Shown here piece by piece: positions 1 to 64,000 of a stretch of DNA of 64,000 nucleotides (positions within the stretch are counted from its first letter, which is position 1; every line of letters begins with the position of its first letter). Both the position numbers and the translations under genes were made by a program. Under the pieces are notes generated by a model, which ran no database searches, was not told where the DNA came from, and saw only the letters and a list, made by a program, of their open reading frames with translations. Source of the stretch: Shigella phage JK32; the sequence record MK962753.1; one strand, given 5' to 3'.

Positions 1-2109
1 TTAAAATTTAACATTCTTAACCAGTTTCATAAAGTCTTGTGCGCGTTTGTCGTTATGCAGAATACGATACCAGTTATCTACAATATCATACAGTAACGGG
101 CTATTCTCTTTAAACTTCGCACAAACTGCTTTAATTCGTTCGTTTGCTGCCGTGAATTTTTCATCACAGATCTTTTTAGTTTCTTCGTCCATAATCCAAC
201 GAGTATGAAGGAGTAACTTGGAAACCTCTTTATTATAATGACGACCGTACAGTCTGTCAACAAATTCTGGAATACAGCGTTCTAATTCATCGTCATGATA
301 CAACATAGTGATCACACCCAGATATTCGCCATACCCCAGATGATTGGTCTTAACCTTCTTAGCTAGACCAGCCAGCTTACCGCGAACAAATTCTAGCGCA
401 CATTCCAGTTGTTCGTCAACGAGATATTTTTGTGTCTCGTTTCGAGTAATAATATACTTTGTTACCCCGAAGTAGTCAAGCGCCGTGTGTAATGTATTTT
501 CACTATAGATCGATTTACGACTACGGCTTTCGAATGCATCACCTACGCGGAACATGTGCAAGCCTGACAACTCGCGAATCTCTGCCGCTTTCATGTGATG
601 GCTGGTTTTATGCCAACTGTCACCAATCTTTTCCATAATATACACGTTAGGCAGCTTAGGAGTCGCTTCACGTTGTGTACGCTCGGTCTTCTCCGGTTTA
701 ACTGCTTTAGCACGCAGATCATCGGCCTCGGACACTTTAATCACGGTCATTTCAGATTCATCATAATACTGTTTGATGTACTCGAAAGTCTCCATATGTT
801 TTTCGTTGTTCTGACGGAACACCAGTACCTTTTTATTGATGCCGTATTCCTGGACCATGCCGTTAAGAGTCAGTGCACGCAGTTTCGGTTTATCGGTATC
901 ATCAATAAGACACGTAATATCTTCTTTATGCATCCATACAAAATGCGTAATGTTGTATTGACTGCTAACGAAAGCAGGGCGCAATTTACTGATTGTGTGT
1001 CGAGTACGATACAGAGTATACACTTGACCTTCTACGTCATTAGGCGAATCTTTACCAGCATTAACAAACTTATTATAGATTTCTACCGGATCATCCCATT
1101 GTCCGATCTTACCCATCTTGCTAATAATATTGCGTTGAGTCGATGAATACTCGCTCATAAATTGCGCAAGTTTACGCTCTGTTTTAATGTTGGCGATCTT
1201 TTCTTTAACCTTTTCCAACATCATTTCATTGATTTCTGCAATGCGTTTTTCGATGTTCGCTTTAGTCTCAATTGACAAGTGAACTTCTTCACGCGATGGC
1301 ATCAGGTCCAGATCACCCAACTCAAAATTAATGTAAATGGTCTGGTGCTGGCGGTTTACAGCTTCTAACCATGTTCCGCGAACATATTCATACGGGATCG
1401 GATACTGGATCTTACCCATGATTGCATATACCACATACGCATCATTATCGCGACCATTACAAACATAATAATTATCAAAGATAGGGAAATAATTAATTTC
1501 GATTGCATTGATATTAGGTTTGTGTTCCCCAAAATGACGCAGTACAAATTGTGCTTCTCGATGCCATGTCTGAATATCTTTTTCTTTCACTGGAATAGTG
1601 ATTTTCAGACCATTGTCTTCATCAGTCGGTTCGTCGAAAATCTGCACCATTTTCGGCATAGAGTTTTGCACAAATGCCGTAAAGCCATAAGCGCGACCAT
1701 TGTAATAGTTTACGATTGTAAAGGTGTCGGTATAGCTATAAGCAGACTTCGCACCCAAACCAAAAGATCCAATATAATCATTAGTCTGGTCTTTTGTTGA
1801 TTCAAAGTAAACTGTAAACAGTTTTTCTAATTCCTTCTTAGATACAATGCCAGTGCCATAGTCACGCACAGAGAAATAAGGTTCAATTGCGGTAGGCAAA
1901 TGAATATCAAACGGACGATCTAAGGTTCCGGCTTCTTTGTGGGTGTCGGTAGCATTACATGAATACTCACGGACACAAGCACGTTCACAATATTGATAAG
2001 TGTTTTTAGAAAGCACCATAAAAGCCTTGCTACTTGCTTTCAGAGAAAAATCAACCGCACCGCTCAAGTCACTACCAAATACTTCTTCATTATCAATATG
2101 CATTTTCAT
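1..2109 (-). CDS. rIIA: rIIA protein (membrane-associated rII protein A)
   Basis: 702-aa ORF; N-terminal ATPase-like region and overall sequence resemble T4 rIIA; stop codon at window start. Confidence 0.85.
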   Translation of the reverse strand: MKMHIDNEEVFGSDLSGAVDFSLKASSKAFMVLSKNTYQYCERACVREYSCNATDTHKEAGTLDRPFDIHLPTAIEPYFSVRDYGTGIVSKKELEKLFTVYFESTKDQTNDYIGSFGLGAKSAYSYTDTFTIVNYYNGRAYGFTAFVQNSMPKMVQIFDEPTDEDNGLKITIPVKEKDIQTWHREAQFVLRHFGEHKPNINAIEINYFPIFDNYYVCNGRDNDAYVVYAIMGKIQYPIPYEYVRGTWLEAVNRQHQTIYINFELGDLDLMPSREEVHLSIETKANIEKRIAEINEMMLEKVKEKIANIKTERKLAQFMSEYSSTQRNIISKMGKIGQWDDPVEIYNKFVNAGKDSPNDVEGQVYTLYRTRHTISKLRPAFVSSQYNITHFVWMHKEDITCLIDDTDKPKLRALTLNGMVQEYGINKKVLVFRQNNEKHMETFEYIKQYYDESEMTVIKVSEADDLRAKAVKPEKTERTQREATPKLPNVYIMEKIGDSWHKTSHHMKAAEIRELSGLHMFRVGDAFESRSRKSIYSENTLHTALDYFGVTKYIITRNETQKYLVDEQLECALEFVRGKLAGLAKKVKTNHLGYGEYLGVITMLYHDDELERCIPEFVDRLYGRHYNKEVSKLLLHTRWIMDEETKKICDEKFTAANERIKAVCAKFKENSPLLYDIVDNWYRILHNDKRAQDFMKLVKNVKF

Positions 2110-2123
2110 AATATAATCCTCAC

Positions 2124-2381
2124 TTAATTAAAATCTTCTTTGTCCATCTCTGCGTAGATTACATCCCACGCCCATAAATCAATAAACGCATTATATGTCA
2201 CGGTGCAATCGTTGTCAATCACTTCTTTCGCATATTTCTTGATGTTTTCGTAGGAAACTTGCGGATTAATTTTGTTCTTCCGAAGGTGCGCATATTCATA
2301 CCTCAAACATTTCATAAACAGGTCCATCGATTTCTTTTCTCGATGACACTTGGCGATCATAAAATCAAAACTTCGACTCAT
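2124..2381 (-). CDS. hypothetical protein (rIIA.1 position)
   Basis: 85-aa ORF directly downstream of rIIA, same strand. Confidence 0.4.
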   Translation of the reverse strand: MSRSFDFMIAKCHREKKSMDLFMKCLRYEYAHLRKNKINPQVSYENIKKYAKEVIDNDCTVTYNAFIDLWAWDVIYAEMDKEDFN

Positions 2382-2392
2382 TTTTCTACTCC

Positions 2393-2587
2393 TTACACAT
2401 TTTCAATCACCCATTGCAGATGGGCTTCTTCGGCAACCAGTTCAGCGCGGCTTTTCTCTAAGCACTTGCTGTATTCTTTACGTTCCCACTCGGCAATTTC
2501 GTTTTTCAGGACTTCTTCATAGTAAGCAATTACGCCTTTCAGATCGGAAACTCTACGGCTTGCCAGTTCGATGTAATGGTTACGCAT
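2393..2587 (-). CDS. hypothetical protein
   Basis: 64-aa ORF, co-directional, preceded by AAGGAG-like site. Confidence 0.3.
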   Translation of the reverse strand: MRNHYIELASRRVSDLKGVIAYYEEVLKNEIAEWERKEYSKCLEKSRAELVAEEAHLQWVIENV

Positions 2588-2828
2588 TTTGATTCTCCTT
2601 TGTTACTAGATAACGAATTTGGTCTTGCATTGCGATCAGTTCCCAGCGTGCTACTTTCATCATGGAAACTGACTCTTTGAACATAATATTAGCTTTTTCC
2701 TTTTCCCCTGTCAAGTAGATTTCTGCAATTTTTTCACAAAATTTTTGAGTTTCTTCATTCTTAAACGGTTTCATATAAGTCAACCTTTTGTTTTCGATGG
2801 GGATATTATGATATATCCCCGATCTCAT
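2580..2828 (-). CDS. hypothetical protein
   Basis: 82-aa ORF, co-directional. Confidence 0.3.
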   Translation of the reverse strand: MRSGIYHNIPIENKRLTYMKPFKNEETQKFCEKIAEIYLTGEKEKANIMFKESVSMMKVARWELIAMQDQIRYLVTKENQNA

Positions 2829-2841
2829 GTCAACAACTTTT

Positions 2842-3141
2842 TTAATCTTTTTTCAGTGCATCCATTACTCGCTCTGCGATCAGTTCTCGTAAGCACTGAT
2901 AACCATGATATTTGATGGCAATATCACGCAGATCATTAACCAGTTCCCGTACTTCATGGTCTTTCAAATCGTCTCTGTATTTCGATTTAACCGTGTCTTT
3001 AGGTGGATTGCGGATAACCTGAAACCCTTGTTCTGCAATCACTGCGGCTTCTCGCTGGCGTTCGTGTTGTACTGTATTTTTGATTAGGTCTGCTTCCATG
3101 AACTTTGCCATACTCATCATCATGTTATTCTTTTTGCTCAT
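2842..3141 (-). CDS. hypothetical protein
   Basis: ORF 2842-3222 trimmed to internal Met (MSKKNN...) that is preceded by GAGGA; upstream lies a promoter cassette. Confidence 0.35.
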   Translation of the reverse strand: MSKKNNMMMSMAKFMEADLIKNTVQHERQREAAVIAEQGFQVIRNPPKDTVKSKYRDDLKDHEVRELVNDLRDIAIKYHGYQCLRELIAERVMDALKKD

Positions 3142-3164
3142 CGTTAAATCCTCATAAAAGAAAA

Positions 3165-3203
3165 GGGAGACTCCCATTATAGAGAATCTCCCTTGTATGT
3201 CAA
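3165..3203 (-). promoter_or_regulatory. early sigma70-like promoter with stem-loop (minus TTGACA 3203-3198, TATAAT 3181-3176; inverted repeat GGGAGA/TCTCCC)
   Basis: -35/-10 hexamers at 16-nt spacing read directly; same architecture recurs upstream of many genes. Confidence 0.5.
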
Positions 3204-3206
3204 GTG

Positions 3207-5030
3207 TTATGATTGCATCCAAATTTTGCGTTGATCTGCATCTTCACTATAGAGCAAATCGAATAGCTCTTTATAGTTTTCCGGTAACGTGATGATCTCC
3301 ATTACAGGATCGTTGATCACGCGATGATAATCTGATTCTGTGAGCGATGCTAAACCTTTGATATATCGAATGTTGTAACCTTTGATATTATCGCGATCGT
3401 TCTCGAAATCTTCTAGGTCATAATACCATCGAACATCATCACCTTTCTTTGGTTCCGCAATGATAATAGGTGTTTTGATAAACCGGATTCGTCCATCTTC
3501 GAACAATTCAGGCCAACGAGCAAAGAAAGAGATCAGACTAGGCTTAATAGACCCGATCCCGTCAGTATCAGCGTCCGTCATAATCGCAATATTTTTGTAT
3601 TGCATAACTTCCAGTGCATCAACACCAAATTGCAAACCAGTGATCGCCATGATGTTAAAAATTTCGGCGTTCTTAACGATCTTTGCCTCTGGTTGTTCCC
3701 ACGTTGTAAGAGTTTTACCTCGCAACGGGAAACCGCCATGTAAATCTTGATCACGTACAGAGATCAGATAGTTGATCGCGGAATCACCTTCCGTCAAGAA
3801 CAGGGTAGTTTCTGCGTCAGTTCCAATAAGGTTAGCTTTAACGTGTTTTGCTACCTTAGCCCGTTTTGCTGCCTTTGCTGCCTTAGTCGCTGCCGCTTTA
3901 TCTGCTGCCTCTTTGCGTGCCAAAACTACAGCAATAATAGGCATGATAATGTTTTCTTTCTTCGCAATGACTTTAGCCAGTTTTTTAAAATCCAGATCAA
4001 TGTGTCGCTTGATATCACCAGTTGGATTAGTCAAGCGTTCTTTTGTCTGTGAATCAAAACGAAGGTTAGGCAATTCACGAACAATAAGAATACAGGTCAA
4101 TCCAGACTTAACCGCAGCTTTAGTAACATCAACCTTATATTCTTTCTTGATTCGTTTTACAATCTCTTCACAAAGATCATCTGTCACGTAGTCTACGTGT
4201 GTTCCCCCGTTTTTGGTAAACAGACCATTAGCAAAGGATACTGATTTAAAACCTTCTCCCTCGACCGCAGGAACTAGGGCAAGTGAAAAGTTTTTATCCT
4301 CGATGACAAACGGATCATCATTGTATAGTTTAGCATAATCCTTGAATTTGCTTGTTATCTTTTTGCCGTTAAATTTAAACGTGATCTTAGGAAAGATTAC
4401 ACTCAATGAATACATTCGGTCGCAAATCACATCTGAAATTTCTTGTGACATGATCATACCTTCAAAATGATCGAAATCGGGGCAGAACGTAACCTTAGTT
4501 CCTTTCAGTTTTGACGGCTTAGATGACCAGCTAATATTTTCTGCACCATTGGTACATTGAACGGTCAGTTCATTCTCTCCGTCACACGTCACACCAGTAA
4601 ACCAGGACGAGAAAAATGATGTGAGCGCGCTTCCGATCCCATTCATACCCATAGTAACACGATTTGTATCATCAAAGTTAGACCCTGCTTTAGCTCGTGT
4701 CCATGCAGCAACTGGTTGTGGAATCTGTTTCCCTTCTGGCGTCGTAACAATATGTTGCGGAATACCGCGACCATTATCTGTTACTGACACAATGTTATCT
4801 TTTATATCCACACTAATAACATTAGCGTACTCAAAATTAGTGCGGATCGCCTCGTCTACCGAGTTGTCGATGATCTCATCAATGATTTTAACCAGTCCAG
4901 GAACGTATGAAACTTTGGTCCATTTTCCAAATAGGAAACGATTGTGTGATTCATAAGTCGTTGACCCGATGTACATTGAAGGTCTCTTAAGACAGTGAGC
5001 GCGATCATCTAACAGCAAAAATTCAGACAT
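3207..5030 (-). CDS. 39: DNA topoisomerase II large subunit, single-gene form (equivalent to T4 gp39 plus gp60)
   Basis: 607-aa ORF; GyrB-like ATPase N-terminus and Toprim-like C-terminal region in one frame; size matches fused 39/60 of T4 relatives. Confidence 0.85.
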   Translation of the reverse strand: MSEFLLLDDRAHCLKRPSMYIGSTTYESHNRFLFGKWTKVSYVPGLVKIIDEIIDNSVDEAIRTNFEYANVISVDIKDNIVSVTDNGRGIPQHIVTTPEGKQIPQPVAAWTRAKAGSNFDDTNRVTMGMNGIGSALTSFFSSWFTGVTCDGENELTVQCTNGAENISWSSKPSKLKGTKVTFCPDFDHFEGMIMSQEISDVICDRMYSLSVIFPKITFKFNGKKITSKFKDYAKLYNDDPFVIEDKNFSLALVPAVEGEGFKSVSFANGLFTKNGGTHVDYVTDDLCEEIVKRIKKEYKVDVTKAAVKSGLTCILIVRELPNLRFDSQTKERLTNPTGDIKRHIDLDFKKLAKVIAKKENIIMPIIAVVLARKEAADKAAATKAAKAAKRAKVAKHVKANLIGTDAETTLFLTEGDSAINYLISVRDQDLHGGFPLRGKTLTTWEQPEAKIVKNAEIFNIMAITGLQFGVDALEVMQYKNIAIMTDADTDGIGSIKPSLISFFARWPELFEDGRIRFIKTPIIIAEPKKGDDVRWYYDLEDFENDRDNIKGYNIRYIKGLASLTESDYHRVINDPVMEIITLPENYKELFDLLYSEDADQRKIWMQS

Positions 5031-5036
5031 ATTATA

Positions 5037-5795
5037 TCATTCTCCGTCAGTTCGTTTCAGGTATTCCAATGCCGCATATAATCTTTGAGGATCGTCTTTG
5101 AACATCCCTAATCCGGCATTACATTTTCCACAAAGAACACCTCTTATCTTACCAGTCTTATGATTATGGTCAAGATGTTTCCACTTTTGGCGTTTTCTCT
5201 CGCCGCATCGTTCATTTATGAATTTTACACCGCATATCTCGCAATTGTCAACTCTGCCTAAAATTTCTAACGCTTCTCTTTTTGATATTTTTATACCATT
5301 TTCGGCATGATGATATGGCCTATCTAGTTCTCGCTCTCGCTTCTCAAACAATCGACACTCATCAGAACAATACTTTTGAGATGCGTTTATTGCAACAAAT
5401 GGTTTACCACATTTAGCGCATTCTCGTTCAATCTTTATGTTTTGTGCCTGGTCCAACGATGCGCAACGAGAACAGCAAAATTTATGATAGCCTCTAGAGT
5501 ATGTATGATAATTTACAGGATTTGGGCATCTTGCACACTTAACTATTCCTGTTATTCCGTGGCGCAATCTATAAACAGCCTCGTTATATGGTTGTTGATT
5601 TCTGAGACCTCCATTACAGAACTTAAACTCATTCCTTATAATCTGAAATTCCGCAGGATACAATTTTTCCATTTCTGGAATTTTATTTTCTTTAAAAAGA
5701 TTTGAGTTTAGTCTATTTCCGCTTTTCGCCTCCAGAACATCAACAATGAACTTTTTGATGTTCACTTTTCTCTCTCCAATACATAACATAACCAT
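5037..5795 (-). CDS. endonuclease VII-domain nuclease with N-terminal Cys-rich zinc-finger region (mob-like)
   Basis: C-terminal DHNHKTGKIRGVLCGKCNAGLG resembles T4 endonuclease VII catalytic region; multiple CxxC pairs. Confidence 0.55.
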   Translation of the reverse strand: MVMLCIGERKVNIKKFIVDVLEAKSGNRLNSNLFKENKIPEMEKLYPAEFQIIRNEFKFCNGGLRNQQPYNEAVYRLRHGITGIVKCARCPNPVNYHTYSRGYHKFCCSRCASLDQAQNIKIERECAKCGKPFVAINASQKYCSDECRLFEKRERELDRPYHHAENGIKISKREALEILGRVDNCEICGVKFINERCGERKRQKWKHLDHNHKTGKIRGVLCGKCNAGLGMFKDDPQRLYAALEYLKRTDGE

Positions 5796-5867
5796 AACTT
5801 ACTGCAACCGCCACAAAGACGGCTGCAACAATCATATTAAAAATTGAGTGATTGTCAAGTATATGAC

Positions 5868-6041
5868 TCATGACACGCGCACATTTTTATCGTAATACCC
5901 GCCATTAATCCCGCGCGGGGCGGTTAATCCCTGTTTGCATTCTTTACCACATTCAGGGCATTCTGCCTTTTCACGCTCGGAAATTTTGCGGATTTTCTGA
6001 AATTGACCGTGTTCTTCACAAGAATAATCATATAATGGCAT
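5868..6041 (-). CDS. small zinc-ribbon protein (FmdB-like CxxC...CxxC)
   Basis: ORF trimmed to MPLYDYSCEEHG start preceded by AGGGGA; two Cys pairs. Confidence 0.45.
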   Translation of the reverse strand: MPLYDYSCEEHGQFQKIRKISEREKAECPECGKECKQGLTAPRGINGGYYDKNVRVS

Positions 6042-6042
6042 A

Positions 6043-6711
6043 TTATCCCCTTTGTTTCTTAACTGAATTTGGATCTGGATTTTCTGGCAAGTCTTCCAGA
6101 CCCATAGCATAACGTTGTGCATAGATTAGCATAAGAATATCGCGAGCGCAATCATGAATTGCATCATGTGCGATAAAACCATCTAGCGTACCCATTGGTA
6201 ACGGGCATTCACACATACCACGATGCATCAATGTACGCTCAATGGCGGTACGAACATCTCGGATGTTCCAGAATCGCACAGGTTCAAGGCTGAACGTCTC
6301 TCGTGTATTGTGTGCACGGCGGATCATATCAACTAGTAACGGAATATCAAACGCATTGCCGCGTGACCACATTACGGATTTAACCGGATCTACTCCTACG
6401 GCTTCACAGAATGCGTTAAAACGCGCTAAACCTTCTTTAGTTGATACTTCCGTACCATTTGTGATTAATTGCTTTCTCATGCCTTCTGAGGCGGTATTCT
6501 TCCACCATTCAACCACACCATGATCAAAGATCCTTACACCTTTCTGGGAAGGAATATCAAATTTTACCAGAAAGGAATTGTCAACCAGTTCTTTAAATGT
6601 AGGTGGATTATGTGGATCTTCTTTAAATCCGATTGCCGCCATATTGATTACCGCCCCATCAGGCGGATAACCTAAACTTTCAAAGTCAATCATTAAATCC
6701 ACTGGAAGCAT
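6043..6711 (-). CDS. dexA: exonuclease A (DnaQ-like 3'-5' exonuclease)
   Basis: Resembles T4 DexA; start set at Met (MLPVDLMIDFE) preceded by GGAGG, ORF track gives longer 6043-6783. Confidence 0.7.
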   Translation of the reverse strand: MLPVDLMIDFESLGYPPDGAVINMAAIGFKEDPHNPPTFKELVDNSFLVKFDIPSQKGVRIFDHGVVEWWKNTASEGMRKQLITNGTEVSTKEGLARFNAFCEAVGVDPVKSVMWSRGNAFDIPLLVDMIRRAHNTRETFSLEPVRFWNIRDVRTAIERTLMHRGMCECPLPMGTLDGFIAHDAIHDCARDILMLIYAQRYAMGLEDLPENPDPNSVKKQRG

Positions 6712-6712
6712 T

Positions 6713-6955
6713 TTAAATATCCTCCGCGATATGCCGGAACAACTCCAGATCGTTTTTATCCAGAATGAAACCGCTACAATCAATAATCCCTTTACCGTAA
6801 TTATCGGTTAACAGTCGGTCCGTTGCCATGTATGCGCGTACTTTGTTGTTAAAATTCATTACATGTTGTGCATAGTCACAATGAATCTTTTGACGGTTCC
6901 ACGCGACAATTGATTGTAGATGTATTACATTAGCCATATCATTAATAACAACCAT
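6713..6955 (-). CDS. hypothetical protein (dexA.1 position)
   Basis: 80-aa ORF. Confidence 0.35.
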   Translation of the reverse strand: MVVINDMANVIHLQSIVAWNRQKIHCDYAQHVMNFNNKVRAYMATDRLLTDNYGKGIIDCSGFILDKNDLELFRHIAEDI

Positions 6956-6956
6956 A

Positions 6957-7124
6957 TCAAAACCCTCGCTTAGTGAAATGCTCGATCATTTTATTGATAC
7001 ATGCAGCTTCACTATCGCCGGACACATTCCAGCCATATAGACCCCATCTAAAACACATGGTAACAGTTCCATTGTGACGGCTTACCGTCACATCATTAAA
7101 TTCTGGGATACTTCGCATAATCAT
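6957..7124 (-). CDS. hypothetical small protein (55 aa, not in ORF track)
   Basis: ATG at 7124-7122 preceded by GAGG overlapping dda stop; translation MIMRSIPEFNDVTVSRHNGTVNHVFRWGLYGWNVSGDSEAACINKMIEHFTKRGF read by hand. Confidence 0.3.
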   Translation of the reverse strand: MIMRSIPEFNDVTVSRHNGTVTMCFRWGLYGWNVSGDSEAACINKMIEHFTKRGF

Positions 7125-7134
7125 AATAATTTCC

Positions 7135-8526
7135 TCAAATATAGTCTACTCGATACCGCGCACGGGTAACACCCACATATAATAACTGCATTGCCAATTC
7201 AAAGTCAACATTGTCTGTACACATGCAAGGAGTATACAGGAACACGCGGTCTACGCTGATCCCTTGTGACTTATGAATGGTGCAAGCTGGTAATGCTTTT
7301 ACATTCAAGAACATACGTTTCATCGTCCAGAAGGAATCCCAATCTGGTTTAAATTTTGGATTCTCTTTCTTCATTTCGCGATATTGTCCGGCGACCGTAT
7401 TCAGATAGATAGAGAAAATGTTCTTCTGACGTTGTTCTGTCAGAATGTTGATTTCTACTAAATCCGGTTTATCTGTAGTGATTCCGACTGCATCTAAACC
7501 AACTTTCTGATTTAGGATTTCTTTGTCTTCGTCATCATCGACGCTTTCCACTTTCAGAGTATAGCCTAAAACTGGTTGCGGATCTACCCCCGTGCAACGT
7601 AATGTAAATTCACGCGGGATGACCTCTTTAACTCGGATCATCTCACCATTGTTAAAAATAACATTGGGAATCTTCTTCCCGCGTTCATCTCGCAGATATT
7701 CGATCAATGGTTCCTGAGTAACCAGAATTTCATCTACAATCACTGGTTCATCGGTGTTATAAACGCGCTTACGTACAATTTCATTGAGTTTTTCGACGCT
7801 CTTGTTAGTGTAGGCCAGAATACGGTTTTCTAGAAGGTCTTCCGGCGTTTTAACGGTTTCGAAATAATGCTTCATAAACTCCGGTAGAGTTGAGCTATGG
7901 AATACACCCTCGTTACCGCACTGCTTTTCGAATACCCATTTACCGTTACGAACAGCGGTCGCCACATCAATGATCGGTGCATTAGATCGTTTAATTTCTG
8001 TCAACTCCACGTTTTGAAAATTTTCATCCGTGAAGAAAGGAGAAATTGACGTTGCACCACTCGGATCAACTGGTCGTAACTGGTGCGGATCGCCAACTGC
8101 AATAACAACAATTCGACCGTTGATACTCTTCATGAGAATATCAAATAGTTTCTTATCGACCATACTCGCTTCATCAACAATGATGATCTGAACATCATCT
8201 AGTTTAGGAGTATCTTTTTGCTCAAATACTTGAGTATCTTCATAGTTGGTCGGGTTTAGTCGCAGTAGTGCATGTAAAGTAAATGCTTGACGACCTACCG
8301 CTTTACTCAAAACTTTTTTAGCCTGGTGGGTAGGCGTTGCCAAAACCACACCAGTCACACCACGGCGGACCATTTCCTGAACAATGAATTTCATCATTGC
8401 GGTTTTACCAGTACCCGCCGCACCACGGACAGTTGTATGCTTCTTTTGTTCAATGCGTTTCATTAGAACATCAAAAGCATGTTTTTGTCCGTCTGTCAAC
8501 ATGTCGAAAGTTAATACTCTGCTCAT
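7135..8526 (-). CDS. dda: Dda DNA helicase (SF1)
   Basis: 463-aa ORF; GAAGTGKT Walker A and strong collinear similarity to T4 Dda. Confidence 0.9.
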   Translation of the reverse strand: MSRVLTFDMLTDGQKHAFDVLMKRIEQKKHTTVRGAAGTGKTAMMKFIVQEMVRRGVTGVVLATPTHQAKKVLSKAVGRQAFTLHALLRLNPTNYEDTQVFEQKDTPKLDDVQIIIVDEASMVDKKLFDILMKSINGRIVVIAVGDPHQLRPVDPSGATSISPFFTDENFQNVELTEIKRSNAPIIDVATAVRNGKWVFEKQCGNEGVFHSSTLPEFMKHYFETVKTPEDLLENRILAYTNKSVEKLNEIVRKRVYNTDEPVIVDEILVTQEPLIEYLRDERGKKIPNVIFNNGEMIRVKEVIPREFTLRCTGVDPQPVLGYTLKVESVDDDEDKEILNQKVGLDAVGITTDKPDLVEINILTEQRQKNIFSIYLNTVAGQYREMKKENPKFKPDWDSFWTMKRMFLNVKALPACTIHKSQGISVDRVFLYTPCMCTDNVDFELAMQLLYVGVTRARYRVDYI

Positions 8527-8840
8527 TATCCTAAAATCCTCACCTTGCGAACACAGATAGTATTGAGTTCTCGCCGTACCCGTTCTTTTTCATATTCAGG
8601 AATTTTGTATTCTATACCATCCCGAACAATTTCAGAAGATCGGATTATACCAAATTTTCGTTTAGGCACAACCTTGTATTTCGGTTCACCTGCCAATAGA
8701 CTCTCACAATAATCTATCTGATCACACATTGACGCTAACGCAGCATCATGTGTTTCGCAAGTTAGGACGCGACCTTTCGCGTCCACTGAGTATTGAAAGA
8801 ATCCGTCTTTATCACGATAACATACAGCAAATACATGCAT
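8526..8840 (-). CDS. hypothetical protein (dda.1 position)
   Basis: 104-aa ORF. Confidence 0.35.
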   Translation of the reverse strand: MHVFAVCYRDKDGFFQYSVDAKGRVLTCETHDAALASMCDQIDYCESLLAGEPKYKVVPKRKFGIIRSSEIVRDGIEYKIPEYEKERVRRELNTICVRKVRILG

Positions 8841-9595
8841 TATAAACCTACCTTCGCTTTCATCAATTCAATCCACGACGCATCAATCGGAAGCCCGTAT
8901 TTCACGCGTTCTTTTTGTGCTGGCGTTAAGTTCTCATACTTAGAAAGAGATTCAATCAAAACGCTGGTATATTTTAGCACGATTTCGGTATTGTTTGCAA
9001 TAGCCTTAAGTTTTTCCTCTTTCTTGTTGATTTCGCTAAGGGCTTGCTTGAGATCTGCAATTTTCTGATAACGTTCTTCCATACGGAAGAGAGTATTTTT
9101 AATCGCTCGCTCGGCTGCCTCTGCTTTCTCCGGTTCGTTGTGCTTTTTGTGGCGCTCGATTGCTAATTTCTTTTCTTCGATTGCCATTTCCTGATTTTTG
9201 ATGCGATTCTCGTTAAGTTCGATCCACTCGATGTACTTCGCACGTAGGGCAATTTCATCATCAGAAAGTTTACCGTTAGTTCCTAGTTCCTGGATCTCTT
9301 TAAGAGATTCGATAGTGTGATTGCCACGGAAAGAATTGTATTTCAGTTTAACCGGAATTACATTGCCATCAACATATCCCAGATTGCAATCAATGCGCTC
9401 TAAGGAGAGTCCGTCATCACCTTCACCGAAAGCCTCACCTGAATAGGCGCAATGAGTCTGACGGTAAATGTTACGCACAGTGACTAAGCTCATAGAGAAG
9501 TCTTTGTTGCGACGTGAAGCGCCAGCCATGATAGAGTTCAGACGGAAAACAACCAGCGCCAATTCTTCGTTAGATTTAAAAGCAAACAGTTTCAT
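8840..9595 (-). CDS. hypothetical protein with coiled-coil C-terminus (position of T4 srd)
   Basis: 251-aa ORF; assignment positional only. Confidence 0.3.
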   Translation of the reverse strand: MKLFAFKSNEELALVVFRLNSIMAGASRRNKDFSMSLVTVRNIYRQTHCAYSGEAFGEGDDGLSLERIDCNLGYVDGNVIPVKLKYNSFRGNHTIESLKEIQELGTNGKLSDDEIALRAKYIEWIELNENRIKNQEMAIEEKKLAIERHKKHNEPEKAEAAERAIKNTLFRMEERYQKIADLKQALSEINKKEEKLKAIANNTEIVLKYTSVLIESLSKYENLTPAQKERVKYGLPIDASWIELMKAKVGL

Positions 9596-9624
9596 AATTG
9601 ATTCTCCTTAGTTGGTATGTGTGT

Positions 9625-9653
9625 ATTATTGTCTGTCTGGTTTGTGCTGTCAA
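9625..9653 (-). promoter_or_regulatory. early sigma70-like promoter (minus TTGACA 9653-9648, AATAAT 9630-9625)
   Basis: Hexamers with 17-nt spacer upstream of AAGGAG and ATG at 9595. Confidence 0.5.
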
Positions 9654-9656
9654 CAC

Positions 9657-10160
9657 TTAAATTAAAGAAAATTTGTAAATCTCTATCAGATCGCCATTAC
9701 ACGCGTAAACTTCCTCGATCTCATCAAGGATCATGGTCGTCCCTGTCTTGTATATACACTCGCGCTCATCTGCCAACATAGCATACAAAGACAGTCGAGT
9801 AGTCGGATTGTCATACTCTTTAGACACCACTCGGTCAATAGCATGTTCGTAATAATTCATGCAAGGCTTGGTAGGTTTTATTGCAATAATCTTTCCTGTT
9901 GCATAAACATCGGTTGCAAAGTCCTCTGCTGTTGATTGCAGTGGCGTAAAGCTCATAGGACGCTCTACAACGAAAGAATCACCTACAATTAGGGTATCCA
10001 GCTTACGGCCTTCTCTTTTGCTCACACCGCGATACAAGGCTTCATGATGCACTAACCGTTCAGTCTTTTCAATCAATCCATTAAGGATCGACATATCGAT
10101 ATTTTCTTTAGAGTTCATCACTTCATCAATGATGTTAAGTTCTTCTGGTGTAAATTGCAT
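9657..10160 (-). CDS. putative ADP-ribosyltransferase (ModA/ModB-like)
   Basis: 167-aa ORF at the T4 modA/modB position; candidate R, S-T and E-x-E motifs (YRG, QSTAE, ERE). Confidence 0.4.
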   Translation of the reverse strand: MQFTPEELNIIDEVMNSKENIDMSILNGLIEKTERLVHHEALYRGVSKREGRKLDTLIVGDSFVVERPMSFTPLQSTAEDFATDVYATGKIIAIKPTKPCMNYYEHAIDRVVSKEYDNPTTRLSLYAMLADERECIYKTGTTMILDEIEEVYACNGDLIEIYKFSLI

Positions 10161-10193
10161 AATAAAAAAGCCTCCAATCTTTCGACGGGAGGC
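10161..10193 (-). terminator. rho-independent terminator (stem GCCTCC/GGAGGC plus T-run on minus strand)
   Basis: Hairpin followed by TTTTTT on transcribed strand directly after gene 56. Confidence 0.5.
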
Positions 10194-10229
10194 ATAATAA
10201 AACCATTATAGAGTAGTGTCAACTAATTT

Positions 10230-10754
10230 TTAGTATCCGCGTTCTTGACGGGCGAAGTTTTCAGCATTTTTCAGATAGTACAGAATAAAGAGTTCTTGAG
10301 CGTCAATACCCAGCGGGATCATCTTTGACAGAATGAAGTGGATCGCGTCCACAAATTCAAATTTCACTTCAAGCTGATCTTCTGGTGACAGTTCAGAGAA
10401 TTTACGCGCTCGCGCTTCCCCGTGGTTCTTTTTCCACATTTTCCAGATTGCACTTGCATCTTTGCCATTGGACATTCCACCCAGCGATGTGTAAAGCTCT
10501 CGTGTTTCGTCTGCGATAGCGTCATCCATCCGTTGCATCCAATCCAGCATTTCACCGCAAGTCTCTAGCTTAGTTGGATTTGGGACCCAATCAAATTTTT
10601 CGGATAATGCAACCTGCAAACCAGTTTGCATTTCTAGCATCACCTGAAACGGATCTTTACCTTCTGCAATCGCGTGATGATATGCGGCGATAGCCGCGTT
10701 AATATCTTTTTCGTTAACCAGACCAGCACAAGAATTAAATTCTGACATATTCAC
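10230..10754 (-). CDS. 56: dCTP pyrophosphatase (dCTPase)
   Basis: 174-aa ORF with strong similarity to T4 gp56, including the C-terminal ...LYYLKNAENFARQERGY. Confidence 0.85.
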   Translation of the reverse strand: MNMSEFNSCAGLVNEKDINAAIAAYHHAIAEGKDPFQVMLEMQTGLQVALSEKFDWVPNPTKLETCGEMLDWMQRMDDAIADETRELYTSLGGMSNGKDASAIWKMWKKNHGEARARKFSELSPEDQLEVKFEFVDAIHFILSKMIPLGIDAQELFILYYLKNAENFARQERGY

Positions 10755-10762
10755 CTCATTAA

Positions 10763-11791
10763 TTAAAATTTACAATATTTCATAAACCGCATTTTAGCCA
10801 TCAGACCTTGTACGGTGTTCTCTTTGATATATTCCATGATCTGGTCGCGTGTAGCGCCCTCGTCCTGAATCATGGCGTTAACGTCTTTAGAATGCCACGG
10901 GCAACGATCCCACAAAACAATCTTTTCCCCTGCATTGATAAACTTTTCCAGTCGGTGCATTGTATCGGCTGACCGTGGTTCGGCGTCAAGTACAAACACT
11001 CGCTGATCAGGGAAAGGGATTTCATCTAATCCCAAAGTACCGCCAGTAATTGCACACCCGTTATCAATAAACAATGAATCGATCGGACCTTCTAAGAAAT
11101 ACACTGGCTTACTCGGATCGGCGCGTTCAAGACCATAGACCTTACTCGCTAACTCGTGAGTTTTAATCGTCATATATTTGGTCTTTCCGTAATCCTTTCT
11201 CAATGCTCGCCCCTGAATGGATTCTATCTTGTTCTCACGGTTAAAGATAGGAATCACTAAACGCGGTTCAGGTTGTGGATTCTTGAAAGTATCAGCCTTA
11301 ATGTGATTTGCTACCTTTTGCCATTCTCTCGTGAAATACAGAAGATCCCATTTATCGTGGGGAATGCAACGATCACTGACATACTTTATTATAGGATGAT
11401 TAGCCGGAAGAGTATCTAATCTCTCGCAGAAAGGCAATGTTTGCACTTTCTTAATCTCCGGCTTTTCTACCTTTTTCAGTGGCTTGAACGTGGTGTTCTT
11501 GTGGTCGCCTTGTTCCTTACGTCGTTCCATAAGCCATTCCCTGAATAGGTCCGGCTTATACTGTTTGAGAAATTCACCTAACGGCTGATTGTAGTTACAG
11601 TTGAAACAGCCGCAACGCAAACTATCCTTATAGGTATAGATACGGAATCTCGCCATTGTGCTATTCTTTTTGGAATCTCCGCAGATCGGACAACTTGCTA
11701 CTAACGTAAATGAGTTAGTATGTAACCGCTTGAAATTTCGTTCGCCGTATAATGCTTTTTCGGCTATTTCATAATCTGCGTAGTAAATCAT
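10763..11791 (-). CDS. 61: DNA primase
   Basis: 342-aa ORF; CPICGDSKKN zinc ribbon and Toprim region collinear with T4 gp61. Confidence 0.9.
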   Translation of the reverse strand: MIYYADYEIAEKALYGERNFKRLHTNSFTLVASCPICGDSKKNSTMARFRIYTYKDSLRCGCFNCNYNQPLGEFLKQYKPDLFREWLMERRKEQGDHKNTTFKPLKKVEKPEIKKVQTLPFCERLDTLPANHPIIKYVSDRCIPHDKWDLLYFTREWQKVANHIKADTFKNPQPEPRLVIPIFNRENKIESIQGRALRKDYGKTKYMTIKTHELASKVYGLERADPSKPVYFLEGPIDSLFIDNGCAITGGTLGLDEIPFPDQRVFVLDAEPRSADTMHRLEKFINAGEKIVLWDRCPWHSKDVNAMIQDEGATRDQIMEYIKENTVQGLMAKMRFMKYCKF

Positions 11792-11800
11792 AATAACCTC

Positions 11801-12004
11801 TTATAGCTCAAATTTCATGAAAGTTCCTACACTTTCATTTTCATTCTCTCCGTTCTCATCTAAGCCAAATTTGTAGACACTACCATCTGGCGATGTGTAA
11901 GAGAATACACGAAAACGGCCTACCGGATCAAGTTCTGTAAATTCATATTCTTTTCCGGCTTCAAAAAGTGCATATGTGCTTTTAAGACATTTCATCGTAA
12001 TCAT
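11801..12004 (-). CDS. hypothetical protein
   Basis: 67-aa ORF. Confidence 0.35.
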   Translation of the reverse strand: MITMKCLKSTYALFEAGKEYEFTELDPVGRFRVFSYTSPDGSVYKFGLDENGENENESVGTFMKFEL

Positions 12005-12192
12005 TTAAGCGCCACCGACAACAGAATGAGAATTACACCAACATACATTGTGATCTCGGATAACTTTTCTGTTTTTGTTTTGTGTCCAGATAATCCGAAA
12101 ACAACAACACCTATAATAGCGGACAGCAAGCCAACGATAAACATGATGATACTAAGCACCGTCTTTCTCCTTCTTGCGTTTTTCTTTACCAA
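12001..12192 (-). CDS. small membrane protein (two hydrophobic helices)
   Basis: 63-aa ORF, hydrophobic. Confidence 0.35.
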   Translation of the reverse strand: MVKKNARRRKTVLSIIMFIVGLLSAIIGVVVFGLSGHKTKTEKLSEITMYVGVILILLSVALK

Positions 12193-12324
12193 CTACACTA
12201 GGTCCACGATTGGTAATAGATCCGCTCGTTTCCCCCGCTGCGATCTTCTCAGGATTGCCGCCAGCATCGCCAGCGGTCATATCTTCTTTGAGTTTATTTT
12301 CTTCAACAAACTGTTTAAAGCCAA

Positions 12325-12699
12325 TCATAGAATAATCTCTTTCAGTAAGTCAACAATCTGGTCTTTCGTCAGTTTATCCTGATTCTCTACAATCTTGATG
12401 ACACAAGCGTTAACATCTTTGCGAGTCACGCGGGAGATCGTTTTAATACGATGAAACGGTTCGTAGAAATATACTGCTTCATTATAGAGCGCAGCAATTT
12501 TTCGACGCATTTGATCTTTATCAGCCAGAAAAACAATTGCAGTTTTCGGATCTACACCAGCCACATCATAAAGTTCGGCGACTCCCCAGCGTCCTTCCGG
12601 TTCAACCATACCAGCATGTTTACCGTTAATAAAGATAAGAATGTCTCCGTTATTTGCGGTTTTAAATGCTACATCTTCCGGTGTAATCATATTTTTCAT
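12325..12699 (-). CDS. hypothetical protein
   Basis: 124-aa ORF. Confidence 0.4.
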   Translation of the reverse strand: MKNMITPEDVAFKTANNGDILIFINGKHAGMVEPEGRWGVAELYDVAGVDPKTAIVFLADKDQMRRKIAALYNEAVYFYEPFHRIKTISRVTRKDVNACVIKIVENQDKLTKDQIVDLLKEIIL

Positions 12700-12729
12700 A
12701 ATATAGTCTCCTTAGAGTTTCATTATAGG

Positions 12730-13365
12730 TCAAGCGAACGTAGAAAGCAAATGTTTTGTTTCTTTCAGTTGTCGTTCAAGATCTTTGCGTTTCTCTTTAA
12801 GTTGCATTTTAGCATTGTTTCGCTGTTTTTCAACATCTTTATCGATGTGCTTAGTCCAATTATCAATATCAGAATAAGTTGGCATACCCAATTCTAAACC
12901 TAATGCGGTTGGATACAGGGTAACAGTCCATAAACCGCTAATCTTCTTAAATAGGTCAGGGTGTAGTGTACTACCTACATCTTCCGGTGTCAACTCTTTT
13001 TCTTCTTTCAGTGGTGGGATCTCGTCATATGGTTCCAGTGCATTTACTTTAATATCAGATACCTCATCAAAGAATCCGCGTACATCCGCAGGAAATACAC
13101 AAGCAATTTCCCAACCGTGATCACGCAGAGAAGTAATATTTTTCACTCCCCCACCATGTGTGATGATTGATGTGACATTGCCATCAAGGTCCACCGAATT
13201 TACGAGAAATGGCTTATCGTCTGTCAGATCATTATAAAACTGTGCTTCGGCTGTAGTCATCTCCAGAAACAGATCTCGGATCGGACGACCATCAGGTGCG
13301 TTACCTTCCTTGAGAGTATAAAAGCGACTTACGATCCATTTTGGCGGTAAAGCATTAGCGATCAT
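12730..13365 (-). CDS. hypothetical protein
   Basis: 211-aa ORF between primase and helicase. Confidence 0.4.
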   Translation of the reverse strand: MIANALPPKWIVSRFYTLKEGNAPDGRPIRDLFLEMTTAEAQFYNDLTDDKPFLVNSVDLDGNVTSIITHGGGVKNITSLRDHGWEIACVFPADVRGFFDEVSDIKVNALEPYDEIPPLKEEKELTPEDVGSTLHPDLFKKISGLWTVTLYPTALGLELGMPTYSDIDNWTKHIDKDVEKQRNNAKMQLKEKRKDLERQLKETKHLLSTFA

Positions 13366-13415
13366 GTTATATCTCCTATCAAATCATTCACCAGCGCCCC
13401 GTAGGGCGCATTTTA

Positions 13416-14828
13416 TTAGAAAGTCATGTTATTTGCTAGCTCGTCGAGTTTTTCGCGTTTCTCGGCTTGCTGTGCGCTTTGTGGTTTAACTTGTGCATTC
13501 TCCTGATCTGCGATCTGGTTTGGTACTTCATACCAACGCTGATTTCCTTTTTTCACACCAACGTTAAACCGTGAATAGTAGTTCTTATCACCGTAACGAG
13601 ACTTGATCTGCTTCATGAGTTGGACGCCCATTTTAGCCAGGTCTTCGGTTTCAATTACACCCAACATAAAATCTGCAGTAGCCGGAAGACCTGCTGATTC
13701 AGCGGTATCACTCATGTTAAGGTCGGAAGCATCCCAACCCGCGCGGGTAGTTTGTGCCGCAGTCCAACCAACAACATCCCACTTAACAAAAAATCCGCGA
13801 AGTTCTTCCGCAATCGCTTTAACGAGAGTGTAGCTATTCTCAGAGTATACACGCAAGCGAGACGATGCGCAAATCCCCAGATAGTCAACAATCACAACAT
13901 CAGGTTTAAACTGTTTCTTGAGTCGCAATTCATTCATTAACGCCTCAAAGTGGTTGGAGTTCGCGCCACCTGTCGGATATTGCTTGATCATCAATTTTCC
14001 AACCGGACGATCTCCGATCTTCTTATTCTTGACACGCTTCATACGTGCGGAATATTCAGCAAAGGAAACATTACCACTATCCAATTCATCTAAGGTAATG
14101 TCAAGCAAGTTTGCGTCAATACGTTTGGCTACGACATGCTCTGCCATTTCCATAGAGATATACAGAACATTATAACCGCATTCCATATAGTCCGCAGCAA
14201 GAGAACACAAACCCAATGATTTGCCAACGTTTACACCAGCGAGTAAAACATTCAATGTCTTTTTCTCTGCCCCACCTTTCGTGATTTTATTCAACATCGG
14301 CAGCTTAAACGGGATCTTATTCGCTTTAGTCTGATATAGCAAGAATCGTTTTTCAAAGTCATTAAACCAGTCATGACCTACATCAGAATCAAACGTAATT
14401 GATAATGCCTCCTGCATGATCTCAGGAATAGCACCCTCACTCGGCAATTTCTTATTCTGTTTCTCTTTTGGTAGTTGTGCGTTCGCCTGAATCTCAAGCG
14501 CCCGTGACATTGCGTTATACATGGCACGGTCACGAATAAATTTTTCGGTTTCCTTCATTAACCAATCAAGGTCTTCCGGTGTATTCTCAAGCGAATCAAG
14601 AAGAGTTTTAGCCCCTTCATATGTTGTCTGATTGCCTCTCTCCTTGTCTAAAGCAATCTGTAATGCAGTTGGCGTAGGAATATTGGAATATTCGTCTACG
14701 TGCTTTTTAATCAGCTTATAAATCAGTTTTTCTTCGTCTTCGGTGAAGTAGTCCGCTTTAAGATGAGGCCATACATTCGTAAAGAATGCGCCATTGTAAA
14801 TCAACTGTGAAAAGATAGTTTTAATCAT
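13416..14828 (-). CDS. 41: replicative DNA helicase (DnaB-like)
   Basis: 470-aa ORF; GVNVGKS Walker A; collinear with T4 gp41. Confidence 0.9.
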   Translation of the reverse strand: MIKTIFSQLIYNGAFFTNVWPHLKADYFTEDEEKLIYKLIKKHVDEYSNIPTPTALQIALDKERGNQTTYEGAKTLLDSLENTPEDLDWLMKETEKFIRDRAMYNAMSRALEIQANAQLPKEKQNKKLPSEGAIPEIMQEALSITFDSDVGHDWFNDFEKRFLLYQTKANKIPFKLPMLNKITKGGAEKKTLNVLLAGVNVGKSLGLCSLAADYMECGYNVLYISMEMAEHVVAKRIDANLLDITLDELDSGNVSFAEYSARMKRVKNKKIGDRPVGKLMIKQYPTGGANSNHFEALMNELRLKKQFKPDVVIVDYLGICASSRLRVYSENSYTLVKAIAEELRGFFVKWDVVGWTAAQTTRAGWDASDLNMSDTAESAGLPATADFMLGVIETEDLAKMGVQLMKQIKSRYGDKNYYSRFNVGVKKGNQRWYEVPNQIADQENAQVKPQSAQQAEKREKLDELANNMTF

Positions 14829-15142
14829 ACATAGCCCCCAACTACACGCATAACAAAGGTCTTTAGTTTATACCAGAAAGTTTCTTTTTTCAACTTTTCT
14901 TCTGCTTCTTTGATCTGCGCTGTTAACGCCTTAATGACGTGAGGATATACCACATCACGATCTGACGGCGTGGAGTAGTCGACCACAATACCTTTAGTGT
15001 CTGGATCGTATTCAACATTATGAATATAGACAATATGATGCTCTCCCTCTTCATCAACAATTATCAGTTCCTGAATAACTGTCTTCATTGCTTCTTGAAT
15101 CAAGCCGTGTGCTTCTTCTAAACTTGTTGGTTTCTTATCCAT
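14825..15142 (-). CDS. hypothetical protein (position of T4 gene 40)
   Basis: 105-aa ORF; positional only. Confidence 0.3.
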   Translation of the reverse strand: MDKKPTSLEEAHGLIQEAMKTVIQELIIVDEEGEHHIVYIHNVEYDPDTKGIVVDYSTPSDRDVVYPHVIKALTAQIKEAEEKLKKETFWYKLKTFVMRVVGGYV

Positions 15143-15162
15143 AATATAATCCTCTCTAGATA

Positions 15163-15187
15163 TGAAAAAGGGGCACGTAGCCCCTTT
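15163..15187 (-). terminator. rho-independent terminator after uvsX (stem AAAGGGGC/GCCCCTTT)
   Basis: GC-rich hairpin followed by T-run on minus strand. Confidence 0.5.
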
Positions 15188-15197
15188 ACTACCATTG

Positions 15198-16268
15198 TTA
15201 TGCTAACATATCTTCGATTTCTTTGTCAACTGCTTCGTCGCTGATCACTTGCCCCAGCTTATAATGATCGTTGATTGCTTCGTTAAACTTATCGTTTGTC
15301 AGAAGTGGTTTCCAGAACTCAATGCTATTGGTTTCTTTAGCACGGAACTTGCGTTCTTCGGTTTCCATCTCTCCGGTCTCAGTATTCAGGATTGAACGAG
15401 AATACCAGCCGTTTGACGGTTTCACTACCCAGCCTAACTCTACAGCCAACTCCAGCAAACCGGAATAAGGATCGATGCCACCGCTAAATGTTACGCTAAT
15501 CGGGAACTTAGATTTTTCTTTAACGGTTCGTGATTTTTCCGCATTCAGGATAAAATCATAACCAGTAATTTCGGTTCCTTCTTTCTGCTGACGACGACCA
15601 ATAATGAAAACTTCATTGGCTGAATACATCGCGCCCGTACCGCCGGACATAACGGTCTTACTAAACATTTCTTGCGTTTCGTAAGTGTGGTTAATAGCGA
15701 TGCACGGGATATCATTCATAGTCAGATACGGCGTAACCATACGGAACAAGCCTTTAAGTGCTTTAGCTCGCGTCATATCCTGCGCGGATTTCTCATTAAT
15801 CGCGTCTTCAACTTCTTTTTTACTTGCCAAGTTACCGATTGAGTCAATAAAGATGATCACTTTATCTTCACGGGTAATTTGCTCAAGCTGGTTCATGATT
15901 TCAAATTTAAGTTCTTCGATGTTCTTGATTGGAACATGCACCACGCGATCAGGATCTACGCCCATAGATTCCAGATATGCGGAAGTAATACCGAACTCAG
16001 AATCAAAGAACAAACAAGCCGCATCGGGATTCTGTTTCATGTATGCACTAACACAAGTTAATCCCATGTTTGATTTAAAGTGCTTAGACGGACCAGCAAA
16101 GAAAATCAGACCAGATTGAAAGCCTTTTTTAAGATCACCTGAAAACGCAATATTCAGCATCGGGATCTTAGTGCGAGTATTTGTTTTTTCGTTAAAGAAG
16201 CTGGATTTAGACAGTACCGCAGTAGTTTTCAGGGTAGAGTTCTTTTTCAGTTTTTCAAGTACAGACAT
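15198..16268 (-). CDS. uvsX: UvsX recombinase (RecA-like)
   Basis: 356-aa ORF; GPSKHFKS Walker A; strong similarity to T4 UvsX. Confidence 0.9.
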   Translation of the reverse strand: MSVLEKLKKNSTLKTTAVLSKSSFFNEKTNTRTKIPMLNIAFSGDLKKGFQSGLIFFAGPSKHFKSNMGLTCVSAYMKQNPDAACLFFDSEFGITSAYLESMGVDPDRVVHVPIKNIEELKFEIMNQLEQITREDKVIIFIDSIGNLASKKEVEDAINEKSAQDMTRAKALKGLFRMVTPYLTMNDIPCIAINHTYETQEMFSKTVMSGGTGAMYSANEVFIIGRRQQKEGTEITGYDFILNAEKSRTVKEKSKFPISVTFSGGIDPYSGLLELAVELGWVVKPSNGWYSRSILNTETGEMETEERKFRAKETNSIEFWKPLLTNDKFNEAINDHYKLGQVISDEAVDKEIEDMLA

Positions 16269-16279
16269 TATTAATACCT

Positions 16280-16507
16280 CTATTCAGTTAATCCGTAATA
16301 CTTTAATTGCTTCATTGTTATTCGATCTTTGTAGTGCTCTTGAATTAACTTTTTCATCGCATCAACATCGATCGTCACAAATACTTCGTTGCTGTGATTT
16401 CCGTGAACTTTCTTGAAATGCTCTATACCTTCCTCACGTTCACGTTTAATCTTTTCAATGTCTCTCATAGTATATTTCTCACGTTGGCGGGTATCGTCAC
16501 CCAACAC
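16280..16507 (-). CDS. hypothetical protein
   Basis: 75-aa ORF; only gene between uvsX and gene 43. Confidence 0.3.
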   Translation of the reverse strand: MLGDDTRQREKYTMRDIEKIKREREEGIEHFKKVHGNHSNEVFVTIDVDAMKKLIQEHYKDRITMKQLKYYGLTE

Positions 16508-16529
16508 CCGCCATTATACACACTTTATC

Positions 16530-18006
16530 TTAAATGTCAAACAGGTCTGTAAGAGATGCCACTTTTTCATATTGCAGCTTTGCAGCCGTGGTAATGTTCT
16601 CCAGTGGTTTGACGAAAGTCTTATTAAACAACAAAGGCCAGTCTAACCACTTTAACACCTCTGATTCAATTTCTGGAGGAATACGAGTACCGGACAACCA
16701 ACCAAAACAGATTTCTCCAAACGGATTTCGGTCTTTAAGCGGTACAATCATAACCTTCTCGCCTTCACGAATCGGATCTAGTCCGAATTTTCTGGCATTA
16801 CGATTATAACACAATACACTCTTAACCGCATACGGACAACCCTTAATCGGATACCCGTTTGAATCGCTGTATTTCTGTAGGTTGTTTGCAGATGATACCG
16901 CAGCAACCTCAAGATAATCAAGTTTTCTAAATTCTTGCTCAAAAATACCGTAGTATTCCTGCAATGACTCTTCACCTTCCTGCAACATACGGCGAATACA
17001 TTCTTTCAGTGATTTCTGACATGCTTTAGGGGTAGAGCTACGTTGCGTTTCCAAGCCCATGATTTTTAGCTTAGGTTCAGCAAAGCGTGTTCCTTCCATA
17101 TCCCAAACATTAAGAGCATAACGCTTTTTACCAGTCCAGAATCCACCGATACCCGCAGATTTCAACGGAGGACCAGCAATTGCCTCACGGTCCATAAACA
17201 TCAAGTGCTCATAGTTGTTCATGTACTCGCATAACTCGCGATATCCTTTGTCGATAATCGGTTCCATTCGATGTTTACCGAAATTATCAAGGAAGTCAAC
17301 AAGTTTTTCGGTATCGTCAAAACGGTCTTCCCCGCCAACCTTATCAACAACATTGTTAACCAGCACATAAACGGAGTCAGTATCACAATAACGAACATAT
17401 GCAAAATCAGTTGTTCCGCAAAGCTCGTTTAAGTATTCGTTAATCTTACGCTCAATCCACTGAATTGCAAGCTGACCGAACAGTGTGATCGCACTAGCGT
17501 TACGGAGATCATAAAAACGGAATTTAGGATTCCCCAACGCACCATAAAGGGAGTTGATCAAAACTTTTCGAGAAAGCTGGTTTGTATTGCACAAGATCGA
17601 CTCGTCTTTACATTCTTCCAGCAATTTCTCTAAGGCATCTTTGCTCAATTCAGAAAGCATCGATTTAAACGCTTCATCGAAGTCGTGACGCACTTCAACG
17701 CTATAGCTAATGGTTCCCCCATAAACATGATTTTCATCGTGTAGAATCGCTTTACAGAGTTCAGCATTGCGATCACATGCCAACATCATGTTTTTGTACT
17801 GCTTACGCTGGTCAAATACCTTTTTAATCTCAATCGGTACGATACCATGAATATCTTTTCGATACATCCATCCGTTAGGCGAGCAAGAATACTCATCACT
17901 CGGACGCGGGGCAGTTTTATTAATATACTCGTGCATCGGTGCAGCATCAAAAGATCCAGCGATTGTTTCCGGCGAAATGTTAGCCTGACGAATGATTGAT
18001 GGATAC
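16530..18006 (-). CDS. 43: DNA polymerase gp43, exon 2 (polymerase domain; KILINSLYGALGN and YCDTDSVYV motifs)
   Basis: Frame reads WYPSIIRQANISPETI... directly after an in-frame stop, upstream of the annotated Met at 17936; family-B motifs B and C present. Confidence 0.8.
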
Positions 18007-18146
18007 CATTATGTTCAGCGCGGTTCGCTACTCCCGCGCCCGTTCTCTTGCGAACTGCTACATGTCACCATGTAGATCAGACTATATCACATTCTCATAG
18101 AGAATCCTGCCATTTCGAATCGCTTGATTCTACTCTACTCGGTTCG

Positions 18147-18971
18147 TTACCCTTTCGATAGTCGTTGAACAACTGCATCTTTAAGCTCATTTTGATCAAA
18201 CGGTGTTCTCTTACAGTACCCGCTATAATTCTTAGCAAAAGGTTTCTTCTTACCAAAGATCTCTTTTCCTGAATTATATGCTTCAACAAGAAAATTCACC
18301 ATTTCATCAAATGTGAAACTTGCAAATTTAGCATAAGTTTCATTACGTTTTGACATTATTTTACTCATAACTTCCGGTCGTTTAGACGCTGAATTTTCTC
18401 GTTTCTCGCCAGTATTAAATGATACTAACTCACCGGAAACATATCTAGGATCGTCACAACTAACTCTAAACCGATTTCCTTCCTTATCCTTAACGATAAC
18501 AGTATTCTTTAGCTTTTCTGCCATAGAATCAAGACCTTTTCGTATAGTGTCCTCATCAGCCCCGAAATATTTCTTTCCGCTCATATCGGTTCTGGCTTTT
18601 CCGGTCTTGTTTTCGGATATTTTCCGTCTAACTTCCTCTCGCTTGGCTGGGTTATTGTCTCCAGCGAATGCATCTTTGGTTAACGCCTTCACTTTATCGT
18701 CATAAGACCCTCTAGAGATGAAAGCATATGCTCTCTTACACTCACCGTTATTGAATATTAAACACAACAACCGATGCGCCTCTACATGGTCTTCAAACTT
18801 TAGTCTTACGAGATTCCATTTATCTAACCGATGTTCAGGAAACATGGACTTCGGGCATATATGATGCACCTCGGAATATTCTTCACCCTGATACGGATTA
18901 GACACCAGTTTAATGTAGTCGTTTAATGCTTCCTCGTTATGTATTTCGTACTTTCTTAAAATGTCTTTCAT
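18147..18971 (-). CDS. intron-encoded HNH homing endonuclease
   Basis: EVHHICPKS...N...H HNH motif; start set at ATG (MKDILRKY) preceded by GGAGG, ORF track starts upstream at a non-ATG codon. Confidence 0.7.
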   Translation of the reverse strand: MKDILRKYEIHNEEALNDYIKLVSNPYQGEEYSEVHHICPKSMFPEHRLDKWNLVRLKFEDHVEAHRLLCLIFNNGECKRAYAFISRGSYDDKVKALTKDAFAGDNNPAKREEVRRKISENKTGKARTDMSGKKYFGADEDTIRKGLDSMAEKLKNTVIVKDKEGNRFRVSCDDPRYVSGELVSFNTGEKRENSASKRPEVMSKIMSKRNETYAKFASFTFDEMVNFLVEAYNSGKEIFGKKKPFAKNYSGYCKRTPFDQNELKDAVVQRLSKG

Positions 18972-18994
18972 CTCGCGCCTCCAATGTATATCAA

Positions 18995-19002
18995 TATTTA
19001 TA
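18995..19002 (-). promoter_or_regulatory. late promoter consensus TATAAATA upstream of intron ORF
   Basis: Exact TATAAATA on minus strand about 24 nt upstream of the endonuclease ATG. Confidence 0.5.
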
Positions 19003-19120
19003 TACATTATAAGACACGTTAGCTCAAAATGCAACTGCTGCTGATTGTCTCCTTAGAGATTTCCCAGCAATTAAGCAGGTTATTCGATCACTGTCACCAG
19101 TGAAAGCCCCATATCAGTTT

Positions 19121-20352
19121 AGGGAAGTAAGGTCAAAACTCATCATCCATCTGTAAGCATTAGGCACTGGCTCTTTTACGAATGCACCCGGATATGTCTG
19201 TTTAGGCTGTATCTTATTTTCAGGTACTACTTTACCCTCAGCTTTCAGAGATCCGAAAATAATAGCATCCCATACTTTCATCGGGTTATAAACATGGTTA
19301 AATTTAATCTTTGCATAGAAACATAGACTATACACAAGATCGATAAATCCACGCTTTTTATCAATCGCCAGCACACGATCAACGTCGCCGATGTTATAAT
19401 CGATGTAAAGTTGATGGTTGTCATCACGCAATTTCTTTAACGGACCATCATAATCAACCTTACCGATTCCTGTCTCATATTCAGCAACATAATCTAACGC
19501 ATATGTTGGTTGAGTCGTAAAGCTAAATTTCTTGTACAGGTCAATATAATCAAGGCTTTCGATCCCCATGATCGTAAATGCTTCACGCTCGTTGCCAAAA
19601 TCATCCTGTGAGATTCGGGATTTAATCTTACCGCACGGGCTTAGACGGTTAGCGGTTCTACTTCCGAACTTATTACTGATACGTTTAATGATATATGGAA
19701 TATCGAATGTTTCTGTGTTCCAGCCAGTGAAACCAACGGGTCGGTTTTCCTCAAAGAATCGGATGTATTCTAACAGCAATTCATCTTCTGTATCATAGAC
19801 GTTATAAACAACGCGCTCTACAATATCAGGTCGAAGAATAGACTTTCTTGCTTCCCAGATTTCACCGTTTCTTCCTTTCAAATCAAATACAAAGAAACGA
19901 TCATGTACGGAATCATAATGCGTAATTGCATCGATAGGATATTTCGCTTCTTCTGGTTTAGGAAATTCTGGGGCGGTGACCTCAATATCAACCCATGCTA
20001 CACGGATTTTATTTCGGTCATATCGAATCTCGCCTTTATATGTATCGGACAGATAGGAGATGATAAAATCATCCATCCCTAGTGCCTCTTGCCCCATTTC
20101 TCCCATCTTTTTACGCCATTTGTTGGCCTCGTTCATAGATGGGAATTTTTTAGCAATGCAAGGCTTGCCATAGATATCTTTATAATTCGTAACCATACCA
20201 GGCGCGGCATGATGAAATAAAGTTGGCGTATATTCAACGTAACGCTCTTGTTCTTGTCCAGCATCATCAATATAACGCTCGTAGATCTTATCACCTACTC
20301 GCTCACATGACAGAAAATACATAATATAAACTCCTTCACTTACGAAAGACAC
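19121..20352 (-). CDS. 43: DNA polymerase gp43, exon 1 (N-terminal and 3'-5' exonuclease domains)
   Basis: Collinear with T4 gp43 residues 1 to about 410; ORF terminates one codon after ...SFDLTSL. Confidence 0.8.
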
Positions 20353-20404
20353 TCATTATAGGGGAATCGACTTAGTTTGTCAATACCCCTATCCCATCAG
20401 TATC

Positions 20405-20767
20405 TTATCGCCCGATCTGATATTTCTCGATCAGCGTCCACTCTTCTTTCTGTTTGAAAGACAATACACGGAAATTATTAACTTCGGTAGTTTCAAAATC
20501 ACTATCAATCAGGGTACACAGATTCCACTGCGCCAGAAGTTTTGCAATGTTATTACGGCGTAATTCATCTTCCCACGTCATTTTAACACTACGACCATCT
20601 AATTTCAACAACTCCTTGAAATGAACGATGTAATAGCGCCCTTTCTTCTGGAGAATATGACAAGACTGATACAGTGTCTTGTCTCGATTGTTGGCAATGC
20701 CGCAGCGGGTTAAAGTTTCCTTAATTTTAAGGAAGTTTTCAGGACTAATCAAATTAATTTCAATCAT
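20405..20767 (-). CDS. regA: RegA translational repressor
   Basis: 120-aa ORF with strong similarity to T4 RegA (LYQSCHILQKKG, NNFRV.SFKQK). Confidence 0.85.
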   Translation of the reverse strand: MIEINLISPENFLKIKETLTRCGIANNRDKTLYQSCHILQKKGRYYIVHFKELLKLDGRSVKMTWEDELRRNNIAKLLAQWNLCTLIDSDFETTEVNNFRVLSFKQKEEWTLIEKYQIGR

Positions 20768-20768
20768 T

Positions 20769-21347
20769 TTACCACCTTTCTATAATCTTTTTAAGTCGTT
20801 TCCTTTCTGTCTGATTCTTAGTAACACCCGCCAAAAGTTCATCGGTCGCATACGGTTTAATGTGCTTCAATAACTTGTCCATATATCCCTTTTCATTAGC
20901 CAAATCGAGATAAAACCGGGCGTCATCCATATTTACACAATATGCTTTCGCCACTGCCATTAAAACCAATTTTTGGTCCAATTCTTCTGTTAGTTTAGCC
21001 CATTTACCGTATCGTTTCCCCTTAGAAATACTCTGTAAGAGATAATCAAAATGCATTTGATCTGGGAGGCCATGACCGATTAAATTCATCACATACGCGC
21101 TATATAGACAATCTGCGTGCTGGGAAAGAGCGGTATTAATCCATCTCTGATTGTATGCAGAATTATTCCCAACATTAACGCGCTGTTTATCTAAGGTGAT
21201 ATGATCCATCAGAGCAAATAATGCATTGTCGGTTTTCTCGGTGAATGTGTCCGCTAGTTCAGACACTTTTTCCCAATCACGAGAGCGCCATGCAATTTCA
21301 TGCTCGTTTAATTGTGTATCATCTTCACCGAAAAATTGACCTAACAT
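20769..21347 (-). CDS. 62: clamp loader small subunit
   Basis: 192-aa ORF at conserved position between regA and gene 44. Confidence 0.65.
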   Translation of the reverse strand: MLGQFFGEDDTQLNEHEIAWRSRDWEKVSELADTFTEKTDNALFALMDHITLDKQRVNVGNNSAYNQRWINTALSQHADCLYSAYVMNLIGHGLPDQMHFDYLLQSISKGKRYGKWAKLTEELDQKLVLMAVAKAYCVNMDDARFYLDLANEKGYMDKLLKHIKPYATDELLAGVTKNQTERKRLKKIIERW

Positions 21348-22321
21348 TATACGAACTCCAATTCAACCATTAATTGCATTAACAAAAAGACAATGTGAAT
21401 CTCTTTATCAGCCGCGTGCGCAAACATCTGATTATTTTCACCGATAATCTCGGTCAGTCGGATAATCGACGCTGGCTTAACTTGAGTATACAACTCATTA
21501 TAAAGTTTCTTGACAAATTGAGCGTATGTGTTGGTATATCGCGGTGCTAGTTTACGCACATTAGCAAACTGTTTAGTTTTAAGTGCTTCCACCACATCGG
21601 TTACTTCGGTATTGCTACTTTCGATAACCATGCTCAATACGCCAGCATCAATTTTGCCATGTTTAGCGTAGCGGTCCAAAAGTTTCATTACGCGCCGGAA
21701 GTCTGGGAAGTTCTGCTTAACCAGTTCCGCCAGTACGCGCATTTCTTCTACTGGCACACCTTCTTTATCAAGAATTGCTTTACACCGGACGATCATTTCT
21801 TTCATCATGCGAAGCTGATCATCTTTGGTCGGAGATCCAAACGTGATGGGGTCAAATCGAGATCGCAACGCTGGGATAATACCTTCTAGATCATTTGCTG
21901 TAATGATGAATGTCACATTGTTTGAGTATGCCTCAGAGAAACTACGCAAGTGTCTTTGAGCATCAGCCAGCCCCGCTCGGTCATACTCATCGATAATAAC
22001 AACTTTGCCTTTTTCTCGTTTTTCTTCATCGAGTGATACACTCTGCGCAAAGCGTGTAATCTCATCGCGGATAAAATCAATCTTACAATCTGCGCCGTTA
22101 ACAAACAGATAATCAACACCCACATCTTCGCAAAGCGCCTTAGCAACGGTTGTTTTACCAGTACCCGGCGATGGGCTATGCAGAATCATTGAAGGGATTC
22201 GGCCTTGCTTAACAATCTGCGCGAAGATCTTTTTATCTGCTTCCGGCAGAATACATTCAGAAATTGATTTCGGACGGTATTTCTGTTCCCACTGAAACTC
22301 ATTTTCATTAACACTCAGCAT
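21347..22321 (-). CDS. 44: clamp loader ATPase subunit (AAA+)
   Basis: SPSPGTGKTTVAKAL Walker A; collinear with T4 gp44; start set at MLSVNENEF Met after GAGGTGA (ORF track extends to 22336). Confidence 0.85.
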   Translation of the reverse strand: MLSVNENEFQWEQKYRPKSISECILPEADKKIFAQIVKQGRIPSMILHSPSPGTGKTTVAKALCEDVGVDYLFVNGADCKIDFIRDEITRFAQSVSLDEEKREKGKVVIIDEYDRAGLADAQRHLRSFSEAYSNNVTFIITANDLEGIIPALRSRFDPITFGSPTKDDQLRMMKEMIVRCKAILDKEGVPVEEMRVLAELVKQNFPDFRRVMKLLDRYAKHGKIDAGVLSMVIESSNTEVTDVVEALKTKQFANVRKLAPRYTNTYAQFVKKLYNELYTQVKPASIIRLTEIIGENNQMFAHAADKEIHIVFLLMQLMVELEFV

Positions 22322-22346
22322 ATAATCACCTCTCACAAATTACATC

Positions 22347-22374
22347 ATTAAAACGGGGAGTATTTGCACTCCCC
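22347..22374 (-). terminator. rho-independent terminator after gene 45 (stem GGGGAGT/ACTCCCC)
   Basis: Hairpin followed by GTTTT on minus strand. Confidence 0.5.
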
Positions 22375-22386
22375 ACAAACATTATA

Positions 22387-23076
22387 TTAGTCGGTGTAGC
22401 TGGAGTCAAGGTCACACGCGATCATATAAGATACGGTTTCACCTGCCAGCCATACAGCCTTACGGCGAGTGAAGCTCAGTTTGTAATCGCCGAAGTCAGT
22501 AGCAACCAGTTTCATGTTATCTTTACGAATAAAGAAATGGAAGTCGGCGGTTCCGGCATATTCGCCCATGTCAAGACAAAACATCTCATTCGGATTATTT
22601 TTGTCAATCTCTTCCCAACCTTTGATCATCAGACGACCATCAATCGGTAGAAACTCAAGGCGATCCACTTTAAGCTGATTGCTCATTTTCATAAGCTGTT
22701 TCAGATCGTCGTTGCTCAGTTCGTAATCTACATCGCTTGCAGGTGGAGTAACTCGGCCTTTCGGTGATACGATAGCAGCAGCACTAGCACCAGGATAATT
22801 AATTTTCAGTCGATCGTTAGACACACGAATGTTTCCAGTTCGGTCATCAACCGTAATATCTGCTTCATCGCCTACCAGATTCAGAATACCCAGGAAAGAG
22901 TTAAGATCATAGATCCCAATTTCGTGTTCCAGTTCTTGATTCAGAGTCGCTTCACCATATACAACGTTTGTCATGTTTTTGGTGATCAGGACGTTTCCTT
23001 TTTTCAGGATGATACCTGGGTTAATAGCGGAAAAGTTTTTCAGGGTAGCAATGGTTTCTTTAGTCAGTTTCATCAA
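22387..23076 (-). CDS. 45: sliding clamp
   Basis: 229-aa ORF collinear with T4 gp45. Confidence 0.85.
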   Translation of the reverse strand: MMKLTKETIATLKNFSAINPGIILKKGNVLITKNMTNVVYGEATLNQELEHEIGIYDLNSFLGILNLVGDEADITVDDRTGNIRVSNDRLKINYPGASAAAIVSPKGRVTPPASDVDYELSNDDLKQLMKMSNQLKVDRLEFLPIDGRLMIKGWEEIDKNNPNEMFCLDMGEYAGTADFHFFIRKDNMKLVATDFGDYKLSFTRRKAVWLAGETVSYMIACDLDSSYTD

Positions 23077-23103
23077 ATCACCTTTATCATGTTAATCAAT
23101 TAA

Positions 23104-23502
23104 TTACGGGTTTACTTCGTGTTCATTACGAATCTTGAGCATTTTGTTTTGGAAGTTTTCCGCAGCTTGCTCATCAATAGTATGAGTATATCTGAATCCA
23201 ATGTATGCTGTCAAGTATTGTTGCAGAGCATAGACAGTAACAGGATTCTTTGCGGTCTTCTTGCCTTCGAGATATACCAGATCCCCACAAGGTTCAAAAG
23301 CAAGTTTACGACGAATCACATTATCAACAAACTCATCAACAACAAAATGCCAAATGTTGCTATCGGTTCCAATATCAAAATTAACCACACTGCCACGTTT
23401 GACATAATCAAACGGTATCGGGAATAGTTTATAGTCAAGTTCGATAAACATTAATTGTTCTTTTAAGCTCATACGTTTCATTCTATCACTTCCCATCAGC
23501 AA
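23104..23502 (-). CDS. hypothetical protein (position of T4 rpbA)
   Basis: 132-aa ORF; positional assignment only. Confidence 0.35.
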   Translation of the reverse strand: MLMGSDRMKRMSLKEQLMFIELDYKLFPIPFDYVKRGSVVNFDIGTDSNIWHFVVDEFVDNVIRRKLAFEPCGDLVYLEGKKTAKNPVTVYALQQYLTAYIGFRYTHTIDEQAAENFQNKMLKIRNEHEVNP

Positions 23503-23878
23503 TTGCGATCAGACGAGTTACTACTACGCTAGCGGCTTCAATCAGCAGTTCATCAGTGTCAATCTGATAACCTTTTTCGAGAATATCTTTACCTCGAATA
23601 GTTTTAGCTCCTTTAGCAATTGAATCATCGTAATACTTGCGCATTGCCGCGATCCATTCTTTTTGCACCATATCATCAATATGCGCGTACAGTTCAAAGC
23701 GTGCTTGCTGCGGGATAACCTTCATTTTAGCTTTCTCGCTTTCCGGCATTTGTAGTACCCACGCTTTACGGATCTTGTTCATTGCTCGGTCAAATTCGAG
23801 ACTGGTTTTCTTGTTCTGAATGTCTGCTACAGTAATTTTAGCCAGGTTTGCGGAAGTAGTCATAATATTAATCTCCAA
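23486..23878 (-). CDS. hypothetical protein (45.1 position)
   Basis: 130-aa ORF. Confidence 0.35.
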   Translation of the reverse strand: MEINIMTTSANLAKITVADIQNKKTSLEFDRAMNKIRKAWVLQMPESEKAKMKVIPQQARFELYAHIDDMVQKEWIAAMRKYYDDSIAKGAKTIRGKDILEKGYQIDTDELLIEAASVVVTRLIAIADGK

Positions 23879-23893
23879 AATAAAATCAGTATA

Positions 23894-24124
23894 TCACGTT
23901 CTAAAGTTTGTTGCAATACCCGAATCGGGAAAATCTAACTTATTAAACATAGGTACTAACAAAAATTGACTATGGCGATTTGACAACATTTTAGTAATCT
24001 CGGTCTCACTATAAACGCTATTTTTCATATCGTCCATAGTCACAACATATTCTTCACCAGAGAATAGATTCGTTAAGGTATACAATTCTAACTCAGGTTG
24101 TGTCACTCTGTCAAATGTTAACAT
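23894..24124 (-). CDS. hypothetical protein (45.2 position)
   Basis: 76-aa ORF. Confidence 0.35.
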   Translation of the reverse strand: MLTFDRVTQPELELYTLTNLFSGEEYVVTMDDMKNSVYSETEITKMLSNRHSQFLLVPMFNKLDFPDSGIATNFRT

Positions 24125-25808
24125 TCATTTCAGTGAATCGCCCACGTTTAACCATCTTGAGATGACGGCTAAAATCATCAGGGTTATGGTCACGATGGCT
24201 GATAATATACACGTTATCATCTAACTTGTCAATGATGGAATCAAGTGCTTTTACGCCTTGAACGTCCGTAGCCCCATCATAAATTTCGTCGAGTACCAAC
24301 AAAGAAATATTAGTACCAGATACTTTACCAGCAACATCACGCCATGTAAAGAGCATCGCAAGGTCAATACGTGCCTTTTCGCCTTGACTGAATGATGTAT
24401 ACGAAAACGATTCACGCCCCCGTGATTTGATTGTTTCGTTAAACTCTTCATCTAGCGTAAAGATATAATCCGCTTCCATGATATCAAGATAATACGCAAT
24501 CCGATCATTGAAATATGGAATATATTTCTTGACGATAGACGCCTTAACACCGGAATCCTTCAACATTTCTGTTACAAATCCACGATGATATTTTTCAAGA
24601 ACTAGCTTTGATTTTTCATTAGTGATCTCTACCAGTTCGTGTTCCAGTTTAGCAAGTTCTTCGGAATTGTCAACCCTTTCTTTTTGTAATTCCTGAATTG
24701 CTTTCTGGATCTGTTTAGCACGACCTACAGATGCCGTTAAATTCGCTCTCTGTGACTCTATAGCGCGTTTAATTTCCAAGACCTTAGTTTGTGCTGTCTG
24801 GAAAGAATTGGCTTTCTCTGCGTATTCTACGCGTTTCTCGTCAATAAGAGACAGTTTATGTTCTGCTTGTGCTTTTTGTTCGCGTACAGCCCGATCATTA
24901 CCCTGAATGATCGGTTGTGTGCACGTAGGACAGATCCCGCCTTTCTCGTGCATATGGATAACACGGTCAAAGTTCTGGATCTGCGCACCAATCTGTGCGA
25001 TAGCCGTATTAATTTTAGCCAATGCCGCGCTAGGATCTTCCGGCATAACAACAGCCAATAGCTCATCGGTCAAGCGCGTTTCTTCGGCTTTAAATGCTTT
25101 AGCCGATTCTACCTCTTTATCATACATATTCTGCAAACGCTGTAGATTCTCGGCACTAGCCTTGCTCGCGTCCTCTATGTACTTTTTATGAGTGTTGATT
25201 TGTTGCTGAACGTGATTAGCTTTCATTTCCTGCATTTGGATATTCTGGGTAATCTCGCGCACATACGCTTTATTCAGTTTATCCATTTCGCCTAGCGTAG
25301 CAATATCAAGCAAATCCTCGACCAGTTTACGGCGACCCGCTGCCGGAAGACTCATAAACGGAACATAACCAGCAGTACCTAAAACAACGATCTGTTTAAA
25401 GCTGGCTAGGTTCATGCCTATGATACCTTCAAAATATTCCTGAAAGTCTTTGGTGCTTGCGCTCTCGTCGATCTTTTGACCGTCGCGATGCACTTCGAAT
25501 ACTTCCGGTTTTTGACCACGTTTGATATAAAACTCTTTCCCGTCCAGTTCAAACCAGACTTCGACTAACAGTTTCTTTTTGTTGACGCTGTTAATCAATT
25601 GGCCTTTCTTGATACTACGAAACGGTTTACCGAACAACACAAAGCAAAGCGCCTCGATCATGGTCGATTTACCAGCACCGTTAACACCAGTGATTAGTGT
25701 CTTTTTGAATCCGTCTAGCTGAATCTCAACAGGTTCAGCACCCACGCTCATTATATTTTGATAGCGCAAGGTTTTAAAATTTAACTTTGCCATTAATCCA
25801 CTCCGCAA
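24111..25808 (-). CDS. 46: recombination endonuclease subunit (Rad50/SbcC-like ATPase)
   Basis: 565-aa ORF; GVNGAGKST Walker A, central coiled coil, LLVLDE Walker B. Confidence 0.85.
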   Translation of the reverse strand: MRSGLMAKLNFKTLRYQNIMSVGAEPVEIQLDGFKKTLITGVNGAGKSTMIEALCFVLFGKPFRSIKKGQLINSVNKKKLLVEVWFELDGKEFYIKRGQKPEVFEVHRDGQKIDESASTKDFQEYFEGIIGMNLASFKQIVVLGTAGYVPFMSLPAAGRRKLVEDLLDIATLGEMDKLNKAYVREITQNIQMQEMKANHVQQQINTHKKYIEDASKASAENLQRLQNMYDKEVESAKAFKAEETRLTDELLAVVMPEDPSAALAKINTAIAQIGAQIQNFDRVIHMHEKGGICPTCTQPIIQGNDRAVREQKAQAEHKLSLIDEKRVEYAEKANSFQTAQTKVLEIKRAIESQRANLTASVGRAKQIQKAIQELQKERVDNSEELAKLEHELVEITNEKSKLVLEKYHRGFVTEMLKDSGVKASIVKKYIPYFNDRIAYYLDIMEADYIFTLDEEFNETIKSRGRESFSYTSFSQGEKARIDLAMLFTWRDVAGKVSGTNISLLVLDEIYDGATDVQGVKALDSIIDKLDDNVYIISHRDHNPDDFSRHLKMVKRGRFTEMNVNI

Positions 25809-26037
25809 TCACACATTCCATAATATTAAATGCTAACACATCTTCATCAATGTTGTAAACACTTGCCGCCTTCACTTTAACTAATGTGTCTCTGCGATCT
25901 GGCAACATGATAACATAATCCAGTGTCGACGGATCATATGTCATAAAGGGATCAACATAAATCCCTTTATTCAATGCCAGATATTCGCGAAGACCTTCTA
26001 TAACCCTGTGTCTAAGGTAGGTCATCGATAGAATCAT
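25774..26037 (-). CDS. hypothetical protein
   Basis: 87-aa ORF. Confidence 0.35.
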   Translation of the reverse strand: MILSMTYLRHRVIEGLREYLALNKGIYVDPFMTYDPSTLDYVIMLPDRRDTLVKVKAASVYNIDEDVLAFNIMECVIAEWINGKVKF

Positions 26038-26630
26038 TTTAGTTTATATTCCTCTAAAAATTCTTCAATTTCACCTTGCAGGTCTTCCGCTTGTTGTTCC
26101 AGAATATCGCGAAATTCACCTACAGTCAAGCGGTAATCACACTTCACCAGTCGATGTGGGAGAATATACCCTTTATACATCGTCTCTGACGCTTCCAGAA
26201 ATACCCCACTATGCATGACAGAGATCCAACCTGTTAGCGTCAATGGAGTATTCGGAAAATAATATTTGCTGGATTGTTTCCACTGGACGAAAGCACCGTA
26301 TACAATCGGATTATATTCACCAACCACACTCTTAATAATGGATTCTACTTTGTCTTTTACAAAGTCGCCAATGTCCATAGTTACCATCAAATCCTGTGGA
26401 TGAATCACTTTAAGGTAACGACGGTAGCCGTCATCATACCACATCTTAACCACTGGCTGACCCCACATTTTAGCAATACGCGCTTTCAGATAGCCATAGA
26501 TCGGATTCTTGCAATGTGATTGTTTTAGTGTGTATGTTTGCACCAATTCAATAAAATGTTCCATTACCAGCGAATCAGAATCAGCCGCGAGCATAGTCGT
26601 ATTCATAATATGTTCCTCGTTCAATTTCAT
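26034..26630 (-). CDS. hypothetical protein
   Basis: 198-aa ORF; true start may be internal. Confidence 0.35.
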   Translation of the reverse strand: MKLNEEHIMNTTMLAADSDSLVMEHFIELVQTYTLKQSHCKNPIYGYLKARIAKMWGQPVVKMWYDDGYRRYLKVIHPQDLMVTMDIGDFVKDKVESIIKSVVGEYNPIVYGAFVQWKQSSKYYFPNTPLTLTGWISVMHSGVFLEASETMYKGYILPHRLVKCDYRLTVGEFRDILEQQAEDLQGEIEEFLEEYKLK

Positions 26631-26898
26631 ATTGTTTCAGGTCTTCTAAAAGTTCATCCACTGCTTGTTTCAGCACATGACGCAGCGTAAAGTAATAGCT
26701 TTCATCAAATTCTATTTCCGCGCGAGGAATAGAGCGAAACTTACACTTAACAGTAGTATCGGTGAGTCGCTTTTCGACCATCATCCGAACTTCTTCATGC
26801 TCTTTGGAATACCATACATCAACGGAGATTCCCTTACGGCGAGCGAACATAGGCAACGCTGCATTAAATTCCATTACTTTTTGTGCAAGTGTTTTCAT
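26581..26898 (-). CDS. hypothetical protein
   Basis: 105-aa ORF. Confidence 0.35.
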   Translation of the reverse strand: MKTLAQKVMEFNAALPMFARRKGISVDVWYSKEHEEVRMMVEKRLTDTTVKCKFRSIPRAEIEFDESYYFTLRHVLKQAVDELLEDLKQYEIERGTYYEYDYARG

Positions 26899-27158
26899 CG
26901 TACAGACTCCATAGACCCACGAGCAATAACATTCTGGGTAATATCAGCAATCTTACGGGATACGATGTTTGTTAGCCCCTCTTTGGTGATATTTTCACGA
27001 TCAAATGGGATTTCGTCATGAGTCCACAAACCATAGTTAGACCGAAATGATAGCATATACTGACCATCTCGCACAACCTCAAATACATGGATCTTAGTGA
27101 ATTTCGATAAACCTTCGTTGATTTCTTTCAGTGCATTAGTAATCATAACAACCTCCAA
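26895..27158 (-). CDS. hypothetical protein
   Basis: 87-aa ORF. Confidence 0.35.
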   Translation of the reverse strand: MEVVMITNALKEINEGLSKFTKIHVFEVVRDGQYMLSFRSNYGLWTHDEIPFDRENITKEGLTNIVSRKIADITQNVIARGSMESVR

Positions 27159-27200
27159 TCAATTTTTAGAGAGTATAACGGGGATTTCTCCCCGCGTCAA

Positions 27201-28235
27201 CTAACTTTTTGCGCTATTTACTTCGGCTAAAAGTTCATCAGAAATACGCTTGACCGCCGCAAGTTCTTCCGGTTCTAGGTTTTGTTCTTCCAGATATTCA
27301 TAGACCATCTGAATAGTGCTTTTAACTTCAATAACACCTGTTTCCTGTGATGCGCTACTCTCCAGCTTATGGACCACTTTTAGCTTGTGTACAACGGCCT
27401 CTAATGCGCTTTCTAACTTAGTTAACCCATTATCAGCGACCGTTGCGATAAGACGCACACTAAGCCCCTTAAAGCGTTCTACATCGATTTTATCATCTGA
27501 CGGGTAAGTGATACGCACATGATAAGTTTTGTCATTCTGGATAAACTCTTTTTTGTGTGTATCGGTATCGAATACCCAAAAACCACGCGGATCATTTTCG
27601 TCACCCGCCGTTAGTGTGTATGGTGTGCCAATATACGTTACGTTACCACCATCGCTGATAGTATGAAAGTGACCAGAAAACACTTCACGGTATTTCTTGA
27701 GGAAGTCCGCGCTATAACCTTCAGATTTTAGCCCTTTATAGAAATAGTAACCGGACAATTCCCAATGGCCTACACAATATTCGCTGAATGAGTTTTGAAT
27801 AAACTCTAAAATCTCTGATTTATTGTCATCACAAAACCACGGGAACAGATCAAATGATACACCATCAAAGGTAACTGTTTCCGGTTTATCGATAACCTTA
27901 ATGCAATCATACTGGCTTAACACTTCACGCGGTGCGTTAGGCTGGATCTTGTTTCGTTTAAACATATCATGGTTCCCGACCGTGATATAACAAGTAATAC
28001 CAGCCTCTTCCAGTAACGGGATGATTTTCGTTCTATTAAAACGCATAGTTGCATGTGTGATTGCTTTTCGGCAATCAAACCAGTCCCCTGTCTGAATCCA
28101 TGCCTTAATATTATGTTTTTTTGAATAATCGACTGCCTTTTTAATAGTATCAAGAATATACTCATGTATCCACGGATCATCGTTGCCGATACCAGTATGC
28201 AGATCACCCAAAAGCAAAATTTTCATATTATACAT
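27201..28235 (-). CDS. 47: recombination nuclease subunit (Mre11/SbcD-like phosphoesterase)
   Basis: 344-aa ORF; LLGDLHTG and GNHD phosphoesterase motifs. Confidence 0.85.
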   Translation of the reverse strand: MYNMKILLLGDLHTGIGNDDPWIHEYILDTIKKAVDYSKKHNIKAWIQTGDWFDCRKAITHATMRFNRTKIIPLLEEAGITCYITVGNHDMFKRNKIQPNAPREVLSQYDCIKVIDKPETVTFDGVSFDLFPWFCDDNKSEILEFIQNSFSEYCVGHWELSGYYFYKGLKSEGYSADFLKKYREVFSGHFHTISDGGNVTYIGTPYTLTAGDENDPRGFWVFDTDTHKKEFIQNDKTYHVRITYPSDDKIDVERFKGLSVRLIATVADNGLTKLESALEAVVHKLKVVHKLESSASQETGVIEVKSTIQMVYEYLEEQNLEPEELAAVKRISDELLAEVNSAKS

Positions 28236-28241
28236 AATCTC

Positions 28242-28796
28242 CTAAAAATTTTTAACACCATATTCACCAAAATAAAGATCAACCGCTTTGTCATAAGCTC
28301 TGGCCGCATCTTCTTCGTTGACATAATACCCAAGAGATATTAGTTTATCATTATTTCGTATTCTTGCAACCCATTTCTTCGTATGTTTATGCCAGCTAAC
28401 CCCTTTATACTTGCTTGCTTTATTCTTGTACTTTCCAACGTTACAAGCATTTTTCTTTGCGTCGGACTCTCTAAGATTGCGTGGTGCGTTGTTTAAAGGA
28501 TTTCGGTCTATATGATCTATAATTTCTGGTTGTGTTCCATGCTCAAGAAACCATACAATACGATGTACATATGGCTTTAAAACCCTCCCATTATCCATAA
28601 CAATTGCAATTTGGAGATGATCCTGACTTTTAAAAGTTTTTACTTTATCTCCTGCCTTATAAAACTTTCCTTCGTAATTCTTTCCTCCGGCTCGGCTATT
28701 CTTTAAATGATAAAGAATACCATCGTCGTCATGTCTATATCTTTCTCGTATAATTCGTTGCGTTTCTTCATCCCACAATTTGGAACGTCTACTCAT
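28242..28796 (-). CDS. free-standing HNH endonuclease with AP2-type DNA-binding domain
   Basis: HRIVWFLEHG...IDHIDRNPLNN HNH core plus YKGVSWHKHTKKWVARI AP2-like segment. Confidence 0.65.
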   Translation of the reverse strand: MSRRSKLWDEETQRIIRERYRHDDDGILYHLKNSRAGGKNYEGKFYKAGDKVKTFKSQDHLQIAIVMDNGRVLKPYVHRIVWFLEHGTQPEIIDHIDRNPLNNAPRNLRESDAKKNACNVGKYKNKASKYKGVSWHKHTKKWVARIRNNDKLISLGYYVNEEDAARAYDKAVDLYFGEYGVKNF

Positions 28797-28840
28797 AGTC
28801 TCTTCCTCTCTTCGTTTTCGATGCTCTCACTATATCACAG

Positions 28841-28865
28841 AAAAATAAAAAGGGAAACCCCTTTC
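28841..28865 (-). terminator. putative terminator hairpin (approximate)
   Basis: AAAGGG/CCCTTT stem followed by T-rich run on minus strand. Confidence 0.3.
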
Positions 28866-28886
28866 AGAGTCTCCCTTATAAAGCCA

Positions 28887-29174
28887 TTACAGCATACTTA
28901 ATACCGTTTGCCGTGTACTAATCCACATAGCAGAAAGCAGTTCTGGCGTGTGTGGCTGTTTGTAGATATCACGTAATTTTCCGATAGCGTAGATATACGC
29001 ATCACGGTTATCATCGATGATAGCTTGTTCAGCCCACCGCTTAAGGCGTGCAATCTCTCGCGAGTTCTTACGCAAGATCTTTTCCGCTTTCTTAGCGGCT
29101 TTCGCCTCTAGTTCTGCTTGTACTTTGTCTACTTCATTCACTGCAATCTTGTCATGCTGTTCATCGTAAGTCAT
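28887..29174 (-). CDS. hypothetical protein
   Basis: 95-aa ORF. Confidence 0.35.
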   Translation of the reverse strand: MTYDEQHDKIAVNEVDKVQAELEAKAAKKAEKILRKNSREIARLKRWAEQAIIDDNRDAYIYAIGKLRDIYKQPHTPELLSAMWISTRQTVLSML

Positions 29175-29175
29175 G

Positions 29176-29409
29176 TTATTTTCCTTCTGGGATATAGTCG
29201 ATGATTAAAGAAAATTCATCTTCTGATACATTATAGCTATGTGAGATTGTACCCGTAAAGACCTCAAGATCCGGTGACTTGATATTACACGGATCGATAA
29301 TCACCGGAACGCCGCAATCTCTCAAAAATAATTTGGCGAAATACGGCACAAGGTCAGTTTCAAACTCTGCTTCTTCCAGCAAACGGGAAATGTTAATTTT
29401 CAATCTCAT
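29176..29409 (-). CDS. hypothetical protein
   Basis: 77-aa ORF. Confidence 0.35.
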
Positions 29410-29926
29410 AAAATTGGTCCAGGCTAGGCAATTCCTCGGTCAATACATCTTCAACCTTTGGCGCTTTCGGTTTATTGACCGATTCCTCGTAGTTGTTGAT
29501 TTTATCGTAAATGTCCTGTATGAATGCCTCATCCGCAATCTGGCACATATCAGCGTCGCGTTCGTCATATACATGATGCACAAAATATTTGTATTTTGCG
29601 GCTGTCGCTGTTCTTTCTTTTTTAATGCGTTGCACAAAAGCATTAAAGCACGCTTGCGTAATGTAAGCATGAGGATTTTTATACTTTGTCTCGTCAAAAT
29701 TAATCAAACCCTTGACCGCCGCTTCGATTCCATCGTCGATCATTTCTTCGCGCCATGTTTGACTATAGCCAGAAAAGTTAAAACGCCGTGATAGATTTTT
29801 AGAGATTTGCATAATTGCTAGGCCGATTTGGTTGCTCATAGGCACTTGTCGACCTTCGGCTGCAATTCGTTGTTTCCAACGACAAATTTCTTCGTAAAGC
29901 TCTTTATTGTTTACATAATCAGACAC
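29393..29926 (-). CDS. 55: late transcription sigma factor gp55
   Basis: 177-aa ORF with strong similarity to T4 gp55 ([36 protein letters not shown]). Confidence 0.85.
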
Positions 29927-29966
29927 TTCGCACCCTCGCTATTATTTAGGAAATAACCCTTTCGGG

Positions 29967-31436
29967 CTATTCCCCATTACCATTATACTTTCTTTGCTTA
30001 GTTATCCACACTCTAACCATCTCTACAGATTCGCCGTCAGACGGATCAAGAGTTTTTCCTTTTTTCTTCATGCGGTACTTAAATCCGTTAAATCTTGCAT
30101 TCTCTTGCTCGTTAAAGTCGAACATCTTTTTAAATGATTTTCGCCCTTTACGCTCACCGCATTCTAGAGGAATCATTCGGTCTGTTATTACATTGGCATT
30201 AGGTAGAAACGTTTTTAGATAATCTACCAACGCCCAATCAGGAACATATAGATTAACATTCTCCTTGCTCTCGTTGTCTCTCAGGTTACAACGCAAACAT
30301 AATTGAAATGCTGGTTCCAGATAATCAGACACATGACGCGCTTTCAAAAACTCGTTTGTCGGGAGATCGCAACTATTAGCAAGACCTTTTAAAATATCAA
30401 TCTCCCATCGTTGAGGGTTAAAGCTGAACATCACAGCAACGTTTTTATGATGAATGTAAGAGTTAAGACCATAAGACCCGTAAGGTATCCGCTCACCAAT
30501 ACCATTTGTGCACGCTTCTCGGTCCCGATTCACGGTATAAATGAAGTCATCACCGCATTCATTTTTAACCATATCAACAAGACGTTCAAAGGTATTGTTT
30601 GTTTCTGACTGGTGACGCGACCATCGTTCAGAGTCCGTCATAAGGATGATGTTAACTCTATCTGTATTTTTATACTCTTTGAAATATAGCCTTGATTCTA
30701 GCGCACTAGGAACAAAATCGCAATTTGCATAGTATCGTAGATACTTCCCACTATATGTATCAAAGAGATTTGCACATGCTATCGTAACCTTTTTAAAGTC
30801 TCCCCACGTACCGTGTTTGTTATCGTTCAAGAAAACAATTTTCGACCCGTTCTTCCGGTGTCCTTCGTTATGTTTTACCATAACGTTGATTTTCTTCTCT
30901 AATAACGCCTCATAAAGCCCTCTAAGAGAAGAATCGATCATATCAGTACCATCCTTTGCACTTTCTATCTTTTCTTTGATAGCGGCCTTCTCAGAGTCTT
31001 TTAGAACTAAGTTCTGTAGGCATTCCGATTCGTCGGCGATTGGTTCGCAATGCTTCGTGATAAGTTCAAGATTAGACTTAAACGGATACTCATTAAATTC
31101 AACCAGTTGAGGAACTTCATCAATGTAAAGAGCATATTCACTAAACATTTTTGAACGCTCCATATTAGATAACGCTGTATGTGTGATGAATATCACATCA
31201 GCACCATCTTTAACTGATTGCATTATCGACGCTTGCACTGTCTTAAGGCTTCTTAGTCTGGTGCTATCAATCAAGACAGCACGACCGCCCATTCTTTTAA
31301 ACTTATTGTAAGATTGTTCACTTAAAACACGAGATGGCGAAGCAATAACCGCTTTTTCTTTTGTCTCTAGGACGTGGGAAAGTATAGCATCAGTTTTCCC
31401 CGCCGCTGGCAATGCGATTAATGTTTCAATCTTCAT
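29967..31436 (-). CDS. P-loop NTPase of unknown function
   Basis: 489-aa ORF; N-terminal LPAAGKTD Walker A and candidate Walker B YIDEVPQ; rest unassigned. Confidence 0.4.
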   Translation of the reverse strand: MKIETLIALPAAGKTDAILSHVLETKEKAVIASPSRVLSEQSYNKFKRMGGRAVLIDSTRLRSLKTVQASIMQSVKDGADVIFITHTALSNMERSKMFSEYALYIDEVPQLVEFNEYPFKSNLELITKHCEPIADESECLQNLVLKDSEKAAIKEKIESAKDGTDMIDSSLRGLYEALLEKKINVMVKHNEGHRKNGSKIVFLNDNKHGTWGDFKKVTIACANLFDTYSGKYLRYYANCDFVPSALESRLYFKEYKNTDRVNIILMTDSERWSRHQSETNNTFERLVDMVKNECGDDFIYTVNRDREACTNGIGERIPYGSYGLNSYIHHKNVAVMFSFNPQRWEIDILKGLANSCDLPTNEFLKARHVSDYLEPAFQLCLRCNLRDNESKENVNLYVPDWALVDYLKTFLPNANVITDRMIPLECGERKGRKSFKKMFDFNEQENARFNGFKYRMKKKGKTLDPSDGESVEMVRVWITKQRKYNGNGE

Positions 31437-31741
31437 TAGAAACCCTTACGTCGTGCTTTCTGGCATTTCTTGATCATTTTATCAGAAATTTCGCGCTTCG
31501 GTGCAATCTCTTTCACACCGAAAGCACTAATGCCAAATTCAGAGAGAATATATTCAACCAACAATTCACGCACACGCGCTTTACCGATATTCACGCCGTT
31601 ATTTTTCAGATATGTCTGGCCTTCGACTTGCATCAGATCTAAATCCGCGTCGGTAATATTGATTTCTTCCATGCGCCCAAATCGAGAATAAACCATGTGT
31701 GCGATTGCATTGTGTACTAACATAATATATTCCTCACTCAA
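31436..31741 (-). CDS. hypothetical protein
   Basis: 101-aa ORF. Confidence 0.35.
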   Translation of the reverse strand: MSEEYIMLVHNAIAHMVYSRFGRMEEINITDADLDLMQVEGQTYLKNNGVNIGKARVRELLVEYILSEFGISAFGVKEIAPKREISDKMIKKCQKARRKGF

Positions 31742-31892
31742 GAATTACTTAATGATACTTACTTTACCAGATCCGTGACAATGAGCGCAACACCCATCAC
31801 CGCGCAATCCTGTTCCGTTACAGTGTTTACACGTCTTCAACGGTAAAGCCATTATAGCAAATAAAGCAATAATGAACACCGAAACTAAATTC

Positions 31893-32162
31893 TCAATAAT
31901 CATAAATAGCCCTCAGTTCTTTATAGCCTCCAATGTGCTCGTTGTCAATGAATATCTGGGGGTATACAAATCGGAGGCTCTTTGAGTTCAGCCTCCCCGC
32001 CAGTTCTTCAATCATATCACGGTCGGGAATAATGTCAACCCCGACCTGCTTGAATACTGGTTTAAGTGTATACGGAATACCCAGATCATCCAGTAGCTTC
32101 ATTGCACCAATACAACCATAACAATGATAAGCCTCTTTCGGTATACCGTATATCTCGATCAT
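31893..32162 (-). CDS. glutaredoxin-like protein (NrdH position)
   Basis: 89-aa ORF with CYGC redox motif. Confidence 0.5.
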   Translation of the reverse strand: MIEIYGIPKEAYHCYGCIGAMKLLDDLGIPYTLKPVFKQVGVDIIPDRDMIEELAGRLNSKSLRFVYPQIFIDNEHIGGYKELRAIYDY

Positions 32163-32659
32163 TTCTCAGCCTTTAATCTTTCTAGTTCTTCTTCCAGTTC
32201 CTTGATCCGTTGGTCACGTTCAAAGTCACGCTGTAACTTAGTGGCGAATACTCGTTTAAACTGATTGTAATCATCGATTTTAAACACTTCTTCTTCGCCA
32301 TAGCGACGTACAGAAACTTCGTAGTTGTTGAAGAATTGTTGCATCATTGCTTCGGATGACAGTTCTGCTGATACTACTTTAAAATATTGATCTTCTGTAG
32401 GCGAAAACCAATTACAAGCATAAAGATAAACCTTTTCATTGTCTGGACACTGGTAAGCCTTACCATCGATTTCAATCACAGAAACATATTCAGGTATACT
32501 AGATGAATCAATAGCTAAGACTTTAAACGCACGGTCCCCGATAAACTCGGAGATCACACGATTCGCATCACTGGTTGCAAATGCTTTACGCGCTTGTTCG
32601 TTTTTCCACTTATAGGTCATACCAACAACAAACATATTACCAACCTCGCTCTTTACCAA
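32159..32659 (-). CDS. paralogous family protein (TYxWK domain plus charged helical tail)
   Basis: MTYKWKNEQARKAF N-terminal motif and RIKELEEELERLKAEK tail. Confidence 0.45.
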   Translation of the reverse strand: MVKSEVGNMFVVGMTYKWKNEQARKAFATSDANRVISEFIGDRAFKVLAIDSSSIPEYVSVIEIDGKAYQCPDNEKVYLYACNWFSPTEDQYFKVVSAELSSEAMMQQFFNNYEVSVRRYGEEEVFKIDDYNQFKRVFATKLQRDFERDQRIKELEEELERLKAEK

Positions 32660-33470
32660 TCAAAAATTCAACTTCACGACGTTTAATGTCTTCTTGAAGG
32701 TCTTTAATCTTCTGGCGATCTTGCATGATTTCATCCATCTTGTCAAGTGCCGCAATGAAATCATCGAAACGTTCAAAGGTTTTACCTTCATTTGCTTCGC
32801 CAAATTTAACCATTGTCAGGCCGTAACGACTACTAAACAGACGTTTCAACTGTCCAACGACCTTAGAATCATCGTTCACCTTTTCTTCTGGTTCTTTCGC
32901 TGTTTCAACTTCACGAAAATATTTTCGTTCAAGCCCAACAAACCACACAGCATCAACATCATCATCAACACCCGCCGAATGAGGATTAAATGTTCCACAA
33001 ACATTATCATTATTGACGTCGATCATAGTAACGAAACCAACAGAATCAACGGAAGATACCGTAAAAGTCTCATCTCCTATCCAATCAGCAATTTTACGGT
33101 TGATATTAGAACAGTGAGAAAACGTCACTTTTGCGTTTACATCCTTCCAAATATAAGTTTTACCAACTTCCCATTTAGGAGGAACTTCTTCAACTTCACG
33201 AAAGAATTTTATATCAAATGGACTAAACAAATATGTTGACGTCCAAATGTCTTTTCCTGTAGCCGTTTTCGCCGTATGATAAACACCGTCTAGCTCTATT
33301 GCATCAATCCAACCATTACCCTCGATCTCGATGATGGTAAATGGCTTGTCACCAATAGCTGCACTGATATCGCTGTTAAGTGGAGAAAGATCACCTGCTA
33401 CGTTAGTAATAAACTCAGTTTTAGCGTTTTCATCTTTCCAAGTGTAAGTTTTACCAATTTCCCATTTCAT
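32637..33470 (-). CDS. paralogous family protein, two tandem domain copies
   Basis: KWEIGKTYTWKDENAKTEF and KWEVGKTYIWKDVNAKVTF within one ORF. Confidence 0.45.
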   Translation of the reverse strand: MKWEIGKTYTWKDENAKTEFITNVAGDLSPLNSDISAAIGDKPFTIIEIEGNGWIDAIELDGVYHTAKTATGKDIWTSTYLFSPFDIKFFREVEEVPPKWEVGKTYIWKDVNAKVTFSHCSNINRKIADWIGDETFTVSSVDSVGFVTMIDVNNDNVCGTFNPHSAGVDDDVDAVWFVGLERKYFREVETAKEPEEKVNDDSKVVGQLKRLFSSRYGLTMVKFGEANEGKTFERFDDFIAALDKMDEIMQDRQKIKDLQEDIKRREVEFLIGKERGW

Positions 33471-33482
33471 AATATATTCCCC

Positions 33483-33962
33483 TTAACCGATTTTATCAAG
33501 TTCGTTTAATGCTTTCTCTGCTTCCTGTATAGCTTGCACTCTTTCCGGCATTTTGTCAAGAAAATCTTTCAACTCTTCAAAACTGGAGATATGACGCAAG
33601 GCGTTAGCACCGATAGCCGCATGTGATTTGCATTCAAAGCGAATTTTATAATTATCCATCGCCAACTTGAGAAGGTCCATCAGTTTAGATTCTTCTGGAA
33701 TAATAATTTCTTCAAATCTGCTACGGTCATGATCCAGAAACCAACAAGATAGACCTACATCGGTTGAACTCATATAAGTTCCATCATGAAGATAAACAGA
33801 CCGCACGTATCCTTTTTTCGCATCAACCGACGCAACTTTAAACGGTAATCTCAGATATTTCAAATAATCAACATCATACCATTTAAAAAATTGGTTTGCA
33901 TCTTTTACATCTTTCCACGCATAGGTCTTACCAGCTTCCCATTTCATAATATCATCTCTCAT
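33483..33962 (-). CDS. paralogous family protein
   Basis: KWEAGKTYAWKDVKDANQF; tail LKDFLDKMPERVQAI. Confidence 0.45.
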   Translation of the reverse strand: MRDDIMKWEAGKTYAWKDVKDANQFFKWYDVDYLKYLRLPFKVASVDAKKGYVRSVYLHDGTYMSSTDVGLSCWFLDHDRSRFEEIIIPEESKLMDLLKLAMDNYKIRFECKSHAAIGANALRHISSFEELKDFLDKMPERVQAIQEAEKALNELDKIG

Positions 33963-34506
33963 TTTTGATACGTGATTCTAATTGGATCATACGGTCGCGC
34001 GTTTGTTTGTATTCTCGGATAGCACCGATCCGGCTAGGCATACCATCCAGTACGCTCTTAATATCTTCTAGGGTAGTAATTTTGGCAATGCTATTATGTA
34101 ACCCCATCTTATCGATCAACTGAATGTCGTAGGCTTCCATAAGCAGACCCAGACGTTCTAATGTTAAATCCGGTTCTTGTTCTTTATCTTCTTCCTTTTC
34201 TTCCGGTTCTGGGATTTCTTTGTCAATAGTAGCTTCGGTAAAGAAACGACGCTCACCAGCCCAAAACCACACACCGGAAAAGCCAATAGGGGATTCTTTT
34301 AACGTCATAGAGTCGTAACCACTGCCGATAATAGTAATTTCTCTAACATCACCATCATCGTCAATGTCTTCTACCCTAAACGGGCGACCAGCCAACAAGT
34401 CCACAATACGTCTGTTAATAGACGACGAAAATTTAGTCAGTTCGGCTTTCGACGCTTCGCATTCAATCTTGTAAGTTTTACCAACTTCCCATTCCATAAT
34501 AATCAC
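33952..34506 (-). CDS. paralogous family protein
   Basis: EWEVGKTYKIE...; tail LEDIKSVLDGMPSRI. Confidence 0.45.
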   Translation of the reverse strand: MIIMEWEVGKTYKIECEASKAELTKFSSSINRRIVDLLAGRPFRVEDIDDDGDVREITIIGSGYDSMTLKESPIGFSGVWFWAGERRFFTEATIDKEIPEPEEKEEDKEQEPDLTLERLGLLMEAYDIQLIDKMGLHNSIAKITTLEDIKSVLDGMPSRIGAIREYKQTRDRMIQLESRIKNER

Positions 34507-34507
34507 C

Positions 34508-35017
34508 TCAAATAATTTTCACTGGAATACTATTAACAATCTTGTATTGTACTTGATTGTCAGACCCCCGCCACGGCTTCTTCGTTGGCATATCTTTAAT
34601 ATAACGCCCATCGATGAACATGTCAACTGATTCTACAATTTTTCTTTGCTCATCATTCAATTGGTCAAGGGTATAACCGGACCATAGCCAAATATCTTTA
34701 TTTGGCATCCATGATTTTACCTCATCGATGATCCGCTGTACACCCTTTAAATTGCGTTTATACAGTGGATCACCACCTAAGAATGTTAGCCCCTGAATAA
34801 AATCAGGTCTAAGCAGATCCAGAATCAATCCCATTGTATCATCGGTGAATGGTTCCCCGTTCTTAGGATTGAGTAGGCTAGCATTAAAGCAACCATCACA
34901 TGCGTGTGAACATCCGGTAACGTAAAGGGAGACTCTCACTCCCTCACCGTTAACCATATCACAATCTTTAATATCGGCATAGCGTAGTTTGCCGTATGTA
35001 TCAGAACTCATATTCAA
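34508..35017 (-). CDS. nrdG: anaerobic ribonucleotide reductase activating protein (radical SAM)
   Basis: 169-aa ORF with CSHACDGC cysteine cluster. Confidence 0.8.
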   Translation of the reverse strand: MNMSSDTYGKLRYADIKDCDMVNGEGVRVSLYVTGCSHACDGCFNASLLNPKNGEPFTDDTMGLILDLLRPDFIQGLTFLGGDPLYKRNLKGVQRIIDEVKSWMPNKDIWLWSGYTLDQLNDEQRKIVESVDMFIDGRYIKDMPTKKPWRGSDNQVQYKIVNSIPVKII

Positions 35018-35228
35018 TTACCCCGAACTCGTTTACAATCTGCGCTTTATAGTAACCACCGCGAGATGCCAATAGATAAGCTGGGCTTAGGTATTCGTAT
35101 TCACGGATTTCTACTTGTGCGTTTTCAGTTTCCCAAATCAGTAAAGTCCACATATTTGATTCTCCTGTAAAGTTGTATCTCGTCTTGATGAATATAGTAT
35201 AGGGGATCTCGCGATCCCCGTCAAGCAT
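35001..35228 (-). CDS. hypothetical protein
   Basis: 75-aa ORF. Confidence 0.3.
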   Translation of the reverse strand: MLDGDREIPYTIFIKTRYNFTGESNMWTLLIWETENAQVEIREYEYLSPAYLLASRGGYYKAQIVNEFGVIEYEF

Positions 35229-35762
35229 TTATTTTAAATTTTTTCGAATGTATTCAGACCATTCTCTGCCAGTAAGTTCGGTCCCATTCTGGAAACTGAA
35301 ATATTCATACGGCATCGAGTCAAGATAAAACAGGATCATACATCGCGCCATATAATACCAATCACGATTAAAGTAAACTACGTTATCGCCAGTACCATCA
35401 ACCCCTTTATCATAACCATCGCGGGTACGGGCGACCCATTGAATAGTATCATTTTTCTCACGGATAGTAACAGGTTCCCAATATCCAGCACAGCCAGCAT
35501 GACCACACGAACAAGTAAGGAAATATTGACCTTTTGCTTTGTTGTCATCCCATTCACGATGAATTGGTTCGATTTCGTGAAACAGTGCCAAGCAATCATG
35601 ATTATGCAACACTGGCTTACCATCAATCAATGCATGGAATGTATGCAAACGACCAGTAGACAAATAGCTATCCTCACGCTCAACCAGTTCAATAGCAATC
35701 TTTTTAGCTCGTTCTTTGTGTCGTTGTGCTTTACGCTTACGGTTTAATGATTTCATACTCAC
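35229..35762 (-). CDS. hypothetical protein
   Basis: 177-aa ORF. Confidence 0.4.
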   Translation of the reverse strand: MSMKSLNRKRKAQRHKERAKKIAIELVEREDSYLSTGRLHTFHALIDGKPVLHNHDCLALFHEIEPIHREWDDNKAKGQYFLTCSCGHAGCAGYWEPVTIREKNDTIQWVARTRDGYDKGVDGTGDNVVYFNRDWYYMARCMILFYLDSMPYEYFSFQNGTELTGREWSEYIRKNLK

Positions 35763-35775
35763 CTCACAATTTCAA

Positions 35776-36309
35776 TTAGCAACGATACTGCACATTATCA
35801 AAATGAGAATGTACATTACCGATGGTATAGATCAAAAATCCCTCGTCCGGCGATTGCACCACAAATTGAGTAGGTCCAACTGCAACAACCTTAAACACAC
35901 GATCACTAACTTTGTGTTTAATCTCTGCGCCAACTTCCAAAGGAACAAATTTTACTGTGGAAAGTTCAATACCAAAACCATCATCATGCAAACGAATAGG
36001 TTTATTGTTATCGATCATTTTCACATATTCAAGATCATACAATTCGCGGGTGCTATCAGTGTAAACCAATACTGTATTGTTATGATAACGAATTACATAC
36101 ATGTTATGGTCATCATCAAGTACACATAAATTACGAATCGGTGTACCCTCTCCTTTTTTACTCCAACAGATATTAACCACATTACCTTGAATTGTGAATG
36201 GCTTAGACGTTCCGAAAGTCGCTAAAGTGCTTTCTCTCATCTGGACGGTTACGCGAGTCCCAATAGTCAGCGGCTTAAAATCATACCCATTAGTCAGTAC
36301 ACAAAACAT
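35776..36309 (-). CDS. hypothetical protein
   Basis: 177-aa ORF. Confidence 0.4.
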   Translation of the reverse strand: MFCVLTNGYDFKPLTIGTRVTVQMRESTLATFGTSKPFTIQGNVVNICWSKKGEGTPIRNLCVLDDDHNMYVIRYHNNTVLVYTDSTRELYDLEYVKMIDNNKPIRLHDDGFGIELSTVKFVPLEVGAEIKHKVSDRVFKVVAVGPTQFVVQSPDEGFLIYTIGNVHSHFDNVQYRC

Positions 36310-36341
36310 AATGTTATCCTCTCTTTGTTTTCGATGTGAGC

Positions 36342-36369
36342 ATTATACATTAGCTAATCAGGTTGTCAA
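36342..36369 (-). promoter_or_regulatory. early sigma70-like promoter (minus TTGACA 36369-36364, TATAAT 36347-36342)
   Basis: Hexamers, 16-nt spacer. Confidence 0.5.
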
Positions 36370-36374
36370 CACCT

Positions 36375-36407
36375 AAAAACGAAAAAGCCGACCCTTTCGG
36401 ATCGGCT
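36375..36407 (-). terminator. rho-independent terminator after nrdD (stem AGCCGA/TCGGCT, UUCG-type loop)
   Basis: Hairpin plus T-run on minus strand. Confidence 0.5.
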
Positions 36408-36412
36408 AAAAA

Positions 36413-38275
36413 TTACATGTGCTTAACGCGGTTTACCATCTCAGAGTGTTTCCCGTGGTTAAATGGACGCAGATCAACAGACCCAAGATATCCACTAACG
36501 CGACGGATAACATTCATCTTTTCCAGATTGTCATTGCCGCAATCAGGACAAACAAAACCAAACTCGGTCGCTCTCATTTCCTTAGTAGATCCGCATACAT
36601 GACATACATCAGAAGGAGTATTAACACCGAAGTAGTGCAATTTATCCATTGCATAATCTACTACGGTTTCAAGCCCTTTCAGGTTGTTTTTCATGTCTGG
36701 GAACTCAACATAAGAGATCATACCACCGGACGCCAGCCAGTGATAATCTTTCTCAAAGTCGATTTTCTCAAACGGTGTGACTTTCCGGTCTACGTCAAGG
36801 TGGAATGAGTTGGTGTACCAGTCTTTATCGGTAGCACCCTTAACAATACCAAATTGCTCTCGGTCCAGTCGATTAAATCGATAGCAAAGGCTTTCGGCTG
36901 GCGTACCGTAAAGACTAAACCCAAGTCCGGTTTCGTCCTTCCATTTTTCAGTATAATGACGCAAGATCTTAAGAATATGTTTACCGTATCGCTGCGCTTC
37001 TTCCGAATCAAACGGATGAACACCAAACAGGACGCTCAATACTTCATGTAAACCAATATATCCAAGCGAGATACTAGCGCGACCATCTTTCAGCACTTCC
37101 AAAATTTCATCGTTTTGATGGATACGGAAAAATGCACCTTCTGTATACAGCACCGGAGCAACATTGGCTTTAGCCCCTTTTAAAGCGTCTACGCGACTCA
37201 TCAGCGCATCAAAGCAAATAGGCATACGATTAGCCAGCTCTTGTTCGAATAGCTCAATTCTGCGCATTACAGACGCTTTACCAGCACGACGCGCGGCAAT
37301 AAGAGCAATACGCGGAAGATTCAGAGTCACAACACCTAAGTTATTACGTCCGTCTAATACTTCTTCGCCTTTCTCATTATGCCACACACCCAGGAAGCTA
37401 CGACAACCCATCGGGCTAACCGGAACACTAGATCCAGTGATACTACGGTTATTCTTCGCAGAGATATAATCAGGGTAAAGACGCTTACTAGAACATTCCA
37501 ATGCAAGTTGCTTAATGTCGTAGTTCGGATCTTCCGGTTTAAGGTTTAATCCTTCTTCTAAGAACATCACCAGCTTAGGAAACACCGGAGTGATACCATC
37601 TTTACCTAAACCTTTAGTTCGAACGTTCAGGATCGCTTTCTGAATCAGTTTTTCTTCCCAGCTAGTACCCATACCAAAGGTTAAAGTCACAAAAGGCGTT
37701 TGACCATTGGTAGAGAACAAAGTGTTGATCTCATATTCCAACGCCTGATATCCGTCTAACGTTTCTTTTTCTGTCTTCTCTTGTGCATAGAGAGTATCAG
37801 CTTTGATTCCGTAGGTTTCGGCATCAGCAAGGTGTTTATGATATGTTTTCTCAACGTATGGCGCTAAAACCTGATCAATGTTTGCTATGGTAGTTCCGCC
37901 ATATTGATGACTTGCCACCTGTGCGATAATTTGAGCGGTTACAGCACATGCAACACCGATTGATTTCGGACTTTCGATTTGTGCACTACCCAATTTAAAA
38001 CCATTCTCTAACATGTCTTTGAGATTAACAAGACAGCAGTTAGTAAACGGCATAGCGGGTGCATAATCCATATCATGATAATGAATATCACCGTCTACAT
38101 GCGCTTTATAGATGTGCTCAGGTAACACGGTTTTAGCAATCTGTTTAGACACAGCGCCAGCAATCAGATCTCGACGTGTCGGGAATGTTCGCGCGTCTTT
38201 GTTCGCGTTCTCTTTGCTTACTTCGTTTTCTTTACCCGTTGCGATCTCTGTAATGTCTTTGATTAGTTTTTCCAT
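36413..38275 (-). CDS. nrdD: anaerobic ribonucleoside-triphosphate reductase
   Basis: 620-aa uninterrupted ORF; C-terminal Zn ribbon (CHVCG...CPDCG) and glycyl-radical region (VIRRVSGYLG). Confidence 0.9.
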   Translation of the reverse strand: MEKLIKDITEIATGKENEVSKENANKDARTFPTRRDLIAGAVSKQIAKTVLPEHIYKAHVDGDIHYHDMDYAPAMPFTNCCLVNLKDMLENGFKLGSAQIESPKSIGVACAVTAQIIAQVASHQYGGTTIANIDQVLAPYVEKTYHKHLADAETYGIKADTLYAQEKTEKETLDGYQALEYEINTLFSTNGQTPFVTLTFGMGTSWEEKLIQKAILNVRTKGLGKDGITPVFPKLVMFLEEGLNLKPEDPNYDIKQLALECSSKRLYPDYISAKNNRSITGSSVPVSPMGCRSFLGVWHNEKGEEVLDGRNNLGVVTLNLPRIALIAARRAGKASVMRRIELFEQELANRMPICFDALMSRVDALKGAKANVAPVLYTEGAFFRIHQNDEILEVLKDGRASISLGYIGLHEVLSVLFGVHPFDSEEAQRYGKHILKILRHYTEKWKDETGLGFSLYGTPAESLCYRFNRLDREQFGIVKGATDKDWYTNSFHLDVDRKVTPFEKIDFEKDYHWLASGGMISYVEFPDMKNNLKGLETVVDYAMDKLHYFGVNTPSDVCHVCGSTKEMRATEFGFVCPDCGNDNLEKMNVIRRVSGYLGSVDLRPFNHGKHSEMVNRVKHM

Positions 38276-38287
38276 TGTATCACCTAT

Positions 38288-38309
38288 GAAAAAGCGGGAT
38301 TTCTCCCGC
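38288..38309 (-). terminator. putative terminator hairpin (AGCGGGA/TCCCGCT)
   Basis: Hairpin plus short T-run on minus strand upstream of nrdD. Confidence 0.35.
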
Positions 38310-38319
38310 TCGTTGATAG

Positions 38320-38814
38320 TTATTTTACCAGTTCTGCTAATTCTTTTTCCGCCGCTTCCAGTTCAGCTTTCAGTTGTTTAATCTCTTGTCGCTTCTTATT
38401 AGCGGCTTCCTGCTTACTATTTCGGATAACCTGATCTAGATATGAATCCCACTCCTGAATATTTTTGATAATGTAACCGTCAACGTTCAGAACTTTAATA
38501 TTAAGAACTTCTTCCAGCTTACTTAAAGAACGTTGTGTTTCGGGGAAGAAATAGTCATATTCACCTCGGTCAAACCAGTAGCGTATGCCAGCTTTATCTA
38601 AACGACGATGCAATTCATCAAAATCTCTACCATCTTCGACGATGAGTTTGTCTACATCGCCATTACAGTTAACAGAGACTTTGAATCTAATATTATCAAC
38701 CCCACCAAAAACATCAATAAGGATAGTTCCTATCGTGTTATCCGCGCTTCCAGTATCCATAAAAGATTCTAGTTTTTCTTGATTAGTAACGTACCAAACA
38801 TCTTGTTTCCACAT
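38320..38814 (-). CDS. paralogous family protein (coiled-coil tail)
   Basis: 164-aa ORF; C-terminal QEIKQLKAELEAAEKELAEL. Confidence 0.4.
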   Translation of the reverse strand: MWKQDVWYVTNQEKLESFMDTGSADNTIGTILIDVFGGVDNIRFKVSVNCNGDVDKLIVEDGRDFDELHRRLDKAGIRYWFDRGEYDYFFPETQRSLSKLEEVLNIKVLNVDGYIIKNIQEWDSYLDQVIRNSKQEAANKKRQEIKQLKAELEAAEKELAELVK

Positions 38815-38838
38815 AATATAATCCTCTCGTTGTTAAGT

Positions 38839-38872
38839 GGGAGTATTATAGCATACTCCCTTCGCATGTCAA
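38839..38872 (-). promoter_or_regulatory. early promoter with stem-loop (hairpin GGGAGTA/TACTCCC spanning TATAAT; minus TTGACA 38872-38867)
   Basis: Direct reading; -10 lies in hairpin loop. Confidence 0.5.
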
Positions 38873-40047
38873 GCACTAACTTTTTTCTTTACTGCTTTCA
38901 CCTTCTGGCGAATTGCTCGAATCTCTTCGATCTCTTTTTCAGTCTCTTTAACAATTTCTTTGCGATTCTGAATATCTGTATCGAGATTATCATCAAGTTT
39001 AGGCAGCATGTCAATCAAGAACTTTTTAAAGTCTTTCAGGTTTCTGATAACAGCACCTTCACCCATTACCGCCACCCCTACACCATCCGGCAGATCGCCA
39101 AACAGTTTAACCAGTTCAGACAGATGATCATGATCTTCTAGTGCTTCTTCCGGTTCAGATGGCAGTTCAACAAAGTTATAACGTTCATCATTGCTGATGA
39201 GGTGATACCAGCAAAGCCCGAATGATTTCGGTGTATATTCTACACCATCAATTTCAACCGAGTCAACACTTCCATAATCATCTACTTTAGTTACCTTAAA
39301 TCCTTGTCCCAGCTTTTGAACAATTTCAACAACATGACTTGATACAGTTTCAGCGGTAAACCAATATGGCAAATTATGCTGATTTGGCTTGTAGCGTTCA
39401 CCTACTTTAAATCTCTGACCAGCCGCTTGCATAGCATGAAATTGTTGTTTCGTGATTTCCGCGAAGTATTCAAATTCGCTACCATCAAACACACAAGCCC
39501 ATTGATCACAAAAACGATCTGCCTTGACGGTTTCACCTTTCGCGGTGATCATGGTAGCTGATCCGTGCAATTCTTCTTCAACTAAAAAGCCATATTCGAC
39601 AAAATCGACAAGTTTCATGGCTTCTTTGTGCTCTGGATCATGCTCTCCCCAGAATCGCTTAAATTCTTGCAAACCTTCCGGGGTAAACGAATAACATTTA
39701 CCTTTTTCAAAGTAAGTCGGCATTGCATCCTCTTTCTTGTTCATCGCTTCGTATGCCTCTTTTGAGATGCGTTTAAAGTATTTGCGCTCATTGTGCATAA
39801 TCATAGTAGACCAATAATAAACGATATCCTCAGCGGAATAAACTACATCTCCAGCTTCAATAGTAATAACATGACCGTGGTCATCTTTTTCTAATACTTT
39901 AAAGCCCTTTTCTACGATTTCAGCAACCCGAATATGACCACGGCGCGAAGCATCGGTCAGAATAATTGAATAGCGAGAAAAGTCTAGAAACTCATCTTTA
40001 CCGCCTTCACGGAATGCATAGTAATGACCTTCAAAGAATTTAGCCAT
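38869..40047 (-). CDS. paralogous family protein, three tandem domain copies
   Basis: FEGHYYAFREGGKDEF, FEKGKCYSFTPEGLQEF and a third repeat; tail LKDFKKFLIDMLPKLDD. Confidence 0.45.
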   Translation of the reverse strand: MAKFFEGHYYAFREGGKDEFLDFSRYSIILTDASRRGHIRVAEIVEKGFKVLEKDDHGHVITIEAGDVVYSAEDIVYYWSTMIMHNERKYFKRISKEAYEAMNKKEDAMPTYFEKGKCYSFTPEGLQEFKRFWGEHDPEHKEAMKLVDFVEYGFLVEEELHGSATMITAKGETVKADRFCDQWACVFDGSEFEYFAEITKQQFHAMQAAGQRFKVGERYKPNQHNLPYWFTAETVSSHVVEIVQKLGQGFKVTKVDDYGSVDSVEIDGVEYTPKSFGLCWYHLISNDERYNFVELPSEPEEALEDHDHLSELVKLFGDLPDGVGVAVMGEGAVIRNLKDFKKFLIDMLPKLDDNLDTDIQNRKEIVKETEKEIEEIRAIRQKVKAVKKKVSA

Positions 40048-40071
40048 AATATAATCCTCTCGTTGTTAAGT

Positions 40072-40106
40072 GGGAGTATCTTACTACTCCCGTTTCATCA
40101 TGTCAA
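40072..40106 (-). promoter_or_regulatory. early promoter with stem-loop (GGGAGTA/TACTCCC; minus TTGACA 40106-40101)
   Basis: Direct reading. Confidence 0.45.
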
Positions 40107-40687
40107 GCGTTAAATGACTTTTGGATCTCTTTCAGTTCAGCTACTTTATCGGCGCTGAATTTAGCGTAGGTATCATGTCGAATAATTTCACTTTCAAGAA
40201 AGGTTTCCAGACGAGATCTATTTTCAATAAGGAACTCTTTCAGGTCTTCCGCGTTCTTGATAAAGATTTTATTGTCGGTAATGTCATCTTCAATCGCAAA
40301 GGAGATAGAGCGAACTTTACCAAACAAGTTAATCAGATCTTCCAGAGATTCTTCTTTCTTAACTGGTTTCATTTCTTCAAACTGCTTTTTAGTGATTCGT
40401 TTAAAGTATTTGCGCTCGCTTGCATCAATCATGATTGACGCGCCCTCATAATCATGAGTTTCTACCAAATACACTTTACCCATAACATTAACCGTCAGAA
40501 CTTTAAAGCCCTTGTGAAGCACACCATACAGGAACTTGTTATGTTGTGGATAGCGTTTAACAAATTCCTCTGCGGACTCAGCATTACGGAAAGTGTAATA
40601 ACGACCTCGTTCAAAAACAGCATCATTTGAAGACTTAGCCGGATACAATTTATACGTTTTCTGTACCATAATATAATCCTCTATCAT
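40103..40687 (-). CDS. paralogous family protein
   Basis: FERGRYYTFRNAESAEEF; tail AEDLKEFLIENRSRL. Confidence 0.45.
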   Translation of the reverse strand: MIEDYIMVQKTYKLYPAKSSNDAVFERGRYYTFRNAESAEEFVKRYPQHNKFLYGVLHKGFKVLTVNVMGKVYLVETHDYEGASIMIDASERKYFKRITKKQFEEMKPVKKEESLEDLINLFGKVRSISFAIEDDITDNKIFIKNAEDLKEFLIENRSRLETFLESEIIRHDTYAKFSADKVAELKEIQKSFNA

Positions 40688-40956
40688 TTCACTAATTGAA
40701 CAGCACGAAACAGAATGCGGTCACACGGAAGCAGCATAAATTCCCAACGCGGTTCAAAGTCTTTAGCGGTATATGTTTTCCCATCAACCGAGATTTCACT
40801 TACATAACCAATAGGTGACACTTTAAGAACAGTAAATCCATTCTTGATGACTTCGTAGGTATCTTTCAATCCGTCGTAGTCATCCTCTAGGAAGTCTTTA
40901 CGTGCTTGCTCAGATTTAAAAACATAGGCCACACCGGATTTAAACATCTTACGCAT
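40684..40956 (-). CDS. paralogous family protein (single domain)
   Basis: Start set at MRKMFKSGVAYVFKSEQARKDF after AAGGAGAA; ORF track extends to 41016 into the promoter. Confidence 0.4.
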   Translation of the reverse strand: MRKMFKSGVAYVFKSEQARKDFLEDDYDGLKDTYEVIKNGFTVLKVSPIGYVSEISVDGKTYTAKDFEPRWEFMLLPCDRILFRAVQLVK

Positions 40957-40981
40957 TGTTGATTCTCCTTCTTGATTAGAT

Positions 40982-41016
40982 GGGAGTATTTTATTACTCC
41001 CATTTCTTATTGTCAA
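40982..41016 (-). promoter_or_regulatory. early promoter with stem-loop (GGGAGTA/TACTCCC; minus TTGACA 41016-41011)
   Basis: Direct reading. Confidence 0.45.
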
Positions 41017-41019
41017 CTA

Positions 41020-41508
41020 CTATCTTAATCTTTGTATAAATTGTTTCTTATACTTCTTCGTGATCTCTTCTCTTGTATCCGCGTCGCAGTAATCGAAACC
41101 TTCTGCGTCCATAATAGCAACCATCTCCGCGCGTGTCAAGCGTGAAAATCGTTTTACTTTATCAACAGCATATTGAGGATGTAAATGATTGTTGGTGTAG
41201 TCTCCTTTGATGTAATTAACATAGTTTGTAGCCCAAACAACGAAATCAGCACCTAAAGCACCAACACCAAACCGTTTAAAGTCTCCAGTCAACGATCCTT
41301 CTAGGCGGTTGCAACACGAATGAAGCAATCCCCTTACGCGGCCTTGCCCTTTCCCATCTAGATCGTGGTCGTGGTCAAGATGGTTTTTGCTCATATCCTC
41401 AAAAAGTGGCAATTGACAAAGGGGGCAATTGCCCCCCTGTTTTTCGAATAGTTCTTGTTTGTACTCTTTAGCACTCTTAGCAGTCAGTAACATAAATTCA
41501 CCCTCCAA
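41020..41508 (-). CDS. 49: recombination endonuclease VII (Holliday junction resolvase)
   Basis: NHLDHDHDLDGKGQGRVRGLLHSCCN matches T4 gp49 catalytic region; collinear. Confidence 0.85.
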   Translation of the reverse strand: MEGEFMLLTAKSAKEYKQELFEKQGGNCPLCQLPLFEDMSKNHLDHDHDLDGKGQGRVRGLLHSCCNRLEGSLTGDFKRFGVGALGADFVVWATNYVNYIKGDYTNNHLHPQYAVDKVKRFSRLTRAEMVAIMDAEGFDYCDADTREEITKKYKKQFIQRLR

Positions 41509-41517
41509 AGAAGGTAT

Positions 41518-41811
41518 TTAACCATTAATCTTGTTTTTGACTACAAAGGATCGGAACTCATCAAAACCACCGATATAATCACCATTATAGAAAATCTGCG
41601 GCATGGTGGCAATAACTTCTACCCCTGCGCGATCCTGAATGTCGGCAATGATAGAATCAATCTTTACCGGACGACCGTTTTCGTCCACACCATCATTAAC
41701 CGGAATGTAGATGTAAGGGATCTTACGCGCTTCACAAAGGCGCTTTGCATTCTGGCAATACTTACAGTTGTAACCTTCAAAACCAAAAATTTCTACCATG
41801 TTATACCTCAA
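41518..41811 (-). CDS. nrdC: glutaredoxin/thioredoxin (NrdC-like)
   Basis: CKYCQNAKRL redox site and TMPQIFYNGDYIGGFDEF resemble T4 NrdC. Confidence 0.7.
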   Translation of the reverse strand: MRYNMVEIFGFEGYNCKYCQNAKRLCEARKIPYIYIPVNDGVDENGRPVKIDSIIADIQDRAGVEVIATMPQIFYNGDYIGGFDEFRSFVVKNKING

Positions 41812-42620
41812 TCTACGTTAGTTACATAAACTTCTTGTGTATCAGAAGACTTGCCACCTGAACGATCTAGACAATAGGTCTTATTCAACAGGACGCAGTT
41901 TAGATCATTCCGCTTGATAAAGTCAAGAAGATGATCATTTACCTTTCCCTTATGATGTGTGACATTACTGATACCAAACTGAAAACCACGCGCCATAATA
42001 GATTCTACCCACTGATAGAATTTAATCTCTTCCTCGTCACTCCAGAACTTATTATATTCCGCAGAAGTGATAAGGTACGGCGGGTCCAAATAAACGAAAT
42101 CACCTGGCAAGATCTCGATCTCGTCATATCGTCCAGAAGTAAAATTGATTCGACCGTCTTTGTTTTCATACTTAAAATTCAGGACACGCTCTACCGCGTT
42201 TTCGTTAAAAGTCCGGCGACCAAAATTAGCATTAAATTCACCCTTCCGGTTATGTCGGTTAATGTTGCTAAAACTGTGCTGAATCAGAACAAACAGAGAT
42301 AGCGGATCTGGATTCTCGTTATACTTCTTGCGGAATGCCATATAAGAATCTTTATCATCACGAGACAGACCATTCTCGGCAATAATACGCTTGATTGTCG
42401 AAACCGGATCAGGACACTCGTCAATCGCTTTGTAAGCGTCAATTAAGCGGTGATCATAGTCATTAGCCAGCACATCACCTTCAACATACAGAGACACGCT
42501 CAAACCGCCACAAAAGGCATCGACAAAGCGGTTATAGTGCTTAGGGAAATACTTACTGACACCAGGCAATAACTTTTCCTTATTGCCAGTATAGGGAATT
42601 AAACCTAATGCTTTCTTCAT
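41808..42620 (-). CDS. dam: DNA adenine methyltransferase (Dam, N6-A)
   Basis: FVDAFCGGLSV and DFVYLDPPYL motifs; collinear with T4 Dam. Confidence 0.85.
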   Translation of the reverse strand: MKKALGLIPYTGNKEKLLPGVSKYFPKHYNRFVDAFCGGLSVSLYVEGDVLANDYDHRLIDAYKAIDECPDPVSTIKRIIAENGLSRDDKDSYMAFRKKYNENPDPLSLFVLIQHSFSNINRHNRKGEFNANFGRRTFNENAVERVLNFKYENKDGRINFTSGRYDEIEILPGDFVYLDPPYLITSAEYNKFWSDEEEIKFYQWVESIMARGFQFGISNVTHHKGKVNDHLLDFIKRNDLNCVLLNKTYCLDRSGGKSSDTQEVYVTNVD

Positions 42621-43051
42621 TATCCCTTCCTCAAATAAGTTCTTTCGGTTTCTACCAGTTCGAAAAATTCATCCCAATCACACGGAAAGTTGCAGTTTCC
42701 AAAATGGTCTTCGTTATAGAGTTCTTTACCGGATGGCAGCTTAATATCTGTTACAGTATACCAACCGCAACAATCGCAATCACCCTCAGCAACAGAAACC
42801 TTCGTAGGAATTTGCATCATTGCCAGATAGGTCGGTACGTCAGACTGTTCAAAGATCATGTAACCTTCATGGTCAAACGAGACAAAATTGTCATCACCCA
42901 AAAAAGGAATGTAATGGTCATAATCGGTTACAGGTTGACCGTGCAATTCCCACTCTACAATTTTAACATTACCGCTAAACTTGATACCCATAATTTCAAC
43001 AAGAAAATGAGTATCGTCAATGTAAATCTTACTAGGGGTTGGATAAACCAT
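42620..43051 (-). CDS. hypothetical protein
   Basis: 143-aa ORF. Confidence 0.35.
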   Translation of the reverse strand: MVYPTPSKIYIDDTHFLVEIMGIKFSGNVKIVEWELHGQPVTDYDHYIPFLGDDNFVSFDHEGYMIFEQSDVPTYLAMMQIPTKVSVAEGDCDCCGWYTVTDIKLPSGKELYNEDHFGNCNFPCDWDEFFELVETERTYLRKG

Positions 43052-43061
43052 TATATAATCC

Positions 43062-43358
43062 TCATATATCAGAGAATAGAATCTCTGTTAGCTTCACTGA
43101 CTGCTCTCTGAATGTTAGCGTATACTCGAAAGGAAAGTCAACACCTAATTTCAGAAGAGAATAGCCTACCGCCTCTTTATGCTTATCGGTTAGGGCAATC
43201 CTAACCAATTCCCGTTGAATCTCTTTAGGCGGTGAATGGATAGTAACACGGGTATCATGCAATGTCCAGTCACCATTTCGAATTAAGATTAACGGTTTAT
43301 CATCATTGAAGATCACCGACCCCTTTCCGGTCGGTGAGTGTTTTATACTAATCATCAA
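43062..43358 (-). CDS. hypothetical protein
   Basis: 98-aa ORF. Confidence 0.35.
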   Translation of the reverse strand: MMISIKHSPTGKGSVIFNDDKPLILIRNGDWTLHDTRVTIHSPPKEIQRELVRIALTDKHKEAVGYSLLKLGVDFPFEYTLTFREQSVKLTEILFSDI

Positions 43359-43569
43359 ATTCTAAGAAATATTCTGGAACGATATACCCGTTAAAGTCAT
43401 TGCACTTATAAAAATGTGGTGCATTCAATGCTGGATGAGCGTTTGTAAACCGCACGTCAGCCAGAAACAGAACGTAATTAACAGGTCTGATACCGACAGA
43501 ATCAGGATCTAATCCCTTTTCTCTCAGTTCAGCCAGCGTTAAAACTCGTCCAGATCGTAACTTAGCCAT
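43348..43569 (-). CDS. hypothetical protein
   Basis: 73-aa ORF. Confidence 0.3.
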   Translation of the reverse strand: MAKLRSGRVLTLAELREKGLDPDSVGIRPVNYVLFLADVRFTNAHPALNAPHFYKCNDFNGYIVPEYFLEFDD

Positions 43570-43855
43570 GATTTACCCCCAATTCATCAAGATTATGTCG
43601 CAGCATTTCAGAGTATTTTTCTACTTCCTTGATCTTAGTGTGGATCTCCACGATCTCATCTTCACTATCAGAAAGTTTAATGGCAATAGGGGTGCTGCTT
43701 TTACCCGCCTTGATCGCTTCTTTCAGTTCAACCAACATGTCCGCGTGTTTCAATAGTAATTCTTCACGTCGAACATAAGCGACGGTCAAAGCCTCATCAG
43801 CGATTTCTAAAGCATTTTCAGCGACACCAACAACCATTTTACGAGTAGACAGCAT
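43562..43855 (-). CDS. hypothetical protein
   Basis: 97-aa ORF. Confidence 0.35.
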   Translation of the reverse strand: MLSTRKMVVGVAENALEIADEALTVAYVRREELLLKHADMLVELKEAIKAGKSSTPIAIKLSDSEDEIVEIHTKIKEVEKYSEMLRHNLDELGVNHG

Positions 43856-43869
43856 AAATTCACCTCACA

Positions 43870-44178
43870 TTATTTCACGTTAACGCCGTCATCAATCCAG
43901 CCGACGCTATTTGGTTTAACAGTTTTACCATAGGATGCATACTTAATCAAGCATGGTTTAACATCATTATCAAATCTTCCTAAACGTACTCCAAAATCAG
44001 GAATATCCATGTATGCGGCTTTATATCCCCATGTGCCATATTCAGAATCAATCTCAACCGGACGGCCTTTAAAAGCATACACTACACCGTGACGGTCAAC
44101 GATAACATAGCAATAGCCAGCCGGAAGATACACAGTTTCGCCGTAAACTTTAACTGGAGTAGCAGAAGAGATAAACAT
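43870..44178 (-). CDS. hypothetical protein
   Basis: Start set at MFISSATPV after GAGG; ORF track extends to 44214. Confidence 0.35.
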   Translation of the reverse strand: MFISSATPVKVYGETVYLPAGYCYVIVDRHGVVYAFKGRPVEIDSEYGTWGYKAAYMDIPDFGVRLGRFDNDVKPCLIKYASYGKTVKPNSVGWIDDGVNVK

Positions 44179-44204
44179 AATATAATCCTCACATCGTTCA
44201 TTTG

Positions 44205-44241
44205 ATGCGGTCATTATATGATAACCGCATTTTCATGTCAA
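44205..44241 (-). promoter_or_regulatory. early promoter with stem-loop (ATGCGGT/ACCGCAT spanning TATAAT; minus TTGACA 44241-44236)
   Basis: Direct reading, 17-nt spacer. Confidence 0.5.
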
Positions 44242-44247
44242 CAGTTT

Positions 44248-44622
44248 TTAAAAATCTTCTTCCGGTTTATATCGACCGTCATCGACTGGTTTTGGACTGA
44301 ATCCGGTATGTGTTCGCGGTTTAGCTTCCGGTTTGCCAGCAATCATCAAACCAAAACATTTCAATCCTTTATAGCACATAACAATATTAACCACTGTCCA
44401 CGTTATAGGCCATACGATTGCAGCAATACAAAATGCTCCTGTATCGACCTCTTTGGTGTCCTTGTCGAATCTGGCGTACAAGCAGAATACTAGATACGAG
44501 ATCATTGCACCCGTAGGCCAGATATAAAGCACATTAACAATATCTTGTGTTGTCACGTTATCCTCCTTACATGTCTTGCAGTGCATAAAAGCATTTTTCT
44601 TCGTAGTCATAGAAAATGTCAA
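44248..44622 (-). CDS. membrane protein (several hydrophobic helices)
   Basis: 124-aa hydrophobic ORF. Confidence 0.4.
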   Translation of the reverse strand: MTFSMTTKKNAFMHCKTCKEDNVTTQDIVNVLYIWPTGAMISYLVFCLYARFDKDTKEVDTGAFCIAAIVWPITWTVVNIVMCYKGLKCFGLMIAGKPEAKPRTHTGFSPKPVDDGRYKPEEDF

Positions 44623-44845
44623 AGTATGCTTTTTCTACATACTCGCCATTGATCCAAGCGGCAGTAACAATCAGAGTGGTCCAGTTAGATCCGCTCTCAA
44701 CGGTAAAGGTTTTAATACCCAGCTTCGCTGCTAAGTCGAACGCAAACCGGACGCAACCACGGCAGGAAGTGATATTGGAAGTTTTGATTTTAAAGCCACC
44801 GCGAGTTTTAGAAATTTCTACTTTAGCGAAAGACAGGTTGCTCAT
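44567..44845 (-). CDS. hypothetical protein
   Basis: 92-aa ORF after promoter cassette. Confidence 0.35.
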   Translation of the reverse strand: MSNLSFAKVEISKTRGGFKIKTSNITSCRGCVRFAFDLAAKLGIKTFTVESGSNWTTLIVTAAWINGEYVEKAYFDIFYDYEEKCFYALQDM

Positions 44846-44887
44846 TTTGATTCTCCTTAAGAAAGTGTGTTTCGTTTTGATGTGTGT

Positions 44888-44916
44888 AGTATAGGGGATC
44901 GGTGATCCCCTGTCAA
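44888..44916 (-). promoter_or_regulatory. early sigma70-like promoter (minus TTGACA 44916-44911, TATACT 44893-44888; hairpin GGGGATC/GATCCCC in spacer)
   Basis: Direct reading. Confidence 0.45.
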
Positions 44917-44925
44917 CAACTTTTT

Positions 44926-45255
44926 TTATGAGTTTAGTGAATTAACTACTACATCAAAATGATGTACAGAGTACACCTTATTAAACACATACTCATCGTG
45001 TTTAGGAATAGCCCCTAATCGCTCTATTTCGCTCGCTAACACGATAAACCGTTTATCCGGTGCATTTACCTTATATGCTTCAACAACGCACGGGAAACGC
45101 GTTTCAGAGAGTTCTGGATAGTTTTCTGAATCCATCAGGACAATGAATACCCTGTTACATTGATTGTAGAATCCTGTTTTTGATTTCATCAAGTTTTCTT
45201 CTCTGTACAATTCGTGCAATCTTCCTTTCATGATTTCGTTGGTTCTTGTCTTCAC
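44926..45255 (-). CDS. hypothetical protein
   Basis: 109-aa ORF; overlaps next ORF by about 100 nt so start uncertain. Confidence 0.3.
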   Translation of the reverse strand: MKTRTNEIMKGRLHELYREENLMKSKTGFYNQCNRVFIVLMDSENYPELSETRFPCVVEAYKVNAPDKRFIVLASEIERLGAIPKHDEYVFNKVYSVHHFDVVVNSLNS

Positions 45256-45496
45256 AGTTTACCCACTCAACAAGATCTTTACCTAACTCGAAAGCCCATT
45301 CTCGGTCTTGCTTTACGTTTTGTAGGTATGGACTTTCTGACACTCTACGAAGTGATGTTGTCGTAACAAGAATGATCCCCGGAATGGTCGGATGTTCCTT
45401 TCCATATACAATAGGACGCGAGTCACTATCAATACCTTGTAAGAAGGTGTATCCTGAATCACTTAGAATCATATACTTTTTCATTTCACACATCAC
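45155..45496 (-). CDS. hypothetical protein
   Basis: 113-aa ORF. Confidence 0.3.
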   Translation of the reverse strand: MMCEMKKYMILSDSGYTFLQGIDSDSRPIVYGKEHPTIPGIILVTTTSLRRVSESPYLQNVKQDREWAFELGKDLVEWVNCEDKNQRNHERKIARIVQRRKLDEIKNRILQSM

Positions 45497-45750
45497 AGTT
45501 TCCTCAACCAGTTATTAAAGCGAGCAAACCATGATGCTTTTCGTGCTTCTTTTACTTTATGTGCACGTAAACTACTGAAACACCATTCATAATCATCACT
45601 GAAACATGATTCAACAGGAACACCCGCATTTCGTAGTTCTCTGGTCTTTATCATGAATCCTTGACATAAGGGGCGACCTTCAACAATGATAGGAAGTTTA
45701 ACTTTTTCCATGAAAGTATACCCAGCACGGTCAATAATTTCAATTTTCAT
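45493..45750 (-). CDS. hypothetical protein
   Basis: 85-aa ORF. Confidence 0.35.
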   Translation of the reverse strand: MKIEIIDRAGYTFMEKVKLPIIVEGRPLCQGFMIKTRELRNAGVPVESCFSDDYEWCFSSLRAHKVKEARKASWFARFNNWLRKL

Positions 45751-45995
45751 TTTACATTATCTCCATAGATCTTTCCATCAATATCAATTTCACCAGCGCG
45801 AACATCTAGGATAAGATGCGGTAGGTGTATGCAGTTTTCCCACCCTACGCGCTTCATTTCTGAAACAGTGACGTAAGCCCACCCGTTCGCTGTAATAAAG
45901 TCTACTTCAACCTTGAGAGGAAAGCAAGACTTTTCTATGTCTTCGAATCCGATAATGTGTTTTGTCGTTGAATATGGAATATATCCGATGATCAT
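45747..45995 (-). CDS. hypothetical protein
   Basis: 82-aa ORF. Confidence 0.35.
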   Translation of the reverse strand: MIIGYIPYSTTKHIIGFEDIEKSCFPLKVEVDFITANGWAYVTVSEMKRVGWENCIHLPHLILDVRAGEIDIDGKIYGDNVK

Positions 45996-46453
45996 TTTGT
46001 GATCTCCTTATACTCAACACACCATAAGCGGGTAGCCCATGATAAACGCTCATAACGCTGGCAGAAATCGGACCATAGATATTGTGTACCGTCTTGCATG
46101 GTTGAAATATGCGTTTTCTCACCTACTTTCACGAAAGAAGTATTCGATTTTGTGATCTCGACCGGAGTATATCCGAAAGCTGGTTCCAAGTCAACATCTG
46201 AACTAAATGCTAATTTAACAGAATTTGTTTTTCTGACCGCTGTCCGGTTTCCTTCTGGGTATAGCACAGCAGGTTTAGCGCCTAAGCGGATAAACTCAGT
46301 GTTTTTAATGAACAGAATATCATGATAACCGTCATATTCCGACACTTCCATAGTAACAGGAAAATCGACATGTTCTAAACCTGGTAGATCTCGCATATCA
46401 TGAAATGTAGCCATCAACTTTTTCATCTTGTATTCCTCACTCTTCTGTTTCAT
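45992..46453 (-). CDS. hypothetical protein
   Basis: 153-aa ORF. Confidence 0.4.
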   Translation of the reverse strand: MKQKSEEYKMKKLMATFHDMRDLPGLEHVDFPVTMEVSEYDGYHDILFIKNTEFIRLGAKPAVLYPEGNRTAVRKTNSVKLAFSSDVDLEPAFGYTPVEITKSNTSFVKVGEKTHISTMQDGTQYLWSDFCQRYERLSWATRLWCVEYKEITK

Positions 46454-46673
46454 TTCTTTTATATGGTACTATAACAGGATTAATACAGCAAGCACCAATT
46501 ACGTTATGAGCACCACAATTTAAGCATTTATAATCATGGAACTTATTAAGGAATCGACCAAACTCATAACCGACTAGCGCCGCATGTACTTGAGTCTCGA
46601 TCTCATCCATATCAGCCAATGTTTTAACCTTCATAGTATAATCCTCAAACGGTAGTTTTGCGAAGATGGTCAT
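46437..46673 (-). CDS. hypothetical protein
   Basis: 78-aa ORF. Confidence 0.35.
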   Translation of the reverse strand: MTIFAKLPFEDYTMKVKTLADMDEIETQVHAALVGYEFGRFLNKFHDYKCLNCGAHNVIGACCINPVIVPYKRNETEE

Positions 46674-46935
46674 TACATGCTTTTAATGCATCAGTCGCGG
46701 TGTCATAGCGAGTATTATCATAGCACCAGTAACCATCGGTCAACTGATAAATCAATCCATCCCTTTTAGCTTCGATGAAAGATAACTCTTTGAAAGTTTC
46801 TACTTTCTTTGCTGATACTCCACGGTCACGGCGCTTATAGAGTTTAGCTAAAATGCGTTCAGCTTGTTCCTCTTTATCACCAGACAGATCCCAAATAATG
46901 TTGCGGATATGTTTGATTAATTGTTCAGTGGTCAT
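46645..46935 (-). CDS. hypothetical protein
   Basis: 96-aa ORF after promoter cassette. Confidence 0.35.
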   Translation of the reverse strand: MTTEQLIKHIRNIIWDLSGDKEEQAERILAKLYKRRDRGVSAKKVETFKELSFIEAKRDGLIYQLTDGYWCYDNTRYDTATDALKACNDHLRKTTV

Positions 46936-46964
46936 CTTTGATTCTCCTTAGTTGGTATGTGTGC

Positions 46965-46992
46965 ATTATAGCACTATGATTTTCATTGTCAA
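46965..46992 (-). promoter_or_regulatory. early sigma70-like promoter (minus TTGACA 46992-46987, TATAAT 46970-46965)
   Basis: Consensus hexamers, 16-nt spacer. Confidence 0.55.
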
Positions 46993-47002
46993 CAACTAAA
47001 AA

Positions 47003-47029
47003 CAAAAAAGGCTACCCCGAAGGATAGCC
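47003..47029 (-). terminator. putative rho-independent terminator after adhesin-like gene
   Basis: Imperfect GC hairpin with UUCG-type loop followed by T-run on minus strand. Confidence 0.4.
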
Positions 47030-47036
47030 CATAAAA

Positions 47037-47816
47037 TTACACGCGAGCACCGTAGATCGTGCCTACTTTATCCCAGCGAGGGGCATTGCCAGTAACAGCC
47101 TTACCAGCCGCTCCGCCATTATATTCCGACCCCTGTCCACGGATATTACATTTACCACCAGCACCACCAGCATCACCACCGTTACCGCCATTATATACAC
47201 CGTTGACAGACCCCTTACCTGGCGCGGAAATAGTACCAGCAGTAGCACCCCGTTCCATATTAGCAGACCCACCGGCAGCACCAAATGGACGACCGCCACC
47301 TCCACCAAAAGTCAATTTCATTTGTGAAAAAGGAGAATAATACCCGCCGCCACCGCCGCCACCACCGCCGCAAATAGCGCCGTTATTTGTGATGCGTAAG
47401 CGTGTGCCTATACCGTTGTTAATTGCATTACCACCAGCACCACCAGCGGAGTTATTGCCACCATTACCACCACGCCCCCAAACATGAACACCTGCGTTAA
47501 TGATCAATGTTACATATTCGTTTGTTAACGAGCTAGGGAAGTCAAGACAAGGAACGCCAGTAGATTGGGAAACAATATTACCTGTGATAGTAATTACTAC
47601 CGGAGTAGATCCTTGTGCTTTCATCCAGTTAATAAGAGTGTCTTTATTGTAAGAGTTACTAGCGCCAATGCTATAATGAATCTCTTTAGAGCGTCCGACC
47701 ATCGCCGACATATACGCCGGACGACCTAAGCGAACAGCTTGCATTGCGGCGCTCATCCACCGTTGACCAGTCTCGGACACAGCCGATGATCCGACCCAAC
47801 CTGCTTTAATTGCCAT
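47037..47816 (-). CDS. glycine-rich protein resembling T2-type gp38 tail-fibre adhesin
   Basis: 259-aa ORF; N-terminus MAIKAGWVGSSAVSETGQRWMS and repeated glycine-rich motifs (GRGGNGGNNSAGGAGGNA, GGGGGGGGGY, FGGGGGRPFGAAGG) recalled as typical of T2/T6 gp38. Confidence 0.45.
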   Translation of the reverse strand: MAIKAGWVGSSAVSETGQRWMSAAMQAVRLGRPAYMSAMVGRSKEIHYSIGASNSYNKDTLINWMKAQGSTPVVITITGNIVSQSTGVPCLDFPSSLTNEYVTLIINAGVHVWGRGGNGGNNSAGGAGGNAINNGIGTRLRITNNGAICGGGGGGGGGYYSPFSQMKLTFGGGGGRPFGAAGGSANMERGATAGTISAPGKGSVNGVYNGGNGGDAGGAGGKCNIRGQGSEYNGGAAGKAVTGNAPRWDKVGTIYGARV

Positions 47817-47870
47817 AAAGTTTCCTCACAAGAAAAGCCCCAATTAAGGGGCATTGATTAATAATATTAC

Positions 47871-48092
47871 TTAGATGACCTCTGCTTCACCATTCAGGAA
47901 GAAAGACCATGTTTTGTTAGGATAGCGAAGCGCCCATGATTCAGCAGTTTTAACACCAGCTTCGAACAATTGACGGCTGGTTACTTTAGCCATACCATCT
48001 TCGATGGCAACGTTTTCAATAATCATCGGGTACTTAGCGCCACGCATGAAACCGAAGCCAGCGGAAGATTTGATAATTTTAACAGTTGCCAT
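47871..48092 (-). CDS. hypothetical protein
   Basis: 73-aa ORF. Confidence 0.35.
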   Translation of the reverse strand: MATVKIIKSSAGFGFMRGAKYPMIIENVAIEDGMAKVTSRQLFEAGVKTAESWALRYPNKTWSFFLNGEAEVI

Positions 48093-48133
48093 TTTTGATT
48101 CTCCTAGAAAGTGTATCTCGTTTCGATGGGTGT

Positions 48134-48162
48134 ATTATGCAATAACACCGGATCGCTGTCAA
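48134..48162 (-). promoter_or_regulatory. early sigma70-like promoter (minus TTGACA 48162-48157, CATAAT 48139-48134)
   Basis: Direct reading, 17-nt spacer. Confidence 0.5.
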
Positions 48163-48180
48163 CACTTTCTAAGAAAAATT

Positions 48181-48465
48181 TTAAATTAATCGAATATAGC
48201 CCAGAATTTCAGCACTTTTAGCCAGTCCTAAAACTTCCCATTCAATGTCGCCGTAGTCATAATTTGCAACCATCAACTGACCATTTTTCATGCAGCATTC
48301 ATGAGAGAAAATTTGCCCCGCATAAACTACGATCGTAATAAACTTTCCTGATTCTGGCGGTATGGAAGACAAAGCGACCATATGACCATTCAATTTAGTC
48401 ACCAGTGATGGAACAATAAAATTCGGGCTTACCTGAATGTCGTTAAATTCGTTTGTGTCTTTCAT
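48181..48465 (-). CDS. hypothetical protein
   Basis: 94-aa ORF. Confidence 0.35.
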   Translation of the reverse strand: MKDTNEFNDIQVSPNFIVPSLVTKLNGHMVALSSIPPESGKFITIVVYAGQIFSHECCMKNGQLMVANYDYGDIEWEVLGLAKSAEILGYIRLI

Positions 48466-48812
48466 GCCAGACCTCGCAAAACACTAATAGCATAATCATG
48501 CTGGTTATTCATAATATCAATTGCATTGTGATAACGAGCTAAACCGTCAAGGATAAATTCTTGTTTATCCTGTTTTAGCTTAGTATCACGCGCAGCCATA
48601 AGAGCATCGAGAACAGGTCCAAAGTGATTATCTAATTCATCTTCGGTTGCAATGTTTCCTATTGCCTCGTCGATCCGTGATTCTAATGCTTGCTTTTCGT
48701 TGATCACTTGCTGGGTATATTCCAACACATCAAGAATATCGCGGGTAACGTCGCCATGATAAGGTATTCCCGCATGAAGATGATCAATTAATCGCTGAAT
48801 ATCAATGTTCAA
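48462..48812 (-). CDS. hypothetical protein
   Basis: 116-aa ORF. Confidence 0.35.
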   Translation of the reverse strand: MNIDIQRLIDHLHAGIPYHGDVTRDILDVLEYTQQVINEKQALESRIDEAIGNIATEDELDNHFGPVLDALMAARDTKLKQDKQEFILDGLARYHNAIDIMNNQHDYAISVLRGLA

Positions 48813-49147
48813 TTGTAACCCTCCTCTGAAAGCACATCCCAGATCGTTGCATCAAGGTGCATTAAATTCCACATAATAGAGTCATAACTACCGAAGCCAG
48901 AAGTAAAAATTACATCACACTGGCGATAGGTCTTATGAAAATCGGTGGCTGTATCTGCATCAATAGGCATATCGTCACCGGAAAGCACCAGACATTTAAG
49001 AATCATAACTCTGTTAGCCGTTGGCGCTTGCTTAGTCTTTTCAGCATATTTTTCGATGATCCGTTTTGCCTTTTCTTCTTTGATACGTCCAGACCAAATC
49101 CGGTTTCGGTATTGATTCATAATAATTTCAATCACATCATTTTGCAT
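48809..49147 (-). CDS. hypothetical protein
   Basis: 112-aa ORF. Confidence 0.35.
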   Translation of the reverse strand: MQNDVIEIIMNQYRNRIWSGRIKEEKAKRIIEKYAEKTKQAPTANRVMILKCLVLSGDDMPIDADTATDFHKTYRQCDVIFTSGFGSYDSIMWNLMHLDATIWDVLSEEGYN

Positions 49148-49346
49148 TCTTCACGGTCTCCATAATTGTTTTGTAAGCCAGTTTAAGATGATCACCGAAA
49201 AACTTTGCAGTGTTACCCTTCGGATCGCGGAGCATGGTTTCTACGATCTCATCGGCAGTAACAATTTCTCCTTTCTTTGCTGCATGTCCTACCATATACT
49301 TCAAAGTTTCTTCGGAAGCAAGTGCTGCGGCTACTGGATTAATCAT
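49137..49346 (-). CDS. hypothetical protein
   Basis: 69-aa ORF. Confidence 0.35.
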   Translation of the reverse strand: MINPVAAALASEETLKYMVGHAAKKGEIVTADEIVETMLRDPKGNTAKFFGDHLKLAYKTIMETVKNAK

Positions 49347-49375
49347 TTTGATTCTCCTTTGTTGTCGATGTGTGC

Positions 49376-49404
49376 ATTATGCTATACCCTATTCCGGTTG
49401 TCAA
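49376..49404 (-). promoter_or_regulatory. early sigma70-like promoter (minus TTGACA 49404-49399, CATAAT 49381-49376)
   Basis: Direct reading, 17-nt spacer. Confidence 0.5.
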
Positions 49405-49408
49405 CACC

Positions 49409-49445
49409 TAAAAACGAAAAAAGCCACCCTTTCGGATGGCTTTTG
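49409..49445 (-). terminator. rho-independent terminator after the 712-aa gene
   Basis: GCCACCC/GGATGGC hairpin with T-run on minus strand. Confidence 0.45.
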
Positions 49446-49450
49446 ATTAA

Positions 49451-51589
49451 TTAAGGATTTCGGCCAGGGTAATGCTTAAATCGACCGTAACCAGTTTCAA
49501 TGCTCATATCTCGTTGACGCACAATCGCCCAATAACCGTTGCAGGAATCTTGAAGATATAGATCCTTACCTTTTAGGAACTCATTAAAAATAGTGATCTG
49601 CCAATCATAATAGACCGCATCAGCAAGACTACCCATCCAACCGTGCGGATCTTCCATCAGTTCGACAAGTTCATCAATTACCCAATATGGACAAGGGCTA
49701 AATTTACCCTTACTAAAATCGCTGAACATAGTAACGATCTTGACTTCCGGTCGAGGCTGATCGGGAATATCTGGACGTTTGTTAACTACGACTTGCACAT
49801 ATTTTGTGTAGCCTACAATTTCACCTTCATCTAAGTTAGTGTTATTGTTTTTGTCGGCAAATGCAACAAATTTGTAAACACCAGAATCGTTTAATGTTGC
49901 ATTAGCTTTACGATATACCGGAACACTGGAATCTGCAATAGGTAATTTAATACCACTTTTACTAAATTCATAGGTCGGCACATAGTTAGATGGCGGTTTA
50001 ATCATGGTTGCTTCCAGCACCAACGGATCACCCTCAGTAATTTGCACCGGATGCGGACCGTCAAATTCCATATTAGGAATTACTTCAACTTTATAGGTTG
50101 CACGTCCTGCAATATCATATCCGGTATGCGCACTATGAGGATCTCGGCTAGGGCTATCGCGATATTCATGAGACCAGATACCATTATGTTCTTTATCCGC
50201 CGCATCAGTAATCTTATATTCTTTCGTTTCAATCGGCAATTCTGTTACAAGAACATCGTTTTTCAAAATTGCTAACGAACGAGTTTGAGTCGGGTCATTA
50301 CTTGCTGGCGGTTCTGGATCAACAATTTTAATAACAATAGGTTCCCCAACCTCAATACCGCTATAATCATGCTCGACGTCATAGATATCTAACATACGGC
50401 GATCATAAAATAATGGGCGAGAAGTTGGAGTTCTCTGCGGATCATCATCACGCGCAGGAGCTACCAACAATTGCAGGGCTACACTATTATCATATTGCAA
50501 TTTCTCAAGACTAATACGGTCATAACCAGGATCACCATATTTCTTGCTTTGTAATTGCGTACCACCTAACATCCACGTAAAGTAGACATTATTTGTTAAT
50601 AAACCATAATGTCGGTTCCATGAATTATCAACAGGGGAAACTGGCATATCAATACTAACAGAAGACCCAGAAGGATAACGAAATTCAATAGCAGAAAAAT
50701 CTCGGCTAAAAAATTCGTTTTCCTTGACGTTAACGCGGAATCGATGGCGCTGACCATCCAGATACGATTCACTACTACCAGGACCATTTTCAACCTTATA
50801 GGAACGAATACAAGCGACATAATCACCTGCATCTGCTTCGGTAGCATGTTTCGTCACATATAAAGTTTTATTCTTTGATTCATAAACCAAAGTACCATCG
50901 CCACGTTCCAGACGATAACGAACTATGGTATGTTCAGCGTCATTTGGGGCATCGTCTTCTACAGTATAATAGGCAGGTGCATATTTTTGTACATTGAATA
51001 CAGCTAAATTTTCTCGAATTGTTGCTGTAAACGGATATACAAATTTAACATCACCTGTTTCGTCGCTTAATTCCATTCGATAAAGACCGGAAAATTCAGG
51101 CCATGCGAATTTTGCAATTTTAAATTCACGATGATCCAATCCCAAATCACCATCCACGGAATCAACTAGACCATTATTATAATACAAGTCAACAGAGATA
51201 TTAGCAGGAATATTACTACGAAAAACAATTTTCGCTTTAAGTTCATCACCAATATTAAATGATGTCGGAGGATATACATGTTCAACATATGGATTATCAA
51301 ATAACTTAAATGTAAAGTTTTCCGTGCCAATATCGATAGAATCACCACTAAATGATGTGTCGCCTAGCGCATAACCTCGAACGTTTACAGACCATCCGGT
51401 AACATCGTCTTCTTTAACGGAATCCAATGTAAATGTCGGAGAGGCACTTGTTGCTATAATCTGGTCATTTTTCTTCCAGACATAACCTTTTTTCGGTTTT
51501 GTTGAATCAGGGCTTTCATCAACAATACAGCAGCTAAAATCGTGCGGCATCCAAATCATATTATTGACCGTGGTGTTTACTACTGCCAT
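49451..51589 (-). CDS. large protein with probable Ig-like repeats (possible virion decoration or fibre protein)
   Basis: 712-aa ORF; recurring D.G.Y...F/C segments (DAGDYVACIRSY, DSGVYKFVAF) suggest Ig-like beta-sandwiches; inference. Confidence 0.35.
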   Translation of the reverse strand: MAVVNTTVNNMIWMPHDFSCCIVDESPDSTKPKKGYVWKKNDQIIATSASPTFTLDSVKEDDVTGWSVNVRGYALGDTSFSGDSIDIGTENFTFKLFDNPYVEHVYPPTSFNIGDELKAKIVFRSNIPANISVDLYYNNGLVDSVDGDLGLDHREFKIAKFAWPEFSGLYRMELSDETGDVKFVYPFTATIRENLAVFNVQKYAPAYYTVEDDAPNDAEHTIVRYRLERGDGTLVYESKNKTLYVTKHATEADAGDYVACIRSYKVENGPGSSESYLDGQRHRFRVNVKENEFFSRDFSAIEFRYPSGSSVSIDMPVSPVDNSWNRHYGLLTNNVYFTWMLGGTQLQSKKYGDPGYDRISLEKLQYDNSVALQLLVAPARDDDPQRTPTSRPLFYDRRMLDIYDVEHDYSGIEVGEPIVIKIVDPEPPASNDPTQTRSLAILKNDVLVTELPIETKEYKITDAADKEHNGIWSHEYRDSPSRDPHSAHTGYDIAGRATYKVEVIPNMEFDGPHPVQITEGDPLVLEATMIKPPSNYVPTYEFSKSGIKLPIADSSVPVYRKANATLNDSGVYKFVAFADKNNNTNLDEGEIVGYTKYVQVVVNKRPDIPDQPRPEVKIVTMFSDFSKGKFSPCPYWVIDELVELMEDPHGWMGSLADAVYYDWQITIFNEFLKGKDLYLQDSCNGYWAIVRQRDMSIETGYGRFKHYPGRNP

Positions 51590-51610
51590 GAATCCTCCTT
51601 ATAACTGAAA

Positions 51611-52009
51611 TTAAGCCAGTCGAGTGAGTTTATAAATGGTTTTAAAGCATAGAACTTTGATATCGTCTAAAACGCTCTGCAACGAGCTATCAACATCATT
51701 ATAAATCTCACTAGCCATTTGCGTTAACTCTTGCAAATAGGCAATTTCGCTAATCTCCTTGCGGACGACCAACGTTGGCTGATACCGACCAGTGATCCCA
51801 ATATTGGTTTCTGTGAAATTATCAACCAATTCTTGCATTTCAAGATAGAACTCTTCTAGAGCCTTATGTTTTGAATAAGACCCAGGTCCAGTTACCCCAA
51901 AATGCGCAGAATGCATATAAGTAACGCTCATTAGGCATTCACCAATAAAGCGGTCTACTTTATTAGCTTTTCCTTCCTCGGAAGTCTGCCTAAATTCACT
52001 GAATTTCAT
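51611..52009 (-). CDS. hypothetical protein, possibly ferritin/Dps-like
   Basis: Start set at MKFSEF after GGAG; MHSAHFGVTGPGSYSKHKALEEFYLEMQE loosely resembles Dps ferroxidase region. Confidence 0.3.
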   Translation of the reverse strand: MKFSEFRQTSEEGKANKVDRFIGECLMSVTYMHSAHFGVTGPGSYSKHKALEEFYLEMQELVDNFTETNIGITGRYQPTLVVRKEISEIAYLQELTQMASEIYNDVDSSLQSVLDDIKVLCFKTIYKLTRLA

Positions 52010-52295
52010 TATATCGATTCTCCATTTTATTAAGCACAATAAATTGATTTGCGGCATACTCTCCCATCATGAAACAATGTTTAGCATCCATACATTTACT
52101 ACGTGCGTATGTTTTCATTATGTGGTCATGAAATTTTTGACTTGTCTCCACCGATGGTTGTATTTTGTTTATATACACGATCATAGCACCGTCGAAGTAA
52201 TCAGTAAAGTCACCAACAGGACATTGATCGGCACTTACGCTACCAACTGCCATAACGCATATACCCGCAACGAGTGTTTTACGAATAAATGACAT
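51996..52295 (-). CDS. secreted/periplasmic small protein (N-terminal signal-like segment)
   Basis: 99-aa ORF starting MSFIRKTLVAGICVMAVGSVSA. Confidence 0.4.
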   Translation of the reverse strand: MSFIRKTLVAGICVMAVGSVSADQCPVGDFTDYFDGAMIVYINKIQPSVETSQKFHDHIMKTYARSKCMDAKHCFMMGEYAANQFIVLNKMENRYNEIQ

Positions 52296-52327
52296 AAGTC
52301 ATTCCCCCAGATTAAAAATTTCAAGTA

Positions 52328-52335
52328 TATTTATA
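52328..52335 (-). promoter_or_regulatory. late promoter consensus TATAAATA
   Basis: Exact TATAAATA on minus strand about 33 nt upstream of start at 52295. Confidence 0.4.
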
Positions 52336-52356
52336 ATCTGGGGATATATTTACGCC

Positions 52357-52953
52357 TTAGTGGATAGATCCATCAATAAAATGTTTACGACAAACAGAAA
52401 CATATTTATCCTCTGCACCAACTTCTATTTGAGCACCATCGCGAATAACATTACCATCTTTATCTACGCGAAGGACCATAGTCGCTTTCTTGCCACAATG
52501 ACAAATACCCTTCATTTCGACCAGTTTATCAGCCAATGCCATTAATGCCGCAGATCCTTCAAATAGATTGCCCTGAAAGTCAGTGCGAAGGCCATAACAC
52601 AAAACAGGGATATTGGCATCATCAACCAGTGCACATAAGCCTAAAACATGTTCTTTAGTCATAAATTGGGCTTCATCTACAAATACAGCATCTGGACGCC
52701 AGCGATCCGGTCTACGCTTACCGAGTGATTCACGATAAACCAAGTCGAAAAGATCATCAGATTTAGTGAATGTGATCGCTGGAGCACTTAGACCAATTCG
52801 GGAAACAACTTCACTTTCTGAATCTCGATTATCAATCGCTGGTTTAAGAATTAATACTCGCATATCACGTTCGGTATAGTTATAAGCACTTTGTAATAAG
52901 GAAGTAGACTTACCAGCGTTCATAGATGCATAGTAGAAGTATAGTTGTGCCAT
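52357..52953 (-). CDS. tk: thymidine kinase
   Basis: 198-aa ORF; MNAGKST P-loop and C-terminal Cys cluster typical of TK1-type kinases. Confidence 0.85.
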   Translation of the reverse strand: MAQLYFYYASMNAGKSTSLLQSAYNYTERDMRVLILKPAIDNRDSESEVVSRIGLSAPAITFTKSDDLFDLVYRESLGKRRPDRWRPDAVFVDEAQFMTKEHVLGLCALVDDANIPVLCYGLRTDFQGNLFEGSAALMALADKLVEMKGICHCGKKATMVLRVDKDGNVIRDGAQIEVGAEDKYVSVCRKHFIDGSIH

Positions 52954-53246
52954 TAATTAATCTCCAAAAATCCAGAAAGACCTAAACCAACATAAACCCA
53001 GATACAAAGGAAAAAGAAGCAAACACCCATAGCAAAGATAAATCCGCGTAGTGTCTTTGGATAACCTACCCAATATTCCCGACCATCTTCTAACCGGATC
53101 AGTCTATTGCCTTGAGAGTCCATATCAATTACAACATGTTTATTTCTGGATTGTAACAGATATTGCTTGACAATCTCAATACCCGCCATAATAACAATAA
53201 CGAAATTAAAAGTCCACATAACAAGGTTAATGATAGTCTCAAGCAT
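52953..53246 (-). CDS. small membrane protein
   Basis: 97-aa ORF with two hydrophobic segments. Confidence 0.35.
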   Translation of the reverse strand: MLETIINLVMWTFNFVIVIMAGIEIVKQYLLQSRNKHVVIDMDSQGNRLIRLEDGREYWVGYPKTLRGFIFAMGVCFFFLCIWVYVGLGLSGFLEIN

Positions 53247-53481
53247 TTTCTATCACCTCCACCCAATCAGGCGTTTCCTGAAATACTCCTTCGCCTTCGT
53301 GGTGGATGCATCCTTTATTGCTACAATACATCCACCAATCCCACATTCCCCACGGTAAACGCTGCATATCGTCGTTACAGCAAGTGAAGACAATAGGCCA
53401 ACCACATCTACCACAACGGCAGTTTTCCTTCATGTGAGCGGTATTAGGCTTCTTCATAGATGACTCCAATATAATCGACAT
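53239..53481 (-). CDS. Cys-rich small protein
   Basis: 80-aa ORF with CRCGRCGW and CC pairs. Confidence 0.35.
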   Translation of the reverse strand: MSIILESSMKKPNTAHMKENCRCGRCGWPIVFTCCNDDMQRLPWGMWDWWMYCSNKGCIHHEGEGVFQETPDWVEVIENA

Positions 53482-53684
53482 TTACATTTAGGGCAATGCG
53501 GTTCTTTAATATAATACCCGTCTGTCTTTGGAACACTAACAGGAGCGGTTTTTATATTGTATTCAGTGAAACAGCGAAAACAAGTTACGTTTTCTACAGA
53601 CTGACGTTTCACCCAATCACCGGAATATAGATCATTTTTATTTGTCATATTCAACCACCACAATATTGATATCTGGAGTAGCAA
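53454..53684 (-). CDS. zinc-ribbon small protein
   Basis: CFRC...CPKCKC. Confidence 0.35.
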   Translation of the reverse strand: MLLQISILWWLNMTNKNDLYSGDWVKRQSVENVTCFRCFTEYNIKTAPVSVPKTDGYYIKEPHCPKCKCRLYWSHL

Positions 53685-54093
53685 TATTAATGATCTCTTC
53701 TACACATTCCCACTCAAGGCCACCGATACCGCAACCGATTTTAGGAATATAGAAAGGCTGTATAGCACCTTCAAAAACATCATTGATAGTCTCAAATCCT
53801 TTCAGGATAGCACCATATTCAGCATTTGGACCAGGCCGGAATTGGGTATAGAGATTCACCCCGCACCAGTTATAACCATTAACTTGATGCGTCCAGACAC
53901 TAAACCCACCCAGCTTTTCTACCTTACCGCGAGAAGTTTGCTTGTCAATTTCTAACGCTTGCGGGAACTCTTTCGCGATCTTTGCAGCAATACCAGCGCC
54001 CATAGTATGAAAACAATTACAACCATGAATTAAATGACCGTTTCCTTGTTTAAACAGGGCGATGAGATCGCCCTTTACAGTATCAATAATCAT
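53638..54093 (-). CDS. macro-domain-like protein (putative ADP-ribose binding/processing)
   Basis: 151-aa ORF; HGCNCFHTMGAGIAAKI and IPKIGCGIGG segments resemble macro-domain glycine-rich loops; by eye only. Confidence 0.45.
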   Translation of the reverse strand: MIIDTVKGDLIALFKQGNGHLIHGCNCFHTMGAGIAAKIAKEFPQALEIDKQTSRGKVEKLGGFSVWTHQVNGYNWCGVNLYTQFRPGPNAEYGAILKGFETINDVFEGAIQPFYIPKIGCGIGGLEWECVEEIINIATPDINIVVVEYDK

Positions 54094-54108
54094 AATATAA
54101 ACCTCTCA

Positions 54109-54468
54109 TTAGTCACGGGATGACAACCCAGCCATAAAACGGCTTAACAGTGTGTCGCGATAAGCAAAGCACAATTGCTTATCAGGGGCAGTATCACACA
54201 GGTTGCGTTTTGTTTTAGCAAAGCTGGCAATACTAAGATCCCATGCTCGATTTTTTCGTTTTTCGTCTCGACCTTGTTTGTATGCTTCGTCGAGTTCAAG
54301 TGCGATAAAATCGCTACACATGTTATCATTATCACAGAAGGTTTTAATGATCTTTTTGTTGATCTCAAATCCTTTGTATTCGAACTTTGGATAAGGGCGC
54401 TCATTACTAGCAAGCGCACCAGCCGAGAACATCATAGCAATCATAGCAATTATTGTCAACTTTTTCAT
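54109..54468 (-). CDS. secreted small protein
   Basis: 119-aa ORF with signal-like N-terminus MKKLTIIAMIAMMFSAGALA. Confidence 0.4.
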   Translation of the reverse strand: MKKLTIIAMIAMMFSAGALASNERPYPKFEYKGFEINKKIIKTFCDNDNMCSDFIALELDEAYKQGRDEKRKNRAWDLSIASFAKTKRNLCDTAPDKQLCFAYRDTLLSRFMAGLSSRD

Positions 54469-54475
54469 ATATTCC

Positions 54476-55066
54476 TCAATAGCGTTTAGTTTTAAGAATG
54501 CCTTTACTCTTTAGATGGTTAGCCTTTTTTAGTACGTCATCAGCATAACCCAATCCGGCTTTATAGTTCCATCCAGCATTGTAAGAAGCTAGCGCGAGTC
54601 GGATATTACCGTTTCGAACATCCAGCCAGTATGCTAACTCATCCATCGCGTAGAATGCAGAAACCTCGCGATTCATGATAAAGTTGATAGTCTGGCGATC
54701 ACTCATTTTAACACCGCGCTTTGCATTTTTCGCTTTCACCGTTTTAAGGTAATTTTGAAATAATCCATAAGCATGATGATTTTTCTTTGGTGCTAAGTTT
54801 GCACCCGCGCTTGATTCTTGCCATGCGATACCCGCCATGATGTGACCTAAACCCTTTCCGTTATAGCGAATATTCGGATGGTCATGTTTCAACTTACCGC
54901 TTTTCTCGAATTGTTCGCCGTATTGATAGGCGAAATGTAAATTATCTAGTTGGTGTGCTGTAAAGTTGTCTATCGGCGCTTTTTTGATCGGTGCGCTAGT
55001 CGATGCGTGTGTAGCACCAACGGCTAGTGACAGACTCAATACTATCGCTTTTAGAACTTTTAACAT
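54476..55066 (-). CDS. secreted lytic transglycosylase (SLT domain)
   Basis: Signal-like N-terminus; SLT signature motifs IAWQESS, AYGLFQ and SYNAGW. Confidence 0.7.
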   Translation of the reverse strand: MLKVLKAIVLSLSLAVGATHASTSAPIKKAPIDNFTAHQLDNLHFAYQYGEQFEKSGKLKHDHPNIRYNGKGLGHIMAGIAWQESSAGANLAPKKNHHAYGLFQNYLKTVKAKNAKRGVKMSDRQTINFIMNREVSAFYAMDELAYWLDVRNGNIRLALASYNAGWNYKAGLGYADDVLKKANHLKSKGILKTKRY

Positions 55067-55151
55067 TAATTTCTCCTGTTTGGTTTAACTTTCTGATTCC
55101 ATAATATAGCCCTATCACCAGAAAGTCAAGCATTAATTTAACCAATTTCCA

Positions 55152-55574
55152 TTATTGGTCCACTTTCAAAACAACAGCCGACATTTTACCCGCCAGTCGT
55201 TTTGGATTCTCTATAATCATTCGACAGCATAGACCGTGATATGGCTTACCGTCTTCAATTAGGTCTACTGTCATCCCGATCCACATGTTACCGTCAGTAA
55301 TTTCTAATCGATTAGGTCGGTCTTCCATTTTCAGGAAGTCGAAGATCTCCGGCAAACGAGTCTCTACCTTATTGAATAGTTCCATTGTCTTATGTTCATC
55401 AATATGACGGTCGGTTAATCTGTCGATCATATGCGGACTAAAGCGAATGAAAATATACTCACCGTAACCATCATTCAAGCACTTTTCTTTGATCTGCGCA
55501 TTGGTTTTGCGCATTTCGGTTTCGAAGAATCTACGCAGCTTACTACGGCGAACGTGTACATTAATTGTTTCCAT
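55152..55574 (-). CDS. hypothetical protein
   Basis: Start set at METINVHV after AAGGAG; ORF track extends to 55646. Confidence 0.35.
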   Translation of the reverse strand: METINVHVRRSKLRRFFETEMRKTNAQIKEKCLNDGYGEYIFIRFSPHMIDRLTDRHIDEHKTMELFNKVETRLPEIFDFLKMEDRPNRLEITDGNMWIGMTVDLIEDGKPYHGLCCRMIIENPKRLAGKMSAVVLKVDQ

Positions 55575-55575
55575 T

Positions 55576-55914
55576 TTATTCTCCTTTCTTAAACAAATTG
55601 CGAAGCCAGTATACAAACGGGATTTCTTTAAACTTGAACTTGTCAATAGTTAATTCTTTAGTAGCAAGATGAATACCATAAGCATCATGTGTCACGATAT
55701 GCCATTTTCTATAGTCCAAATGTGAACAACCGTCTGAATCTAGGTTAATAATAGTTTCTCGCTCACTAGGATTGTTTTTCCACAATTTTGTAATCGGATC
55801 ACACATAATTCGACCTAGCGTACCATGAATAATCTCACAACGGTAAAGTTTTCCGGCAGTGATATAGGCACACCCGTCATAGTCGGTATAAACAAACACT
55901 TCTTTAACACTCAT
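55576..55914 (-). CDS. hypothetical protein (small YxF-motif paralog)
   Basis: 112-aa ORF. Confidence 0.35.
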   Translation of the reverse strand: MSVKEVFVYTDYDGCAYITAGKLYRCEIIHGTLGRIMCDPITKLWKNNPSERETIINLDSDGCSHLDYRKWHIVTHDAYGIHLATKELTIDKFKFKEIPFVYWLRNLFKKGE

Positions 55915-55940
55915 TTTTAATACTCCTTTGTTGTGTCGAT

Positions 55941-55975
55941 GGGGGTATATTACTACCCCCGATCATGGGTGTCAA
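55941..55975 (-). promoter_or_regulatory. early promoter with stem-loop (GGGGGTA/TACCCCC; minus TTGACA 55975-55970)
   Basis: Direct reading, 17-nt spacer. Confidence 0.45.
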
Positions 55976-56236
55976 CTACTTTTTCAAGAATTTTTTAATT
56001 GCGTTCCAAAGACCTTTATTCTCAGGCTGTTTTGGTTCTTCGATCAGTGTCCACGGACGGTCGTCAAGATATGCACAGCTTTTCAGAGAAATAAAAAGTT
56101 TGTATCCTTTATCATCTTTGATGTAACCGTAGGTAGACATTCTTTCATCTGGCGTAAACTTATACAGTTTATTTGGGGTGATGTAAGATCTACTACTATA
56201 AGGTGTCATTACATATTTCATGGTACTAACTCCCAT
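55976..56236 (-). CDS. hypothetical protein (small paralog)
   Basis: 86-aa ORF; similar to 56218-56412 product (YxFTP...GYI.DD.G). Confidence 0.35.
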   Translation of the reverse strand: MGVSTMKYVMTPYSSRSYITPNKLYKFTPDERMSTYGYIKDDKGYKLFISLKSCAYLDDRPWTLIEEPKQPENKGLWNAIKKFLKK

Positions 56237-56412
56237 TTATCACCGCGAAGATGAGAACATCCACCATCAAGAAGGATCGTAATACGAAACCCCGCATCAT
56301 CTTCAATATACCCGATAGTCGGTGGATGTTCGTCGTCTCGTGCCGGGGTAAAATCATACATCTTACCAGGCGTAATATCTTGTCCTTTATTGCTATTGGT
56401 ATAAACTTGCAT
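56218..56412 (-). CDS. hypothetical protein (small paralog)
   Basis: 64-aa ORF. Confidence 0.35.
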   Translation of the reverse strand: MQVYTNSNKGQDITPGKMYDFTPARDDEHPPTIGYIEDDAGFRITILLDGGCSHLRGDKWELVP

Positions 56413-56433
56413 TTTCTTAATCTCCTATATTAA

Positions 56434-57132
56434 CTAACCACGGGTATAGTGTTCCAGAACAACTGTCAGATGAATATATTCTAATAGATCTTTCCAAAAG
56501 TCAACATCTGGTTCTTCCGGCATACCGTTTTTCTTTGCCTCTTCACGCGCGAGTTTAACACGTTCGTAGAGATCTTTCAATTCTTCCCGCACATTATCAA
56601 ATGTTCTTTCTCCTAACTTACACGCTAAAATAGAAGAACGTCGCGCGAGCGGGAATTGTAGATCACCAGTTTGATAGATTTCAAGTAGCTGATAACCAAC
56701 ACGCAGAGCATGAGAAAGATCTTTCCAGTTACTGAAATATTTTTCAGATTTGACTACCTGCTTTTTGAGATAACCAGACAAACCCCACATACCAACATGA
56801 TAGAATTTATCGCGATGTGTTCGGATGTATTCCCATTCTCTGGAGGATTCAATCAACATGTTACTAGGCGCGTGCACCATATCAATAGCGCCGATATCAC
56901 CTTTACATGCCAGATTGATAAACCGTTTTAGACTGAACATATTAACATCAATATCGTCTTTGGTGTTCTTGATACCTTGACCGCTAGTGCTTTGGTCATA
57001 GTGTTCTTTCATCGATCCTAAGATAATTTCTTTCGCAGTCGGAACAAAGATACCACGATAATCTTTATCTGAATTTTCAGTATCAAGACCGTATAAGTGA
57101 GATCCGAAGACCATTTTAACCATTGTATGCAT
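56434..57132 (-). CDS. putative nucleotidyltransferase (Pol-beta superfamily-like)
   Basis: N-terminal GSHLYGLDTENSDKDYRGIF fits the G[SG]x9-13Dx[DE] nucleotidyltransferase signature. Confidence 0.45.
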   Translation of the reverse strand: MHTMVKMVFGSHLYGLDTENSDKDYRGIFVPTAKEIILGSMKEHYDQSTSGQGIKNTKDDIDVNMFSLKRFINLACKGDIGAIDMVHAPSNMLIESSREWEYIRTHRDKFYHVGMWGLSGYLKKQVVKSEKYFSNWKDLSHALRVGYQLLEIYQTGDLQFPLARRSSILACKLGERTFDNVREELKDLYERVKLAREEAKKNGMPEEPDVDFWKDLLEYIHLTVVLEHYTRG

Positions 57133-57150
57133 AATTAAACCCTCATGTTA

Positions 57151-57744
57151 TTAAACGTATTCAGCAACAACATTATGTTTAAAATTACCGCTCATTTTTG
57201 GATTTGGATTTTTCAATCGACTATGTATTAAATTTTTGTTGTATCCGGTTGCTTTAGACGCTTCGCCAATACTTTGATAAACAACACCATTAACACGAAT
57301 CGGACGAGACTTATTAAACAGTTTATTCAATCCGGCATCATATGCATGGTTTTGGTTTTCTTGTCTCGTTGCGATCTCAAGATTCCAAACACAATTACAA
57401 GATTTTACCCCACTTTTATGATTAATTTCAAGCCCTTCACAATCACCTATAAAGTGTTCAGCGACTAGTCTATGAATATAGCGATATTTCTTAGTTTCCC
57501 CGTCATGCAAGCATACATTATAATAACCATCACCAGCGCGTTTAGGTCGGAGTAGTTTACCTTTAACACGTTTTATAGTAGGGAACTCACCAAATTGATT
57601 TCGCTGGACAAACGAAATCTCGCGGTCTAATGAACGGATTCGACCATAGTTAGACACTTGATAAAAACTTTCATAGCCTTTAATTGGCTTCCATATCTCA
57701 GGGATTTCTACACCATCAATAACAACAAGTTTAAATTCTTCCAT
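57151..57744 (-). CDS. free-standing HNH endonuclease (NUMOD4-like N-terminus)
   Basis: YQVSNYGRIRS segment plus HRLVAEHF...INHKSG...N HNH core. Confidence 0.6.
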   Translation of the reverse strand: MEEFKLVVIDGVEIPEIWKPIKGYESFYQVSNYGRIRSLDREISFVQRNQFGEFPTIKRVKGKLLRPKRAGDGYYNVCLHDGETKKYRYIHRLVAEHFIGDCEGLEINHKSGVKSCNCVWNLEIATRQENQNHAYDAGLNKLFNKSRPIRVNGVVYQSIGEASKATGYNKNLIHSRLKNPNPKMSGNFKHNVVAEYV

Positions 57745-57753
57745 ATTTCACCT

Positions 57754-57789
57754 CATAAAAAAATAAAGCCAACCCTTTCGGATTGGCTT
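57754..57789 (-). terminator. rho-independent terminator (stem AAGCCAA/TTGGCTT plus T-run)
   Basis: Hairpin and T-run on minus strand after GrcA-like gene. Confidence 0.45.
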
Positions 57790-57794
57790 GTCGA

Positions 57795-58208
57795 TTACAT
57801 AGATTCCGTAAAGGTACGGGTGATGATATCAAGTTGTTGTTCGCGTGTCAAGGCGTTGAATCGGGTAGCATAACCACTGATTCTAATAGTCAGTTGTGGG
57901 TATTTTTCAGGATTTTCTAACGCATCAAGAAGAGTTTCCCGACGCAGCACGTTCGCGTTGAGATGATGACCAGCGTTACTATTTACCCCGTTATCAATTG
58001 CTACAGGACGGAAGCTAGTTGTGTGTAGTGCCAGCGAATCGACGTCTTCTGCGGTGATCACATGGTCTTCTGCGAAAGTTTTACTAACAATTACTTTAGC
58101 GCCGATCAGTGCTTTCGGTTCGGATACCAGAATCATAGGCGCGAAATGTCCACCGATAATAGTACCTTTATGCTCACCTTTCATGATTTGAATTGCTTTA
58201 AATTCCAT
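57795..58208 (-). CDS. autonomous glycyl radical cofactor-like protein (GrcA/YfiD-like)
   Basis: C-terminal [12 protein letters not shown]...[33 protein letters not shown] closely resembles E. coli GrcA and the glycyl-radical RVSGY motif. Confidence 0.65.
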
Positions 58209-58343
58209 AATTCACCTCTTATAGATCAGGACGTTCGTCATTAACTTTTCCAACCAAAACCCCATAGAGTTTATCAGGTTGGACTTTACGATTCTTATTG
58301 ATTGTAGCACGGAATCGACGAGCTACGCTATCTTTATTTTTCA

Positions 58344-58835
58344 TTAGTTGATACCTAAGCCAATGAAAATAGGTTGGTCTTCTACATTACCCATTCCAAC
58401 ACTACGTCGATTTAACTCTAAAAACTGCAATACGCTGTCAGTAAATCCGCGCATGGTAGTATCTAGGATAAAGATTGTTTTGTCAAGCCGACGACCTCGC
58501 CATGTAATCGGATTCAGGAAAGTTCGGATCGACGTACAATCTACATTTGAAATATTGACATTTTCACCACGACCGCGATCTCGGATCGTTTTGACATGTT
58601 CCCGCGTTGTCGAAACGATAAAGACACTATAGCCTTTTCGCGTATAATGGTCATATAACTTGATTGTAGCGTCTGTATGCCCTGTTTGACGCCCTAAATT
58701 GATTGAGACGATGGAATCTAGGTCATCAGCAAAATTGCGTCGCTTACGGCGTTCTATGATGCCATCTACGGCAGAAACACATGCAGCATAAATCAAATCT
58801 TTACTTTCTAATTTTACATCAATATTCATTGTCAA
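58344..58835 (-). CDS. hypothetical protein
   Basis: 163-aa ORF. Confidence 0.4.
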   Translation of the reverse strand: MTMNIDVKLESKDLIYAACVSAVDGIIERRKRRNFADDLDSIVSINLGRQTGHTDATIKLYDHYTRKGYSVFIVSTTREHVKTIRDRGRGENVNISNVDCTSIRTFLNPITWRGRRLDKTIFILDTTMRGFTDSVLQFLELNRRSVGMGNVEDQPIFIGLGIN

Positions 58836-58891
58836 GTCTCCAGTGAACGGGGAGAGATCCTTAGATTGTCTCCCCGTTGATGGTTAATATT

Positions 58892-59467
58892 TTATTTTGG
58901 ATCTGGGAAATTCAATAGAGCATATTCTCCATAAAATTTCCTAGCTGCATTATCATAAGCGATTGCAGCTTCGATTTCTGTGTCATATTGTCCAAGAACA
59001 TGTCTTTGTAGGTTGACCATTATACTAGCTCTCCATTTCTTACGCAAATCCTTCCTGTTACACTTACTAACACCCTTATACACACTAGAAAACTTTTTAG
59101 ACTTCTTCTTTCTATTATGTTGATTTTGCGCGTCGGTTGCCTCCCTAAGATTTGGAGGATTGTTATTAGCAGGATTACCGTCAATATGATCAATTAATCT
59201 AACTTGCGTCCCATGTTCTAGAAACCAAACAACCCTATGCACGAATAGATGAACTCTAGGAAGACCGTCATCTCTACTATGCCAAAATCTAAGATGACCA
59301 TCTTTATTTGTTCTGACTTTAACTAAATCGCCGTGTTTATATCTACTCCCTAATGGTCGTCCTTTGATAGCTTTACTATCGACTCTATAATATAAGATAC
59401 CCTCTATATGAGCATATCTAAGTTTTATCTCGTTTTGTAGGGATTCATCCCAATATTTAAAGGTCAT
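58892..59467 (-). CDS. free-standing HNH endonuclease with AP2-type domain (paralog of 28242-28796)
   Basis: HRVVWFLEHGTQ...IDHIDGNPANN and YKGVS...WRASI segments. Confidence 0.65.
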   Translation of the reverse strand: MTFKYWDESLQNEIKLRYAHIEGILYYRVDSKAIKGRPLGSRYKHGDLVKVRTNKDGHLRFWHSRDDGLPRVHLFVHRVVWFLEHGTQVRLIDHIDGNPANNNPPNLREATDAQNQHNRKKKSKKFSSVYKGVSKCNRKDLRKKWRASIMVNLQRHVLGQYDTEIEAAIAYDNAARKFYGEYALLNFPDPK

Positions 59468-59512
59468 TTTATAATCCTCACAAAGCCAGCGATTAAGCTG
59501 GCTTTATTTTAG

Positions 59513-59902
59513 TTATACCGGGTCTGGATATACCTTTTTATCGAGTTCCATATGCGGTCCGTCTTTAAAAGTAACCCAATCAACACCGCAGATAACAGGA
59601 ACACCCAATTCTCGACCAGCTTGTTTAAATGCATCAGCGATCATGCGGTAATATTTCATGTTCCATGTATCCTTATCTTTAGGATACGCTACAACGTCAA
59701 CCGCGAAACCGTGAAGATGACGAGATTTCATAGTCTTAGATTTACCTTCCGCAACATATTTCTTTTGCGTTTCTAGACTACGCACACCTTCCGTAATACC
59801 AAAATCGACCGGAGTCAGTTCTAATGCACGATGAACGACTTTTACTAGGTCTGGATGTACACCAACAAGCCGATCTTTGCTTCTTTGAGATAATTTAAAC
59901 AT
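59513..59902 (-). CDS. endolysin, peptidase M15-type (L-alanyl-D-glutamate peptidase-like)
   Basis: SRHLHGFAVDV and DGPHMEL zinc-binding motifs; 129 aa. Confidence 0.7.
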   Translation of the reverse strand: MFKLSQRSKDRLVGVHPDLVKVVHRALELTPVDFGITEGVRSLETQKKYVAEGKSKTMKSRHLHGFAVDVVAYPKDKDTWNMKYYRMIADAFKQAGRELGVPVICGVDWVTFKDGPHMELDKKVYPDPV

Positions 59903-59930
59903 TATTCACCCCCTTTGTGAGTGATAATAT

Positions 59931-60122
59931 TTAGATTCCGGTGATCCTGCATAGAGTTCTTGTATTAGCACCAATCAGGATCGCATTAACGACAACCATT
60001 CCCCAATCAACCCACTGATTATTATAAATGCTAAACCCGTTTGCAAGACCAAATACAAGCATTCCGGTACACATACTCAGAGCAATAATCAACATCACGG
60101 TAAAACCAAATGCAAATCTCAT
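59931..60122 (-). CDS. small membrane protein (lysis-cluster candidate)
   Basis: 63-aa hydrophobic ORF upstream of endolysin. Confidence 0.4.
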   Translation of the reverse strand: MRFAFGFTVMLIIALSMCTGMLVFGLANGFSIYNNQWVDWGMVVVNAILIGANTRTLCRITGI

Positions 60123-60123
60123 A

Positions 60124-60339
60124 TTATTTTCCTTTTCTCTGTTTACGTTTATAAAAGTAATACATTACCTCATCGCGTCCGGTGATCCAACATGCTAGGG
60201 CAGTAAACAGGTTTACAATTCCCAACACACCTACGGATGCGGCGCTGTCAACAGACATAGGAACAGTAAAGGCCATAGCTAACATAGCAACGCCACAAAT
60301 GACATTAAGCACCATTATAATAAGACCGAAGAAAACCAT
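60124..60339 (-). CDS. small membrane protein (lysis-cluster candidate)
   Basis: Start set at MVFFGLII after GGGAGGA; ORF track extends to 60390. Confidence 0.4.
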   Translation of the reverse strand: MVFFGLIIMVLNVICGVAMLAMAFTVPMSVDSAASVGVLGIVNLFTALACWITGRDEVMYYFYKRKQRKGK

Positions 60340-60341
60340 TG

Positions 60342-60521
60342 TCAATCCTCCCAAATAAGAAAACCAACAATCACGCCAGTGATAAGACATGATGCACCAC
60401 TAATCAGACAACCCGCGCCAAGCGATTCCCACCAGATCAGGGAAGCGACAATAACACCGAATCCCCAGACTACCGCAATCACAACATAGGCAAAGATCGC
60501 CCAAAACATATATTTGTTCAT
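60342..60521 (-). CDS. small membrane protein (lysis-cluster candidate)
   Basis: Start set at MNKYMFW overlapping upstream stop (ATGA); ORF track extends to 60533. Confidence 0.35.
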   Translation of the reverse strand: MNKYMFWAIFAYVVIAVVWGFGVIVASLIWWESLGAGCLISGASCLITGVIVGFLIWED

Positions 60522-60706
60522 AATAAACCCCATTCACCAAACAAATAAGAAAAAAGCCATATCAACAGAAACGAGGCAATTGATCCGGCAAGCAAAATGA
60601 TATTAGAGAATCCGCTGTTTATCCAGTCGATCAAACAGAATACACCAGTATAGAAGCATAATCCCATTACAAAGCATACTATAAGCAACCATAGATAAAA
60701 CGCCAT
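60518..60706 (-). CDS. small membrane protein; its 5' end lies inside the tandem duplication
   Basis: 62-aa hydrophobic ORF. Confidence 0.4.
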   Translation of the reverse strand: MAFYLWLLIVCFVMGLCFYTGVFCLIDWINSGFSNIILLAGSIASFLLIWLFSYLFGEWGLL

Positions 60707-61122
60707 AGAAAGCCCTCTAGTGAGCTAATTTAGTGCGGGTAGTACATTACCCTACCCGCATTGTTAATCATCGCAGAGCGTGTTCTAGAACGATTCCACA
60801 CCAACCGCTAACCACACCCAAACACACAGCAACAAGCAGATTCATTCGGTCTTTTGAGCAAAATGATATTAGAGAATCCGCTGTTTATCCAGTCGATCAA
60901 ACAGAATACACCAGTATAGAAGCATAATCCCATTACAAAGCATACTATAAGCAACCATAGATAAAACGCCATAGAAAGCCCTCTAGTGAGCTAATTTAGT
61001 GCGGGTAGTACATTACCCTACCCGCATTGTTAATCATCGCAGAGCGTGTTCTAGAACGATTCCACACCAACCGCTAACCACACCCAAACACACAGCAACA
61101 AGCAGATTCATTCGGTCTTTTG
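60591..61122. repeat. perfect tandem direct duplication, 2 x 266 bp (60591-60856 and 60857-61122)
   Basis: Identical sequence read twice head-to-tail; also betrayed by identical plus-strand ORF prefixes at 60733 and 60999. Confidence 0.85.
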
Positions 61123-61194
61123 GAATCATCGCAAACAGAACAACACCCACACAGAAAGCCATCACCATTGAAGTTAACATTTGTTCAACCATTA

Positions 61195-61533
61195 TCACAC
61201 CTTTAAAGTCATAGACGCATAAACATTAATGCCAGGCCAGTTAGGATCGCAATTATACTCAACATCCCACAAATAAAGCGGTTTAGATGTATCAGCCAAG
61301 TTTTTAAAATCTTCTACCCACATTTCAATGCTATATGATGGATAAACTAGGCTGTCATATCCTCCGTAACGTTGGCCTACTGGTCGGTCAGTAAAAACTA
61401 CCTCAAGATCCGGTAATTCTTTTTCAAGGATAACCGCCAGCGCATAAATCAGACGGTCTTCCTTGTTACGCTGCCGAAGGACCGTTGTCAGTTGGTTTTT
61501 CTGGTTCACTAGCAAGCACCTCCACATTTTCAC
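61195..61533 (-). CDS. hypothetical protein
   Basis: 112-aa ORF. Confidence 0.35.
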   Translation of the reverse strand: MKMWRCLLVNQKNQLTTVLRQRNKEDRLIYALAVILEKELPDLEVVFTDRPVGQRYGGYDSLVYPSYSIEMWVEDFKNLADTSKPLYLWDVEYNCDPNWPGINVYASMTLKV

Positions 61534-61786
61534 AGAATGAAATTTTCACAGACACAATTTTACCATAAGTGAAGAATGAATATACATTATCGAGATATTC
61601 AACGTCACCTACAATCACATCAAACTGCGGATCAGCAACCGCCGCAACATATTCTACCAGTTCATCAAGAGAATGCAACTTAATTTCATCAATTCGGCTG
61701 TATTTGGTTGCATCTTTAATTTTAAAACCACGTTCTTTCAGTTTGTCAATCAGAATTTCACGCGGAGTTTCAAACAGTTTGCTCAT
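61466..61786 (-). CDS. hypothetical protein
   Basis: 106-aa ORF. Confidence 0.35.
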   Translation of the reverse strand: MSKLFETPREILIDKLKERGFKIKDATKYSRIDEIKLHSLDELVEYVAAVADPQFDVIVGDVEYLDNVYSFFTYGKIVSVKISFCENVEVLASEPEKPTDNGPSAA

Positions 61787-61807
61787 AATATAATCCTCAC
61801 ATTAAAT

Positions 61808-62008
61808 CTAAAATTTGTTAACGACGAATTGCATAATTAGACTAATCACAAACATTGCAAACCAAGTATAAATGCAACAGATAAAAGCTACATACAATTC
61901 AATCTGGTCAGAGAATACACCGGGTAAAAGCATTAGCAAAATAACAACAGTAAAGACGCTAGCGATACCCGCAACAAAACCAATATCATTTTTACTAATC
62001 GTCATCAA
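61808..62008 (-). CDS. small membrane protein
   Basis: 66-aa hydrophobic ORF. Confidence 0.35.
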   Translation of the reverse strand: MMTISKNDIGFVAGIASVFTVVILLMLLPGVFSDQIELYVAFICCIYTWFAMFVISLIMQFVVNKF

Positions 62009-62202
62009 GTCACCGTTTTGTAAAGAAACACAATAAAATCCAAGACAAGAAAGACAGTGTAAATGATCATCGTCAAGACAGTAAACACTGTCAGATTTTC
62101 ATCGTTAGTTAATTCATAGTCGCCCATCCATACAATAACAAGATATAGCATTGAAAGAATGGAAGCACCTACGAAGTTAAAAACATATTCTTGAGCGTCA
62201 TA

Positions 62203-62385
62203 TTAACAACCATCGCGGCTTAAGTCAACAGCAATTGCATACAGCATAATGAATATGCTAGCAGATCCGAGAATCAATGCACCCTCACATTTTGAAACTC
62301 GCTCATCAAAATGTAACATTATCCATCCGAGGATGTTAAAGGCGCAGACCGCGCCTATGTTCGCTAACCAATTAATCTTTTTCAT
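62203..62385 (-). CDS. small membrane protein
   Basis: 60-aa ORF. Confidence 0.3.
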   Translation of the reverse strand: MKKINWLANIGAVCAFNILGWIMLHFDERVSKCEGALILGSASIFIMLYAIAVDLSRDGC

Positions 62386-62393
62386 AATATACC

Positions 62394-62720
62394 TTAGAAA
62401 GAAACAGTTTTCAAGAAATCCAGATTTTTAGTACCGAAAACAGAAAAGTAGTGTTTTCCTTTTTCGGTTTTAGAGAAAGCGATTGTCTTCTCTACATGGT
62501 GACGGAAGCCAGACAGACGATCACCCAAGTCAAGGCGGCAAGCGTAAGTAGTGCCGTTTTCGAAAGTAACCTCGATTTGAGTTTTGTCATATTCGCTTTC
62601 ATAGGCTTTTGCTGCCGCGTCCTTTGCTTTACGCTCGAAGTCTTCGAAGTGGAATACTTCGTTTGCGTTAGCGAATACAGAAGATTCAGAGAAGATAACT
62701 TTAACAGATACTGGTTTCAT
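62394..62720 (-). CDS. hypothetical protein
   Basis: 108-aa ORF after promoter cassette. Confidence 0.4.
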   Translation of the reverse strand: MKPVSVKVIFSESSVFANANEVFHFEDFERKAKDAAAKAYESEYDKTQIEVTFENGTTYACRLDLGDRLSGFRHHVEKTIAFSKTEKGKHYFSVFGTKNLDFLKTVSF

Positions 62721-62762
62721 TTTGATACTCCTTAGTAGTTCGTGTTTCGTTTCGATGGGTGT

Positions 62763-62791
62763 ATTATGCTATACACCCTCTCGCGTGTCAA
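62763..62791 (-). promoter_or_regulatory. early sigma70-like promoter (minus TTGACA 62791-62786, CATAAT 62768-62763)
   Basis: Direct reading, 17-nt spacer. Confidence 0.5.
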
Positions 62792-62799
62792 CAACTTTT

Positions 62800-62988
62800 T
62801 TAGTCTTTTTTCATAATTTCTAGAGCAGTTTCTACCGCACCTTTCCAACCTTCCCACATAATGGACATAGTAATGAAGTTAAAGCACCCGCAGAAATCAA
62901 CCTTTTTAGAGATAAACCATTCTACAAACGCTTCGCTCATACCATGCTCTTTAGCGGATTCGCGTAATTGTTCAATTTGGTCTTCCAT
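62800..62988 (-). CDS. hypothetical protein
   Basis: 62-aa ORF. Confidence 0.35.
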   Translation of the reverse strand: MEDQIEQLRESAKEHGMSEAFVEWFISKKVDFCGCFNFITMSIMWEGWKGAVETALEIMKKD

Positions 62989-62997
62989 AGTATCACC

Positions 62998-63186
62998 TCA
63001 ACATTTAACGTTATTCAAACGATTTTGAAAGTACATATAGCAAGCATAATTTTGCTTTGGTTGTACCGTGTCAGATAGACACGCTTTTACAGCCTCGCGG
63101 TCCGATGGATCTACACCCTCAGCCTTAAGTAATGCTAAAATCTGGTTATAGCGTACTCTTAGTTGTACTAATGGTTTCTCTCCCAT
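62998..63186 (-). CDS. hypothetical protein
   Basis: Start set at MGEKPLV after AAGGGG; ORF track extends to 63249. Confidence 0.35.
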   Translation of the reverse strand: MGEKPLVQLRVRYNQILALLKAEGVDPSDREAVKACLSDTVQPKQNYACYMYFQNRLNNVKC

Positions 63187-63196
63187 ATTACACCCC

Positions 63197-63424
63197 TTAC
63201 AGTTGATCAGCGATGTATGCGGTGCAAGCGCGGAGTTTTGCCATAGCACCGCCTTTCATGTCACTAGCACCGACAATGTTCATGATCTCTAAGCGATCCG
63301 CTGGATTTAAGCGGGTAGCCCAGATCTGATTAGCCAGTTCCAGTTTACCCATTTGAGGTTCAATTTCTAACATTTCACGCTCAAAGTCGATGATTTCTTT
63401 TGCTGCTTCTTTAAAGTTGATCAT
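63197..63424 (-). CDS. hypothetical protein
   Basis: 75-aa ORF. Confidence 0.35.
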   Translation of the reverse strand: MINFKEAAKEIIDFEREMLEIEPQMGKLELANQIWATRLNPADRLEIMNIVGASDMKGGAMAKLRACTAYIADQL

Positions 63425-63453
63425 TTTGATTCTCCCGTTTCGTTGATGGTTGT

Positions 63454-63482
63454 ATTGTAGGGGAGTTATACTCCCCTGTCAA
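63454..63482 (-). promoter_or_regulatory. early sigma70-like promoter (minus TTGACA 63482-63477, TACAAT 63459-63454; hairpin GGGGAG/CTCCCC in spacer)
   Basis: Direct reading. Confidence 0.45.
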
Positions 63483-63491
63483 CACTTTTTA

Positions 63492-63677
63492 TCAGAAATA
63501 TGCGATATAGTTTGCCAGTCCTACAGAGTCATCATTCGGCATTGCTTTTACTGCTAGTTCAAACCCTGCTTCAACTTTCTGTTTAGCGGATTCTTCGTTA
63601 TAACCCCAGATTACCAGAATAGCTACTACGTTTTCTTTGCTTACTGCTTTCAGTGCTTTAGTGATGCGACGTGCCAT
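63492..63677 (-). CDS. hypothetical protein
   Basis: 61-aa ORF. Confidence 0.35.
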   Translation of the reverse strand: MARRITKALKAVSKENVVAILVIWGYNEESAKQKVEAGFELAVKAMPNDDSVGLANYIAYF

Positions 63678-63723
63678 AATTTGATTCTCCTAGTTAGAAA
63701 GTGTGTTTCGTTTCGATGGGGGT

Positions 63724-63752
63724 ATTATGCTATAGGCGTGATCTGGTGTCAA
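63724..63752 (-). promoter_or_regulatory. early sigma70-like promoter (minus TTGACA 63752-63747, CATAAT 63729-63724)
   Basis: Direct reading, 17-nt spacer. Confidence 0.5.
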
Positions 63753-63773
63753 CAACTTTTTTAAAAAAATTTA

Positions 63774-63805
63774 GGCAATAAAAAAAGCCACTCCGAAGAG
63801 TGGCT
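63774..63805 (-). terminator. strong rho-independent terminator (8-bp stem AGCCACTC/GAGTGGCT, UUCG loop, T7 run)
   Basis: Perfect GC-rich hairpin with tetraloop followed by TTTTTTT on minus strand. Confidence 0.7.
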
Positions 63806-63806
63806 T

Positions 63807-63955
63807 ATAGGGAAGGTAGCGAATCTTCCTTGTCTCCAACCTGCTAGCGGCCTAGCAAGTGAATGCTTTAGCGTACCGGGTCACCCCATACGCTGTAATA
63901 AATGCGGCTAGGTGACGTCCAAATCATTCTAACCGCGCTGTCTTTAGTTCACTAT
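63807..63955 (-). ncRNA. candidate small non-coding transcript between late promoter and terminator
   Basis: About 150 nt with no convincing ORF, bounded by TATAAATA and the strong terminator; internal hairpin TGCTAG/CTAGCA; no tRNA cloverleaf found. Confidence 0.25.
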
Positions 63956-63963
63956 TATTTATA
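63956..63963 (-). promoter_or_regulatory. late promoter consensus TATAAATA
   Basis: Exact TATAAATA on minus strand. Confidence 0.4.
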
Positions 63964-64000
63964 TCGCTTTCTCTCGCGACGTTTTTGATCTTCTTCCTTG

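Follow-up and report, generated by a model that had tools for sequence, protein, structure and literature searches.

A divergent, unannotated relative of the T4 head-decoration fibre Hoc in the rI region of Shigella phage JK32

Described Hoc fibres and the JK32 gene

Hoc, the head-decoration fibre of phage T4, carries three Ig domains and forms a fibre of 180 Å. In T4 Hoc and its homologs an N-terminal string of Ig domains precedes a C-terminal alpha/beta domain that binds the capsid (residues 281–376 in T4 Hoc). Members of the family are made late, along with the head genes, and sit on mature virions at the centres of gp23 hexamers. Outside the Hocs, the PDB contains no structural relative of this C-terminal domain, and known Hocs have pI values of 4.2–5.2 (Table S1 for the pI values, PMC10385173). 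Phages with several Hocs, or with long ones, are already described: Serratia phage Muldoon encodes a Hoc of 1174 aa with 10 Ig domains in addition to one of 314 aa, and Enterobacter phage PG7 encodes two Hoc-like proteins (PMC10385173). In phage T5 pb10 and other Ig-bearing decoration proteins (PDB 5lxk, 8zvi), an Ig-like domain is likewise displayed from hexamer centres.

The window analysed here, 64,000 nucleotides of DNA from the RB49-like Krischvirus Shigella phage JK32, contains a gene for a 712-aa protein that is an unannotated divergent relative of T4 Hoc. The open reading frame list gives exactly the coordinates and length at which an earlier note on this DNA had placed it (Table 1), and the product matches a JK32 "hypothetical protein" at 100% identity. 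The gene bears that label only, both in JK32 and in those of the phage records examined that have it (Brandy, UPWr_E1, SSG23, SFHK24 and G2248). The JK32 and SSG23 papers make no mention of it, nor did a description turn up in literature searches on JK32, on Hoc paralogs or on Hoc in Krischvirus. The assignment thus provides a functional name for a 2.1-kb "hypothetical protein" gene.

Solved structures of the family are 5vf3, 8t1x and 8t9r and the crystal structure of the three Ig domains of RB49 Hoc (Fokine et al. 2023, PMC10385173). The 712-aa protein shares with the T4 Hoc family the Ig string followed by the capsid-binding domain, the WV-DE start of a helix and the S-x-N-G-Y loop within this anchor, variable Ig domains next to a conserved anchor, dispensability and an acidic pI, which one calculation puts at 4.90, against 4.74 for T4 Hoc and 4.57 for RB49 Hoc. 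It differs in having six Ig domains rather than three, in its length (Hocs have 376–404 aa), and in Ig domains that, unlike those of Hoc, are too diverged for Pfam thresholds. The anchor is ∼27–29% identical to that of T4 Hoc. Missing from it are R300, R357 and the strand motif YVHP, while a conserved tail has been added at its C-terminus. Finally, the gene adjoins rI/tk, whereas hoc lies between gene 24 and inh/uvsW, and its product coexists with a canonical Hoc. The gene 24...hoc-inh-uvsW position, which the canonical hoc genes of RB49 and Brandy occupy at inh/uvsW, is typical of the family but not defining.

Muldoon and PG7 resemble this case in encoding more than one Hoc-anchored protein per genome and in their long, many-Ig fibres, so the 712-aa gene is not a new kind of system. 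The differences are that up to three anchor-bearing proteins occur here, and that the 712-aa gene lies at a separate locus and has a markedly diverged anchor. Neither feature is reported for Krischvirus in the literature searched. Proteins of the pb10 type show weak similarity to the sixth Ig domain (E 0.4–0.8), without significant homology, and the capsid-binding domain of pb10 is N-terminal and unrelated to the anchor described here.

Table 1. Features of the 712-aa gene and its surroundings (positions in the window, except for the last line)
Feature	Position	Strand	Details
T4-type late promoter TATAAATA	52328..52335	(-)	starts 40 nt upstream of rI ATG; the 64 kb hold just 3 exact matches, this one included
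rI antiholin (lysis-inhibition regulator)	51996..52295	(-)	first gene of unit; Pfam PF24205, E 1e-20; RB49 and Phi1 annotation
rI.-1 (DUF5856)	51611..52009	(-)	immediately upstream of 712-aa gene; Pfam PF19174, E 3e-20; RB49 and Phi1 annotation
Shine-Dalgarno AAGGAGG	51594..51600	(-)	4 nt before 712-aa gene ATG, 21 nt after rI.-1 stop codon; read directly from sequence
Hoc-like gene	49451..51589	(-)	712 aa, 80.8 kDa, pI 4.90; ATG start; stop codon 49451-49453
Ig-like domain 1 (aa 1-97)	51299..51589	(-)	AlphaFold2 strands 3-97; most variable domain
Ig-like domain 2 (aa 98-190)	51020..51298	(-)	AlphaFold2 strands 102-189; SGLY 167-170
Ig-like domain 3 (aa 191-290)	50720..51019	(-)	AlphaFold2 strands 197-289; DAGDYVAC 252-259
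Ig-like domain 4 (aa 291-403)	50381..50719	(-)	AlphaFold2 strands 304-403
Ig-like domain 5 (aa 404-504)	50078..50380	(-)	AlphaFold2 strands 405-504; NGIW 469-472
Ig-like domain 6 (aa 505-604)	49778..50077	(-)	AlphaFold2 strands 507-603; adjoins anchor; best-conserved Ig domain
Pro/Asp-rich linker (aa 605-618)	49736..49777	(-)	pLDDT <50 from residue 610; variable in family alignment
Hoc-type C-terminal domain (aa 619-712), presumed capsid anchor	49454..49735	(-)	homology searches
Intrinsic terminator	49409..49444	(-)	stem of 11 bp, loop GAAA, T run; 6 nt beyond 712-aa gene stop codon
Sigma-70-type early promoter TTGACA-17-CATAAT	49376..49404	(-)	for next gene; 11/12 matches; with terminator forms PeSL cassette
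gp38 adhesin gene	47037-47816		PF05268, E 4e-73
846-aa Hoc paralog, Brandy-type Krischviruses	L007:10698-13238		beside canonical hoc

The Ig string and the Hoc-type anchor

Residues 1–604 are predicted by AlphaFold2 to form six tandem Ig-like domains. The model has a mean pLDDT of 80 and contains six beta-sandwich units with seven or eight strands and ∼100 aa each, and Foldseek searches with it bear out the Ig-like fold. The full model is matched best in the PDB by six-Ig chains (titin I65–I70 and contactin Ig1–6, E 1e-18 to 1e-19), and in the viral structure library BFVD the 846-aa paralog A0A482GB96 is the third-best match (E 4e-22). The earlier note had described repeated beta-rich segments with a D-x-G-x-Y-type motif, and both descriptions hold: each unit has one D/N-x-G-x-Y/W strand motif, with a period of ∼100 aa (TGW 64–66, SGLY 167–170, AGDY 254–257, NSVA 368–371, NGIW 469–472 and SGVY 569–572). 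A profile search of the PDB found the "Immunoglobulin-like domain protein" 9ncf_S (E 4e-8). Residues ∼34–75 of the first domain are the part matched to Ig repeats in that search and are the top-scoring stretch for many giant Ig-repeat proteins. Pfam is unable to name the protein, since all of its Ig models stay below threshold (Ig_3 E 0.009, Ig_2 E 0.016). No mutual similarity is detectable among the six units by hhalign (best E ∼1e-3); they are therefore structural rather than sequence repeats, and a recent internal duplication was ruled out on the same grounds.

Conservation climbs from the distal Ig domains toward the anchor. Domain 1 has a mean pairwise identity of 58% within the family and 12% invariant columns. 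Domain 6, in which Pfam Ig_3 matches below threshold at aa 512–576, has 34% invariant columns and aligns with the last Ig domain of Slopekvirus Hoc. The anchor reaches 85% mean identity and 58% invariant columns.

Sequence homology identifies residues 619–712 as a diverged version of the domain with which Hoc binds the capsid at its C-terminus. T4 Hoc (5vf3_Z) is the only non-Ig sequence match in the PDB (phmmer E 0.03, profile search E 0.01), aligned over Hoc residues 284–362. With BLASTP, T4 Hoc is matched at E 9e-6, and a Slopekvirus Hoc situated at the canonical hoc locus at 7e-13. The resident-type Hoc of RB49 is matched non-significantly (E 0.086), so that the homology becomes visible instead through T4 Hoc, Slopekvirus Hoc and profiles. 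Comparing the C-terminal alignment of the family with six Hoc C-termini by hhalign gives a probability of 96.6% and an E value of 6.4e-10 over 71 columns, and PHROG 1149 ("Hoc-like head decoration") is matched with E 4e-6, the aligned part being the C-terminal end of the PHROG profile. In an HMM search of the whole library of 1.8 billion proteins, the Hoc-sized proteins P0040 (E 3e-6) and P0052 (E 1e-4) are matched over the last Ig domain plus the anchor. When the anchor alignment was used for a profile search, all proteins retrieved were Hoc-like and ≤201 aa long, apparently as a result of candidate selection; the search served as an alignment aid rather than a census.

In the first AlphaFold2 run, with a family-only alignment that held no Hoc sequences, the anchor was poorly modelled (pLDDT ∼50). 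It was therefore remodelled alone on a Hoc-enriched alignment, which raised the pLDDT to 79.5. Foldseek places the C-terminal domain of T4 Hoc (8t1x_X) first for this model, as the one credible match, with a probability of 0.96 against ≤0.35 for the others among the matches listed. The match is modest (E 0.03, TM 0.44–0.51) and the model was built on an alignment that includes Hocs. The six-Ig fold and the C-terminal homology together support the Hoc-like decoration or fibre protein with Ig-like domains that had been proposed from the sequence.

Neighbourhood, transcription and conservation

The gene lies downstream of tk, between rI.-1 and a PeSL cassette, an element described for RB49 and Phi1 (PMC2839356). 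As the earlier note had it, this promoter cassette stands just 3′ of the gene, and five small ORFs (69, 112, 116, 94 and 73 aa) followed by the gp38 gene lie beyond it. Its placement of the gene among replication genes was imprecise: around the gene lie tk, rI, rI.-1, vs and regB, along with small ORFans belonging to a hyperplastic region. Nor is a structural-type gene very atypical there, since both gene 38, for the adhesin, and rI, which is expressed late, are found in this accessory region. The gene is also not simply an early one, being the last of a unit that has a consensus late promoter before rI and a terminator at its end.

No late promoter directly precedes the 712-aa gene; the nearest is the TATAAATA ahead of rI, 746 nt upstream. 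JK32, Brandy, L009 and L008 all keep this element, at a distance of 33–41 nt upstream of rI, and RB49 and Phi1 likewise have it in the tk-rI spacer. The first four, in which L009 has 61% and L008 43% identity, also share the whole order of late promoter, rI, rI.-1, gene, terminator and early promoter. L009 and L008 have a terminator of different sequence at the equivalent place, and in Brandy, L009 and L008 an equally short spacer with a purine-rich Shine-Dalgarno sequence precedes the counterpart of the gene. A terminator scan from the late promoter to the end of the gene found nothing convincing; one other minus-strand match, at 50919–50894 inside the gene, is a weak motif within chance expectation. 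Transcripts from the late promoter would then cross rI and rI.-1 and reach as far as the terminator, and the 712-aa gene would be expressed late. This timing is suggested rather than fixed by the arrangement because the gene has its own strong Shine-Dalgarno sequence and early transcripts reading through could also cover the unit; such read-through from upstream early promoters may add to expression.

The ORF is real, intact and under purifying selection. Full-length homologs fall into 16 clusters (43–100% identity), and the 2.1-kb frame is uninterrupted in all 16 representatives. Against the Brandy ortholog, dN/dS is ∼0.11 overall, 0.14 over Ig domains 1–4 and 0.04 in the anchor, with synonymous divergence saturated. 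The gene is nevertheless a dispensable accessory gene lost by most related phages: it is intact in only 5 of the 96 records matching the region, and RB49, Phi1 and four other RB49-type relatives examined have deletion remnants only. Any benefit is thus conditional.

A probable place on the virion

We consider that the product is probably a long accessory Hoc-like head-decoration (capsid) fibre. If it behaves like T4 Hoc, a monomer would attach through its C-terminal domain to the outer face of the lattice of gp23, the major capsid protein, and hexamer centres are the most probable sites, with the acidic six-Ig string pointing outward from the capsid; having six Ig domains where T4 Hoc has three, it may reach roughly twice as far. 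Through its variable Ig surfaces the fibre could adhere weakly to bacterial surfaces, mucus or glycans, and it could influence particle dispersion. Reading of the sequence reveals neither an N-terminal hydrophobic signal sequence nor a membrane segment, and a secreted or membrane role was ruled out on this basis. A tail-fibre role was also ruled out, as Pfam and PHROG yield only Ig and Hoc-like matches and no fibre-type module.

Five other sequenced phages with an intact 712-aa gene also encode a canonical hoc and, in exactly those five, an 846-aa Hoc paralog, so that their heads would show up to three fibre types. The paralog resembles the 712-aa protein in joining a long Ig string (∼8 domains) to a Hoc anchor. 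Unlike the 712-aa protein, it is encoded at the hoc locus, has Ig domains with strong Pfam scores (Ig_3 3e-40), and possesses a canonical anchor, with YVHPIPWRR, GYWVLDE and ESRNGY, that shares 51% identity with the anchor of the resident Hoc. Some Krischviruses thus encode up to three Hoc-anchored fibres, which poses a directly testable question, namely how the ∼155 hexamer sites of a T4-type head are shared, or divided up, among several fibres. Adherence to mucus and epithelium is mediated by Hoc domains, and Hoc is the standard platform for display on T4. This could make the naturally diverged anchor and the six new Ig modules of interest to phage therapy, for which SSG23 and UPWr_E1 are candidates, and to the engineering of capsid display.

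The anchor residues bear on where the fibre would sit. The conserved capsid contacts of T4 Hoc are Y293, H295, R300, W309, W310, D313 and the loop E355-S-R-N-G359, and the S-x-N-G-Y loop touches all six gp23 subunits at the capsomer centre (PMC10385173). We mapped the contact residues (Fokine et al. 2023, PMC10385173) through an alignment of Hoc anchors. Kept or conservatively changed are W309 (Y635), W310 (W636), D313 (D639) and E355 (D681), and in the loop S356 (S682), N358 (N684), G359 (G685) and Y360 (Y686); of these, Y635, W636, D639, S682, N684, G685 and Y686 are invariant across the family. Replaced are Y293 (I618) and H295 (T620) of the YVHP strand, R300 (S626), W306 (P632) and R357 (C683), so that binding to the same gp23 site is not assured. 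The product might accordingly be a virion protein whose anchor has been re-targeted to a site other than the gp23 hexamer centre, such as some of the capsomers, the vertex protein, a further Hoc, or the neck or whiskers, and which coexists with canonical Hoc without competing with it. Although five contact positions are replaced, T620 and P632 are invariant in the family and C683 nearly so. A conserved C-terminal extension, ETGYGRFKHY, is particular to this family among the Hocs compared, being missing from the Slopekvirus, 846-aa and P0040 Hocs and replaced by unrelated tails in T4 and RB49 Hoc. The same genomes moreover keep a canonical Hoc with every signature residue as well as the third paralog. 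The WV-DE motif of helix 1 and the S-x-N-G-Y loop are retained, however, and the sequence names no alternative target; we regard re-targeting as unlikely.

A bolder and somewhat more doubtful reading is that Krischviruses of the Brandy type, and perhaps also JK32 (its hoc locus is not within the window), carry a three-tier coat of Hoc paralogs with 3, 6 and ∼8 Ig domains, in which the re-specified anchor of the 712-aa protein would occupy a different site or capsomer class. If so, the fibres would be displayed together in fixed proportions instead of competing for sites, and the T4-type capsid would have a second, previously unrecognised mode of Hoc docking.

It is improbable that the protein acts outside the virion, in the infected cell or on its envelope, in functional association with the co-transcribed rI and rI.-1. 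The tight tk-rI-rI.-1-gene linkage in four diverged lineages and the richness of the accessory region in early ORFans would fit such a role. But the Ig string, having no signal peptide or membrane segment, would remain cytoplasmic, and the sole recognisable non-Ig module is a capsid-binding domain. Furthermore, rI and rI.-1 are intact in RB49-type phages in which the 712-aa gene is destroyed, and are therefore independent of it.

That the gene is a functionless relic heading for loss in JK32 as well, as the remnants in RB49, Phi1 and the four further RB49-type records and the small share of intact copies might suggest, is very improbable in view of a frame kept open down to 43% identity, the low dN/dS, above all in the anchor, and the intact Shine-Dalgarno sequence, start codon and terminator. 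In the RB49 and Phi1 reference genomes, the deletion remnants account for an unannotated "intergenic" stretch of 330–400 bp and for Phi1 ORF084.1.

Ig-like domains and the Hoc-type anchor

The 712-aa product matches 'hypothetical protein JK32_00086' of Shigella phage JK32 at 100% identity; this 176-kb phage, RB49-like or 'pseudo-T-even', was isolated from a waterfall stream in Ireland (PMC6832132). The earlier note had proposed Ig-like repeats in this protein, and structure prediction bears this out: an AlphaFold2 model for which 16 family members were used (mean pLDDT 80) folds the N-terminal 600 residues into a row of six beta-sandwich units of 7-8 strands each, with borders near residues 97, 190, 290, 403, 504, and 604. 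The best PDB matches found with Foldseek are six-Ig chains, namely titin I65-I70 (3.8e-19) and contactin-2 Ig1-6 (3e-18). The D-x-G-x-Y motifs that had drawn attention to the protein are the Ig F-strand signature, present once per domain (residues 64-66, 167-170, 254-257, 368-371, 469-472, and 569-572). No Pfam Ig model scores above threshold against the protein, and profile-profile comparison among the six domains gives no significant similarity (best E 1.5e-3). Rather than recent duplications, the Ig domains are strongly diverged structural repeats.

The C-terminal ~90 residues name the protein, as their homology to the capsid-binding domain of Hoc, the head-decoration fibre of T4, is well supported. 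When all PDB chains are searched by sequence, T4 Hoc is the sole non-Ig match; the aligned part, Hoc residues 284-361, is its capsid-binding domain, and E is 0.03 for the single sequence and 0.01 for the family profile. Pairwise BLASTP of the 712-aa protein gives 9e-6 to T4 Hoc and 7e-13 to a Slopekvirus Hoc, the latter spanning the last Ig domain and the anchor; the Slopekvirus gene lies at the canonical hoc locus, beside uvsW. Searched exhaustively with an HMM, 1.84 billion representatives yielded only two full-length family representatives and many giant Ig-repeat proteins, together with two Hoc-sized proteins, P0040 and P0052, matched over Ig6 and the anchor (E 3e-6 and 1e-4). Alignment of the family C-termini with those of six Hocs by hhalign yields a probability of 96.6% (E 6.4e-10, 71 columns), and PHROG 1149, 'Hoc-like head decoration', is matched at 4e-6, with residues 510-693 aligned to the final 170 positions of its profile. 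The anchor reaches a pLDDT of ~50 in the family-only AlphaFold2 run; with a range of Hoc anchors added to the alignment (A3), a second model of residues 596-712 reaches a pLDDT of 79.5 and a pTM of 0.70. Among the Foldseek matches listed for this model, those other than the C-terminal domain of T4 Hoc have probabilities of ≤0.35, a result that supports the Hoc assignment but does not settle it, because A3 itself contained Hocs.

Capsid contacts and docking

Conserved capsid contacts of Hoc are Y293, H295, R300, W309, W310, D313, and the loop E355-S-R-N-G359, which at the centre of the capsomer contacts each of the six gp23 subunits (PMC10385173). Mapping through an anchor alignment with Hocs (A2) shows that eight positions are kept or conservatively replaced (W309 to Y635, W310 to W636, D313 to D639, E355 to D681, S356 to S682, N358 to N684, G359 to G685, and Y360 to Y686), and all eight are invariant in 16 of 16 family members. 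Replaced are Y293 (I618), H295 (T620), R300 (S626), W306 (P632), and R357 (C683). The family also ends in a conserved tail, ETGYGRFKHY, which has no counterpart in the Slopekvirus Hoc, P0040, or the 846-aa Hoc-like protein of Brandy described below, whereas T4 and RB49 Hoc carry unrelated tails there. Docking identical to that of Hoc is therefore not well supported, unlike the homology itself.

The Hoc-like or fibre reading of the earlier note gains support from the Ig fold and the Hoc-type anchor. On the combined analyses, we consider the protein likely to be an accessory head-decoration fibre of the Hoc-like kind with six Ig domains; it would probably be produced late and dock on the gp23 lattice by way of its diverged anchor. 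The replaced contacts and the conserved tail would also suit the main rival reading, an anchor re-targeted to another virion site, which we regard as unlikely. Should the diverged anchor define a second docking mode, interest in the protein would rise. Other properties are those of a Hoc-like fibre: the pI is 4.90 (T4 Hoc 4.74, RB49 Hoc 4.57), and the acidity of Hocs has been stressed by Fokine et al. 2023 (PMC10385173). The 712-aa protein has neither a signal peptide nor a membrane segment, which fits assembly onto heads in the cytoplasm.

Genomic setting and transcription

The ORF, the five small genes, and the gp38-like gene are arranged as the earlier note described; its placement of the gene among replication genes was loose, as the gene sits in a hyperplastic accessory region. 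All neighbours share its strand, and the DNA around the gene has 90-96% identity with Krischvirus genomes.

Features of the 712-aa gene and its surroundings
Feature	Coordinates	Strand	Details
gp38 adhesin gene	47037-47816	-	PF05268; downstream of the 712-aa gene and five small ORFs
Five small ORFs		-	between the 712-aa gene (upstream) and the gp38 adhesin gene
Early promoter	49376-49444 (with terminator)	-	TTGACA-17-CATAAT; directly after terminator
Intrinsic terminator	49376-49444 (with promoter)	-	strong; 11-bp stem, T run; 6 nt after 712-aa stop codon
712-aa ORF	49451..51589	-	ATG start
Shine-Dalgarno		-	AAGGAGG (consensus); 4 nt upstream of the ATG
rI.-1	51611-52009	-	DUF5856, E 3e-20; upstream of 712-aa gene
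rI antiholin	51996-52295	-	PF24205, E 1e-20; upstream of 712-aa gene
Late promoter, T4-type	52328-52335	-	TATAAATA; starts 40 nt upstream of rI
tk	52357-52953	-	upstream of 712-aa gene

The terminator-promoter pair fits the PeSL cassettes described by Arbiol et al. in the hyperplastic regions of RB49 and Phi1 (PMC2839356), which accounts for the 'promoter cassettes' noticed previously. Such cassettes have been proposed to mediate modular shuffling in these phages, and PeSL-type repeats could have promoted rearrangements near the 712-aa gene. Part of the pair (segment 49343-49420) is ~79% identical to a second cassette, located upstream of RB49 gene 38 (L002:2149-2225).

The 712-aa gene begins 21 nt beyond the rI.-1 stop codon and has no promoter immediately ahead of it. 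Of the T4-type late promoters, the nearest is the one preceding rI, one of only three exact matches to its motif in the 64-kb window. The window scan shows no convincing terminator between this promoter and the end of the gene; the one other minus-strand match, inside the gene at 50919-50894, contains only three G-C pairs, its T tail is poor, and chance would give as many terminator matches as the three found in all. Brandy and the metagenomic contigs L009 and L008, whose proteins are 78%, 61%, and 43% identical to the 712-aa protein, keep the order late promoter, rI, rI.-1, gene, terminator, early promoter, although terminator sequences and downstream genes differ. From this arrangement we infer that the gene would be the last cistron of a late-transcribed unit, with early read-through possible. 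A non-virion role linked to rI, the partner in this conserved order, seems improbable beside the Hoc-type anchor.

The loop of a strong hairpin, CCCCAGAUUA...UAAUCUGGGG (52305-52343, minus strand; -23.9 kcal/mol, z -5.4, equalled by 0 of 200 shuffles), holds the rI late promoter, and the 3' arm of this hairpin covers the rI Shine-Dalgarno. Transcripts from this promoter would be without the 5' arm. T4 lysozyme (e) and soc have the same hairpin layout, by which translation is limited to late mRNA. The arms are different in L008 (AGCCAT...ATGGCU), but a hairpin still spans the promoter and ribosome-binding site.

Distribution, decay, and Hoc paralogs

Of 50,697 phage records, five carry an intact gene of this type at 73-78% identity (Brandy, UPWr_E1, SSG23, SFHK24, and vB_EcoM_G2248), while the region around it matches 96 records, 41 of them over at least 80% of the region. 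At the counterpart of 49451-51610, RB49 (L002:4562-4889) and Phi1 (L003:4561-4969) carry two different deletion remnants, which rules out that these type phages 'never had' the gene. The RB49 remnant consists of ~190 nt translating to NTSINTTIWLPHTFACSIPAESEDPSKTRKVYHWK, residues 5-39 of the family, followed by the anchor fragments VTMFN*FSKGRFKHY; in Phi1 the first ~28 codons run into residues 646-707, and the remnant contains stops and frameshifts. The remnants are annotated as intergenic DNA or, within that of Phi1, as ORF084.1. GoldenSnicker, JEP8, E26, and MIZ6 share the RB49-type remnant, and an ATG-to-ATA change of the start codon is common to all six phages. The gene was thus ancestral to these Krischviruses, inactivated a single time and later shortened by at least two independent deletions.

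The intact gene is under purifying selection. Against the Brandy ortholog, dN/dS falls from 0.14 (Ig1-4) to 0.08 (Ig5-6) and 0.04 (anchor), ratios that are approximate because synonymous sites are near saturation (dS ~1.6). Mean pairwise identity in the family is 58% for Ig1, 73-74% for Ig5-6, and 85% for the anchor, and invariant columns climb from 12% through 34% to 58% from the distal tip to the anchor, a gradient that is a further Hoc-like property. A functionless relic, the reading to which the decayed copies might lend themselves, is thus very improbable for the intact gene. Its nucleotide identity to the Brandy, SSG23, and UPWr_E1 orthologs is ~76%, against an average of ~90-91% over the 11-kb region 45000-56000 that includes it, and its flanks share 94-96% identity with RB49-type phages, marking a local divergence hotspot or allele exchange. 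P0019, a 118-aa protein on a 571-bp metagenomic contig, couples 55 unrelated N-terminal residues to the final ~60 aa of the family anchor (85% identical) and is probably another rearrangement or deletion product of this locus.

Long and multiple Hocs are an already established kind: some 650 proteins have the Hoc anchor, Hocs have up to 10 Ig domains, and Muldoon and PG7 carry two Hoc-like genes (PMC10385173). Several points are new here. This unannotated family is assigned to that kind; it lies at a non-canonical locus coupled to rI, has an anchor that is markedly diverged, and coexists with two other Hoc paralogs; and RB49 and Phi1 contain pseudogene remnants. None of these five points is described in the papers searched.

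As to the paralogs, Brandy has a canonical 408-aa Hoc at the usual locus (L007:9422-10648), 90% identical to RB49 Hoc, and between hoc and inh an unannotated 846-aa gene (L007:10698-13238, minus strand) with ~eight Ig domains. The latter has a canonical Hoc anchor (YVHPIPWRR, GYWVLDE, ESRNGY), 51% identical to that of the resident Hoc, and its gene is confined to the same five phage records as the 715-aa ortholog of the 712-aa gene. These five phages thus encode three proteins with Hoc anchors; the hoc locus of JK32 itself lies outside the window. RB49 has only a 65-aa ORF (RB49p168.2) at the position of the 846-aa gene.

What the first reader, a model, noticed from the sequence alone, without database searches (positions are those of the whole stretch)
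53638..55066. Macro-domain-like protein next to two secreted proteins including an SLT lytic transglycosylase
Downstream of tk lie a macro-domain-like ORF (glycine-rich loops HGCNCFHTMGAGIAAK and IPKIGCGIGG), a small protein with a signal-like N-terminus, and a secreted SLT-domain transglycosylase (ES, GLFQ, AYNAG-type motifs). A macro domain could reverse ADP-ribosylation by host toxins, and a periplasmic transglycosylase is separate from the cytoplasmic M15 endolysin. Both could be host-takeover or anti-defence functions.
Basis: partly seen in the sequence, partly recalled or inferred. Interest (0 to 1): 0.5.

Follow-up and report, generated by a model that had tools for sequence, protein, structure and literature searches.

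The report
T4-type tk.4, vs, vs.1 genes
These three genes are the well-conserved tk.4, vs and vs.1 genes of an RB49-like (T4-type) E. coli phage: a small enzyme that most likely strips a host defence toxin's ADP-ribose marks off phage DNA, next to two exported proteins (a cell-wall-cutting enzyme and a small four-cysteine protein). The block is ordinary and already annotated, with one unresolved oddity.

Summary
Three minus-strand genes fill 53638-55066. The window is a Krischvirus (RB49-like) phage, about 96% identical in DNA to many sequenced E. coli phages.

- **tk.4 (54093..53638):** a macrodomain, 44% identical to and syntenic with T4 Tk.4. A 2025 preprint showed T4 Tk.4 (renamed AdfM) is needed to resist the DarTG2 defence system. 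Its nearest relatives are the DarG, TARG1 and SCO6735 class. The catalytic lysine of DarG and TARG1 is a glutamine here, in 59 of 60 relatives. SCO6735 has the same glutamine, needs it for activity, and removes ADP-ribose from thymidine in DNA.
- **vs.1 (55066..54476):** an SLT-family lytic transglycosylase with a signal peptide. Its catalytic Glu aligns with Slt70 Glu478.
- **vs (54468..54109):** the "small signal-like protein" is the ortholog of T4 vs, the "valyl-tRNA synthetase modifier". All relatives keep a signal peptide and four invariant cysteines. The gene abuts vs.1 in most relatives. This sits badly with a cytoplasmic target.

Its anti-defence idea for the transglycosylase has no support. 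These are known genes of known kinds, so interest is low to moderate.

The parts
53638..54093 (-). tk.4 / adfM-like gene: stand-alone macrodomain protein of 151 aa, with no signal peptide.
   Evidence: Pfam Macro scores 28.7 bits against a cut-off of 22. It matches PHROG 335 at 1e-61. It is 44% identical over its full length to T4 Tk.4, E = 9e-45. The AF2 model has pLDDT 96.3, and Foldseek gives TARG1 at 2e-10 and DarG at 9e-9. The only NCBIfam and PADLOC hits are DarG, over the macro part alone.
53842..53844 (-). Codon for Gln84 of Tk.4. This is the position of the catalytic Lys of DarG (K80) and TARG1 (K84), and of the essential Gln85 of SCO6735.
   Evidence: Shown by the HMMER alignments to 5m3i, 4j5r and 5e3b. 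The residue is Gln in 59 of 60 family members. The SCO6735 mutagenesis is in PMC9411070. The codon was verified.
54016..54027 (-). Codons for H23-G24-C25-N26 of Tk.4. They correspond to SCO6735 H24-V25-C26-N27, where the Asn holds the Gln rotamer and the backbone of residue 25 holds the proposed catalytic water.
   Evidence: The correspondence comes from the alignment. N26 and G24 are invariant, and H23 is present in 58 of 60 members. The mechanism is described in PMC9411070.
54109..54468 (-). vs gene: ortholog of T4 Vs ('valyl-tRNA synthetase modifier'). The 119-aa precursor is predicted to be exported as a four-helix, four-cysteine protein.
   Evidence: It matches PHROG 1256 at 3e-33 and is 27% identical to T4 Vs at the same map position. 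C45, C51, C91 and C100 are invariant. The AF2 model has pLDDT 80.7, with helices at 32-45, 49-72, 76-86 and 97-116. Only Vs orthologs share the fold.
54409..54468 (-). Predicted Sec signal peptide of Vs, residues 1-20: MKKLTIIAMIAMMFSAGALA, with cleavage before SNE.
   Evidence: The first 8 residues carry a net charge of +2, the hydrophobic core has a mean Kyte-Doolittle value of 2.59, and there is an A-L-A site. A hydrophobic N-terminus is present in 63 of 64 IMG/VR orthologs. One ortholog has a lipobox, LSGC. No dedicated predictor was run.
54476..55066 (-). vs.1 gene: exported SLT-domain (GH23) lytic transglycosylase, with a 196-aa precursor.
   Evidence: Pfam SLT scores 25.7 bits against a cut-off of 21.3, and 6 of 6 orthologs hit SLT. 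It matches PHROG 600 at 4e-60. It is 53% identical to T4 Vs.1. E84, G101, Q104, Y162 and G165 are invariant in 56 sequences. hhalign puts E84 on Slt70 Glu478 and GLFQ on GLMQ.
55004..55066 (-). Predicted Sec signal peptide of Vs.1, residues 1-21: MLKVLKAIVLSLSLAVGATHA, with cleavage before STS.
   Evidence: The first 8 residues carry a net charge of +2, the hydrophobic core has a mean Kyte-Doolittle value of 2.63, and there is a T-H-A site. A hydrophobic N-terminus is present in 74 of 76 IMG/VR orthologs.
54815..54817 (-). Codon for Glu84 of Vs.1, the predicted catalytic acid of the E-S motif.
   Evidence: The residue is invariant. It aligns with Slt70 Glu478 and with the catalytic Glu region of goose-type lysozymes in weak PDB hits. 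The codon was verified.
55101..55129 (-). Sigma-70-like promoter (TTGACT-17-TATTAT, 10 of 12 matches) in the 85-nt gap between regB and vs.1.
   Evidence: This is a consensus scan only. Its function is not shown.
54431..54459 (-). Near-consensus sigma-70-like promoter (TTGACA-17-TATGAT with an extended -10 TG, 11 of 12 matches) inside the first codons of vs, pointing towards tk.4.
   Evidence: This is a consensus scan only. It could give tk.4 its own early transcript. Not tested.
55152..55574 (-). regB (endoribonuclease), the upstream marker of the conserved block. The likely start is the ATG at 55574, not the TTG at 55646.
   Evidence: Pfam REGB_T4 scores 163.9 bits over residues 29-161. An AGGAG sits 8 nt upstream of the ATG at 55574.
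52357..52953 (-). tk (thymidine kinase), the downstream marker of the conserved block.
   Evidence: Pfam TK scores 176.5 bits.

Best explanation
The region is the conserved early-gene block regB > vs.1 > vs > tk.4 > ... > tk of a T4-type phage of the RB49 group. It holds two functionally separate things.

**(1) Tk.4, an orphan antitoxin-like macrodomain of the AdfM type.** It stays in the cytoplasm. It binds the ADP-ribose that the host toxin DarT2 attaches to thymidines in single-stranded phage DNA, and it hydrolyses the ribose-base bond. Replication can then continue, and the DarTG2 defence fails. Its active site is the glutamine variant of the DarG/TARG1 class. Gln84, held in place by Asn26, positions the distal ribose, and a water molecule does the chemistry, as proposed for SCO6735.

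**(2) Vs.1 and Vs, made together and both exported by the Sec pathway.** Vs.1 is a small GH23 lytic transglycosylase that cuts glycan strands of the cell wall from the periplasmic side. It is non-essential and separate from the M15 endolysin. Vs is a small four-helix, four-cysteine periplasmic protein whose T4 ortholog carries the label 'valyl-tRNA synthetase modifier'.

**What is shown here:** gene identity, orthology, fold, conserved residues, signal-like N-termini and synteny.
**What is shown by others, on the T4 ortholog only:** the DarTG2 phenotype.
**What is inferred:** hydrolase activity, export, and the roles of Vs.1 and Vs.
For: **Identity of the block**
- The DNA is 96% identical to 57 Krischvirus-type phages.
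- The gene order matches RB49 and T4.

**Tk.4**
- It is 44% identical to T4 Tk.4.
- Knocking out T4 tk.4 sensitises the phage to DarTG2, and tk.4 was the only transposon-screen hit under DarTG2.
- The fold is confident and is closest to TARG1, Poa1p, DarG and SCO6735.
- DarG is the only hit in NCBIfam and PADLOC.
- Gln84, Asn26, His23, Gly120 and Gly122 match SCO6735 Gln85, Asn27, His24, Gly126 and Gly128. In SCO6735, the Q85A, N27S and G128E mutations destroy or reduce removal of ADP-ribose from thymidine in DNA.
- These residues are invariant or nearly so in 60 relatives.
- A more distant phage macrodomain, PhiKZ gp104, removes DarT2-made ADP-ribose from DNA in vitro.

**Vs.1**
- The Pfam SLT score is above its cut-off in the window protein, and all 6 orthologs scanned match SLT.
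- Its catalytic Glu aligns with Slt70 Glu478.
- The three family-1 motifs are invariant.

**Export and coupling**
- Both proteins have signal-like N-termini, conserved in 74 of 76 Vs.1 copies and 63 of 64 Vs copies.
- Four invariant Cys occur in Vs.
- In 55 of the 64 loci that hold both genes, the vs start lies within -8 to +7 nt of the vs.1 stop.

**Dispensability**
- T4 tk.4, vs, vs.1 and regB are all non-essential on E. coli K-12.
Against: - No experiment exists on this phage's proteins. The DarTG2 phenotype is for a 44%-identical ortholog and comes from a preprint that did not assay the enzyme.
- The catalytic Lys of DarG and TARG1 is missing.
- The two DNA-positioning lysines of SCO6735 (K34, K89) and its longer mobile loop are not conserved: the window protein has A33 and a loop 5 residues shorter.
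- Vs.1 has no significant sequence match to any solved structure, even with a 56-sequence profile. The best match is goose-type lysozyme at E = 0.18.
- The signal peptides rest on a crude hydrophobicity and -3/-1 rule, for which 31% of control ORFs pass the hydrophobicity threshold.
- Export of Vs conflicts with the classical claim that Vs binds cytoplasmic valyl-tRNA synthetase.
Confidence: 0.72

Rival explanations
1. Tk.4 is what the databases call it: an ADP-ribose-1''-phosphate phosphatase (A1pp or Poa1p type). On this view it clears a small-molecule by-product of RNA repair or 2'-phosphotransfer and does not act on DNA.
For: RB49 and T4 records, and PHROG 335, label it 'phosphatase' or 'A1pp motif'. 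Yeast Poa1p is among the best fold matches (E = 1.4e-9), and its N-terminal 40 residues align at E = 6e-5.
Against: The label dates from domain matches made in 2003-2006, not from an assay. TM-scores are higher for DarG and TARG1 (0.76-0.80) than for Poa1p (0.69-0.72). The only defence- or annotation-grade HMMs that match are DarG. The T4 ortholog has a specific DarTG2 phenotype.
Confidence: 0.08
2. Tk.4 erases ADP-ribose from proteins or RNA rather than DNA. The marks could be those written by the phage's own Alt/ModA/ModB-type transferases, or by other host toxins. DarTG2 resistance would then be one of several effects, or a side effect.
For: TARG1 and SCO6735 also de-modify proteins. T4-type phages carry ADP-ribosyltransferases (established knowledge; discussed in PMC9503650). 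The SCO6735 DNA-positioning lysines are not conserved here.
Against: tk.4 was the single hit under DarTG2 and is dispensable without it. T4, which carries tk.4, is still strongly restricted by the mRNA ADP-ribosyltransferase system CmdTAC. No substrate data exist either way.
Confidence: 0.12
3. Tk.4 neutralises DarT2 mainly by binding, either to the toxin or to its product, without catalysis. On this view the Lys-to-Gln change marks a non-enzymatic decoy.
For: The catalytic Lys is absent. Catalytically dead SCO6735 Q85A, DarG K80A and TARG1 K84A still inhibit DarT in vitro, and SCO6735 does so most strongly.
Against: Gln84, Asn26 and both glycine loops are invariant or nearly so across 60 diverged relatives, which is the pattern expected of an active site. 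In SCO6735 the same Gln supports fast turnover and is essential. The protein lacks the C-terminal DarT-binding domain of DarG.
Confidence: 0.08
4. Vs.1 and Vs form a periplasmic enzyme-partner pair. Vs would regulate, inhibit or target the Vs.1 transglycosylase, comparable to T4 Spackle acting on the gp5 lysozyme. The 'valyl-tRNA synthetase modifier' label would be a second role or a historical mis-assignment of the ORF.
For: Both proteins carry conserved signal peptides. Vs keeps exactly four Cys in 60 of 64 copies. The genes overlap or abut in 55 of 64 loci, and they stay together in Acinetobacter and Pseudomonas phages that have no tk.4 nearby. Vs is an orphan fold. Mature T4 Vs would be 11.0 kDa.
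Against: Straboviridae keep long-range gene order in general, so adjacency is weak evidence. Twelve of 76 vs.1 loci have no detectable vs. Classical T4 genetics links vs to valyl-tRNA synthetase in vivo (my recollection of Marchin 1980, not checked here). The T4 vs knockout defect in minimal medium is at least as easy to read as a translation phenotype. No interaction was computed or measured.
Confidence: 0.2

Closest known systems
T4 Tk.4 = AdfM (anti-DarT factor, macrodomain), bioRxiv 10.1101/2025.11.20.689424
   Same: The two are 44% identical over the full length and of similar size (151 vs 155 aa). Both lie between vs and tk, and both have the LYTQF glutamine active-site motif. The window protein works like this one and is a member of this family.
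   Different: The Krischvirus copy is closer to the macro genes of Vequintavirus-type phages of 135-140 kb (68-69% identity) than to those of other T4-type genera (44-50%). The window protein itself has no phenotype data.
DarG antitoxin of DarTG2 (M. tuberculosis 5m3i, T. aquaticus 5m31/5m3e; NCBIfam NF048014)
   Same: It has the same macrodomain class and is the best single-sequence PDB hit (E = 4.8e-8). The conserved Asn and both glycine loops are shared. The proposed substrate, ADP-ribosyl-thymidine in ssDNA, is the same.
   Different: Only model positions 2-141 of 338 match (48 bits against a cut-off of 250). There is no C-terminal DarT-binding domain and no adjacent darT gene. The catalytic Lys is replaced by Gln. 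The window protein is therefore not a DarG family member.
SCO6735 of Streptomyces coelicolor (5e3b) and Bacteroides BT1257 (2fg1/2afc)
   Same: All have the glutamine-type active site: H-x-C-N, then Gln in place of the Lys, then G-C-G. SCO6735 removes ADP-ribose from thymidine in DNA and protects against DarT. With a family profile, BT1257 is the best PDB sequence hit (1.3e-14).
   Different: The SCO6735 residues Lys34 and Lys89 and its five-residue-longer mobile loop are absent. Identity is only about 23-24%. SCO6735 is a cellular, DNA-damage-regulated gene.
PhiKZ gp104 AdfM (Cell Rep 2026, PMC13309987)
   Same: It is a stand-alone phage macrodomain that counteracts DarT2, and it has biochemical proof of ADP-ribose removal from DNA.
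   Different: It is only 26% identical to the window protein. It keeps the DarG-type Lys (FPTKD). It is imported into the phage nucleus.
Family-1 lytic transglycosylases / GH23 (E. coli Slt70 catalytic domain; Pfam SLT PF01464)
   Same: The E-S, G-L-x-Q and Y-N-x-G motifs are shared. Glu84 aligns with Slt70 Glu478. Both are periplasmic.
   Different: Vs.1 is a distinct, very small (about 175 aa mature) subfamily. All but three of the 120 listed protein-search hits are 159-201 aa long, and every named source is a phage. It has a conserved N-terminal extension of about 50 residues (F35, Q39, N42, A46, Y47, G50). It has no significant hit to any solved structure.
T4 Vs ('valyl-tRNA synthetase modifier'; PHROG 1256, PF26829)
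   Same: It is the ortholog by position and by HMM, with the same length, signal-like N-terminus and four Cys.
   Different: Identity is only 27%. The named function was never tested outside T4, and it is hard to reconcile with the predicted export.

Membership tests
Macro domain (Pfam PF01661) | The profile score reaches the curated gathering cut-off. | tested here: met
   The score is 28.7 bits against a cut-off of 22, covering profile positions 1-118 of 118.
Macro domain (Pfam PF01661) | A three-layer alpha/beta/alpha fold with a central mixed sheet. | tested here: met
   The AF2 model has pLDDT 96.3 and pTM 0.91. TM-scores to TARG1 and DarG are 0.76-0.80, and 198 PDB chains match at E <= 0.001.
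Macro domain (Pfam PF01661) | Two glycine-rich loops that bind the ADP-ribose diphosphate. | tested here: met
   G34, G120 and G122 are invariant, and G32 is Gly in 55 of 60 relatives, within the loops M31-G-A-G34 and G120-C-G122.
DarG antitoxin (NCBIfam NF048014, PADLOC DarG) | The full-length equivalog score is at least 250 bits. | tested here: not met
   The score is 48.4 bits, and only model positions 2-141 of 338 match. PADLOC DarG matches positions 3-141 of 329.
DarG antitoxin (NCBIfam NF048014, PADLOC DarG) | A C-terminal DarT-binding domain and an adjacent darT toxin gene. | tested here: not met
   The protein ends at residue 151. Its neighbours are vs and a small zinc-binding ORF.
DarG antitoxin (NCBIfam NF048014, PADLOC DarG) | A catalytic lysine (T. 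aquaticus K80, equivalent to TARG1 K84). | tested here: not met
   The position is Gln84 here and Gln in 59 of 60 relatives.
AdfM / T4 Tk.4 family | Orthology to T4 Tk.4, meaning full-length similarity and the same map position. | tested here: met
   Identity is 44% at E = 9e-45. The gene lies between vs and tk in both phages. tk.4 lies within 4 kb of vs.1 in 58 of 76 IMG/VR loci.
AdfM / T4 Tk.4 family | Protects the phage against DarTG2, and removes ADP-ribose from thymidine in ssDNA. | not testable with these tools
   There is genetic evidence for T4 only. Biochemical evidence exists for PhiKZ gp104 and SCO6735 only.
Glutamine-type DarG/TARG1-class hydrolases (SCO6735 type) | Gln at the catalytic-Lys position, supported by the conserved Asn. 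His and G-C-G are also conserved. | tested here: met
   H23, N26, Q84, G120 and G122 correspond to SCO6735 H24, N27, Q85, G126 and G128. The numbering was checked against eight residues named in the paper.
Glutamine-type DarG/TARG1-class hydrolases (SCO6735 type) | DNA-positioning Lys34 and Lys89 and the extended mobile loop. | tested here: not met
   The window protein has A33 at the Lys34 position, and the five-residue GMKTG insertion is absent.
SLT / GH23 family-1 lytic transglycosylase (Pfam PF01464) | The profile score reaches the curated gathering cut-off. | tested here: met
   The score is 25.7 bits against a cut-off of 21.3, at E = 9e-6. All 6 orthologs scanned match SLT at E <= 0.01. 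Precomputed PF01464 hits are recorded for 36 of the 120 listed relatives.
SLT / GH23 family-1 lytic transglycosylase (Pfam PF01464) | A catalytic Glu in an E-S motif, plus the G-L-x-Q and A/S-Y-N-x-G motifs. | tested here: met
   E84, G101, Q104, Y162 and G165 are invariant, and S86 and N163 are at least 90% conserved, in 56 sequences. S85 is invariant in the 6 orthologs but is not listed as conserved among the 56. hhalign places E84 on Slt70 Glu478 and GLFQ on GLMQ.
SLT / GH23 family-1 lytic transglycosylase (Pfam PF01464) | Significant similarity to a solved GH23 structure, or a lysozyme-like fold. | tested here: inconclusive
   The best profile hits are three goose-type lysozymes (which are GH23) at E = 0.18-0.21. 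hhalign to Slt70 gives E = 0.02 and a low probability.
SLT / GH23 family-1 lytic transglycosylase (Pfam PF01464) | Produces 1,6-anhydro-MurNAc ends, which marks a transglycosylase rather than a hydrolase. | not testable with these tools
   The family shows no invariant Asp after the catalytic Glu. That fits a transglycosylase but proves nothing.
Sec-exported proteins (Vs.1 and Vs) | A positively charged n-region, a hydrophobic core of 10-15 residues, and small residues at -3 and -1. | tested here: met
   One search shows net charge +2, hydrophobic-core Kyte-Doolittle means of 2.59 and 2.63, and sites ALA|SNE and THA|STS. Conservation is shown. This is a crude rule: SignalP was not available, and 31% of control ORFs pass the hydrophobicity threshold.
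Vs family (PHROG 1256 / PF26829) | A profile match and the same map position as T4 vs. | tested here: met
   The PHROG match has E = 3.3e-33 over residues 1-118. PF26829 is precomputed for the closest relatives. Position is shown.
Vs family (PHROG 1256 / PF26829) | Binds and modifies host valyl-tRNA synthetase. | not testable with these tools
   This is known only from 1970s work on T4, cited in PMC8076793. It conflicts with the predicted export.

The most novel reading that the evidence does not exclude
Vs is not, or not only, a cytoplasmic modifier of valyl-tRNA synthetase. It would be a Sec-exported, disulfide-bonded periplasmic protein that works with the co-translated Vs.1 transglycosylase as its regulator, inhibitor or targeting subunit. 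That would make vs.1-vs a two-gene periplasmic cell-wall module of T4-type phages, and it would overturn a 50-year-old gene label. A smaller novel point is that T4-type AdfM proteins use the lysine-free, glutamine-dependent SCO6735 mechanism, whereas PhiKZ AdfM uses the DarG lysine.
Probability: 0.2. Interest if true: 0.6.

Novelty: already known. Interest (0 to 1): 0.27.

Why it matters
Practical value is modest. The 'phosphatase' and 'hypothetical protein' labels on this gene in most of the listed matching phage records can be replaced by 'anti-DarT2 macrodomain (AdfM-like)'; the family matches 2,731 of 50,697 phage records. That bears on choosing therapeutic phages for hosts that carry DarTG2.

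The glutamine active site predicts that T4-type AdfM uses SCO6735-like chemistry. It names the mutants that would test this: Q84A and N26S.

The one point of real curiosity is Vs. A protein listed for decades as a partner of a cytoplasmic enzyme has every sequence mark of an exported, disulfide-bonded protein, and it is tied to an exported cell-wall enzyme of unknown role. Settling where it sits would take one simple experiment.

Tried and rejected
- **PDB sequence searches for Vs.1.** I tried a single sequence, a 6-sequence profile and a 56-sequence profile. None gave a significant hit. The first two returned only chance hits (immunoglobulin, porin). I relied on Pfam, the motifs and an hhalign to Slt70 instead.
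- **Word-indexed protein search for Vs.** It found only 5 relatives. The exhaustive HMMER search found 15 clusters, so the family is small and confined to phages.
- **Literature on where Vs sits in the cell or what Vs.1 does.** Nothing was found beyond a 2006 domain note. The Miller 2003 T4 review and the Mueller and Marchin papers are not held.
- **DarG membership.** Considered and rejected: the protein has no toxin-binding domain, no adjacent darT gene and no catalytic Lys.
- **SAR (signal-anchor-release) domain in Vs.1.** Considered and judged less likely than a cleavable signal. The hydrophobic core is only about 12 residues and is followed by a -3/-1 site.
- **RNA genes in the region.** I checked for tRNA genes over 60000-64000 and Rfam families over 52000-62500. 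None were found.
- **M9-glucose data for vs.1 in the preprint's supplement.** Not pursued. Insertions in vs.1 would be polar on vs, so the result could not separate the two genes.


Full report
**What is in the window.** All real genes between 51 and 58 kb read on the minus strand. The finding's interval holds three ORFs: 54093..53638 (151 aa), 54468..54109 (119 aa) and 55066..54476 (196 aa). Each has a ribosome-binding site.

Upstream on that strand lies regB (Pfam REGB_T4, 164 bits). Downstream lie two small zinc-binding ORFs, a membrane ORF and tk.

The 3.7 kb around the finding is 95.6-96.7% identical to RB49 and the other listed Krischvirus-type E. coli and Shigella phages (58 matching records, 90-99% identical). 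In those genomes the three genes are annotated tk.4, vs and vs.1. T4 has the same order: regB, vs.1, vs, tk.4, tk.3-tk.1, tk. The window proteins are 44%, 27% and 53% identical to T4 Tk.4, Vs and Vs.1.

**The macrodomain.** The evidence for the fold and class is consistent:
- Pfam Macro is above its cut-off (28.7 vs 22 bits).
- An AlphaFold model built on 60 relatives is very confident (pLDDT 96.3).
- Its best PDB matches are TARG1, Poa1p, the DarG macrodomains and SCO6735.
- By sequence, the best solved relative is M. tuberculosis DarG (E = 4.8e-8). With a family profile it is Bacteroides BT1257, followed by DarG and then TARG1.
- DarG is the only family hit in NCBIfam and in PADLOC. Only its first 141 positions match, and the score is far below the equivalog cut-off.

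The protein is thus a stand-alone copy of the antitoxin's enzymatic domain. It has no toxin-binding domain and no toxin gene next to it.

**What the ortholog does.** A November 2025 preprint (bioRxiv 10.1101/2025.11.20.689424) screened a T4 transposon library on a host expressing DarTG2. It found tk.4 as the single significant hit. A clean knockout became sensitive to DarTG2, and the gene was renamed adfM. The authors infer enzymatic removal of ADP-ribose from DNA but did not assay it.

A 2026 paper shows that a distant phage macrodomain, PhiKZ gp104, removes DarT2-made ADP-ribose from a TNTC oligonucleotide and rescues cells from DarT2.

**The active site.** The alignments show that the catalytic lysine of DarG (K80) and TARG1 (K84) is Gln84 here, and TARG1 Asp125 is Gly124. 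This is not a dead site. Gln is found in 59 of 60 relatives, alongside invariant G24, N26, C27, G34, T83, P117, G120 and G122.

SCO6735 of Streptomyces has the same arrangement:
- It lacks both TARG1 catalytic residues.
- It cleaves thymidine-linked ADP-ribose from DNA and protects cells from DarT.
- It is inactivated by Q85A or Q85E, and nearly so by N27S (PMC9411070).

I checked the numbering against eight residues named in that paper. Window H23, N26, Q84, G120 and G122 correspond to SCO6735 H24, N27, Q85, G126 and G128. Not conserved are the two DNA-positioning lysines (A33 in place of K34) and the five-residue-longer mobile loop that carries K89.

PhiKZ gp104, by contrast, keeps the DarG lysine (FPTKD) and is only 26% identical to the window protein. 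Phage proteins now called AdfM therefore come in a lysine type and a glutamine type. I did not see this point made in the text I read.

**Best mechanism for Tk.4.** It is a cytoplasmic hydrolase that removes DarT2's ADP-ribose from thymidines of phage ssDNA by water-mediated chemistry positioned by Gln84 and Asn26. Three rivals are less likely but not excluded:
- an Appr-1''-p phosphatase, as the database label says;
- an eraser of protein or RNA ADP-ribosylation;
- a non-catalytic decoy.

T4 carries tk.4 yet is still restricted by the mRNA-modifying CmdTAC system. That argues against broad RNA activity.

**Distribution of the macro gene.** The family occurs in 2,731 of 50,697 phage records. 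The Krischvirus copy is 68-69% identical to those of 135-143 kb phages such as AlexBoehm and EduardKellenberger, but only 44-50% identical to those of other T4-type genera. This suggests exchange between phage lineages.

**The transglycosylase.** Vs.1 passes the Pfam SLT cut-off (25.7 vs 21.3 bits), and six of six diverse orthologs match SLT. This similarity was noted as marginal as early as 2006 (PMC1524935).

In 56 relatives the residues E84, G101, Q104, Y162 and G165 are invariant. A profile comparison with the E. coli Slt70 catalytic domain places E84 on Slt70 Glu478 and GLFQ on GLMQ. I confirmed that position by counting from the precursor sequence.

Profile searches of the PDB give only non-significant hits. 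The top three are goose-type lysozymes, which belong to the same GH23 family. The family is small: all but three of the 120 listed hits are 159-201 aa long, and every named source is a phage. Its N-terminal 50 mature residues are conserved but unassigned.

Membership of SLT/GH23 is supported by profile and motifs, while the fold and the reaction product are untested. T4 vs.1 is non-essential. Its biological role is unknown, and I found nothing that makes it an anti-defence factor.

**The small protein.** It is the ortholog of T4 Vs (PHROG 1256, E = 3e-33). The exhaustive search of 1.84 billion representatives finds only 15 clusters.

Every full-length member begins with a charged start, a hydrophobic stretch and an AxA-type site. 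One member has a lipoprotein box. Four cysteines are invariant. The model is a four-helix bundle (pLDDT 80.7 overall, above 85 from residue 41 on) with no informative structural relative.

**Synteny of vs.1, vs and tk.4.** I examined 76 IMG/VR loci that encode a Vs.1 relative.

| Feature | Count |
|---|---|
| vs present downstream on the same strand | 64 of 76 |
| vs start within -8 to +7 nt of the vs.1 stop | 55 of 64 |
| Vs with a hydrophobic N-terminus | 63 of 64 |
| Vs with exactly four Cys | 60 of 64 |
| Vs.1 with a hydrophobic N-terminus | 74 of 76 |
| tk.4 within 4 kb | 58 of 76 |

The vs.1-vs pair persists without tk.4 nearby in Acinetobacter and Pseudomonas phages. So vs.1 and vs behave as a coupled, exported pair, and tk.4 is a separable neighbour.

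**The Vs conflict.** Export is hard to square with the textbook role of Vs as a binder of cytoplasmic valyl-tRNA synthetase. The positive-inside rule puts the C-terminal domain outside the cytoplasm even if the signal is not cleaved.

Mature T4 Vs would be 11.0 kDa. That is close to the roughly 10 kDa I recall for the purified factor, a figure I could not check. The preprint reports that a T4 vs knockout is impaired only in minimal glucose medium. I record this as unexplained. The most novel reading still open is a periplasmic Vs.1-Vs module.

**Caveats.**
- Signal peptides were judged with a home-made rule, for which 31% of control ORFs pass the hydrophobicity threshold.
- Conserved gene order is common in this phage family, so adjacency is weak functional evidence.
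- The DarTG2 phenotype comes from one preprint on a 44%-identical ortholog.

**Verdict.** The finding is a correct reading of a known, conserved gene block in a known phage genus. The macrodomain hypothesis is supported, and its function can now be named. The transglycosylase is real, but its role is open. The small protein is Vs, whose sequence features contradict its label. Novelty is "already known", and interest is low to moderate.

Noticed in passing
window 60591-61122: There is a perfect tandem duplication of a 266-bp unit (60591-60856 and 60857-61122, 100% identical). Each copy contains the palindrome TGCGGGTAGTACATTACCCTACCCGCA. The region also shows the strongest GC and AT skew anomaly in the window. 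No tRNA or Rfam family was found there. It could be a real recent duplication or an assembly artefact.
   Followed up: partly
window 57151-57744 (-) and 58892-59467 (-): Two HNH homing-endonuclease ORFs are present: NUMOD4+HNH_3 and HNH_3+AP2. They sit between nrdC.11 and vs.6, and between vs.8 and the endolysin. RB49 has no gene at either place. These look like mobile insertions that distinguish this phage from RB49.
   Followed up: partly
window 54431-54459 (-): A near-consensus sigma-70 promoter (TTGACA-17-TATGAT with an extended -10 TG, 11 of 12 matches) lies inside the first codons of vs and points at tk.4. It might give the anti-defence gene its own early transcript.
   Followed up: no
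window 55067-55086 and 55575-55594 (-): The ribosome-binding sites of vs.1 (AACAGGAGAAATTA-ATG) and of regB itself (AAAGGAGAATAAA-ATG) contain GGAG, the motif cut by the RegB endoribonuclease encoded just upstream. The sites of vs and tk.4 do not. This suggests that vs.1 expression is shut off by RegB.
   Followed up: no
window 53638-54093; phage records H27, H28, P0006: The Krischvirus macro gene is 68-69% identical to those of 135-143 kb phages (AlexBoehm, EduardKellenberger, and a record labelled Campylobacter phage A147). It is only 44-50% identical to those of other T4-type genera. This suggests lateral exchange of the gene between phage lineages.
   Followed up: no
L008:12518-13006 (PhiKZ gp104) compared with window 53842-53844: The two phage proteins both named AdfM differ at the catalytic position. 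PhiKZ gp104 has the DarG-type Lys (FPTKD). T4 and RB49-type Tk.4 have the SCO6735-type Gln (LYTQF).
   Followed up: yes
L079:4004-5227 and L082:4004-5234 (IMG/VR): In two distant phage contigs, vs.1 is followed by a longer macrodomain gene (183 and 239 aa) with no vs between them. They are directly adjacent in L082. In L079, only a possibly spurious 68-aa ORF overlaps the junction. The vs.1-macro linkage therefore also exists without vs.
   Followed up: no
window 59931-60706 (-): Four consecutive small ORFs (62-88 aa) consist almost entirely of hydrophobic transmembrane-like sequence. They lie on the higher-coordinate side of the M15 endolysin, which is upstream in the direction of transcription. 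They may be membrane or lysis-related proteins and were not examined.
   Followed up: no
window 53239-53684 (-): Two small ORFs between tk.4 and tk match the recently defined Pfam families Phage_zn_bind_2 (82.6 bits) and Phage_zn_bind (115 bits). They occupy the position of T4 tk.1-tk.3. Their function is unknown.
   Followed up: no

Follow-up and report, generated by a model that had tools for sequence, protein, structure and literature searches.

Glycyl-radical enzymes, NrdD among them, are all cleaved by oxygen at the radical glycine. Two proteins of approximately 14 kDa, YfiD of E. coli and Y06I of phage T4, have been described as spare parts. Work by Knappe's group showed that the PFL-activating enzyme puts a glycyl radical on both, and that the radical-bearing protein forms a complex with oxygen-cleaved PFL and restores its function in vitro (Wagner et al. 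2001, BBRC 285:456, as recounted in Andorfer et al. 2021, PMC8683613). As of 2021, no spare-part proteins besides YfiD and Y06I had been validated (Andorfer et al. 2021, PMC8683613). The vs.6 gene had been listed earlier as a Gly_radical ORF, conserved in six of six T4-like genomes including that of RB49 (Nolan et al. 2006, PMC1524935). In the T4 reference the gene order is vs.8-vs.7-vs.6-vs.5...regB, vs.6 encodes 120 aa, and its RefSeq label is "autonomous glycyl radical cofactor GrcA". We take Y06I to be the Swiss-Prot name of the T4 vs.6 protein, since there is one GrcA-like place per T4-type record and T4 vs.6 is placed between regB and denV. Given the work on Y06I (PMC8683613) and the listing by Nolan et al. 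(2006), neither the gene nor its family or biochemical mechanism is thus new.

The window analyzed here is a stretch of 64,000 nucleotides from Shigella phage JK32 (MK962753.1). The region around vs.6 shows 93–97% DNA identity to Krischvirus genomes (RB49, JSE, pEJ01, MIZ4, FL04 and others), and the window belongs to a Krischvirus, an RB49/JSE-like T4-type coliphage (Straboviridae). A sequence-only reading of this DNA had proposed a stand-alone GrcA/YfiD-like cofactor gene, and both the boundaries that it gave for the ORF (57795..58208) and the assignment are borne out. The ORF lies on the minus strand and encodes 137 aa. The protein matches Pfam Gly_radical (PF01228) with E=6e-15 (56 bits against a cut-off of 22 bits), and its top solved-structure match is E. 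coli GrcA (6owr; E=1.6e-27, residues 37–137). The features of the locus are collected in Table 1. The gene stands alone: it has its own ribosome-binding site, stop codon and terminator, its neighbors are unrelated, and no catalytic barrel of a glycyl-radical enzyme is fused to it. The terminator hairpin has a GC-containing stem and is followed by a T-run; RB49, kvi and JSE carry this hairpin as well. A single-sequence AlphaFold2 model of the protein (mean pLDDT 43.7, pTM 0.35) was too low in confidence to be used.

Table 1. Coordinates of features in the 64,000-nucleotide window from phage JK32.
Feature	Coordinates	Strand	Evidence or remark
nrdG, sole radical-SAM activase of the window	34508..35017	minus	Pfam Fer4_12, 2.4e-43
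nrdD, class III ribonucleotide reductase, 620 aa	36413..38275	minus	Pfam NRDD, 8e-176; C-terminal RVSGYLG
Endonuclease ORF, 197 aa, NUMOD4 + HNH_3, own RBS	57151..57744	minus	Pfam NUMOD4 1.8e-18, HNH_3 2.5e-10
Homing-endonuclease cassette, 598 bp, between the vs.6 terminator and nrdC.11	57155..57752	minus	absent from RB49, kvi, KMB43 and ECD7
Intrinsic-terminator-like hairpin (10-bp stem, GAAA loop), then TATTTTTTTA	57789..57766	minus	directly after the vs.6 TAA stop
vs.6 / phage grcA CDS (137 aa + stop)	57795..58208	minus	ORF listing, Pfam, 6owr, PHROG 1209, position
Divergent 3' allele of vs.6 (radical domain)	57795..58005	minus	~62% nt identity to Krischvirus genomes free of the homing endonuclease
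Glycyl-radical domain, residues 78-137 (= PflB 702-760)	57798..57977	minus	76% identity to PflB; Pfam match residues 78-118
GGT codon of Gly112, predicted radical site	57873..57875	minus	aligns with GrcA G102 and PflB G734; motif RISGYAT
5' part of vs.6 (~codons 1-68, GrcA-like N-terminal region)	58006..58208	minus	97-100% nt identity in the Krischvirus genomes compared
vs.6 ribosome-binding site AAGAGGTGA	58220..58212	minus	strong Shine-Dalgarno sequence, ends 4 nt before the ATG; direct sequence reading

The closest described relative is T4 vs.6 (Y06I). Both genes lie in the same block and orientation, with vs.8 upstream and regB, vs and tk.4 downstream. The full-length proteins are approximately 51% identical, combine a GrcA-like N-terminal region with a Gly-radical domain of about 60 residues, and belong to the same PHROG. 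PHROG 1209 is matched over its full length (E=1.2e-46; residues 3–137 against profile positions 1–121 of 121). The collinear gene of JSE bears the name vs.6; vs.8 lies upstream of it, and nrdC.11, regB, vs.1, vs and tk.4 lie downstream. In phage kvi the counterpart is labeled "autonomous glycyl radical cofactor". The JK32 and T4 proteins also differ. The JK32 protein is longer than the 120-aa T4 protein and has some 14 extra residues inserted around positions 18–31. The radical domains are identical at 43 of the last 60 residues, with RISGYAT here and RVSGYAV in T4. Between vs.8 and vs.6, T4 has the 110-aa vs.7, whereas the window has a 41-aa ORF (58219..58344, minus). This small ORF is conserved (PHROG 13848, 3e-30) and has no Pfam domain. 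The vs.8 gene (58344..58835, minus) belongs to PHROG 1488, of unknown function, and likewise has no Pfam domain. On the other side, nrdC.11 (56434..57132, minus) matches Pfam RlaP with E=5.6e-14, a family of nucleotidyltransferases of the DNA polymerase beta type that belongs to an RNA-repair pathway; in relatives it is annotated merely as a nucleotidyltransferase. A tblastn search found vs.6 homologues in 1580 phage records, many of them already carrying the label "autonomous glycyl radical cofactor". Most are from T4-like phages with Escherichia, Salmonella, Klebsiella, Shigella, Yersinia or Aeromonas as host; T5-like phages carry a shorter homologue.

The similarity of the protein is to GrcA and to the C-terminus of PflB, which is the second-best solved-structure match (E=7e-25). 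By BLASTP it is 76% identical to PflB over the final 59 residues (702–760; E=3e-31). Over its last 60 residues it shares 44 identities with E. coli GrcA and 45 with PflB. The near match to GrcA that had been proposed for this segment therefore stands as homology but not as near-identity, the figure being about 73–75% for GrcA and PflB. The radical glycine context is retained: R109, S111, G112 and Y113 are invariant in an alignment of the vs.6 protein with GrcA, PflB, T4 vs.6, JSE vs.6 and even NrdD. The fingerprint reads RISGYAT against the canonical RVSGYAV, the V→I and V→T changes both being conservative. The counterparts of G112 are G102 in GrcA and G734 in PflB (PMC12338860). The C-terminal domain mixes PflB-like and GrcA-like (NVLRRETL) stretches.

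Like E. coli GrcA (YfiD; 6owr, IPR011140 / TIGR04365), the protein is a stand-alone product of about 14–15 kDa with a conserved radical glycine. It differs from GrcA in being phage-encoded, in its diverged first ~36 residues, and in having no cysteine in its 137 aa, where E. coli GrcA has one. Without a cysteine it has no site for a thiyl radical, which leaves only a cofactor role. The likeness to the PflB C-terminal domain (residues ~700–759; 1h16, 2pfl) includes the G734 loop, and this domain is thought to be the piece that the spare part replaces. PflB itself has a ten-stranded catalytic barrel and Cys418/Cys419. The vs.6 protein has neither and thus cannot act alone as an enzyme.

The protein scores 113.7 bits against the NCBIfam GrcA equivalog TIGR04365, under the cut-off of 170 bits. 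We rejected this as an argument against GrcA membership. In the controls, E. coli GrcA passes with 234 bits, but RB49 vs.6 (133.8 bits) and the biochemically validated T4 Y06I (151.1 bits) both fail. Because Y06I also lies below it, the cut-off separates bacterial from phage GrcA, not functional from non-functional proteins.

A recent capture of this allele from an E. coli host was also considered and rejected. The best E. coli DNA match to vs.6 is pflB, with only 69% identity and over the 3' 178 nt only. The T4 gene (6558..6920, minus, of T4 segment L003) is different in this respect. Its last 60 residues are identical to E. coli GrcA at 59 positions (R→H at the other), whereas the radical domain here is only 73–75% identical to GrcA and PflB. 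The N-terminal half of T4 vs.6 is strongly diverged from E. coli GrcA, and Krischvirus radical domains are not host-like. This pattern suggests that the T4 radical domain may have been exchanged with host grcA relatively recently.

We consider it highly probable that the vs.6 ORF is the Krischvirus orthologue of T4 vs.6 (Y06I), and that it encodes a GrcA/YfiD-type autonomous cofactor for oxygen-cleaved host PflB. By analogy, this allele would behave like Y06I, being activated by PflA and rescuing PflB. The sequence-only reading had proposed rescue of host PflB, which agrees, to the extent that the T4 orthologue is a guide, with the literature on Y06I as described in PMC8683613. The gene would be transcribed within the leftward block, as early/middle in T4. 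Host PflA, a radical SAM enzyme, would then abstract hydrogen from Gly112, which lies in the RISGYAT loop. The activated 15-kDa protein would dock on G734-cleaved host PflB in place of the lost C-terminal radical domain, and the radical would be handed to Cys419 of PflB, so that the reaction turning pyruvate into acetyl-CoA plus formate is restored. Phage-encoded PflA was not found: T4-type phages match PflA through NrdG alone, over ~30% of PflA at ~34% identity. As there is no PflA homologue besides NrdG in these phages, host PflA is the expected activase. After shut-off of host gene expression, the host could resynthesize neither PflB nor its own GrcA. The benefit to the phage, we infer, would be a sustained fermentative carbon and energy flux of the host in the micro-oxic gut after this shut-off. 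In the papers searched on vs.6/Y06I, we found no evidence of an in-vivo role of vs.6 in phage infection and no infection phenotype.

The gene is under purifying selection. Compared with RB49, dN/dS is ~0.17 over the whole gene; in the C-terminal half dS is saturated and dN is 0.28.

The beneficiary might instead be the phage's own NrdD, a possibility that had also been raised from the sequence. Here the vs.6 protein would be activated by NrdG and would replace the oxygen-cleaved C-terminus of NrdD. Both NrdD and NrdG are encoded in the window, and NrdD is one of the enzymes that oxygen cuts at the radical glycine. NrdD is intact with its own glycyl-radical C-terminus, as that reading had described it, the Pfam NRDD match being full length. 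Among ORFs of at least 90 aa, the window holds one CxxxCxxC radical-SAM motif, in NrdG. Spare parts for other glycyl-radical enzymes have been speculated on (PMC8683613), and the 2006 annotation paper took the shared Pfam domain as ground for guessing that vs.6 acts in nucleotide metabolism (PMC1524935). The sequences, however, do not support rescue of NrdD. BLASTP of the vs.6 protein against NrdD of the window gives only the pentapeptide R[IV]SGY with E=2.2, which is not significant, and there is no domain-level similarity. A forced alignment reaches 23% identity, against 76% to PflB. NrdD carries a Cys4 zinc ribbon (CHVCG...CPDCG) just ahead of the glycine, for which the cysteine-free vs.6 protein has no equivalent. 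The distance between the two genes had been put at about 20 kb. It is 19.5 kb, so there is no gene-order link; the spacing follows from T4-type gene order, vs.6 lying in the regB-vs-denV/e block as in T4. Because the similarity lies with PflB and not with NrdD, the presence of nrdD in the same window is incidental. We rejected this reading on sequence grounds and regard it as extremely unlikely. The surroundings of nrdD are ordinary T4-type content, with a T4 endonuclease VII homologue (41020..41508, minus) and a D12-class N6-adenine DNA methyltransferase (Dam-like; 41808..42620, minus) within a few kilobases.

Two further readings were weighed. The protein might serve a host PFL-type enzyme other than PflB, such as TdcE (2-ketobutyrate formate-lyase), or might act as a decoy that titrates host PflA or occupies PflB and so redirects host metabolism. 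The mixture of PflB-like and GrcA-like stretches in the C-terminal domain points in this direction, and the altered fingerprint RISGYAT could shift partner or activase preference. The T4 orthologue, however, restores PFL activity and does not inhibit it, according to PMC8683613. The residues of the radical site are also kept by strong purifying selection, and a pure decoy would not need them. Nothing in the data points to TdcE specifically, and we consider these variants quite improbable. It is very unlikely, too, that vs.6 is functionless for the phage and persists by hitch-hiking as a landing pad or target for homing endonucleases. Across Krischvirus genomes the site just downstream does hold two different homing endonucleases, and with one of them the vs.6 3' half has been swapped. 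Against this, every genome examined keeps the reading frame intact, dN/dS stays far under 1 with the saturated 3' half included, ~1580 phage records of T4-like and T5-like lineages have homologues, and the T4 protein is biochemically active according to PMC8683613. Rescue of host PflB by a vs.6-encoded cofactor is our preferred explanation.

The 3' half of the gene has a separate history. A NUMOD4-HNH insertion lies 45 bp downstream of vs.6, and the cassette is absent from RB49, kvi, KMB43 and ECD7. Over the first ~205 nt of vs.6, dN is 0 and dS is 0.07–0.11 against RB49, JSE and kvi (0.07 against RB49). The final ~210 nt are only ~62% identical to RB49, kvi, KMB43, ECD7 and JSE, and dS is saturated. 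On the other flank of the cassette, nrdC.11 is 96–97% identical up to the junction. The endonuclease is found at ≥95% aa identity in exactly eight phage records (MIZ4, MIZ5, pEJ01, FL20, LF73P4, AV108, FL04 and G37-3). The divergent 3' allele of vs.6 is found by megablast at ≥90% nt identity in exactly the same eight; beyond them, the next-best DNA matches reach ~72–73%. FL04 and G37-3 carry only the distal part of the divergent allele, which is the expected outcome of variable co-conversion tracts. In JSE the 3' end of vs.6 is of yet another, third kind, and the same vs.6-nrdC.11 site holds a different ORF of 176 aa with weak NUMOD4/HNH_3 matches (3147..3677, minus, of JSE segment L001). The vs.6-nrdC.11 intergenic site has the look of an insertion hot spot for endonucleases.

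The free-standing seg/mob endonucleases of T4-type phages (SegG and MobE, for example) bring about co-conversion of the genes beside them. The JK32 cassette resembles them in being an intergenic NUMOD4-HNH ORF with its own ribosome-binding site that occurs sporadically among close relatives. It also shows perfect linkage to a divergent allele of the conserved neighboring gene, and on one flank only. The linkage of endonuclease and divergent 3' allele in eight of eight records fits homing with one-sided co-conversion, and it points to the conserved stretch that codes for the radical domain as a possible homing target. It is possible, and we put it forward tentatively, that the NUMOD4-HNH endonuclease cleaves the radical-domain sequence, and that the RISGYAT allele is immune to cleavage and was co-converted from an unsampled donor phage. 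The donor is taken to be unsampled because no relative outside the eight endonuclease-bearing genomes exceeds ~73% nt identity. The swapped radical domain may possibly change activase or partner preference. The association of a homing endonuclease with vs.6 did not come up in the paper searches, which were centered on vs.6/Y06I. The endonuclease-linked vs.6 allele follows a known pattern.

The endonuclease-linked 3' allele also contains a putative, near-consensus sigma-70-like promoter (57851..57823, minus), with TTGACA, a 17-nt spacer, TATCAT and an extended -10 TG (11/12 matches). It lies ~80 nt upstream of the endonuclease start, and in the RB49 allele the -35 element reads CTGACT. Transcription from it might reach the endonuclease across the terminator hairpin. 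The total number of promoter-like matches in the region is not above chance. A second free-standing homing endonuclease (HNH_3 + AP2; 58892..59467, minus; cassette ~58908..59555) lies between vs.8 and the endolysin gene. This cassette is present in JSE, RB49, KMB43, pEJ01 and FL04 and absent from kvi, MIZ4 and ECD7; the pEJ01 annotation splits its ORF in two.

The gene itself carries little weight as a discovery: the biochemistry of phage GrcA dates from 2001 (T4 Y06I), and the family is routinely annotated. The gene has been kept in both T4-like and T5-like enterobacterial phages. The endonuclease-linked allele swap offers a natural experiment on the way in which selfish elements reshuffle an auxiliary metabolic gene under functional constraint. 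If the tentative homing scheme is true, the diversity of phage GrcA radical domains would be driven by the homing of selfish elements and not by adaptation to host enzymes.
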